A program made the position numbers and the translations under genes. Positions 1 through 26,709 of a stretch of DNA of 26,709 nt are shown piece after piece. The notes beneath the pieces were generated by a model. That model ran no database searches. It saw only the letters and a list, made by a program, of their open reading frames with translations, and was not told the origin of the DNA. The stretch is from a candidate division WOR-3 bacterium (lineage in GTDB: Bacteria > Hydrothermota > Hydrothermia > JBDRYB01), in assembly GCA_039803205.1 (NCBI GenBank), contig JBDRYB010000026.1:1-26709 (forward strand). Reading direction: 5' to 3'. Each line of letters starts with the position of its first letter. Position 1 is the stretch's first letter.

Positions 1-126
1 TGAGCGGGAATACTCAATTGCCCTCATGATGCAGAGGTGCACCTTGTCCAGGATGAGACCCTCTTTGGCCCCCATGGACTTGAGCCAGAGTTTCAGCTTG
101 CTTGATACTTGTGGAGAAAGGGTCAT
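1..126 (-). CDS. N-terminus of a probable transposase (partial): MTLSPQVSSKLKLWLKSMGAKEGLILDKVHLCIMRAIEYSRS...
   Basis: ATG at 126 preceded by GAAAGGAG RBS; frame open to the window edge. The second copy at 15658 has the same start but is disrupted. Confidence 0.55.
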   Translation of the reverse strand, partial: MTLSPQVSSKLKLWLKSMGAKEGLILDKVHLCIMRAIEYSRS

Positions 127-276
127 AATTTTTCTCCTTTCCCGGCCCTTCCTTCTTGGGGCCGGGATTATATTTTCATCCCTCAGGGCCTCCCTGGGCC
201 ACTACGGCCCCAAGGGTTTGAGAGCTTTGCCTTGCAGGATAAGGGTTTCAGAGGGGAGGGAAGTGTGAGATCTCAG
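1..276 (-). mobile_element. End of an IS4-like insertion sequence, running off the left edge
   Basis: Near-identical to 15542-15809; similarity stops exactly at ...GAGATCTCAG (276). The end reads CTGAGATCTCACAC on the minus strand, a CTGA-starting terminus as in IS4-family elements. Confidence 0.75.
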
Positions 277-288
277 GAACGCGGGGGG

Positions 289-318
289 TTGATCTGCTGT
301 CATCCTTTCTATTATAAT
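289..318 (+). promoter_or_regulatory. Sigma70-like promoter for the hydrogenase operon
   Basis: TTGATC-N18-TATAAT about 95 nt upstream of ATG 414. Confidence 0.55.
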
Positions 319-413
319 TTACACTCTGTTTAGAGAAACGGAAGGTGCGAGTAGACAGTAGTAATTGAAAGCTGTGAGTAAGACAACTTTAAAACACAAA
401 AGGCAGGTGCAAT

Positions 414-830
414 ATGGCCATGGATGAAGAGCTCGAAGGCATAGAGGGGATTGGGACAGTTCGCAGAATAGACGCTGTGCTTACCAAGCTTCACTTGAGT
501 GTTCCTGAGCTGGAAGGCTTTGGATTGGTGAGCGCTGAGGGGTTGCCAATTCACCTTTCCATACCAATGGAATGGGAATCAACCGGCATGGGGGAAGACT
601 ATGTTTGTGCGGTGGTCTCAGGATTGGTTGGAATAGCCGAGACGAGCGGAGTAAGGTTCCAGAAGAAGGGATTTGAGAGGGTCACAGTCAAGTTCACGGA
701 TTCCTACTTTGCGGCGGTGAAGGTCAACGATAACTGCTACCTCTTCGTTATAGCATCTGACAAGGTAAAGCTGGGCATGCTTCATGTAAGCATGGATGAG
801 GCGGCCAAATCTTTGGCCCCTTATGTCTAG
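414..830 (+). CDS. Roadblock/LC7 (MglB-like) domain protein
   Basis: 138 aa; VPELEGFGLVSAEGLPI and V.ASDKVKLGML match the Roadblock/LC7 pattern; RBS AGGCAGGTG. Confidence 0.85.
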   Translation: MAMDEELEGIEGIGTVRRIDAVLTKLHLSVPELEGFGLVSAEGLPIHLSIPMEWESTGMGEDYVCAVVSGLVGIAETSGVRFQKKGFERVTVKFTDSYFAAVKVNDNCYLFVIASDKVKLGMLHVSMDEAAKSLAPYV

Positions 831-858
831 AACACCCGAACAGGCAAAGGAGTAAAAG

Positions 859-1341
859 ATGTCTCCAAAGGACGAGGAGAGAAGGGAGGTTGCCGCGCTC
901 ATGCGGATACTGGCCTCTCTCAACATCCAAGAGGAAATCCTGGGCAAGGCCACCATAGGCATAATGTATCAGACAGGGAAGACCGTTGGCCTGGTTGAGG
1001 GAGAAAAGCTAGACAAAGCTGATGGAGTGGCTTCAGCTCTAGAGGTTATCAGAAAAAGCCCATGGGGTGAGGTTTGGACTATAGAGCTCTGGCGCGACAA
1101 GGGCCAGGAGGCCGATACCTTCGTGAAAGACGAAAAGGAACATGCTTGGTTAGTGTGGCGCGATTGCCCCATAAGACAGGTCTGTCTAACCGAAGGAGTC
1201 AAGCAGGATGGTGCGATCTGCAAGCTGTCTTACGGGATATTCGCGGGCATAATCTCCAAGGTCATGGACAAAAAAGCGGACATCAAACCAGAATCCCCGG
1301 GACCCAATGCGTGTAAGAAGGTCCTCATAATAAGGGGTTAG
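859..1341 (+). CDS. V4R-like (4-vinyl reductase / ligand-binding) domain protein
   Basis: IMYQTGKTVG, DCPIRQVC, ICKLSYGIFAGII, GPNAC follow the V4R Cys pattern; RBS AAGGAG. Confidence 0.75.
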   Translation: MSPKDEERREVAALMRILASLNIQEEILGKATIGIMYQTGKTVGLVEGEKLDKADGVASALEVIRKSPWGEVWTIELWRDKGQEADTFVKDEKEHAWLVWRDCPIRQVCLTEGVKQDGAICKLSYGIFAGIISKVMDKKADIKPESPGPNACKKVLIIRG

Positions 1342-1345
1342 AGGC

Positions 1346-2254
1346 ATGAAGCTGGCCACGGTTTCCTTGACATCCTGCACGGGTTGCCACGTGGCAATGC
1401 TCCATTTGGGCCAGGATTTCGCGAACATCCTGAAGGGATCAGATGTTGTCTATTCCAGCGTGCTGGCTGACTTTAAAAAAATCCCCAAGTGTGATGTGGC
1501 ACTCCTGGAGGGAGCGGTCCGGAACGAGAAGGATGTCTCCTTGCTCAAAGAGGTTCGCGAGAACTCAAAGATCCTCGTGACAATAGGAACATGTTCCTCA
1601 TACGGTGGGGTCGCTGGACTTGGTAATACTGCTCCAGCTAGTGAACTCTACGAGACTGCTTACAAAGACCAGGCCAAACGTTACCCAGCGCTTCTTCCTA
1701 GGCTTTTGCCAGTTGACTCCTTTGTTGAGGTGGACTACTATGTTACTGGCTGTCCACCCCCACCGAAGGTTCTCAGTGGGTTCTTCAACGATCTCCTCTC
1801 AGGCAAGAAACCCAAGGTCAACGATCTTCCCGTGTGCGCTGACTGTAAGAGAAGGGTGAAAGGTAGCTTTGCCAGAAACATGAGGCATCTTCATCAGGCA
1901 CAGCCTGAGGATGGGGTATGCCTTCTTCAGCAAGGCTATATTTGTCTAGGTTCGGTCACGAGGGCTGGTTGTGAGGCACTATGTCCCACCGCAGGACATC
2001 CCTGCAATGGGTGCCGAGGCCCAACCCACAAGATCCTTCTCAATCCCTCCCACGGTATATACATAGACATTGTTAGACGCAGAAGTCATTATCTCGGAAT
2101 AACCGAGGAACAGTCCAGACAGGAGATAGACGAGTTTACGGACAGGAGTCTCTACTGGTTTACCCTCGCCTCTCCGTTCCTCCGAAGGAGAAACATGGAG
2201 AGAGTGTCATCACTTATACACAGGGTCAACGTGGATAAAGAAGGAAGCGAATGA
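1346..2254 (+). CDS. [NiFe]-hydrogenase small subunit, group 3 (MvhG-like)
   Basis: SCTGCH, EGAVRN, GTCSSYGG, GCPP, VCADC and CLLQQGYICLGSVTRAGCEALCPTAGHPCNGCRGP Fe-S motifs; no Tat signal. Confidence 0.9.
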   Translation: MKLATVSLTSCTGCHVAMLHLGQDFANILKGSDVVYSSVLADFKKIPKCDVALLEGAVRNEKDVSLLKEVRENSKILVTIGTCSSYGGVAGLGNTAPASELYETAYKDQAKRYPALLPRLLPVDSFVEVDYYVTGCPPPPKVLSGFFNDLLSGKKPKVNDLPVCADCKRRVKGSFARNMRHLHQAQPEDGVCLLQQGYICLGSVTRAGCEALCPTAGHPCNGCRGPTHKILLNPSHGIYIDIVRRRSHYLGITEEQSRQEIDEFTDRSLYWFTLASPFLRRRNMERVSSLIHRVNVDKEGSE

Positions 2255-3666
2255 TGCCAGATGAGATAGTCATATCACCCGTTACGAGGATAGAGGGCCA
2301 CGCGGAGATAACCGTTGAGCTGGGCGATGATGGCAGGGCAAAGGGGGCTAGGTTCCATGTTCACAACTTCAGGGGATTCGAGAGGTTCCTTGAAGGGATG
2401 CCGGCTGACGACCTTCCCCAACTTACCTGCAGGATATGTGGGATATGTTATTCCGCCCACGGCCTAGCGTCTGTGAAGGCCATTGAATCAGCCTGGGGTA
2501 TCAAACCATCCCCAGAAGCCAGAAAGGTCAGGGAGCTGATATTCTTCGGTCAATACATAGAATCCCACGCGCTCTCCCTGGCAGTTCTCAGCCTCCCGGA
2601 TTTCATTTACCCGGGCCAGGGGCCTGAGAAACGAAACATAGTTAATCTACTGAAGACCCATGAAGATGTAGCGAAGAAACTCATTGATCTCAGGCAATCC
2701 GGCTCAATGATCACCAGGGTGGTTGGGGGGCGCCCAGTTCATCCTGTCAACTTCGTTCCCGGTGGAGTTGTTCGCGTGCCCACCCCTGAGGAAAGGAAGG
2801 AGCTCCTTAAGGGTCTTGAGGGTAAGGATGCTGTGTTGGTTGGCTTGTGGAACATCCTCAAGGAGGTTCTGCTCAAGAATCCGGAGTTTATGAGTCTCGG
2901 CGCAACCGAGACCCACTATCTTGCCATGAATGACGAGGGCAAAATTGCTTTTTACGATGGTCATCTGAGCATTATGACCCCTGATGGCAAGATAAAAGAA
3001 ACTTTCCCACCCGAGGATTACTTCAAGCATGTAGCCGAGGAGGAGCACGCCTTTAGTTACATGAAGTTCCCTGTTCTGGTAACTGGGGAGAAGTTCAGAG
3101 TTGGACCCCTTGCCAGGGTGAATATCGCAAAACTCTGCGGAACGCCAAAGGCTGATGAGATACTATCGGAGGCCAGAGAGATCGTTGGTTTTCCAACCAA
3201 CACCACCATGGCCTATCATGTAGCAAGGCTCATAGAAACGGTGTATTCCTGGGAAAAAGCGGTTGAGCTCCTGAACGACGATGATGTTTCCTCACCAAAG
3301 GCCCTCTTCGCAGGGATTCCTGCCAAAGCCGGAAGGGGCATCGGTATAGTTGAGGCCCCCAGAGGTGTTTTGGTTCACCAGTACGAGTTCGGTGACACGG
3401 GAAGACTTATCAAGGCCAACTTCGTGGTTGCCACCCAGCACAACAACCACGCTATAAACGATGGCCTTTCTGCAACAGCGCGAGAACTCATCACATCTCC
3501 AAAAGTTCCGGAGGAGATCCTGAACAGGCTTGAGATGATAGCCAGGGCATACGACCCGTGTCTCGCTTGTGCCACTCACGCTATTGGCGTGCGTCCGTTT
3601 ACAATAGAGCTCGTTGGCCCTGATGGCAAAACTATAAGGAGGTGGGAAAGAAATGGCCGGGTTTAA
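2251..3666 (+). CDS. [NiFe]-hydrogenase large subunit, group 3 (MvhA/HoxH-like)
   Basis: TRIEGH, RGFERF, RICGIC (L1), EAPRG, RAYDPCLACATH (L2) followed by a C-terminal extension; ATGA overlap with the small subunit gene. Confidence 0.93.
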   Translation: MMPDEIVISPVTRIEGHAEITVELGDDGRAKGARFHVHNFRGFERFLEGMPADDLPQLTCRICGICYSAHGLASVKAIESAWGIKPSPEARKVRELIFFGQYIESHALSLAVLSLPDFIYPGQGPEKRNIVNLLKTHEDVAKKLIDLRQSGSMITRVVGGRPVHPVNFVPGGVVRVPTPEERKELLKGLEGKDAVLVGLWNILKEVLLKNPEFMSLGATETHYLAMNDEGKIAFYDGHLSIMTPDGKIKETFPPEDYFKHVAEEEHAFSYMKFPVLVTGEKFRVGPLARVNIAKLCGTPKADEILSEAREIVGFPTNTTMAYHVARLIETVYSWEKAVELLNDDDVSSPKALFAGIPAKAGRGIGIVEAPRGVLVHQYEFGDTGRLIKANFVVATQHNNHAINDGLSATARELITSPKVPEEILNRLEMIARAYDPCLACATHAIGVRPFTIELVGPDGKTIRRWERNGRV

Positions 3667-3934
3667 AATAACCAGAGACAAGGACAGGTGTGTCATATGC
3701 GGGGAATGCATCCGAGTTTGTCCGCAGTCCGGGGGGGACAAACAGTTCCCGGTAATAAAGGAGCATCCCACCAAAGAGGAACCACCTGAGGTTGTGAACC
3801 CGGACAACTGCATCCAGTGTCTGAGGTGTCTGGATACATGCAGAGCCTCAGCAATAAGCTTTGAGGGTTATCGCGAAGTCAAACAGGTTCTGCTTGATCC
3901 ATACATGGTCAGGGAGGCTGATAAGATCGTTTAG
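3653..3934 (+). CDS. 2x[4Fe-4S] dicluster ferredoxin
   Basis: CVICGECIRVCP and CIQCLRCLDTC motifs; overlaps the end of the large subunit gene. Confidence 0.9.
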   Translation: MAGFKITRDKDRCVICGECIRVCPQSGGDKQFPVIKEHPTKEEPPEVVNPDNCIQCLRCLDTCRASAISFEGYREVKQVLLDPYMVREADKIV

Positions 3935-4157
3935 TTGCTCGCTGAGGATCAGCCCGCTGAGCTGGTGTAATATCATATGCCTCAGTAAGTAGTGTTCTTC
4001 TTGCTATGTAAGTTGAAAATGGGGGGCACAGTTCACTCATAACCAGGACAGAGATACAGGGAAAAGCCATCAGGATATTCAGGGTATAGGCCCACTGATC
4101 ATGGTGCCAACTCCTTGGGGCGTGATCCGCTGAGAAAATGAGGGATCAAAGTTGGGT

Positions 4158-4234
4158 CTAAGATGCTGACCTGTGGCTAGCACCTCAGGATGGCCCATTC
4201 ATGAGGATTGGGGAAGATTTTGGGTAAGGGTCAG
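4158..4234 (-). mobile_element. Isolated end of an IS4-like element (family of 22496-22858)
   Basis: 4179-4234 matches 22803-22858 at 50/56 nt, ending in GGGTAAGGGTCAG, the terminal inverted repeat of that element. Confidence 0.7.
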
Positions 4235-4493
4235 TAATGATACCCCTGGGGTTTGGGAGGGAATTCTCAGTTTTGGTGGGTGCCTTTGAGGTTATTATCC
4301 TCTGGAAGGCCTCAGAGGCCATATCCCTGCCTGCTTCTCTGAGAGCGCACGAGAGCTTCTCCTCAACGAGTTTCATCCAGACCTCAGGTTGATCCATACT
4401 TATCTCATCCAGCTCTACCTGGATGCTCACGGTCCTCTGAACATATTCTAATCCAAAAGCCGAATCCGGGCCAGGCCTGCCCGGAGAACCGGA
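4235..4493 (-). pseudogene. Truncated remnant of a probable transposase 5' region (possibly ISLre2/UPF0236-like)
   Basis: 4442-4493 is the reverse complement of 26590-26641 at 46/52 nt. The ORF from 4430 (VSIQVELDE...EEKLSCALREAGRDMASEAFQRI) is cut by the IS end at 4234. Family call is tentative. Confidence 0.45.
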
Positions 4494-4513
4494 GGGATCC
4501 GCAAGCCCTTAGG

Positions 4514-5926
4514 TTATATAACCAACAGGTCCATGAACTCGTGGAAGGGCATCTCATCAAGCGCCCTGGGGTCCTTAAAGAGCGCTATCATCTCTTCAAC
4601 CCGATGGTGCGGGAAGCGGCTATCCATGTTTGAGCGGAACTTCTCGTAAAGGAGGGGAGTTGCTTCGTGCCTCCTGCGTTTGTGGCCTATGGGATACTCA
4701 ACCTCTAGCTTACCGGTGCTTGTCCCGTCCTTGAACCTTACTTCAACCGCATTTGCTATTGAGCGCTTATTAGGATCAAGGTAATCCGCTGAGTATCTCG
4801 GATCCTCAACCACCTTCATCTTGCTTCTGAGCCGATCTATTCTGGGGTCCGAAGCGACCCGGTCAGAATAGGAATCAGCAGTTACCTCACCGTATATGAG
4901 GCCTATTGCCACCATGTATTGGATGCAGTGATCCCGGTCAGCTGGGTTGTGAAGAGGGCCTTCTTTGTCTATTATCCTTTTCGCGGATTCCTGGGTTGTT
5001 ATGATGATCTCCTCTATCTCATCAAGTCTGTCTCTTACGCTAGGATGAAGTCTCAGGGCCGCCTCAAGCGCTGTCTGCCCGTGGAACTCAGCCGGAAAAG
5101 AGACCTTGAAAAGCACATTCTCCATTACATAGCTTCCCAAGGGCCGAGCGAGGACTATCTCCTTGCCATGGAACCACACGTCCTGAAACCCCCAGCCAGG
5201 AGCGGAAAGGGCCTTTGGATAACCCATCTCCCCTGCCATAGCCCAATATGCCAGCTGGACCCCGCGGCTCGTCGCATCCCCAGCGGCCCATGACTTGCGG
5301 GAACCTGTTTGTGGTGCGTGCCTGTAAGCCCTAAGGGTTGCCTCAAGGAATGCATTTGACACAGCGCTTATTACCTGTTCCCTCGTGCACCCGAGCATGG
5401 CCGCACTGACCGCGGCCGAAGCCACCTTCACGAAAAGGACATGGTCAATCCCCACCCTGTTCAGGCTATTCTCCAGGGCGAGCACCCCTTGTATCTCGTG
5501 CGCCTTTATTGCCCAAGTGAGAACATCCCTGACCCTGGCTGGCTCCCGGCCTCTTGAAACCGCCTTTTGGCTCAGGTGATCCCCCAAAGCGAGTATTGCG
5601 CCGAGGTTATCGGATGGGTGGCCCCACTCAGCTGCCAGCCATGTGTCGTTGTAATCAAGCCAGCGTATAGCTGTCCCGATGCAGAAAGCGGCCCTCACCG
5701 GATCCAGGATGAACTGGGTTCCAGGGACCCTTGAACCCAAAGGAACCACTGTCCCGTGGAGAATAGGCCCCATGAGCTTCGCGCAAGCGGGATAAGAGAG
5801 AGCGAGAACCCCGCAACCGATCGAGTCCATGAGACAGAGCCGTGCTGTATCGTATGCCTCCTTGCTGGTTATCTCAGCCCCCAAAACATAGTCCGCTATG
5901 TCCGAAAGAACCCTGTCCGGCTCCAT
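4514..5926 (-). CDS. prpD: 2-methylcitrate dehydratase (MmgE/PrpD family)
   Basis: [61 protein letters not shown]. Confidence 0.95.
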
Positions 5927-5928
5927 GG

Positions 5929-7050
5929 CTATCGCTCGCCTATGGGGATAAACTTTAGGTTTTCCGGTCCGATGTATTCTGCTCTGGGCCTTATTATCCT
6001 GTTGTTTGCCCTCTGCTCAAATATGTGCGCCGACCATCCGGATGTCCTCGCCATGACGAATATGGGCGTATACATGGGAACGGGGATCCCACACATATAG
6101 TAGAGAACCCCGCCGAAGAAGTCCACATTGGGGAAAAGCCTTTTCTCTCGCCACATGACCTCCTCAACCCTCTCGGCCTTGTTGTAGAGGCTCATATCCC
6201 CGGCCCTCTCCGAGAGTCTCTTTGCCCATGATTTCGCTATTGGATGCCGGGGATCAGAGACCTTATATACCCTGTGGCCAAAGCCCATTATCTTCTCTTT
6301 TCTTGCGAGCATATCCAGGATCTGCCTCTCAGCATCGTCAGGGTCCTTGAACTTTTGAAGCATGTATACCGCGGCCTCGTTCGCGCCGCCGTGCAATGGG
6401 CCCCGAAGGGCACCTATGCCACCAGTGATGGCTGAGTAGAAATCCGAGAGGGTTGATGCGATCACCCGACAGGAGAATGTTGAGGCATTGAACTCGTGTT
6501 CAGCGTAGAGTATGAGAGTAACATCAAGGGCCTTCTCAGTGAGCGGATCCGGTTTCTCCCCTTTCAGTAGCCTCAGGAAATGCCCCGCGATACCCCTTTC
6601 GTCAGTCTCGGTTTCTATTCGCTTGCCTGAGTTGGCGAAGTGATACCAGTAAAGGAGCATTGACGGGAAAGAGGCGAGCAATCTGTTGGCTATGGAACGC
6701 TGATCCCTACCGGGCCCCTCTGGTTCCATCGTGCCCAGAGCAGAACACCCTGTCCTCAGGACATCCATGGGGTGGGCATCCCGTGGTATCTGCTCCAGAA
6801 CGGTCTTAAGGCCCTGAGGCAGGCCTCGCATCTTTCTAAGGGTAGCTTCATACTCCTCAAGCTCGGATATGTTCGGCAGCTTCCCGTAAAGGAGGAGGTA
6901 AGCCACCTCCTCAAAGCGAGCGTTCTCAGCCAGGTCCTCAACAGAGTATCCCCTGTAATGAAGGCCTTTACCCTCCTTGTCAACCGTCGCGATGGCCGTG
7001 TCACCGGCTATGACCCCTTCAAGTCCAGTTGGCTTCTTCAAAGCTTCCAT
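5929..7050 (-). CDS. prpC: 2-methylcitrate synthase
   Basis: [35 protein letters not shown] citrate-synthase motifs; located between prpB and prpD. Confidence 0.93.
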
Positions 7051-7116
7051 GGTATATAACCTCCGGTTCAGCAGTTATTATATAACGGCAAGGAACCCTC
7101 GCGCCACAATTGGCTT

Positions 7117-7992
7117 CTATCCCCTGCGAAGCAGTTCGTCCATCCTCCGTTCGTATTCGTGATACCCTATCACCTCGTATAGCTCATCCCTCGTCTGCAT
7201 GAGACCAAGGACACCCTTCTGGGTTCCGTCCTTGAGTATGGCTTCATAGACCCTTTGAGCCGCCTTCGCCATGGCCCTGAACGCTGATAGGGGATAAAGG
7301 GCTATGCTAACCCCGGCCTCGCCGAGCTCCTGAGCGGTGAAAAGAGGGGTCCTTCCGAACTCGGTTATGTTGGCCAGGATGGGAACCTCCACGGCCTCAG
7401 CTATCTTCCTGTAGTGATCCAACTCTGCAAGCGCCTCAGGGAATATCATATCAGCTCCCGCATCCCTGTAAGCAACTGCCCTTTCTATGACGCCTTCCAA
7501 GCCCTCTTTCGCAAAAGCATCGGTTCTTGCCATTATCACGAAATCAGGGTCTTGCCTCGCATCAACAGCGGCCTTTATTCGGTCCACCATCTCCTCTCTG
7601 GAGACTATCTCCTTGCCAGGCCTGTGGCCGCACCTTTTAGCGGAGACTTGATCCTCTATGTGAACGCCTGCCGCTCCTGCTTTTTCCATCTCTTTGATGG
7701 TTCTGGCTATCCCAAGAGCGTTCCCCCATCCGGTGTCCACATCAACCAAAAGAGGAAGCGAGCAGGCCGATGTTATTCTTCGGACATCCTCAAGCACATC
7801 CGATAGGTTCGTCATCCCGAGGTCAGGAAGCCCATACGAAGCTGTTGCGACTCCGGAGCCTGATAGGTAAATTGCCTTGAACCCGATCCTTTCAGCGAGT
7901 ATGGCCGCGTAGGCATTTATTGCGCCGGGGAGCTTGAGAGGCCTTTCGGACAGAAGAGCGGCTCTAAATAGTTTTCCAGGGCTTTCTCTCAT
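7117..7992 (-). CDS. prpB: Methylisocitrate lyase
   Basis: [46 protein letters not shown]. Confidence 0.96.
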
Positions 7993-7999
7993 GGCCAGT

Positions 8000-8029
8000 A
8001 TGATAAAGCACCGCGCGGTGCTTTATCAT
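8000..8029. promoter_or_regulatory. Perfect 30-bp palindrome between the divergent prpB and GT9 genes; probable bidirectional promoter or operator
   Basis: ATGATAAAGCACCGC|GCGGTGCTTTATCAT places TATCAT 7 nt before the prpB ATG and 8 nt before the GT9 GTG. Confidence 0.7.
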
Positions 8030-8037
8030 TTACGGAA

Positions 8038-8967
8038 GTGAAAGTCCTCTTGGTGAGATTCTCATCTTTGGGCGATGTCGCACTGGTTTCATCACCCGTT
8101 GAGCTGCTCCACGCCTATGGCCATGAGCCTTGGCTTCTCACATTCAGGCCCTACGGCGAGCTTTTCGCTAATGACAGGAGAGTTAATGTGATTGAGGTGG
8201 AGAGAAACGGGGGCATCGGAAACGCGCTCAGGAAACTGAAGGGGGGATTCGGAGCCGCTTTTGACTTGCACGGGAAACTGCTATCGGGTATGGTTGTTGC
8301 GATGTCTGGGGCACGGATAAAGGCCAGGTATAAGAAAAGGATACTTCAGCGCAGGGCCGCGGTGTGGTTCAAGAGAAGGCCGAGATTCATTCCCGTGCAC
8401 GAGCTTTACTGCCGGCCAATAAAAAACTCCCTCAAGATACCTGGGGCATGCCCCTTGCCCAGGCTCATTCCTCCCGATAATGGCCCTGATCTCCCCGAGA
8501 AATTTGTCATCCTCGCGCCGGGTGCCCAGCATCCAATGCGCTCATGGCCGTGGTTTCCGGAGCTAGCGGAACTTCTCTCGGCAAGGGGAACGGACATCCT
8601 CTGGATCGGACTCGGAGGCGAGGGGCCTTCAGATGTTCCTGGGATTGATCTCAGAGGCAAAACAAGCATCCAGGAGCTCCTATATGTCATAAGCAAGGCA
8701 AAAGCACTTGTCTCAGGGGATACGGGACCAATGCACATCGCGAGGTGTCTCGGGGTTCCGGTTGTAGCGATATTCGGGCCAACAATTCCGGAATTCGGGT
8801 TTGGCCCCCTGCCGGGCCAGGGCATTGTCCTTGAGAAAAACCTGAGATGCAGGCCGTGCTCCCTCCATGGGGAGAGGAGGTGCCCACATGCGCTTGAGTG
8901 TCTCACGGGAATAAACCCCCAAACGGTCCTGCAAAGCCTGGGAGTGGTCCTGGGAGAACGCATCTAG
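8038..8967 (+). CDS. Glycosyltransferase family 9 (LPS heptosyltransferase, WaaF/WaaC-like)
   Basis: VRFSSLGDV, FDLHG, DLRGKTSIQEL, SGDTGPMHIARCLGVPVVAIFGPT, CRPCSLHG. Confidence 0.92.
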   Translation: MKVLLVRFSSLGDVALVSSPVELLHAYGHEPWLLTFRPYGELFANDRRVNVIEVERNGGIGNALRKLKGGFGAAFDLHGKLLSGMVVAMSGARIKARYKKRILQRRAAVWFKRRPRFIPVHELYCRPIKNSLKIPGACPLPRLIPPDNGPDLPEKFVILAPGAQHPMRSWPWFPELAELLSARGTDILWIGLGGEGPSDVPGIDLRGKTSIQELLYVISKAKALVSGDTGPMHIARCLGVPVVAIFGPTIPEFGFGPLPGQGIVLEKNLRCRPCSLHGERRCPHALECLTGINPQTVLQSLGVVLGERI

Positions 8968-9011
8968 TAGGATGCAGTTCTGGCCAGGCTGGCTCGTTCC
9001 TGATGATTAAC

Positions 9012-9617
9012 TCATTTTTCTTCTTTTTGCCTGAAGACTATCCTAGCCTTCACATCCACATCGTTCTCGGCCTTGAACATGGCAAACTCAGGTGGTTCCA
9101 TGCCGTAGTCGGTCAGGAGGATCTTAAAGGAGGCAGTTCCCTTCAAGGCTGATGAGCCTATCTCAACCTGTGCGGGGATGCCGATCTCCTTCGTGACCCC
9201 GTGCAGGGTGAAGCTCCCTATTAAATGCGCGCTCACGGTTTTGCCAATGGCTTCATCCTTTGATGTGATCTTGTCCAGCTCGTCGCTGTGAAGCCCCGTT
9301 ATCTCAAAGCTTATCATTGGATATTTGTCAACCTCAAGGAGCTTGTATGTGTTGTTGTCGCGCATGGAGTTGCCGCTTGTCATGCTTTTTGCCTTCACCT
9401 CTATCTTGCCCTGAATGTTCCTGGTCTCTGGGTCCACCTTGAGCCAGCCCCAAAACTCTCTAACATTGCCCTCCATATCGTGAGTAGTGGCGTGCGCGGT
9501 ATATTTTATGTAGCTTCCGTCGCGATCTATCTCGTAATAGTAAGTCTCAGCGGACACCGGAAGTGCAAAAACGCTAGTAATAGAAATGGAGGCTAAGAGT
9601 TGCTTCGTTATCCTCAT
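9012..9617 (-). CDS. YceI-family periplasmic lipid/polyisoprenoid-binding protein
   Basis: Signal peptide; SGNSMRD, LEVDKYPMISF, GSFTLHGVTKEI, DYGMEPP. Confidence 0.9.
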   Translation of the reverse strand: MRITKQLLASISITSVFALPVSAETYYYEIDRDGSYIKYTAHATTHDMEGNVREFWGWLKVDPETRNIQGKIEVKAKSMTSGNSMRDNNTYKLLEVDKYPMISFEITGLHSDELDKITSKDEAIGKTVSAHLIGSFTLHGVTKEIGIPAQVEIGSSALKGTASFKILLTDYGMEPPEFAMFKAENDVDVKARIVFRQKEEK

Positions 9618-10578
9618 AGCTTTTACCTCCTTTGTGTTTTACAAGGCCATAGGCCCCGTATATCTCTGTGAAAGGCATGGGGATAAACCTCACACCTACC
9701 CTCTGCCTTTCCCCTATTTCGGTTATGTTCGTTCCCCTTAGGTATTCCTGGGTCAGATCATAAGCGAAGAAGGGATAGAACCCTCTTCTCGGTTTCCAAT
9801 AGAGAAAAGCTGTTAGGTCCAGAGTATATGTTGAGTCATACGGAGAGTTGACGAGAACAGCATCAGCCCAGGGATAAAAGTTGAAACCGGAAAACCCCAA
9901 ACTCAGACCATAGTAGTTTCTGTCCATCTTTTTGTAGAAGGAGCCGCCGAACATTAAGTGTCTCAAGAAGACTATGGCCCTCGCGGAGACAGTTCTGAAG
10001 GTATCTGAATCAAAGATGGCCCCCGGCGCGCCGTTTTGGTGAGCAAACGAGATGGTGAGCCATTCAGAATTATAGCCTATCTCGAGGCCCGCGTCCGATG
10101 ACCTCGGACCCACCGGGCCCGCGCGGGAGGCATAGGACTGGTGATCATCTGTCCGCAGGCCAAATGGAGGTTTGAAGAAGCCAGCCTTTATGTATGAGCC
10201 AGACAGTAGGAGATTCCAAATGTATCCTGCGACCTCAGCGCCTCCCCATATGCCTTTATCAACATATACATATACCCTTTCGTTTAGGGCATCCCCTATG
10301 TATATGTCTCCCTGCATCAGAGAGTAAGAGGAAAGTCTATCCGAGTTCCTAGCGTAAAACAGGCGCATGTCTCCGCCATAGGTTATGGTTTCCTCTTCAT
10401 TCAGATAAGGAGGAACATAATCCTGGCGGGGAGCAAAAGGTATCTTTCTGACGCCTATGCCAAAGCCGGGCCCTGCGCGTAGGCCGCCGCCAACCGGATC
10501 AAGATGACAGACTCCGCAGGAGACTCCTCCCTCAAGTCCCAGCTCCGGAGTCGCTATAAGAAAGGCTAAAACCAACAT
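9574..10578 (-). CDS. Putative outer-membrane beta-barrel with N-terminal monoheme CxxCH (Cyc2-like cytochrome-porin architecture)
   Basis: CGVCH followed by LDPVGGGLR near the N-terminus; porin-like IKAGFFKPPFGLR and DAGLEIGY strands; C-terminal LSLHFYY. Confidence 0.7.
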   Translation of the reverse strand: MLVLAFLIATPELGLEGGVSCGVCHLDPVGGGLRAGPGFGIGVRKIPFAPRQDYVPPYLNEEETITYGGDMRLFYARNSDRLSSYSLMQGDIYIGDALNERVYVYVDKGIWGGAEVAGYIWNLLLSGSYIKAGFFKPPFGLRTDDHQSYASRAGPVGPRSSDAGLEIGYNSEWLTISFAHQNGAPGAIFDSDTFRTVSARAIVFLRHLMFGGSFYKKMDRNYYGLSLGFSGFNFYPWADAVLVNSPYDSTYTLDLTAFLYWKPRRGFYPFFAYDLTQEYLRGTNITEIGERQRVGVRFIPMPFTEIYGAYGLVKHKGGKSYEDNEATLSLHFYY

Positions 10579-10590
10579 CTTTTCTTCTCC

Positions 10591-11016
10591 TTATGGGTAA
10601 TATATGAAATTCCCTTGGGTGTGGCAGACCGCGCACGCGGGGTTGGTCGGCTGAGTCGCCATCCAGATCGTGTCCTGGCTCCGGGTTAGGCCTATCCTGT
10701 ATGGCGATGGAACCGGATCCGCTGTCCAAAAATTACCGTTGTAATCAGTAATTAATGTCTGCCTCAGAGCCCCTGCATTGTCATAAACGAGAACCTGGAC
10801 GCTCTCGGCCGGAGCTGAGCCTCCAGCGTCAGTGAACACGGTTCCACCCATGGCCCAGACATATTCCCCTGCTTCGCCTCCGGGTGTGTGGCAAGTCAGG
10901 CAATTCGCTCCTTGATTGTGGCCTGGTCCATAGCCTTCCTCAACGGGCCCGCCTCCGACACAATTCCCACTCAGAATGAAAGCAAGAATAAGCAATGCAC
11001 TTTGCGGTTTCATCAT
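10591..11016 (-). CDS. Exported diheme c-type cytochrome (possible lipoprotein) with a central beta-sandwich segment
   Basis: CLTCH and CAVCH; start moved to 11016 because ATGA overlaps the upstream stop and a hydrophobic leader MMKPQSALLILAFILSGNC follows. Confidence 0.8.
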   Translation of the reverse strand: MMKPQSALLILAFILSGNCVGGGPVEEGYGPGHNQGANCLTCHTPGGEAGEYVWAMGGTVFTDAGGSAPAESVQVLVYDNAGALRQTLITDYNGNFWTADPVPSPYRIGLTRSQDTIWMATQPTNPACAVCHTQGNFIYYP

Positions 11017-12065
11017 CGGTGAACCAACGGAGCGTTTTGCGCGGCCCAGCCCTTCGTCTCTGTGTCGTGGCAGCCAGCGTACAGGCATGTGTATTCCAGA
11101 GTCAGATACGGATTGGCAAAGGAACCAGTAGAATCAAACTGCTGCGCCAGCGAGTCCGGGTTTATGGAGAATAAATGAGACCTTACATCCCCCTCATACT
11201 GGCCTGAGGAGACCGCGGACTTAACCGCGTAGGGCATGTGGCAATCCAGGCAGCTTAGATTCTCCATGCCAGGGATTACAACCTCCTTGTCCCAATGGCA
11301 GGCCTTACAGTCGTTCTTTATTGCCAGATCAGGATTATAGTGCGCGCTCTGGTGTGGATCGTGGCAATCCGTGCAGTCAAAGAAAGCGTGTTTTGAAGCC
11401 AAGAGCTCATTATACTGCTGGTGATGCTGGATGAAACCGCCTTTTGCCGGAATGGTGTAAGGGTTACCCCTTACATGACACTCACCGCACAGCTCCTTTG
11501 ACCTGTCTATAACCATTGCCACATTCTCTGGGTCGGCCGCATGCTCGGAGCCAGGGCCGTGGCAAACCTCGCACTGAATACCCGGGAAGGCCCATGTGCC
11601 TTTTATGCCCGGAAGATTATCCTGATGCCCAGTGGGGGAGTAACCAGTGGTGTGGCATGCTCCACAATCATATGGCACCACCTTATCTGCCTCGTAATCA
11701 ACCCACTGACCCGTCTCAAAGTTATACTGGTTCTGACCTCCCTGGGTTATGATGTATCCGTCCAGGCCTATGAACCTGGCCTTCCAGGCATAACCACCTA
11801 TCACATAGGAAACATCGTTGTAAGTGAAGTGAGGCGGATTTGGCGGCAATTCTGTATAGGGATAGTCGGGTATCTGACCATTGACGACCTTCGTAAGCTT
11901 ATACGGATGGCCTGTTGTTCTGAAGGATGTGTAGATGCCCTCGTGACAGGTAGCACAAGCCTCGGAGCCTATGTACTCGGCCTTCTCGGATGCAGGAATT
12001 CTCCCACCCGTGCATCCAGCCACGGCGAAGCAGATAAACAGCTGGGTTTTTAAATAAGTCTTCAT
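11013..12065 (-). CDS. Multiheme c-type cytochrome lipoprotein (7 CxxCH + 1 CX4CH)
   Basis: CATCH, CGACH, CEVCH, CGECH, CTDCH, CKACH, CLDCH, CLYAGCH; lipobox VAGC; RBS AGGAGG. Confidence 0.9.
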   Translation of the reverse strand: MKTYLKTQLFICFAVAGCTGGRIPASEKAEYIGSEACATCHEGIYTSFRTTGHPYKLTKVVNGQIPDYPYTELPPNPPHFTYNDVSYVIGGYAWKARFIGLDGYIITQGGQNQYNFETGQWVDYEADKVVPYDCGACHTTGYSPTGHQDNLPGIKGTWAFPGIQCEVCHGPGSEHAADPENVAMVIDRSKELCGECHVRGNPYTIPAKGGFIQHHQQYNELLASKHAFFDCTDCHDPHQSAHYNPDLAIKNDCKACHWDKEVVIPGMENLSCLDCHMPYAVKSAVSSGQYEGDVRSHLFSINPDSLAQQFDSTGSFANPYLTLEYTCLYAGCHDTETKGWAAQNAPLVHR

Positions 12066-12069
12066 GATG

Positions 12070-12816
12070 TTACCTCCTTATAGCCTTAAATACAAGGTTA
12101 TTTCCGACGCACACCGTGTATGTGCCGGGGTTCTCCTCGCTCAGATCAACCAGGGCCTCGGTTTCATCCGGAGGGAGGGTTAGGACAGAGACCAGCCTGC
12201 CAGATATGTCCAAAACACGAGCAGTCCGGTACCTATGGGTCGGATTTAACCTCAAAAGGAAAACACCGGGTCGTCCGGTCGGGAAGAGTCCTTCCTCAAA
12301 GCCAATTTCGTCCTCATCCACGGCAACATTCTCGGTGGCTATCAGGAAGGTATCCAGGTTGGGCCCATCCGCGAGGCCCCAGTGAAACGCCAGGTAAAGC
12401 CTTACCTCGCCCGTGCCTGGGGGTGGTGCTGTCCAGTAGAAGGTGCCATAGGTCTGATCGTTAGCCGAAAACCGTACGCCGTTGGTTTCCACAGCCACAT
12501 TATAGGTTTGTGTGTTGGTACCTGCAGTTATCACGCCCGCGTTATTGGACCCAGTTCCTATCCGGCAAGAGCCATTGAAGTTCTTGATAGGGTTGGTGCT
12601 CGTTATGGTTATCTCATACTGCTGATTCGGAGTATAGACTGAGGGAAAACCGGTTATGGTGACCACATCAGTGCCGGACCCATGACACGAAGAAGCACAG
12701 AAACCAAGTGAACCTGGTGCACCTGAGTAGCCCTTATAGCCAGCATGGGCCTCCAACACTGCTGGCAGTCCTGCCAGCATGACGACAGAGATCATGGATA
12801 GAGAAGCTATGCGCAT
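12070..12816 (-). CDS. Secreted Reeler-like (choice-of-anchor V-like) protein with CX3CH motif and T9SS-like C-terminal domain
   Basis: Signal peptide; SGAPG...CASSCH; YTPNQQYEITI and FYWTAPPPGTGEVRLY (Reeler-like); LDISGRLV...PGTYTV tail. Confidence 0.75.
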   Translation of the reverse strand: MRIASLSMISVVMLAGLPAVLEAHAGYKGYSGAPGSLGFCASSCHGSGTDVVTITGFPSVYTPNQQYEITITSTNPIKNFNGSCRIGTGSNNAGVITAGTNTQTYNVAVETNGVRFSANDQTYGTFYWTAPPPGTGEVRLYLAFHWGLADGPNLDTFLIATENVAVDEDEIGFEEGLFPTGRPGVFLLRLNPTHRYRTARVLDISGRLVSVLTLPPDETEALVDLSEENPGTYTVCVGNNLVFKAIRR

Positions 12817-12856
12817 CGCTTAAACCTCCTTTGTCTATAGTTCATATAGGTTGAAT

Positions 12857-12886
12857 AGTTTAAAGCTCAACCTTGCGCAAGATCAA
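12857..12886 (-). promoter_or_regulatory. Sigma70-like promoter for the heme operon
   Basis: Minus strand TTGATC-N18-TAAACT, 40 nt upstream of ATG 12816. Confidence 0.5.
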
Positions 12887-13099
12887 CCTCTACCAACCCT
12901 CACCTGCCCCACTTTCAACTCCTTCTAAGTCCTTGGCCGGCAAAGACTTAGACCGAAGTGCCGATGGCCCAAGAACTTAGATGAGCTAAAATGCGGAATT
13001 CTCCGATTTTATCGGGAAGGTCTGGATTGATGGTTTTTGGTTCCAGAGGCCAAAAGTGGTGGTTTCCGGCCCAGCTATGGCCAAAACAGGGGGAAAGGA

Positions 13100-13350
13100 G
13101 TAGAAAAGTTGGTCCTTCAGATGGCCTGCGATTACGGCTTCAGGATATAAAAATAAAGGGAGCTGAGGGCCTCTTGCAACTATACCTGGGCCAACTTTTT
13201 GGCTAGCGAGGAGAGACTTTTGGTCTTTGCCATTTACGATGAGTTCTCAGGGAAGGCAATACCTCTGGGGTGGGATTATCAGGAATGGGAGAAGTTGAGA
13301 AGGAACCCCCCTCTCAGCTAGCCTTCTGGTTGACAGAGCTGTGAGGAATG
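13100..13350 (+). pseudogene. Degenerate IS4-family (DDE) transposase fragment
   Basis: Frame reads EKLVLQMACDYGFRI*K*RELRASCNYTWANFLASEERLLVFAIYDEFSGKAIPLGWDYQEWEKLRRNPPLS*, resembling the first-Asp/GRAIPLxW region of IS4-type transposases, with in-frame stops. Confidence 0.5.
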
Positions 13351-13373
13351 AGTCGGGCGAACAAAAGCCGCAC

Positions 13374-13402
13374 TTGATCGTCCACGCGATTCGGCTTATA
13401 AT
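13374..13402 (+). promoter_or_regulatory. Sigma70-like promoter
   Basis: TTGATC-N17-TATAAT upstream of 13474. Confidence 0.6.
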
Positions 13403-13473
13403 ATAAGACGAAAAGGGAATCTGATGAAAGAGTTTTGGATTTTAGGATTGCTCTTGATAGATAAAGGGGAGGT

Positions 13474-15189
13474 GTGTTTATGCTGGTCTTGCTTATAGCT
13501 TTCAATGTTATACCCCTGGAGAAAACGATGGGGTATTACAGGCCTCTCCCGCCAGCGGATTATACTCTGCCAGAGACCATGAGGACCATGCCTAAGGAAC
13601 GCATCGTAAAGGAGGGATTGCCTTTGGAAATGGATGTGGTCCCCGGCAGGACTAGTGGCGCTTGGCGGGCTATTGAAGATTCAAGAGAAGAGGATGTTCA
13701 GCCTCAGGACATCGGAATAAACCTCCAGGGTATAACCTTCACCTATTATATCCCGCCGGATGTTCAGATAGCCGTTGGCACGAACCATGTGATAGAGATG
13801 GTCAATTCTCATCTGGCCATATACCGCAAATCAGACGGCGCACAGGTCTATTTCAACAACTACTACAACTTCACGGGCATCCCGGATAACGGAACCAACA
13901 TGCTTTATGACCCACGCATAGCCTACGACATCCAGGCCAACCGCTGGATCATAACCCTGGACCACACTGATTGGAACCGTCAGATAACCGAGGTGGTGCT
14001 CATGGTCTCGGTGGACTCCAATCCCTTCAATGGGTTTTACCTCTACAGGATAAACGCCGCTCTTCCCAATGGCACATGGGCAGACTATCCTATGCTTGGT
14101 TTCAACACCTGGGGAATCTTTATCACGACCAATCAGTTCACATGGGGCGGAGCATATTCTACCTCTCTGCTCTTCATCCTGGACAAGGCCTCAGCTTATT
14201 CGGGTGGGCCATTAACCGGTTCATACACAAATGCCGCCCAACCCGCTTGGCGTGTAGCCATGAGCTTGGATGTTTGCAACACAGCTTTTTTGGTGAAGAG
14301 CTTAACTGGCTCGGGCAATGTGATCCGCGCGTGGAAGATAACGGGGTCTGCCAGCGCCCCTGTTTTCTCTCCCCAGTATAATGTCGCGGTTGCGTTATAT
14401 TCCGCTCCTCCCTCGGCCCGTCAACCTGGCCCTAACGACAACATAGACGCAGGAGACGCGAGGCTCCAGGATGTCACTTTCAAGGGGGGCAGCATCTTTG
14501 CTACGCTTGGGGAGACTCGCAACTGGGGTTCTGGAAACTCTTGTGCCATACGCTACATAAGGATAGACACCACGACCATGACTGCCGCACAGGACCTCAC
14601 TTATGGCTCTGATGCGGTAGATTACTATTACGGCAGGGTTTCACCGGAAAATGCCTGTGAGAGTATGGTCTTTACCAGGAGCTCCAACACTGAGTTCGCC
14701 TCGGTTTATGTTACCACAAAGGCCCTGGGCGCACCCTCATTTCCACCGTCAACACTCATAAAAGCAGGGGAGGCCAGCTATTACCTTCCAGAACCACCGC
14801 CCTCTGCCAGGAACCGCTGGGGCGATTATTCCGGTGTTTATATGGATCCTACAGGAACCTGCGTGTGGGCCGCGGGGGAATACGCTATGACACCGTCGGG
14901 TATTGACCGATGGGGAACCTGGATCGTGCGCTTCTCATGTAACCCACTTTACGAAGGTGTTGAAGAGAAAAGCGCTTCTTCTTCCCTCCTATACTCCGGC
15001 GGCTGGCTCTACTACAGCCTTCCAGACGAGGGCATGGATGTCAGGGTCTACGATGTCCTTGGCAGGATGGTTTGGGAAAGGAGACTTTCTGGAGCCGGGA
15101 GGGTTTGGCTTGATATAGGGTCTGGAGTCTATTTTGTCAGGGCCGGTAGCCAATCTTGCAAGTTGGTCCACCTAACAGAGAAACCATAG
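13474..15189 (+). CDS. Secreted protein of unknown function with T9SS-like C-terminal domain
   Basis: RBS GGGAGG; hydrophobic N-terminus; PPDVQIAVGTNH, DPRIAYD, WADYP, RWGDYS motifs; VYDVLGRMV...GVYFV tail. Confidence 0.8.
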   Translation: MFMLVLLIAFNVIPLEKTMGYYRPLPPADYTLPETMRTMPKERIVKEGLPLEMDVVPGRTSGAWRAIEDSREEDVQPQDIGINLQGITFTYYIPPDVQIAVGTNHVIEMVNSHLAIYRKSDGAQVYFNNYYNFTGIPDNGTNMLYDPRIAYDIQANRWIITLDHTDWNRQITEVVLMVSVDSNPFNGFYLYRINAALPNGTWADYPMLGFNTWGIFITTNQFTWGGAYSTSLLFILDKASAYSGGPLTGSYTNAAQPAWRVAMSLDVCNTAFLVKSLTGSGNVIRAWKITGSASAPVFSPQYNVAVALYSAPPSARQPGPNDNIDAGDARLQDVTFKGGSIFATLGETRNWGSGNSCAIRYIRIDTTTMTAAQDLTYGSDAVDYYYGRVSPENACESMVFTRSSNTEFASVYVTTKALGAPSFPPSTLIKAGEASYYLPEPPPSARNRWGDYSGVYMDPTGTCVWAAGEYAMTPSGIDRWGTWIVRFSCNPLYEGVEEKSASSSLLYSGGWLYYSLPDEGMDVRVYDVLGRMVWERRLSGAGRVWLDIGSGVYFVRAGSQSCKLVHLTEKP

Positions 15190-15190
15190 C

Positions 15191-15809
15191 TTGAGATCCC
15201 GCATACTCTCACCCCCCAGAAACAGGTTCTGATGCAGGATAGCTCGTAAGTTCTTGGGGCACAAGAGCTTAGCGTATCCTCCTCGCAATCGTCCAAGACA
15301 CAGGAGTGCCTTGGTGAAGACGCTATACCTCCTCTCGTAGCTCGTGAGGCTGGGTATGAAGGTGGAGACAAAGGGTTCTATGGCCATACCAACGAGAATG
15401 AGGAAAGCGCAAGCAAGGAATATGGCCTTTATCATTCCTCTGAGCACATCCTTGTTCCTGGCCTTGAGATGCTCAAGTCCCTCGTATGTCCTTGAGGAAG
15501 CCCCTTTTGACCTCGGATTTTGCCTCCCACCATGCGAGGCTTGAGCGGGAATACTCAATTGCCTAGATGTGCACCTTGTCCAGGATGAGACCCTCTTTGG
15601 CCCCCATGGACTTGAGCCAGAGTTTCAGCTTGCTTGATACTTGTGGAGAAAGGAACATAATTTTTTCTCCTTTCCCGGCCCTTCCTTCTTGGGGCCGGGA
15701 TTATATTTTCATCCCTCAGGGCCTCCCTGGGCCACTACGGCCCCAAGGGTTTGAGAGCTTTGCCTTGCAGGATAAGGGTTTCAGAGGGGAGGAAAGTGTG
15801 AGATCTCAG
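15191..15809 (-). mobile_element. Internally deleted non-autonomous IS4-like element (~620 bp)
   Basis: Imperfect terminal IRs TTGAGATCCCGCA / CTGAGATCTCACA. Carries a transposase start (ATG 15658, early stop) and a transposase-like C-terminus (GLEHLKARNKDVLRGMIKAIFLAC...RRYSVF). 15542-15809 is repeated at 1-276. Confidence 0.75.
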
Positions 15810-15898
15810 CTATACGGGGCGTTGAAAGAAGATCTTGGAATAGTTTATAATTATCGGAGCGCGGTTATAAGCTACAAAAACCAAAAGGAGCGTGTTTT

Positions 15899-17518
15899 AT
15901 GCCAAAAGCAACGACTTTGGTGGCCTCAGTCCTGGCTGTGAGTCTCTCGTGGGCTGGTTCCGCGGCTCAGCACCTCTCCAAGATGGACGAGGCCACCAGA
16001 GAAAACGCACTGATAGACCTGGAGTGGGCAGGAGCCCACACCAACGAGATGGCCAACGCTGAGTATCTCTGGAACACTGGAAGATACTCAGAGGCCATAT
16101 CCGCCATAGAAGCACTGGAAGCCGAGCTCGGAGACATGTGTCTCGGAATATCCTGGCGCAAGCCCATAGAGACCGAGAGCCCAAAATGGGGAACGGATGT
16201 TCGTGTGACCCAGTCAAGCTACGACATAAGTGACATCGAGCTTGTCAAGGCCCAAGGCAACAACAACCTATTCGTTTTAGCCATGGGGACCAGTGGCGCT
16301 GATACCTGCTGGACCCTCAATATCTCAACAAACGGAGGAAGCTCTTGGTCAGAAACATACAGATGGAACCTCGCGAATGGCTATGTATTAAAGGATGTTG
16401 ATGCGGCCGAATATCCAGGCTACATATATGTCGCGTATGCCAGCTCTTATAATGACTCAGTTTGGGTGAGGAGGTTCAACGAGACCAACGGGAGCTTTGA
16501 CAACGGGTTCGATTACAAACTCGTGATTGGCACTAACGCGGATATAAGGGAACTAAATCTTGAGCCTAATAGAATGAATTGGGATCAGCTATACTGCGCG
16601 GTCATTAACGCGAGCGGAAGCCTCCTCTATACCTACTCGACTGACGGCGGCTCTACATGGAATTCTGTTTCTACAGGCGTATCAGATGCAAGTGGGGGGC
16701 TTGATATGGACTACGGCTTTATGAGCGGCTCTCAGCACTTCTTCTGGCTCAGTTACATAAATAACGCTGGCGAGCTTTGTGCCAAGGGCCGTGCCCCCGG
16801 TATTTGGGAGGATCACTACAACATCACGGAGGACGCTCACTGGTATACCAGGATAGCCCACCACGGCGATACGATATTGATTCTCTATTCAGACGGAAGT
16901 ACAGGTGATCTTGAATACCAAGTGACCTATGACGACGGGAATAACTGGAATGGAGGGATCCTATACGATTCCACAGATGCTGGAGCGTTTGACATAACCG
17001 GCCGGGGAGGCCAGGGCTGGCAGGCCGCGTTCTGCGATTACTATGCATCTGGCCCTGAGACCATGAAATATAGGCACAGTACCTATCAGTATCCGCACAG
17101 CTGGGACAATGTCCAGAGCTTTGGGGATCACGATGCTTTCTTCAATTACCACAGCTCCATTGACTACCTCGGTGCCTCGGGCGCCTACGGTGTTGCCTAC
17201 ATAGACGATAACTTTGATGTCTGGTTTGACAGGTTGGATTGGGGCGATGTTGCTGAGTCCGCTCCAAAGCCCCTACCCATGGAATTCAAGGCCCTACCAG
17301 GCCCTGGAAAGACAACCCTCTCATTTGTCCTGTCTCAGGAAGGCTTTGCTAGTCTGAGGATATACGATGTCCGCGGCGCTCTGGTCAGAGACCTCTCCGG
17401 CAACTACAAGGAAGGCATGAACAGGGTTGAGTTCGTTCCCGATGGTTCCGGAACCTTCTTCGCTATACTGGTCGCTGGAGGCCGACAGGCAAGGACCAAG
17501 TTCGTGACAGTGAAGTAG
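15899..17518 (+). CDS. Secreted BNR/Asp-box (beta-propeller-like) protein with T9SS-like C-terminal domain, copy 1
   Basis: Signal peptide; STNGGSSWS, STDGGSTWN, TYDDGNNWN Asp-boxes; IYDVRGALVR tail; RBS AAGGAG. Confidence 0.85.
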   Translation: MPKATTLVASVLAVSLSWAGSAAQHLSKMDEATRENALIDLEWAGAHTNEMANAEYLWNTGRYSEAISAIEALEAELGDMCLGISWRKPIETESPKWGTDVRVTQSSYDISDIELVKAQGNNNLFVLAMGTSGADTCWTLNISTNGGSSWSETYRWNLANGYVLKDVDAAEYPGYIYVAYASSYNDSVWVRRFNETNGSFDNGFDYKLVIGTNADIRELNLEPNRMNWDQLYCAVINASGSLLYTYSTDGGSTWNSVSTGVSDASGGLDMDYGFMSGSQHFFWLSYINNAGELCAKGRAPGIWEDHYNITEDAHWYTRIAHHGDTILILYSDGSTGDLEYQVTYDDGNNWNGGILYDSTDAGAFDITGRGGQGWQAAFCDYYASGPETMKYRHSTYQYPHSWDNVQSFGDHDAFFNYHSSIDYLGASGAYGVAYIDDNFDVWFDRLDWGDVAESAPKPLPMEFKALPGPGKTTLSFVLSQEGFASLRIYDVRGALVRDLSGNYKEGMNRVEFVPDGSGTFFAILVAGGRQARTKFVTVK

Positions 17519-17542
17519 GGCTTGTCTTCGCTGAAAAAACAG

Positions 17543-17566
17543 GCCCCGGCTCGTGCCGGGGCTTTT
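17543..17566 (+). terminator. Intrinsic terminator
   Basis: GCCCCGGC-TCGT-GCCGGGGC-TTTT after stop 17518. Confidence 0.85.
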
Positions 17567-17668
17567 AATTTACGAAGAGATCGCGGGGCGTGAGAAAAGA
17601 TCTTGGAATAGTTTATAATTATCGGAGCGCGGTTATAAGCTACAAAAACCAAAAAAGGAGCGTGTTTT

Positions 17669-19291
17669 ATGCCAAAAGCAACGACTTTGGTGGTCTCAGT
17701 CCTGGCCGTGAGTCTCTCGTGGGCTGGTTCCGCGGCTCAGCACCTTTCCAAGATGGACGAGGCCACCAGAGAAAACGCACTGATAGGCCTGGAGTGGGCA
17801 GGAGCCCACACCAACGAGATGACCAACGCTGAGTATCTCTGGAACACTGGAAGATACTCAGAGGCCATATCCGCCATAGAAGCACTGGAAGCCGAGCTCG
17901 GAGACATGTGTCTCGGAATATCCTGGCGCAAGCCCATAGAGACCGAGAGCCCAAAATGGGGAACGGATGTTCGGGTGACCCAGTCAAGCTACGACATAAG
18001 TGACATTGAGCTTGTCAAGGCCCAAGGCAACAACAACCTCTTTGTTGTAGCGATGGGTTCATACGGTGCTGATACCTGCTGGACCCTCAATATCTCAACA
18101 AACGGAGGAAGCTCTTGGTCAGAAACATACAGATGGAACCTCGCGAATGGCTATGAATTGTATGATGTTGATGCGGCTGAATACCCTGGTTATATATATG
18201 TCGTTTACGCCAGCTCCTACAACGATTCGGTATGGACGAGGAGGTTCAGCGAGACCAACGGGAGCCATGATGACGCTTTCGGTTTTAAGCTTGTAATCGG
18301 CTCAAACTCGGAGATGTGGGAGTGCAATCTTGAGCCCAATAGATACAGTTGGGATGAGCTCTACTGCGGGGTAATCAACTCTAGCCGGGCCCTTTTATAC
18401 ACTGTGTCTTTTGATGGTGGATCAAGCTGGACACCAATCTCCACAGGTGTCACGGATGCTTATGTTGGTCTTGATATGGATTACGGGTTTATGGCCGGGG
18501 CTCAGCATTATCTTTGGCTAAGTTATCTAAACGCCACTCCCAGTCTCTGCGCTAAAGCTCGTATTGGCGGTTCCTGGGAAGATCACCCCAATCTCGCACC
18601 TTCTGCCTGGGGGTATACCCGCATAGCCCAACACGGGGATACGGTATTGATTCTCTACGCGGATACCGGAAACCTCACTGATCTCAAATACAGGGTGACC
18701 TACAACGACGGAGGAGCCTGGACTTGGGGAACTGTATACGATTCTACGGATGCTGGCGCGTTTGACATAACCGGCCGGGGAGGCCAGGGCTGGCAGGCCG
18801 CGTTCTGCGATTACTATGCATCTGGCCCTGAGACCATGAAATATAGGCGAAGGACCTATCAATTCCCGCCGGATTGGGAGGCTGTCCAGAGCTTTGGGAA
18901 TCACGATGCTTTCTTCAATTACCACAGCTCCATTGACTACCTCGGTGCCTCGGGCGCCTACGGTGTTGCCTACATAGACGATAACTTTGATGTGTGGTTT
19001 GACAGGTTGGATTGGGGCGATGTTGCTGAGTCCGCTCCAAAGCCCCTACCCATGGAATTCAAGGCCCTACCAGGCCCTGGAAAGACAACCCTCTCATTTG
19101 TCCTGCCTCAGGAAGGCTTTGCTAGCCTGAGGATATACGATGTCCGCGGCGCTCTGGTCAGAGACCTCTCCGGCAACTACAAGGAAGGCATGAACAGGGT
19201 TGAGTTCGTTCCCGATGGTTCCGGAACCTTCTTCGCTATACTGGTCGCTGGAGGCCAACAGGCAAGGACCAAGTTCGTGACAGTGAAGTAG
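17669..19291 (+). CDS. Secreted BNR/Asp-box protein with T9SS-like C-terminal domain, copy 2
   Basis: Paralog of 15899-17518 with near-identical ends and a diverged middle. Confidence 0.85.
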   Translation: MPKATTLVVSVLAVSLSWAGSAAQHLSKMDEATRENALIGLEWAGAHTNEMTNAEYLWNTGRYSEAISAIEALEAELGDMCLGISWRKPIETESPKWGTDVRVTQSSYDISDIELVKAQGNNNLFVVAMGSYGADTCWTLNISTNGGSSWSETYRWNLANGYELYDVDAAEYPGYIYVVYASSYNDSVWTRRFSETNGSHDDAFGFKLVIGSNSEMWECNLEPNRYSWDELYCGVINSSRALLYTVSFDGGSSWTPISTGVTDAYVGLDMDYGFMAGAQHYLWLSYLNATPSLCAKARIGGSWEDHPNLAPSAWGYTRIAQHGDTVLILYADTGNLTDLKYRVTYNDGGAWTWGTVYDSTDAGAFDITGRGGQGWQAAFCDYYASGPETMKYRRRTYQFPPDWEAVQSFGNHDAFFNYHSSIDYLGASGAYGVAYIDDNFDVWFDRLDWGDVAESAPKPLPMEFKALPGPGKTTLSFVLPQEGFASLRIYDVRGALVRDLSGNYKEGMNRVEFVPDGSGTFFAILVAGGQQARTKFVTVK

Positions 19292-19315
19292 GGCTTGTCT
19301 TCGCTGAAAAAACAG

Positions 19316-19339
19316 GCCCCGGCTCGTGCCGGGGCTTTT
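19316..19339 (+). terminator. Intrinsic terminator
   Basis: Identical hairpin plus T-tract after stop 19291. Confidence 0.85.
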
Positions 19340-19392
19340 AATTTACGAAGAGATCGTTGATCCGGCCCATGGAACAAGATTAAACTTTTGCC

Positions 19393-19950
19393 ATGAAGAA
19401 CATCCTTTTCCCGATCGTTATAATGTTCCTCGTTGGCGCATCCTGTTGCAAGAGGGCATCTGGAACACAGGAAACCACACAAGAAACCGGGGCGGCTCAG
19501 GCCCCCGACACGGTCCCCCAGGTCCCTCATAGCAACTTCAAACCAGCTCCGGACTTCACCCTCGTCTCCATAAAGGGGGATACAATAAGGCTATCGGACT
19601 ACAAGGGAAAGGTCGTTATCCTTGATTTCTGGGCTACATGGTGTCCTCCATGTAGGGAAGAGATACCTCATTTCAAGAACCTCTTCGCTGAGAAATCCGG
19701 ATCCGGCCTCATGATAATCGGGATAGTGGTCAACGACGATGTCTCTGAGGTCAAGAACTTCGTAACCAAGAACGCCGTGAACTACCCCATCGCCATGGGA
19801 ACACCGCAGGTTGAGAGGGCTTACGGAGGTATAGAGGCAATCCCCACGACCTTCATAATAGGGAAGGACATGACCATAAGACAAAGGGTTGTTGGTTATC
19901 GCGAGCCCTCTTTCTTCAAGAAAGAGGTGGAAAAACTCCTTGTGGAGTAG
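19393..19950 (+). CDS. TlpA/ResA-family thiol-disulfide oxidoreductase, probable lipoprotein
   Basis: APDFTL, LDFWATWCPPCREEIP, IPTTFII; leader ending LVGASCC. Confidence 0.92.
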   Translation: MKNILFPIVIMFLVGASCCKRASGTQETTQETGAAQAPDTVPQVPHSNFKPAPDFTLVSIKGDTIRLSDYKGKVVILDFWATWCPPCREEIPHFKNLFAEKSGSGLMIIGIVVNDDVSEVKNFVTKNAVNYPIAMGTPQVERAYGGIEAIPTTFIIGKDMTIRQRVVGYREPSFFKKEVEKLLVE

Positions 19951-19979
19951 TGAATTCCCTTTGGGGGATAACCGGGGAG

Positions 19980-20954
19980 CTATCTTGAAAAAAGCACCTC
20001 AATCACATCCCCATCCTGGATAATGTAATCTTTGCCCTCTTTCTTGACAATCCCTGTCTTCTTAGCGGCTTCCCATCCCCCAGCCGAAACCACCGCGTCC
20101 CACCTCGCGACCATAGCCCTTATGAAGCCGCGCTCCATATCCGAGTGGATCCTTCCAGCGGCCTCCAGAGCGCTCGCTCCCTTCCTCAGGCTCCAGGACT
20201 TCACCTCTTTGGGGCCCGGGGTAAAGAAGTGAATTAGGCCAGAAGCCCTGTAAAGCTTTGATAATATCTCGTAAGCTAGATCGCCAATCCCCAGCTCTTT
20301 TGCCATTCCATCTCGTTCGTCATCAGGAAGGCTGGTCAGCTCAAGCGCGAGCCGAAAATCCCCTGCTACCCAGTCAACCGGAAGGGCTGTTTCTGGTTCC
20401 TTCAAGAGAGCGGCCACCGCTGGCTTTAGGCTCAGAAACCCGTATTCATGGATGAGCCTGAGATCCTGATCCAAAAGCCCTATGGAAAATATGGGTTTCC
20501 CCCTCCCAAGAGCATCTGAAAGCATCTCAAGGATGGCGAGCTTTTTCGGGTCCTCGTGGCCCCCCGAGACGCTTTTCTTTACTTTGGGCAGCAGGTTGTC
20601 AGCGGCCTCGGAATCCGAGAGGATCACCCTATCATAGAGGTCCTCAAACTCCGCGACGCTCTCAGCCACAACAACAAAAGCATCATAAGGGGCCAGTGCC
20701 CCGAATATCTCCCCAGCCTTCTTGTCAGACCACAGGGGTCCCATCCCCAAGAACATGTGGAACTCAGAGCGATCGGGGGTTGTTTTCTCCGGTTTTATTG
20801 CCTCAGCGAGGGCCCGGAGCCTCTCGTCAGGAAAGCACCCGGTTGCTATTGCTGATACATAGCCCTTTGGAGCCTGGCCGGGCTTCTGGCCCGTGAGCAG
20901 ATGAAAAACCACCTCAGCTAGCCCATGTTGGGAACCGAGTATGGCAACTCGCAC
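19980..20954 (-). CDS. YchF-like protein (C-terminal TGS/DUF933 domain) with degenerate P-loop
   Basis: LIHFFTPGPKEVKSW, AAGRIHSDMERGFIRA, EGKDYIIQDGDVI; N-terminus GSQHGLAE replaces GxxNxGKST. Confidence 0.8.
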   Translation of the reverse strand: MRVAILGSQHGLAEVVFHLLTGQKPGQAPKGYVSAIATGCFPDERLRALAEAIKPEKTTPDRSEFHMFLGMGPLWSDKKAGEIFGALAPYDAFVVVAESVAEFEDLYDRVILSDSEAADNLLPKVKKSVSGGHEDPKKLAILEMLSDALGRGKPIFSIGLLDQDLRLIHEYGFLSLKPAVAALLKEPETALPVDWVAGDFRLALELTSLPDDERDGMAKELGIGDLAYEILSKLYRASGLIHFFTPGPKEVKSWSLRKGASALEAAGRIHSDMERGFIRAMVARWDAVVSAGGWEAAKKTGIVKKEGKDYIIQDGDVIEVLFSR

Positions 20955-20957
20955 GTG

Positions 20958-22325
20958 TTATTCCTTTGGTGGCTTAAAAGTAAAGGGTATGTTGACCCGC
21001 ACCTTAACCCTTTTGCCCCCCATTTCCCCTGGGGTGAACTTGCACTTTCCTGCGGCCTCAAGCGCTGGCGCGTTGAAGAGCTCGTTTGTTGACTGGACCA
21101 CCTTCTCTGAGCCAGGGACCACATTTCCTTCCTCGTCAATCACCACCTGGACCGTTACCCTGCCCTCAAGGCCGAGGCTCAAGGCCTCGGCAGGATAATC
21201 GGGCTGGACAAACTCAATGAGATCCGGGGCCTTTTCCACATCGTAGAACTCATAGATCTTACCTGCCTTAACACTCGCTCCTGGCTTGGGCCCTGTTTCA
21301 AAGCTGACCGGCTTCACGAACGAGAATGTGAAGCGGAGGTTGCGCTTAGCGTCAGGATTGTGCTTATTGAAATCATATATGGAGCCATCGTCAGCAATAT
21401 CAAGCTTGAAACTGCCGTAAGTTATGCCGCCTCCGAATGTCGGCCCCATTCTGTAGCCGTAGCGGTCGTGGAAATAACCCATGCGCAAGGAGATCATGTC
21501 GTAGAATGTGTAGTCAGCGCCAATAGAGCGCCAACCCTCGTTCAGGATGTAGTTCATACCTCCTTTATCGTAGTCATCAGTGAGGCCCGGGAGGACCTTG
21601 TGATAATCCGCAGCTATGGTGAACCGGTGATATTTCGTCCGCAGAAGCCCATAGGCCATCCCTATCCTCAGGGTTGTTGGAAGGGGATCAGACTCACCAG
21701 AGCCCGTGTAGCTAACGCCAGGGCCTATGTTCGTGAGAGCGACGGCGAGGTTCAGGCCAGGTATGGGCGTCTTGTAGAGAACTCCACCATCAACTGCAAA
21801 GGTCACCGCTGTTCCACCGCCGGGCTCGTTCAGTATCTCCCTCATCACCCACTCGGGAACGAGGTATGAGTAAAATATCTTGCTGGACAGTCCTATGCCA
21901 AGGCCTGGCAGTGGAACAACCCCGTATCCAATGGATAGCGAGACATCATACGGCTTGAAGCTGCCCCTGTATGTTCCCTGCTCATCGTAGACTTCAACCT
22001 CCCCAGGGGTCAGGTATGTAAGGGAAGCGCCGAAGTTTCCCATTCTGGTGGGAAAAACAGCACTGAAATACTCGTAGTAGGCGTCGGGCACTATTGTCCT
22101 GAGCCAGGGCGCGTGGGTGAAGTGAACCTCCATGTTCCTGAAGAAACCGAGGCCCCCAACATTGTAATAAATAGCGGTCGCGTCGTCAGCTATCGCGGAG
22201 AATGCTCCCCCCATGGAAACCCCCTTGGCCCCCGGGAAGATCATCAGCATCACGGCCCCAGGCGTAAATGCATCCGCCAGGGCCATCCCTACCAGCAAAC
22301 TGGTTGTTGCTACAGCTCTCCTCAT
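20958..22325 (-). CDS. PorV/PorQ-family beta-barrel fused to a C-terminal TonB-C domain
   Basis: PGAKGVSMGGAFSAIADDATAIYYNVGGL, DPLPTTLRIG, LRMGYF (PorV-like); PDYPAEA...GLEGRVTVQVVIDEEGNV...FTPG...VRVNIPFTF (TonB-C). Start moved to ATG 22325 (RBS GAGG, signal peptide). Confidence 0.85.
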   Translation of the reverse strand: MRRAVATTSLLVGMALADAFTPGAVMLMIFPGAKGVSMGGAFSAIADDATAIYYNVGGLGFFRNMEVHFTHAPWLRTIVPDAYYEYFSAVFPTRMGNFGASLTYLTPGEVEVYDEQGTYRGSFKPYDVSLSIGYGVVPLPGLGIGLSSKIFYSYLVPEWVMREILNEPGGGTAVTFAVDGGVLYKTPIPGLNLAVALTNIGPGVSYTGSGESDPLPTTLRIGMAYGLLRTKYHRFTIAADYHKVLPGLTDDYDKGGMNYILNEGWRSIGADYTFYDMISLRMGYFHDRYGYRMGPTFGGGITYGSFKLDIADDGSIYDFNKHNPDAKRNLRFTFSFVKPVSFETGPKPGASVKAGKIYEFYDVEKAPDLIEFVQPDYPAEALSLGLEGRVTVQVVIDEEGNVVPGSEKVVQSTNELFNAPALEAAGKCKFTPGEMGGKRVKVRVNIPFTFKPPKE

Positions 22326-22352
22326 GATTCTAACCTCTTTCTTTACATCCAT

Positions 22353-22382
22353 ATTATATTCCAATCCTGTCCAGGGTTGCAA
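22353..22382 (-). promoter_or_regulatory. Sigma70-like promoter for the PorV-TonB gene
   Basis: Minus strand TTGCAA-N18-TATAAT. Confidence 0.55.
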
Positions 22383-22495
22383 CTCTTTGACTCCAAGGGA
22401 GAGGGTTTTGTTCCAAGAGTATTGGCATCTAAAGGCGATCCCTGCCCTCTGCTTCCCAGCCACAGGGGCAATCAAAGTCTCGCCATTTATTTCCT

Positions 22496-22858
22496 CTGAC
22501 CCTTACCTATTTCCTCACCTCTTGAAGATTTCATCAGGGTTATCCGTGCCCCACATGATAGCTCGCCAGAGCTTCTCTTTATCCACTCGTAATCGGCTCC
22601 TCATCCACGCTCACTGATACCGTGAGCCACATGAGGCCTCTGGTTATGACCGAGAGCTTACCGCATTGGATTACCCCTGAGACAGCATCCCTCACTATTG
22701 CATAACGCCTGCTATGTCCCAAGACTTCCATCAGTGGTGAAAGATATTCAAGGAGTCCTTCCATAGGAGACAGATTATGGCCTAGATGGCCAACCCAGGG
22801 CCAGCACCTCAGGAGGGCCTATTTATGAGGATTAGGGAAAGTTTTGGGTAAGGGTCAG
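22496..22858 (-). mobile_element. Internally deleted IS4-like element (363 bp)
   Basis: Terminal IRs CTGACCCTTACC...GGTAAGGGTCAG (compare the IS50 end CTGACTCTTATAC); decayed ORF MEGLLEYLSPLMEVLGHSRRYAIVRDAVSGVIQCGKL; one end recurs at 4179-4234. Confidence 0.72.
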
Positions 22859-23146
22859 AGCATATCCCTTGATACGAAGCTGGGCAAGGTCGGAGACCTC
22901 AAGAAGGCCTATGACGAGGAGCACAACATAGACAAGGCATACAGGATTGCACAGCAGATCCTGAACGAGGATCCGAAGAACACCACCGCGAAGATGTATG
23001 CTAGGAAATGCGAGCTGGAGCGAAAGGCTAGGGCATACGAGAAAAACGGGGACAAGGAAAACGCCCTGAAATATTGGGAACAGCTCCTATCGCTTGATCC
23101 TGGGAACAAATGGGCAAAGGAGGGAATAGCCAGGAACTCCCAGTAG
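22859..23146 (+). pseudogene. TPR-repeat protein fragment, 5' end removed by the IS
   Basis: AQQILNEDPKNTTAK and ALKYWEQLLSLDPGNKWAKEGI are TPR-like; the TTG start in the ORF track lies inside the IS terminal region. Confidence 0.6.
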
Positions 23147-24433
23147 CTAGCGGATAGCAATCCTGGTTCTTTGTTTCCCCGCCACCACGAAATAAACCCC
23201 AGGCTTCAGAGGGCTTATCAAGATTTTGTCCCTTATTTTCCTGCTGAGAACCAGGCGGCCAGCAGGGTCATAAATCTGTGCCTCGCCTGAGTAGCCGGTT
23301 ATCCAGAAGCCTCCGGAGGCCATCTGGAGAACGAGGCTCTGTCTGGATGCTGTGTGAGATTCAGAAACCCCTATGGTTGGATTGTTGGTGATGTATCTGT
23401 ACTTTTCCGGATGAAGAATAGACTCGTGACACACAAAGTGCAAGTAGCCGTTCTGATCAGATGTCAGGCATGTCGGCCATATTCCGGGCGCAATAAATTC
23501 CACCTCTTCCCATTCATTAAGACCTTTCCTTATGGCATGCCAGAGGGTTCCGTCGTTGTGAGGAGATATAACATGGACAACACTGTCCGGGGTCACAGCG
23601 TAATTTGAAGTTATGAGGATCCCGCCAAGGCCCGTAAATTCAACAACCCAGCCGTAGAGGGTTCGCTCCGCGTATTTATTCCTGTAAGCTACAATATTTT
23701 CATAGTAGGGCCAGTAATGGATACGAGGGGTTCCCCACCAATCCACATTGATCTCGCAAAGGGAAAAGCAAAAATCTCCGCCCTCATCCCCCATCGGATC
23801 AACAAGCTCCATCCTCCAGCCAGAAGAATCTCTGAGGCCATACCAGAGCAGGTGCGGAACAACAGATTCCATGGCCAGATGAAGGTTGCCCTCCCCATCA
23901 AAGCGCATGTCTCCCAAGAAACTGCATAGAGTATCTGTATCAGAGCAGAATATCTCCTTGGACCATGTATCCCCTTCCATCCAGACATGCGCCATGGTGT
24001 CGCCAAGATAACTCACGCCCAATATAAAATGGGGGTTACCCTGTGGAGACACGGTAAAGGCATATGTGAAAAACGAGAGAGGGAAGCCGTGATCTTCTGG
24101 AATGTAGGTGTAGTATCGCCAACCCGTATCGGTTTCGGACGCGAGGAAAAGCGTATCATCGGTGGGGGGAATGGTTACTAGGTGTAAATGGCCAGAGGAA
24201 TCCAAAGCGGCCCACAAACTCGCTCCACGGGGAACAAATGGAATTGTGTCAGTTACCCAGGCAGAGCCTTGCCACCTTCGTCTTATCGGTTTTTCGGTTC
24301 CAAGGGTATCCCTGTAAAGTATAACAGGATTGCCGGTGGGATCTAGAAAGAGCATCGGTCCATACTTACCTTCATCTGTTATCGTGTGAACGAACCAGGG
24401 CGCAAAAAGTGCCAGAGTTAAACCCCAATTCAT
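23147..24433 (-). CDS. Secreted beta-propeller-like protein with T9SS-like C-terminal domain
   Basis: RBS AGGAGG; repeated LDSSGHLHL / FDGEGNLHL / SDQNGYLHF blades; IYDPAGRLV...PGVYFV tail. Confidence 0.8.
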   Translation of the reverse strand: MNWGLTLALFAPWFVHTITDEGKYGPMLFLDPTGNPVILYRDTLGTEKPIRRRWQGSAWVTDTIPFVPRGASLWAALDSSGHLHLVTIPPTDDTLFLASETDTGWRYYTYIPEDHGFPLSFFTYAFTVSPQGNPHFILGVSYLGDTMAHVWMEGDTWSKEIFCSDTDTLCSFLGDMRFDGEGNLHLAMESVVPHLLWYGLRDSSGWRMELVDPMGDEGGDFCFSLCEINVDWWGTPRIHYWPYYENIVAYRNKYAERTLYGWVVEFTGLGGILITSNYAVTPDSVVHVISPHNDGTLWHAIRKGLNEWEEVEFIAPGIWPTCLTSDQNGYLHFVCHESILHPEKYRYITNNPTIGVSESHTASRQSLVLQMASGGFWITGYSGEAQIYDPAGRLVLSRKIRDKILISPLKPGVYFVVAGKQRTRIAIR

Positions 24434-24460
24434 GTTTCACCTCCTTGCAAGCAAAACAGC

Positions 24461-24507
24461 GGGCCGGGCCCCTTTGGGTCTTGATTCAGGGAGCCCGGCC
24501 CCTTTTT
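24461..24507. terminator. GC-rich intergenic hairpin (terminator or RNA-processing element)
   Basis: GGGCCGGGC...GCCCGGCCC stem; homologous to 25946-25992. Confidence 0.55.
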
Positions 24508-24515
24508 CATTTCAC

Positions 24516-25925
24516 TTACCTCAGAATGATCTTCTCGGTTCTGGCTTTGTTTTTGGCCTCAAGTCTCAGGAAGTAGGTTCCGGCTGAGAAGGAGCTGGTT
24601 GGGATGGAAAGATCGTAGTAGCCAGCGGGTTTCTCCTCGGAGAAGATCGTTTGAACAACCCGGCCAGAGACATCGTATATCTTAAGGGAGACGAGGCCTT
24701 CGTCTTCAAGGGGGATGCCGAACTTGAGCTTGAGGGCACCCCTAGTAGGGTTCGGGGCGACCGACAGAAAGAGGCGAGGTTTTGGCTCATGCTGGGACTC
24801 AGGTATCCCTATGTCCGGGTTCGTGGTCGCGTAATAGACATCTCTTTCGTTGTTAAACCAGACTACATGTAAAAAGCCCAGGCTATCCGTGGCCATGTGA
24901 AGGTAAGCACCACCCAAATAATCTATAATCTCGTTGTGCCAGGCAGTATCTGATGGGTTCTTGTAATAGTGAGAAATGCCACCCTTGGTAGAAATGAAGT
25001 GGACCACTCCGTCTCTATCAACTACTGGGTTACTCCAGATCCCCAAAGAGGCCGTAAAAATCGTATCTACATGCCACTGGCCAAGAGTATCCCTGAACAA
25101 ATACCTGAGCTGATCAGGCTCAAAAGACGGACTTGTCCTGAAAAGGGCGTGCGGTTGATTTTTATAATCCATGCATAGAGAAGCGCTCGCCCATGGAAGG
25201 GGATCCTCCGTTACCGAATCAGCGGCTACCCATTCCCAGGAGCCGCTTTCGTTGCTTCCGTGGAGGAAATACCCCCATTGCAGGGAGACGATGTGAATGT
25301 TGCTGTTGCAGTCCCTGTCCGCGTCAATATAAAACGCCTCACTGCCGTAATAAATGGGATCCGGCTGTGGTATCCACTCGCCCTGCCAGGCGCCGCCTTC
25401 AAATCGGTATATCCCAAACTTGGTGAAGCCAAGCGTGTCGCTGATCGTGTCAGAGGTCACTATCATGGGTATACCCAGGAAATCAAGGAAAGCGCCCTGG
25501 GGCCAGTTTATCAGGCCGATATACGGATTAGCAAGGCTGTCCACGAGGCTCGGTAAGGTATCCCAGGTGTCTCCCCAGCCGTGGAAAAACTTGTATTTTG
25601 GAGGATAGGGCGGACAATCAACGCTGCCTATCCACAGGCTGTCCGAGGTGTCCATGAAACAGGCCTGAGACCCACCCTCCTCTGGAGCAACCCAGGGGGG
25701 TAGGGTGTCTATCCTCCAAGAGCCTTCTTGCCATTCAATAACCACATTCCGGTGGCCGTAAGACCCTCCCTCCACAGGATAACTATCCAGATAAAGGATC
25801 ACAGGATCACATTGGCTATCAAGGACAAGACCCTGGACAGTACCTAAGGGGGTGGTATCTACATAAACATGTTCCACATGCCAGACCCACTGGCTCAGAA
25901 ACACAAGCATCAGAAGCCCGTTCAT
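24516..25925 (-). CDS. Secreted beta-propeller-like protein with T9SS type A-like C-terminal domain; paralog of 23147-24433
   Basis: RBS AGGAGG; VDRDGVVHF and TDSLGFLHV blades; PNPTRG...IYDVSGRVV...GTYFLRL tail. Confidence 0.82.
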   Translation of the reverse strand: MNGLLMLVFLSQWVWHVEHVYVDTTPLGTVQGLVLDSQCDPVILYLDSYPVEGGSYGHRNVVIEWQEGSWRIDTLPPWVAPEEGGSQACFMDTSDSLWIGSVDCPPYPPKYKFFHGWGDTWDTLPSLVDSLANPYIGLINWPQGAFLDFLGIPMIVTSDTISDTLGFTKFGIYRFEGGAWQGEWIPQPDPIYYGSEAFYIDADRDCNSNIHIVSLQWGYFLHGSNESGSWEWVAADSVTEDPLPWASASLCMDYKNQPHALFRTSPSFEPDQLRYLFRDTLGQWHVDTIFTASLGIWSNPVVDRDGVVHFISTKGGISHYYKNPSDTAWHNEIIDYLGGAYLHMATDSLGFLHVVWFNNERDVYYATTNPDIGIPESQHEPKPRLFLSVAPNPTRGALKLKFGIPLEDEGLVSLKIYDVSGRVVQTIFSEEKPAGYYDLSIPTSSFSAGTYFLRLEAKNKARTEKIILR

Positions 25926-25945
25926 GGTTTACCTCCTGAAGAAAG

Positions 25946-25992
25946 ACAAGGGGGCCGGCCCTTTGAGCGAAAACGGAACCGGCCCCTTTTGT
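25946..25992. terminator. GC-rich intergenic hairpin
   Basis: ACAAGGGGGCCGG...CCGGCCCCTTTTGT stem. Confidence 0.55.
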
Positions 25993-25999
25993 TCATGCT

Positions 26000-26485
26000 T
26001 TACCTTACCACGACCTTCTCGGTCAAGGCCTTTGTCCGGGTTTCTATTTTCAAGAAGCAGGTTCCGGAGGAGAAGGAATTAACCGGAATGGCGAGATCAT
26101 AGTAGCCAGCTTCCTTTTTCTCAGAGAACACCGTTTGAACTGTTCGGCCAGAGACATCATAAACCTTCAGGGAGACGAGGCCTTCGTCTTCAAGGGGGAT
26201 GCCGTATTTGATTTTGAGATCCTCCTTCACAGGATTGCTTGAGGCCAGGCTCATAATGATGTAGCTCGGGTTCCATGTTGGCAGTTGGGGATGGCCTGGG
26301 ATGGAGATATGACCCATTTTATCCAGTTTTGGGGCTATGACATCTTATCCGTACTGGTTTCCGAACGAGAAGTCAGAGGTCTTTAGGCTGAGGTTCACGA
26401 TGAGGGTGTCCTGGGCCATGAGCTCAGGAGCCAGGAGTCCGAAGGCCACGCATGTGGCCCATACCAACCATCTTCTCTCTCTCAT
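26000..26485 (-). pseudogene. Collapsed T9SS-cargo pseudogene: signal peptide, C25 (gingipain) propeptide-like fragment and C-terminal domain, with an in-frame TAA
   Basis: RBS AGGAGG and ATG 26485 are in frame with stop 26000: MRERRWLVWATCVAFGLLAPELMAQDTLIV...NQYG*DVIAP...PGHPQLP, then directly the CTD. TAA at 26345-26347. Confidence 0.65.
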
Positions 26486-26589
26486 TACTCACCTCCTGTG
26501 AGGGTTTTACGCGGAACAAATTTTACGGCTTTTGTCAAGGCGCGCGCAAGTGGTCCCTGTTTTTCAATCTCGTGGTTGATCCGGTTCAG

Positions 26590-26709
26590 TCCGGTTTTCC
26601 GGGCACAGCTGGCTCGGATTCGGCCTTTGGATTAGAATATGGGCCACCTCCTCTGAGAGGTATGGAAAAAAATGGAAAGATGAAAGGAGATGGCCCATGA
26701 ACATCACGA
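26590..26709 (+). mobile_element. Probable start of an IS related to the 4235-4493 remnant; ORF begins at ATG 26697 and runs off the edge
   Basis: 46/52 nt match to the reverse complement of 4442-4493, ending in a TAGAAT -10-like box; AAAGGAG RBS before ATGAACATCACG. Confidence 0.45.

Follow-up and report, generated by a model that had tools for sequence, protein, structure and literature searches.

In a hot-spring bacterium we find a second, intact [NiFe]-hydrogenase that is encoded in one operon with a Roadblock/LC7 protein, a protein of the V4R/Bet3 fold and a ferredoxin. Its large subunit belongs to a separate clade, and the V4R gene accompanies that clade across several phyla. The best explanation, to which we give a probability of roughly 0.45, is that a Mvh-like hydrogenase independent of Hdr feeds a signalling pathway running through the V4R and Roadblock proteins. 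Such partners suggest that hydrogen or redox state may be read here in a manner not described before.

The five genes and their products

Within the window (the whole stretch of 26,709 nucleotides that was analysed), ORF calls place a compact operon of five genes on the plus strand at 414-3934, in the order Roadblock/LC7, V4R/Bet3-fold, MvhG-like small subunit, MvhA-like large subunit and 2x[4Fe-4S] ferredoxin. The intergenic distances are 28, 4, -4 and -14 nt, a purine-rich stretch precedes every start codon, and the operon is flanked by a divergent gene on its upstream side and by convergent genes on its downstream side. The original prediction had named these same five co-oriented genes, with gaps of at most 28 nt or overlaps, behind a promoter-like motif; a consensus scan recovers the motif as TTGATC-18 nt-TATAAT at 289..318 of the plus strand, about 95 nt 5' of the first gene, where it is a consensus match alone (10/12 positions). 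Pfam searches of the 28 ORFs agree with the earlier statement that mvhD, hdrABC, hoxFU and frhB are absent from the window, detecting no MvhD/FlpD, Hdr, HoxFU-type or FrhB-type protein, and there is no GTPase, kinase or PATAN gene beside the hydrogenase module in the window. Loss of an upstream PATAN gene at the contig end is unlikely, as the opposite-strand neighbour begins at base 126.

The first gene (414..830, plus strand; 138 aa) was correctly taken for a Roadblock/LC7 gene, its product matching PF03259 (Robl_LC7) above the cut-off (E 2.3e-8, 34.1 bits against 23). The closest solved relative is 7f8m (Robl_LC7; 2.4e-9). The protein is divergent, being extended at the N-terminus and interrupted by an insert of 5 residues, and is 54% identical to its counterpart at one related locus (L008) and 19-30% identical to the 15 other aligned rows.

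For the second gene (859..1341, plus strand; 160 aa), described earlier as V4R-like, the fold is upheld and the family match is not. PF02830 gave no match to this protein at E up to 10, nor to any other in the genome, and Pfam and NCBIfam returned only a weak WhiB match. An AlphaFold model (AF2; pLDDT 86, pTM 0.81) was matched by Foldseek to TRAPPC3/Bet3 and to the V4R sensor domains of PoxR, MopR and DmpR at E 3e-5 to 3e-4, with a probability of 1.00 and TM 0.55-0.62 for 6aq3, 5fru, 6iy8, 5kbe and 2bjn; as modelled, the protein belongs to the V4R/Bet3 (TRAPPC3) fold superfamily, whose two-layer alpha/beta architecture is common to Bet3 and the V4R sensor domains. In PoxR, MopR and DmpR the V4R fold serves ligand sensing. 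Distant members of the family, which comprises 24 clusters, match PF02830 below threshold (6e-6 to 1e-2), and one distant relative (P0162) joins a ferredoxin and a V4R-like domain in a single fused protein. Four cysteines (C103, C109, C121 and C152) are invariant across the family; they lie at a strand end, in two helices and in the last strand of the model, where they may form a metal site like the Cys-rich (Zn) one that links the sheet to a helix in this superfamily. A four-Cys zinc site and ligand cavities are reported for the V4R/Bet3 fold (PMC10933270). Given the weak WhiB-like CPxxxxC match (E 0.023 in Pfam), the cysteines may instead hold an Fe-S cluster; searched against PDB sequences, the family profile found only WhiB4, at E 0.039, the rest being chance matches. 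When the V4R protein was added as partner to the small subunit, large subunit and ferredoxin in a complex prediction, the control score was nearly as high.

The identities first proposed for the remaining three products are those to which NCBIfam, PDB and Pfam matches point. The small subunit (1346..2254, plus strand; 302 aa) matches VhuG of NCBIfam at 3.9e-64, under the family cut-off, and MvhG (5odc_E) at 1e-58 over residues 2-231. Its 12 invariant cysteines (C11, 14, 83, 136, 164, 167, 192, 200, 209, 213, 220 and 223) fit three [4Fe-4S] clusters, and its C-terminal ~70 aa are conserved. There is no signal peptide on this subunit, the N-terminus opening straight on the proximal-cluster CxxC motif. 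The large subunit (2251..3666, plus strand; 471 aa) matches VhuA best among NCBIfam families (2e-104; 349 bits, where the cut-off is 800) and PF00374 of Pfam (2.4e-36), and among PDB sequences 7t2r_D (the best, 1.7e-112) and 5odc_F (8.6e-97). Large subunits of [NiFe]-hydrogenases bind nickel through an N-terminal RxCGxCxxxH and a C-terminal DPCxxCxxH motif and carry a catalytic Arg and Glu. Here both Ni-binding Cys pairs are present; E15, R61, C63, G64, C66, H70, E368-A-P-R371-G372, D435, P436, C437, C440 and H443 are invariant in 24 sequences, and a C-terminal extension runs for 28 residues beyond H443. The first 14 nt of the ferredoxin gene (3653..3934, plus strand; 93 aa) lie within the large-subunit gene, and the ferredoxin (Pfam Fer4_7, 1.6e-11) has two 4Fe-4S motifs, eight invariant cysteines and a 29-residue spacer separating the two Cys motifs. 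Judged by its residues, the enzyme looks fully catalytic and would require proteolytic maturation.

Phylogeny, neighbourhood and host genome

Large and small subunit alike carry the sequence characters of a cytoplasmic [NiFe]-hydrogenase of group 3. Groups 2b and 2c do not accommodate the enzyme, which keeps the C-terminal extension and has its best matches in group 3 families. The large-subunit tree, on which the original prediction had staked part of its case, came out in its favour: with both FastTree and IQ-TREE the large subunits group in a clade of their own with support 99, which lies outside Hdr-linked MvhA and is, in both trees, sister to Hdr-linked MvhA, methanogen MvhA and HoxH-like sequences together. 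AU tests do not reject uniting the clade with MvhA (p 0.106 and 0.315) and so leave room for it as a sister lineage within group 3c taken broadly. One locus (L040), with a V4R fragment and a 401-aa large subunit on a long branch beside a 3b-like sequence, was unplaceable and was omitted from the second tree.

The survey of related loci covered 10 from genomes and 23 from metagenomes. The V4R gene lies immediately 5' of the small-subunit gene in 10/10 genome and 21/23 metagenome loci, the contigs of the other two stopping at that point. Roadblock is kept in 9/10 and 18/23, being missing or displaced in 6 of the 33, and 9 of the 10 genome loci have the ferredoxin gene. The predicted retention of both partners among homologues is thus seen in 31/33 loci for V4R and 27/33 for Roadblock, and because the 33 loci repeat the arrangement, it is not a product of chance. 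None of them has mvhD or hdr genes, and hence the MvhD and HdrABC partners of group 3c are missing throughout. The five-gene set spans Thermodesulfobacteriota, Nitrospirota, Chloroflexota and the window's own phylum, plus one MAG titled Deltaproteobacteria, a title that resolves to Myxococcota. Ordinary Mvh-type loci from the same phylum have mvhD/hdr in 10 of 15 cases and lack Hdr in five, and none of the 15 has Roadblock or V4R. From these comparisons the operon appears to encode a cytoplasmic, Hdr-independent Mvh-like enzyme to which the V4R gene is genetically locked and the Roadblock gene less tightly attached.

Candidate signalling genes accompany the module in some relatives. All three genomes from the same phylum (L010, L011 and L077) have genes for an RR-PATAN protein, Roadblock, V4R, hydrogenase, ferredoxin and a small GTPase in this order, and in L010 and L011 a PAS histidine kinase gene stands furthest upstream; in L010 the GTPase gene is directly 5' of HycI. 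An RR-PATAN gene is upstream of the module in L036-L038, with a second Roadblock, HycI and PilZ in L036, and at L018 PATAN and Roadblock genes each occur twice. L013, L017 and L021 show neither PATAN nor GTPase neighbours, and L017, from Anaerolineae, is also without Roadblock. The expectation of nearby GTPase or kinase genes therefore holds for related loci, which supply PAS kinases, PATAN response regulators and small GTPases, and fails in the window. The linked GTPase is Arf/MglA-like and not of the HypB type.

Elsewhere in the host genome, another contig (C12) bears a canonical hdrCBA-mvhDGA operon, and this contains the only FlpD/MvhD gene. The mvhD-hdr genes that the original prediction had considered as possible distant partners thus exist, but they stand beside a second hydrogenase of their own, and the window large subunit is 35% identical to the genome's Hdr-linked MvhA. 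A further contig (C3) carries a Roadblock-GTPase-kinase-PATAN cluster, the one place in the genome where Roadblock and a GTPase are paired. A dedicated copy of the hydrogenase-linked GTPase is missing from the genome, the best match being the C3 protein at 27.5% identity. Three genomes that have the linked GTPase (G099, G240 and G241) also keep, elsewhere, an orthologue of the C3 protein, so that the linked protein is an extra paralogue; for the same reason the hydrogenase-linked cluster cannot be the main Roadblock-GTPase cluster enlarged by an insertion. HycI-HypA-HypB and HypD are encoded elsewhere in the host genome, and their presence rules out the linked GTPase as a substitute for HypB.

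A possible route from hydrogen to behaviour

If the hydrogenase feeds signalling, H2 oxidation would load the iron-sulfur chain and the ferredoxin subunit, and from the ferredoxin the redox state would reach the V4R protein at its metal site or through a bound ligand. How the V4R protein engages the Roadblock dimer would change in turn, and Roadblock, as in MglB or Ragulator, may then switch a small Ras-like GTPase and PATAN response regulators, which would control polarity- or pilus-type outputs. In the window genome the operon may represent a minimal five-gene input device, for which the C3 cluster is the only candidate switch. Such contacts, such a direction of signalling and such an output are what we infer for the V4R/Roadblock-linked hydrogenase. 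We propose more tentatively a third kind of H2 sensing, in which a catalytically competent group-3 enzyme might signal H2 or redox state by its ferredoxin, acting through a Cys4 V4R protein and a Roadblock dimer on GTPase and PATAN proteins, and so steer polarity, pili or attachment along H2 gradients.

The original prediction of a signalling rather than a standard catabolic role gains from the conservation of the partners, the lack of mvhD/hdr and the separate clade, and further from the extended loci with their extra GTPase paralogue, the ferredoxin-V4R fusion and the ligand-sensing use of the V4R fold. Its sensing component can be proposed rather than observed, because the catalytic and maturation features are all intact. 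This intactness, unlike the condition of recognised regulatory hydrogenases, is a point against sensing. So is the dedicated ferredoxin, which would suit a metabolic output equally well. The module's lack of signalling neighbours in the window, the low identity of the genome's best GTPase match, the six loci with Roadblock missing or displaced and the three with neither PATAN nor GTPase nearby also weigh against it.

It is conceivable, if unlikely, that the enzyme serves metabolism through a new output module, in which the ferredoxin subunit carries electrons between H2 and either a soluble ferredoxin pool or a reductase and the V4R and Roadblock proteins form a docking platform as a structural replacement for MvhD. 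Intact catalytic residues and three Fe-S clusters, translational coupling of the ferredoxin gene, the minimal window form without signalling neighbours and the five ordinary Mvh-type loci that also lack Hdr would all suit such a role, as would the large subunit's top PDB match, 7t2r_D, which belongs to an electron-bifurcating NiFe-HydABCSL complex. However, searches of the 33 loci, with Pfam applied to flanking genes, revealed none for a flavoprotein, an NAD(P)-binding protein or an acceptor of the Hdr type, and PATAN, GTPase and PilZ genes recur within the operon in three lineages. Moreover, we know of no Roadblock or V4R fold that serves as a redox subunit.

The neighbourhood evidence for sensing would apply equally to a reverse direction of control, in which the Roadblock/GTPase/PATAN proteins position or switch the hydrogenase (for example by pole recruitment or activity gating) and the V4R protein is an adaptor. 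Sequence data cannot separate these two directions. MglA/MglB systems are reported to localise machines at cell poles (PMC3199381, PMC9481161). We nevertheless regard reverse control as improbable, since it leaves the four invariant V4R cysteines and the V4R-ferredoxin fusion unexplained. It is very unlikely that V4R and Roadblock are chaperones particular to this clade that help to assemble or mature the enzyme (delivering, for example, metal or Fe-S to the small subunit or ferredoxin), with the linked GTPase and HycI in the maturation set: the GTPase gene directly before HycI in L010, the Cys4 site with its WhiB-like match and the place of the V4R gene next to the small-subunit gene are compatible with it, but the genome already has HycI, HypA, HypB and HypD, the linked GTPase is of another type than HypB, and PATAN receivers, PAS kinases and PilZ would have no role in maturation.

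Implications and comparison with known systems

Hydrogenases are classed by their partners, and genome-based predictions of metabolism rest on such classing. By similarity, the V4R-linked clade would be labelled "group 3c, Hdr-linked, electron-bifurcating"; as it never occurs with Hdr, and as the host genome encodes a true Hdr-linked enzyme as well, the function that metagenomic surveys give it is probably wrong. A sensor role, if real, would provide anaerobes with an H2-to-behaviour route distinct from the HoxBC-HoxJ pathway. If V4R and Roadblock jointly act on a GTPase, the system would offer a tractable bacterial model for the TRAPP/Ragulator fold combination and a prokaryotic example of such folds cooperating on a GTPase. 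In the openly accessible literature that was searched, no hydrogenase is described as having Roadblock or V4R as partners.

The regulatory H2-sensing hydrogenases HoxBC/HupUV, which work with the HoxJ kinase, belong to group 2b, and the large subunit of recognised regulatory enzymes has no C-terminal extension. The likeness lies in the idea of a hydrogenase as sensor and in the PAS histidine kinase of the L010 and L011 operons; here, however, the matches are to group 3, the extension is kept, and the candidate transducers are a V4R-fold protein and Roadblock instead of a kinase bound to the small subunit. With MglA/MglB and PATAN response regulators the related loci and the C3 cluster share Roadblock, a small Ras-like GTPase and DUF4388/PATAN receivers, whereas the GTPase linked to the hydrogenase is an Arf-like paralogue of shorter length and the window Roadblock is divergent. 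To our knowledge, the MglA/MglB polarity switch includes no hydrogenase or V4R protein.

The TRAPP core (Bet3/TRAPPC3 with longin subunits) and Ragulator (Roadblock), which regulate GTPases in eukaryotes and Asgard archaea, have the same folds that are encoded side by side here, in some loci with a small GTPase, and Thor-TRAPPC3 is reported to have a metal site of four cysteines (PMC10933270). This likeness is one of folds alone, the present system being bacterial and hydrogenase-linked. A "group 3e" of [NiFe]-hydrogenases has been proposed for Anaerolineae and described as unique to them and without regular neighbours (bioRxiv 10.1101/2021.08.23.457424). It resembles our clade in being a divergent group-3 lineage without Hdr or the usual accessory subunits, and L017 comes from Anaerolineae; our clade differs from that description in spanning several phyla and always having V4R, and the two may be the same clade. 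With MvhAGD-HdrABC (F420-non-reducing, HydDB group 3c, PDB 5odc) the enzyme has in common its cytoplasmic location, the Ni motifs and the C-terminal extension, together with a small subunit that aligns to MvhG over residues 2-231 and has 12 cysteines for three clusters. In contrast to that system, MvhD and Hdr are absent from the 33 loci, a ferredoxin, a V4R-fold protein and Roadblock are found instead, and the large subunits form a separate clade.

Layout of the operon and its contig

The five genes lie on the + strand at 414-3934, with intervals of 28, 4, -4 and -14 nt, and are preceded by a promoter-like TTGATC-18-TATAAT match at 289-318; the original prediction of a compact, co-oriented set behind one promoter-like motif is thus borne out. 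The upstream neighbor, read from the opposite strand with its start at base 126, continues past the contig edge. Downstream, on the - strand and convergent with the hydrogenase genes, Pfam identifies consecutive prpD (MmgE/PrpD), citrate synthase family and PEP-mutase/isocitrate-lyase family genes (4514-7992), a row that looks like a methylcitrate-cycle operon. As the upstream gene is divergent and the downstream genes are convergent, the five genes form a self-contained operon. The window is an entire contig of a 2.3-Mb genome (96% complete), and its DNA is found in hot-spring metagenome runs.

At the contig start (1-167, - strand) lies a short reading frame, cut by the contig end and preceded by a GC-rich hairpin (140-167). 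With 72-100% identity, this frame recurs in the window at 15542-15658 and on six other contigs of the genome (C28, at the contig end, C30, C4, C3, C34 and C27), complete copies being 31-64 aa long. It looks like a repeated linker mini-ORF/hairpin, which probably caused the assembly break. The window also encodes a pair of c-type cytochrome-like proteins with multiple haems and, in the same stretch, a protein with a weak sorting tail for type IX secretion (10591-12816, - strand, Pfam), more proteins with such tails (24516-26317, Pfam), and two adjoining + strand reading frames of 539 and 540 aa (15899-17518 and 17669-19291) that match no Pfam family and, because their shadow-ORF patterns are identical, are probably tandem paralogues.

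Components of the hydrogenase module

The operon encodes a cytoplasmic Mvh-like enzyme, intact and maturable, which comes with a ferredoxin of its own. The small subunit (third gene, 302 aa) aligns over residues 2-231 with MvhG (5odc_E, 1e-58); it has twelve invariant cysteines, enough for three [4Fe-4S] clusters, a conserved C-terminus of about 70 residues and, on inspection of the sequence, no signal peptide. The large subunit (fourth gene, 471 aa) has NCBIfam VhuA as its best match (2e-104), at 349 bits and so far under the 800-bit cut-off, and its closest solved structures are 7t2r_D (1.7e-112) and MvhA 5odc_F (8.6e-97). Across 24 clade members, both Ni-binding cysteine pairs, the catalytic arginine of the E-A-P-R-G motif and a 28-residue tail beyond H443 are invariant. 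Maturation genes are present elsewhere in the genome, with HycI-HypA-HypB on C6 and HypD on C8. The ferredoxin (fifth gene, 93 aa) has two 4Fe-4S motifs with eight invariant cysteines, separated by an unusual 29-residue spacer.

The first gene encodes a Roadblock/LC7 protein of 138 aa (Pfam E 2.3e-8, above the cut-off; PDB 7f8m at 2.4e-9). It is divergent, sharing 54% identity with its counterpart at L008, a locus titled Deltaproteobacteria, and 19-30% with the remaining 15 aligned rows. The second gene product (160 aa) had been called V4R-like. An AlphaFold model (pLDDT 86, pTM 0.81) submitted to Foldseek matched TRAPPC3/Bet3 and the V4R sensor domains of PoxR, MopR and DmpR (E 3e-5 to 3e-4, probability 1.00, TM 0.55-0.62), while the protein itself matched no family in Pfam or NCBIfam, and remote family members reached PF02830 only below threshold. 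Therefore, the name is correct for the fold but not for the Pfam family. A search of 1.84 billion representatives gave only 81 matches at E <=1e-3 and 40 at <=1e-10, and the family's members form 24 clusters at 90% identity. Four cysteines (C103, C109, C121 and C152) are invariant. PMC10933270 supports both the resemblance between V4R and TRAPPC3 folds and a four-cysteine Zn site in this fold.

Several relatives of about 300 aa contain two V4R-like stretches, and one database protein of 231 aa (P0162), the single fusion among the 81 representatives, combines a V4R-like domain with a 2x[4Fe-4S] ferredoxin like that of the module. Identity is 40% over 68 residues in its ferredoxin portion, where the long spacer is likewise kept, and 26% over 157 residues (E 7e-14) in its V4R portion, which retains three of the four cysteines. 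This fusion suggests that the ferredoxin and the V4R-fold protein may work in contact.

Phylogeny and conservation of the neighborhood

A FastTree phylogeny was built from 157 large subunits: that of the window, 15 V4R-linked, 12 Hdr-linked, 5 from loci that have just the hydrogenase genes, 118 database hits, two distant sequences and four named outgroups taken from plasmid records. The window, 14 of the 15 V4R-linked loci and 48 database hits formed one clade, whose sister group (support 81) comprised the Hdr-linked bacterial clade, the methanogen MvhA clade and HoxH-like sequences. The same clade was recovered by IQ-TREE (LG+G4, quick search, 64 rows, L040 excluded), with support of 86 for the sister group. 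The V4R-linked large subunits are thus a separate clade, with support of 99 in both trees, and in these trees the window's subunit does not nest among ordinary Hdr-linked MvhA. AU tests did not reject a grouping of this clade with all MvhA (p 0.106) or with just the Hdr-linked bacterial sequences (p 0.315), and it may rank as a new subgroup or branch deeply within group 3c. The one V4R-linked exception, the aberrant locus L040 (241-3238), falls next to a 3b-like sequence on a very long branch; it encodes a fragment of a V4R-like protein, a small subunit, a short large subunit (401 aa) and a ferredoxin of 83 aa.

A search with the V4R-family alignment (A1) yielded 10 genome loci from 34 pattern matches, two of them (L011 and L012) on contigs of one assembly, and 23 metagenome loci from 160 pattern matches; the metagenome rows are not independent, because several nearly copy genome loci (L028-L031 of L014 and L016). 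The V4R gene lies directly 5' of the small subunit in all 10 genome loci, each with a large subunit, and in 21 of 23 metagenome loci, the other two (L019 and L039) ending no more than about 100 nt from it. Roadblock is present in 9 genome loci (all but L017) and 18 metagenome loci, downstream in L018, and was not found in L019-L022 and L040; a ferredoxin gene is found in 9 genome loci, the exception (L013) being where the contig ends. Neither mvhD nor hdrA, hdrB or hdrC occurs in any of the 10 genome or 23 metagenome loci. Hence, the predicted association is conserved (V4R next to the small subunit in 31/33 loci, Roadblock in 27/33), as is the lack of the usual partners. In one same-phylum assembly (G240), the module and its flanks occur twice with identical scores, on that assembly's own contigs C4 and C15 (L011 and L012), which is a genuine duplication or else an artefact of assembly.

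Within the phylum, 167 of 272 genomes had a hydrogenase match at E <=1e-30, and the window type was found, besides the window's genome, only in G099, G240 and G241 (45-46% identity, E ~1e-130); the two genomes of the same genus have only the C12-type enzyme. The window's nearest relatives (87%, 70% and 60% identity), the Deltaproteobacteria-titled L008 among them, do not belong to its phylum, which, with the patchy distribution, suggests that the module may have been acquired horizontally.

Proposed signaling context and alternative readings

Two observations carry the proposal that this hydrogenase feeds H2/redox signaling: the enzyme has a private four-cysteine V4R-fold protein and a Roadblock partner, without Hdr or MvhD, and the module is repeatedly embedded among PATAN (DUF4388), Roadblock, small-GTPase, kinase and PilZ genes. 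Among 20 own-phylum regions compared, all three window-type loci carry, in this order, receiver-PATAN, Roadblock, V4R, small subunit, large subunit, ferredoxin and small GTPase genes, with a PAS kinase in front in two and HycI after in one. The 15 ordinary Mvh-type loci include mvhD and/or hdrA in 10 and the two hydrogenase genes alone in 5, with Roadblock or V4R in none. Elsewhere, a receiver-PATAN(-TPR) gene lies upstream of Roadblock in L036, L037 and L038; in L036, a gene for a cNMP-binding/FHA/PilZ protein lies upstream as well, and the ferredoxin is followed by a second Roadblock, an uncharacterized protein of 143 aa, HycI and a PilZ protein. In L018, PATAN proteins flank the module on both sides and a pair of Roadblock genes lies downstream. 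L014 and L016 have a kinase-like ATPase upstream on the opposite strand (in L016 also a receiver), and L021 has a PAS-GAF-DUF835 protein upstream. The flanks of L013 and L017 hold housekeeping or mobile genes only. The expected GTPase and kinase neighbors were therefore found in related loci and not in the window, which carries the minimal form of the module only.

The linked GTPase (165 aa) best matches Arl3/Arf (1e-7), with MglA at 3e-5. G099, G240 and G241 each keep elsewhere an orthologue (46-53%) of the GTPase on C3 of the window's genome, so the linked protein is an extra paralogue; its best match in that genome is the C3 protein, at just 27.5% identity. The C3 row (L041 585-7914, - strand) comprises Roadblock, the small GTPase, a PAS histidine kinase, receiver-DUF4388, an unknown protein, FHA/TPR, PP2C and a Ser/Thr kinase. 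Next to this row, the other strand carries a phage terminase-like gene. On C4, a third Roadblock has an anti-sigma-type kinase and a SpoIIE phosphatase as neighbors. In the proposed signaling pathway, the V4R protein would read the redox state that the ferredoxin delivers, and Roadblock would hand the signal on to a GTPase switch.

The window's genome also has a canonical hdrC-hdrB-hdrA-mvhD-mvhG-mvhA operon on C12 (L007 4172-11953), which holds the genome's sole FlpD/MvhD gene; the MvhA encoded there shares 35% identity with the window's large subunit. The HdrA of this operon (1127 aa) has an additional GltD/NfnB-like pyridine-nucleotide-disulfide oxidoreductase part. Alternatively, the V4R- and Roadblock-linked hydrogenase may be a metabolic enzyme that has acquired a new kind of docking module. 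It is also possible that the GTPase and kinase genes belong to a switch system that controls the hydrogenase, rather than the reverse, or that the V4R-fold and Roadblock proteins are assembly factors.

Our full-text literature searches returned no account of a hydrogenase linked to Roadblock or V4R proteins. A proposed "group 3e" (10.1101/2021.08.23.457424) is described in that source as unique to Anaerolineae and without regular neighbors. The named carriers of the present module are MAGs with the titles Deltaproteobacteria (resolving to Myxococcota), Thermodesulfobacteriota, Dissulfurispiraceae and Nitrospiraceae (Nitrospirota), and Anaerolineae.

Follow-up and report, generated by a model that had tools for sequence, protein, structure and literature searches.

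A five-gene heme operon in a WOR-3 genome

The window, which is the whole stretch of 26,709 nucleotides that was analyzed, comes from the genome of a hot-spring bacterium of the candidate division WOR-3, class Hydrothermia. A sequence-only reading of this DNA had claimed five coupled minus-strand genes, and all five open reading frames were found, along with a repeated element:

9012..9617, minus strand: predicted YceI-family exported lipid/isoprenoid-binding protein, 201 aa, PF04264
9574..10578, minus strand: fused monoheme cytochrome-porin, 334 aa, one CxxCH plug, very short signal, predicted 16-strand barrel
10591..11016, minus strand: diheme c-type cytochrome, likely a lipoprotein, 141 aa, two CxxCH, small Ig-like middle domain
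11013..12065, minus strand: octaheme c-type cytochrome, 350 aa, seven CxxCH and one CX4CH, likely a lipoprotein (Cys18)
12070..12816, minus strand: choice-of-anchor V (Reeler-fold) protein, here called the Reeler-heme protein, 248 aa, signal peptide, CX3CH at 40-45, weak T9SS-type C-terminal domain
12899..12980, no strand assigned: 82-bp dispersed element, lying 83 bp upstream of the operon, with 15 genomic copies

In operon order, the genes are separated by a 4-nt gap, a 4-nt overlap, a 12-nt gap and a 44-nt overlap, and an AGGAG-type site precedes four of the five starts. Thirteen heme-type motifs are spread over four of the proteins. The window has no Rfam match, and no sigma-70 promoter or terminator signal rose above chance. 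For the diheme gene, the start at 11088 given by the ORF list was rejected in favor of 11016, on the basis of an ATGA overlap and four homologues.

The arrangement is not due to chance, because the whole five-gene order is kept in two other loci (L001 and L002, 68-90% identity) with different flanking genes, and four of the five genes recur in a third (L004). Co-occurrence elsewhere was one of the points on which the sequence-only reading had staked its proposal in advance, and it was found. Among the loci compared, the window locus is the most complete form of the module. The full set is rare; searches of both same-genus genomes found no porin, octaheme or Reeler protein. Two further candidates, L008 and L013, were dropped as related loci, having only an N-terminal motif in common.

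A porin with a predicted heme of its own

The product of 9574..10578 had been proposed as a CxxCH-bearing beta-barrel, and structure prediction agrees, giving a 16-strand porin. The AlphaFold model (pLDDT 92.7) has 16 long strands, and its best structural match is OprP (Z 24.4, rmsd 2.6 over 275 residues); Pfam and NCBIfam returned no family match. The CxxCH (C21-H25) lies just after a hydrophobic 9-residue leader, read by eye, and is followed by a P-x-GGG-x-R segment. C21, C24 and H25 are invariant in 126/126 aligned full-length members, which were preselected for carrying the heme motif; among unselected relatives the motif is present in 143 of 151, and at least five of the eight exceptions are N-terminal fragments. 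The family extends to 1403 representatives at E<=0.001, and, of the genomes searched, 51/121 from the Zixibacteria phylum and 42/251 from the Bacteroidota phylum carry the gene. By sequence and predicted fold, then, the porin belongs to a large unnamed family with Cyc2-like architecture that lies outside the Cyc2 definition. The WOR-3 matches to the porin profile (132/272) were not counted as members, being mostly ordinary porins without the plug; 19 such plug-free WOR-3 porins, taken from those 132 matches, served as a control set.

A same-strand small gene with a CX2-4CH motif within 1 kb of the porin was scored as a neighboring cytochrome. By this criterion, a small c-type cytochrome gene adjoins the porin in 55 of 70 loci from three phyla (26/30 Zixibacteria-phylum, 23/30 Bacteroidota-phylum and 6/10 WOR-3), loci that come partly from related genomes and are not independent samples, and adjoins none of the 19 control porins. 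Other redox neighbors include PSCyt1 cytochromes, Rieske proteins (L226, L227), a P460 protein (L228), cupredoxins (L168, L169) and cytochrome c assembly genes (L083).

The diheme and octaheme cytochromes

The diheme protein is likely a lipoprotein, because C19 is invariant in 5/5 sequences; H33 and M119 are also conserved and are candidate distal ligands. It is related to a one-heme lipoprotein that adjoins the porin in L038 (hhalign 93.6%), and look-alikes form unnamed clusters in Myxococcota and Bacteroidota.

Upstream of it, the claim of a lipoprotein with seven or eight hemes resolves to eight sites. All eight motifs are conserved in 120/120 homologues, C327, C332 and H333 among them, and seven additional His residues are conserved in 115-120 of the 120. 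Among solved structures it is closest to two surface cytochromes, OcwA and OmhA, with profile matches to 6I5B (E 3.5e-24), 6QVM (E 1.4e-18) and MccA (E 4e-11); residues 26-203 align with 6I5B at E 3e-17. The protein matches no known soluble enzyme, a match that the sequence-only reading had listed against itself. Its relatives include a Geoglobus cytochrome with a PGF-CTERM anchor (51%) and a member of a Rieske/cytochrome b/multiheme cluster in G024 and G029. The octaheme is an optional member of the operon, because close relatives do without it: in L003, L004, L006 and L007 the genes on either side are there but the octaheme gene is not.

Could the octaheme instead be a recently arrived catalytic reductase of the periplasm or surface, acting on N or S oxyanions or NO and fed by the rest of the operon? 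The octaheme belongs with the clade of OcwA, OmhA, MccA and c554, whose members have penta-coordinate hemes and in vitro nitrite/NO reductase activity (PMC9250108), and it has a His pair, H214/H215, conserved in 117 and 115 of 120 homologues. This pair corresponds to the OcwA distal pair in one weak segment, but profile search places that segment elsewhere. Moreover, close relatives keep the operon without the octaheme, and all of its motifs end in His, with the CxxCK of the NrfA/ONR catalytic multihemes absent. We regard a catalytic role as improbable.

A predicted Reeler-fold heme protein with a weak T9SS-type tail

The first gene of the operon encodes a protein that matches choice-of-anchor V (NF041895; 46.9 bits against a cut-off of 42) and whose top six Foldseek matches all come from the Reeler domain of F-spondin (E 1e-7 to 4e-6). 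Its CX3CH sits near the predicted mature N-terminus, and C40, C44 and H45 are invariant in 23/23 homologues, most of which carry CxxCH at that place; all 23 match NF041895 and 19 match NF041894. A literature search found no function or paper for choice-of-anchor V.

The sorting tail scores under both curated cut-offs (17.6 against 23 bits and 17.5 against 27 bits), and TIGR04183 is matched at E<=0.01 by 3 of the 23 homologues. With a tail model built from the genome itself, the Reeler-heme tail stands above background at 19.7 bits and ranks 241 of 2044, the weakest of about 241 tails in the genome, with only two further tails between 10 and 19.7 bits; the homologues' tails range from 5 to 37 bits on the same model. 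The tail is predicted to fold as a beta-sandwich. The genome also encodes components of the T9SS machine (SprA, PorV and five C25 peptidases) and, by the genome-built model, about 240 T9SS cargo proteins. The product is thus likely a surface-secreted monoheme protein, a putative assignment. ANCV tags on two loci (L159 and L160) proved to be caused by the T9SS tail and were gone with a Reeler-only model.

Three unrelated T9SS-tailed redox-type proteins adjoin the porin in different loci: the Reeler-heme protein (the window, L001-L004, L081 and L082), a cupredoxin (L168) and a Temptin_C-CxxCH protein (L222, L223). In the porin tree, the porins that have the Reeler-heme gene as neighbor fall on two separate branches. 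Elsewhere, 9 of 25 other Reeler-heme loci lie beside a DUF5777 barrel and small cytochromes, and in 14 of 25 WOR-3 loci the gene has no barrel or cytochrome neighbor. Among 40 wide loci of other phyla, a T9SS-tailed redox neighbor was seen in only 3 (51 chosen proteins scanned).

Reeler domains occur in eukaryotic ferric-chelate reductases. This likeness lends something to a reading in which the module handles metal for assimilation, reducing chelated Fe(III) or Cu(II) or binding heme at the surface for uptake. Outside its heme motif the Reeler-heme protein lacks conserved His or Met residues, and so has a possible open heme site; in the porin, H146, H331 and an acidic residue adjoining H146 are retained. 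Against this, neither the scanned neighbors nor the window contained a recognizable uptake gene, such as Feo or a TonB-dependent receptor, and an alignment of the upstream regions of three loci, read by eye, gave no clear shared palindrome. We find uptake a doubtful explanation.

YceI and the conserved core

The last gene encodes a YceI-family protein (PF04264, 81.6 bits against a cut-off of 23.7) whose solved relatives include 3HPE (E 3e-6) and 7BWL (E 0.007). Its start lies inside the 3' end of the porin gene with its own AGGAGG site, as it does in L001, L004 and L005. YceI lies near the porin in 10 of 20 wide loci of one group, 2 of 20 of the Bacteroidota-phylum and 2 of 9 of a third group; for the small cytochrome, the counts in the same groups are 18/20, 17/20 and 5/9. 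As a conserved machine, then, the five-gene unit did not hold up: the octaheme is missing from four related operons, and of 40 loci from other phyla, 12 have YceI close to the porin and none has the Reeler-heme gene there.

These counts bear on a second way of reading the locus, as envelope redox upkeep, in which YceI would carry quinol to the outer membrane, where it would quench oxidants or lipid radicals, and would itself be re-reduced, or the surface proteins would be, by the cytochromes and heme porin. According to PMC9113575, most solved YceI proteins contain isoprenoid or ubiquinone-8, and YceI/BcnA together with the cytochrome b561 LcoA restricts membrane lipid peroxidation. On the upkeep reading, the heme porin and cytochromes stand where cytochrome b561, the YceI partner in Proteobacteria, would be. 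A low-capacity, single-copy one-heme core fits that role, as does the spread of the core in lineages not known for mineral respiration (51/121 and 42/251 genomes). But YceI accompanies the porin in fewer loci than the small cytochrome does, and the octaheme and the tailed surface redox proteins would be superfluous. Upkeep is unlikely.

Cytochrome c maturation and respiration in the host

A genome lacking cytochrome c maturation was a further point that the sequence-only reading had named against itself, and the outcome is mixed. The genes ccmF, ccmC and ccsA are absent from the assembly, and searches of the genus, represented by three genomes, gave no ccmC, ccmE or ccmB. Yet in four runs of one study a contig carrying ccmF varies together with the organism, with no contig joining it to the assembly. 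We judged the absence to be a probable assembly gap, because the gene neighboring ccmF is missing too, the ccmF contig tracks the organism, and no contig in the assembly is shorter than 5,074 bp.

Searches of the same three genomes turned up neither a heme-copper nor a bd oxidase. This absence, like those of ccmE and ccmB, is weaker than absences from tblastn or HMM searches because the genome search gives false negatives; indeed, it missed the window's own choice-of-anchor V gene. Menaquinone genes are present, the genome encodes NapC/NirT-type and NrfH tetraheme proteins, and the operon has no inner-membrane quinol oxidase gene. The only WOR-3 strain in culture failed to reduce either ferrihydrite or ferric citrate (PMC12285271).

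With no oxygen reductase found, outward electron flow is favored over Fe(II) oxidation. A true Cyc2-type oxidase, drawing electrons inward from dissolved Fe(II), would share the porin's architecture, and in some loci the cupredoxin and small cytochrome neighbors recall the cyc2-cyc1-rus arrangement (PMC10654088); NrfAH could serve as electron sink. Heme potentials of Cyc2 range from -130 to +208 mV. But the Cyc2 motifs are missing in 143/143 porin relatives, no terminal oxidase turned up in three genomes of this genus, and about 240 T9SS cargo proteins fit a polymer-degrading heterotroph. Fe(II) oxidation is very improbable here.

A proposed modular outer membrane electron conduit

We give an even chance to the reading that the operon encodes a modular outer membrane electron conduit, built on the predicted Cyc2-like monoheme porin and passing electrons from the periplasm to outside acceptors. 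Electrons would leave menaquinol either by way of tetraheme proteins that the genome encodes (NapC/NirT-type or NrfH) or through quinone carried by YceI, and would pass to the diheme lipoprotein on the periplasmic face and then to the porin heme. From there they would reach the T9SS-exported Reeler-heme protein on the surface, which would meet the acceptor; candidates are Fe(III), sulfur or polysulfide, a partner cell and humic quinones. In some strains the chain would be lengthened or buffered by an added part, the octaheme lipoprotein. Porin and small cytochrome would form the fixed core, the remaining parts being exchangeable.

A bolder version, which we consider distinctly unlikely, is a new FCB-group EET chain in which a lipocalin ferries quinone through the periplasm to a one-heme porin, possibly with a cytochrome f-like N-terminal ligand, and T9SS delivers an exchangeable outer terminal. 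In that chain the terminal would be the Reeler-heme protein here and a cupredoxin or Temptin-like heme protein elsewhere. If true, it would give T9SS a respiratory role.

For the conduit in general, the lack of a found oxygen reductase and the link to T9SS cargo suggest outward flow and a role for an uncharacterized secreted domain. Because screens for iron and extracellular redox use Cyc2, Mtr and Pcc models, and the porin family fails the published Cyc2 motif filter, a common envelope redox route (51/121 Zixibacteria-phylum and 42/251 Bacteroidota-phylum genomes) may go uncounted.

Comparison with known systems

Literature searches for "Cyc2" with "YceI" and for "DUF5777" gave no paper, and no title on the module was found. 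The nearest system is Cyc2 (Acidithiobacillus ferrooxidans, Mariprofundus Cyc2PV-1, Leptospirillum Cyt572), which by the description in PMC8406198 has a signal, one CxxCH and 16 OprO/OprP-like strands. The porin shares the signal, the N-terminal CxxCH, the predicted 16-strand OprO/OprP-like barrel and a small cytochrome, sometimes with cupredoxins, as neighbors; its family also has P, F and A at -10, -8 and -7 from the motif (132, 76 and 92 of 143). Published motifs and the FeGenie length filter set it apart. The upstream AxPxFAR[Q/K][T/Y] given in that description occurs in 0/143 relatives, the window porin having P at -10 only; PxL four residues after the motif also occurs in 0/143, with P-x-GGG-x-R there instead. 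At 334 aa the porin is below the FeGenie floor of 365 aa, although many of its relatives are longer. It is accompanied by YceI, by lipoprotein cytochromes and by proteins with T9SS tails, and no terminal oxidase was found in the host.

Like MtrCAB and Pcc, the operon combines a porin with a periplasm-side and an outer-surface cytochrome, roles that are predicted here. It differs in having a small barrel with its own heme plug instead of a large heme-free barrel sheathing a decaheme; indeed, MtrB ranks 44th against the porin model (Z 11.5, rmsd 9.5). The octaheme scores 28.8 bits against DmsE/MtrA TIGR03508 (cut-off 192.2), the match to MtrC/OmcA TIGR03507 is 13.6 bits (cut-off 209.3), and the surface partner would use T9SS export. 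With OcwA (Thermincola potens) and OmhA (Carboxydothermus ferrireducens) the octaheme shares a homologous c554-like N-terminal four-heme module, to which its significant match with OcwA is limited. It has 8 hemes in 350 aa, where OcwA has 9 in 526 aa and OmhA 11 in 681 aa, and unlike those proteins it is likely a lipoprotein of a diderm cell, encoded beside a porin.

As with BcnA-LcoA, YceI is encoded together with a heme protein, but its partners here are outer membrane and c-type, with no b561 gene among the 24 window proteins scanned. The Reeler-heme protein has the domain of choice-of-anchor V (NF041895) and MXAN_6652-family MYXO-CTERM (NF041894) proteins, and differs in being a CX3CH variant that adjoins a heme porin. 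To the porin-YceI core, the window locus adds two proteins, the octaheme and the tailed heme protein.

The operon and its host

The five coupled minus-strand genes proposed from sequence alone are all in place and closely packed:

12816-12070, minus strand: gene 1, Reeler-heme protein (choice-of-anchor V)
12065-11013, minus strand: gene 2, multiheme (octaheme) protein
11016-10591, minus strand: gene 3, diheme protein
10578-9574, minus strand: gene 4, heme porin
9617-9012, minus strand: gene 5, YceI

The window corresponds to contig C26 of the host's 2.3-Mb WOR-3 genome (95.9% complete), and 81-100% of the stretch was found in four runs of one study, all hot-spring metagenomes, two of which may be its source. 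The expected co-occurrence elsewhere is borne out: all five genes recur in the same order, at 68-90% identity and with different flanks, at loci L001 and L002, which carry identical proteins and are counted as one case. At four other loci (L003, L004, L006 and L007) gene 1 adjoins the diheme gene directly, and the multiheme gene is thus optional. Outside the operon, window 1346-3934 encodes NiFe hydrogenase subunits of the Vhu/Mvh type along with a ferredoxin, and window 4514-7992 a cluster of the methylcitrate-cycle type (PrpD, citrate synthase, PEP mutase/ICL family).

The heme porin resembles Cyc2 in predicted layout

Gene 4, read earlier as a beta-barrel, is predicted to be a 16-strand porin. 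Its AlphaFold model, made with 126 sequences (pLDDT 92.7), has 16 long strands and, at the N-terminus, a short helical segment that carries CxxCH and is here called the plug. Foldseek with this model returned general porins; an exhaustive structure search had OprP as its top match (Z 24.4, rmsd 2.6 over 275 residues), with MtrB in 44th place. The family comprises 1403 representatives at 50% identity, and no Pfam or NCBIfam model matches it. An N-terminal CxxCH is present in 143 of 151 family proteins examined; among these 143, Pro lies at -10 from the motif in 132, and P-x-G-x-G-x-R follows it in 108. Residues H146, H331 and M88, conserved in 118-119 of the 126 sequences, are candidate heme ligands.

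The predicted layout is the same as that of Cyc2 in the relevant passages of PMC8406198, where motif-less sequences are excluded from the Cyc2 tree and a length floor of 365 aa applies. Neither the Cyc2 motif PxFAR[QK][TY] nor its downstream PxL occurs in any of the 143 CxxCH-bearing relatives, and the window porin, at 334 aa, falls below the floor. We therefore regard it as built like Cyc2, yet do not file it as Cyc2. The Cyc2 homologues noted in a passage of PMC6344600 from Ignavibacteriaceae and Bacteroidetes genomes may include members of this family.

Porin neighbourhoods across phyla

The porin family occurs in 51/121 Zixibacteria-phylum and 42/251 Bacteroidota-phylum genomes, and plug-bearing members in 9/272 WOR-3 genomes. 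Because related genomes are not independent, neighbourhood counts are descriptive and carry no significance test: a small CX2-4CH gene on the same strand is found no more than 1 kb from the porin at 26 of the best 30 Zixibacteria-phylum loci, 23 of the best 30 Bacteroidota-phylum loci and 6 of 10 WOR-3 loci, against 0/19 for control WOR-3 porins without the plug. YceI, called with a model derived from these same loci, lies within 3 kb at 10/20, 2/20 and 2/9 loci of the three groups, respectively, and at 4/5 close metagenome loci; of the 12 calls made in the Zixibacteria- and Bacteroidota-phylum sets, Pfam backed 11. The Reeler-heme gene is found within 3 kb at 2/9 WOR-3 and 4/5 close metagenome loci and at 0/20 Zixibacteria-phylum and 0/20 Bacteroidota-phylum loci. 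The five-gene set is not supported as a conserved unit.

Pfam searches of 51 chosen proteins identified, among the porin's neighbours, PSCyt1 cytochromes, Rieske proteins, P460 and cupredoxins, with T9SS tails (C-terminal sorting domains) on a cupredoxin at L168 and on CxxCH-bearing Temptin_C proteins at L222 and L223. The latter two (L222:4291-4959, L223:6232-6900) immediately precede the heme porin; their CxxCH lies within the Temptin_C-like domain, in a region similar to the porin plug. At L083, ResB and CcsA genes precede a plug-less family member and a monoheme lipoprotein. In genome G077 (L040:4247-6210) YceI is intact, but the porin gene and a diheme-like gene are broken up, through decay or sequence errors.

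Cytochrome c maturation

Of the cytochrome c maturation on which the sequence-only reading relied, CcmF, CcmC, CcsA, ResB and CcmE were not found in the assembly; a ccmF contig that tracks the organism in the runs may belong to it. The assembly does hold intact NrfAH and a NapC/NirT-type gene. We compared the four runs (X1-X4) with the ccmF contig of one same-genus genome, using contigs on three control genes as controls. In X1, a 14.6-kb contig covers ccmF at ~82% identity, with a depth of 42 versus 30-34 for the controls; the ratio of ccmF depth to control mean is 0.88 in X2, 0.95 in X3 and 1.37 in X4. The control contigs are those of the host organism, as 30/30 listed differences match the assembly's letters. 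We infer from these runs of one study, in which no contig links ccmF to the assembly, that ccmF is present in the organism but unbinned.

Both same-genus genomes carry one CcmF, the lone PF01578 match in each (L032:2093-3949, L033:66-1991), and neither has CcmE or CcmB above cut-off. The gene next after their ccmF is conserved, and its product is predicted to be a small, beta-rich exported protein. Possibly the genus has a reduced maturation system, or the searches miss components.

An 82-bp element at window 12899-12980 recurs at 14 other genome places; of the 15 copies, 8 share one orientation and stand 60-83 bp ahead of a gene start, and the element is also found before ccmF in L033. It may represent a shared promoter element, or else the end of an insertion sequence. 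A 93-bp element, identical at window 153-245 and 15686-15778, has 13 genome copies, mostly 70-170 bp before a gene.

The Reeler-heme protein

The gene 1 product passes the cut-off of NF041895, the choice-of-anchor V model, and its predicted fold is a Reeler domain, with the heme segment at pLDDT <50. C40, C44 and H45 are invariant in 23/23 WOR-3 homologues, mostly as plain CxxCH, so the CX3CH represents a variant form of a single conserved site. Beyond the motif, this set has no conserved His or Met. In cytochrome f the mature N-terminus is the sixth heme ligand; it may play that part here too, or the site could be open. The tail falls short of the curated cut-offs, but on a model built from the genome's own ~240 tails its score lies above the background gap. 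The host encodes SprA, PorV and five C25 peptidases, and 19 of the 23 also fit a family with a MYXO-CTERM anchor, which points to a cell-surface location.

Among 25 WOR-3 choice-of-anchor V loci, 14 stand alone and 11 have an adjoining small cytochrome, 9 of these with a DUF5777 barrel. The closest CX3CH-type homologues (L081, L082) adjoin porins that have the plug and fall on a separate branch, with good support, in the porin tree (48 rows; midpoint root for drawing only). A parallel module in WOR-3 family f32 (L095-L112) consists of one or two monoheme lipoproteins, a choice-of-anchor V protein and a DUF5777 barrel.

T9SS-type tails end ~240 of the 2044 host proteins, six of them, besides gene 1, in the window (13474-19291, 23147-26317); in many of these proteins, as in the porin, the hydrophobic leader is very short and lacks a charged N-region. 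Window 20958-22475 encodes a protein in which a barrel of the PorV/PorQ family is joined with a TonB C-terminal domain.

The octaheme protein

The seven to eight hemes first counted prove to be eight sites, all conserved in the 120 homologues listed of 1277 matches. The best solved matches, 6I5B and 6QVM, are OcwA and OmhA, described in passages of PMC9250108 as cell-surface cytochromes of iron reducers; OmhA was located on cell surfaces and on magnetite (PMC7829351). One homologue (51%) is a PGF-CTERM-anchored cytochrome of Geoglobus acetivorans. This archaeon reduces Fe(III). The protein could also, though less probably, be catalytic, with an open heme.

Only three of 272 WOR-3 genomes encode the octaheme: the window's, G024 and G029. 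In the latter two it belongs to a cluster, a candidate full-size conduit, with Rieske, cytochrome b, a 393-aa protein without a family and cytochromes of 6 to 18 motifs. These clusters span L116:278-10488 (G029) and L117:5176-12218 (G024), with CxxCH counts of 9, 18, 7, 6, 8 and 11. Elsewhere in the host genome, C24:22333-23430 encodes a UshA-like tetraheme lipoprotein and C10:651-1784 a three-motif protein without a family.

Proposed direction of electron flow and comparison with known systems

In three genomes of the genus, a search prone to false negatives turned up no oxidase of the heme-copper or bd type. Genes that are present include one for an MqnP-like prenyltransferase and one orthologous to a menaquinone-synthesis gene. 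The only WOR-3 isolate, as characterized in passages of PMC12285271, respires oxygen and elemental sulfur, has neither psr nor dsr, and did not reduce Fe(III). We therefore favour outward electron flow, with sulfur species, Fe(III), humic quinones or a partner cell as the acceptor, and give this reading an even chance. Cyc2 potentials themselves vary widely, according to a passage of PMC13692758.

YceI proteins are mostly isoprenoid- or ubiquinone-8-bound, and the BcnA-LcoA pair curbs lipid peroxidation (both from passages of PMC9113575). Two readings draw on these facts. By analogy with the known ligands, YceI would serve as a quinone shuttle in the proposed chain; in the main rival, the module would limit lipid peroxidation as BcnA-LcoA does, a form of envelope redox upkeep that we consider rather unlikely. 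In the favoured outward chain, lipoprotein sorting, binding among the operon proteins and activity are all putative.

A search of the main texts of open-access papers found none on this module. PCC3 and PCC4, as described in the pertinent part of PMC5566968, differ from it: their multiheme proteins are large, and they have a partner in the inner membrane. The locus is distinguished by a host without a detected oxidase, an optional OcwA-related octaheme and a Reeler-heme protein with a weak T9SS-type tail.
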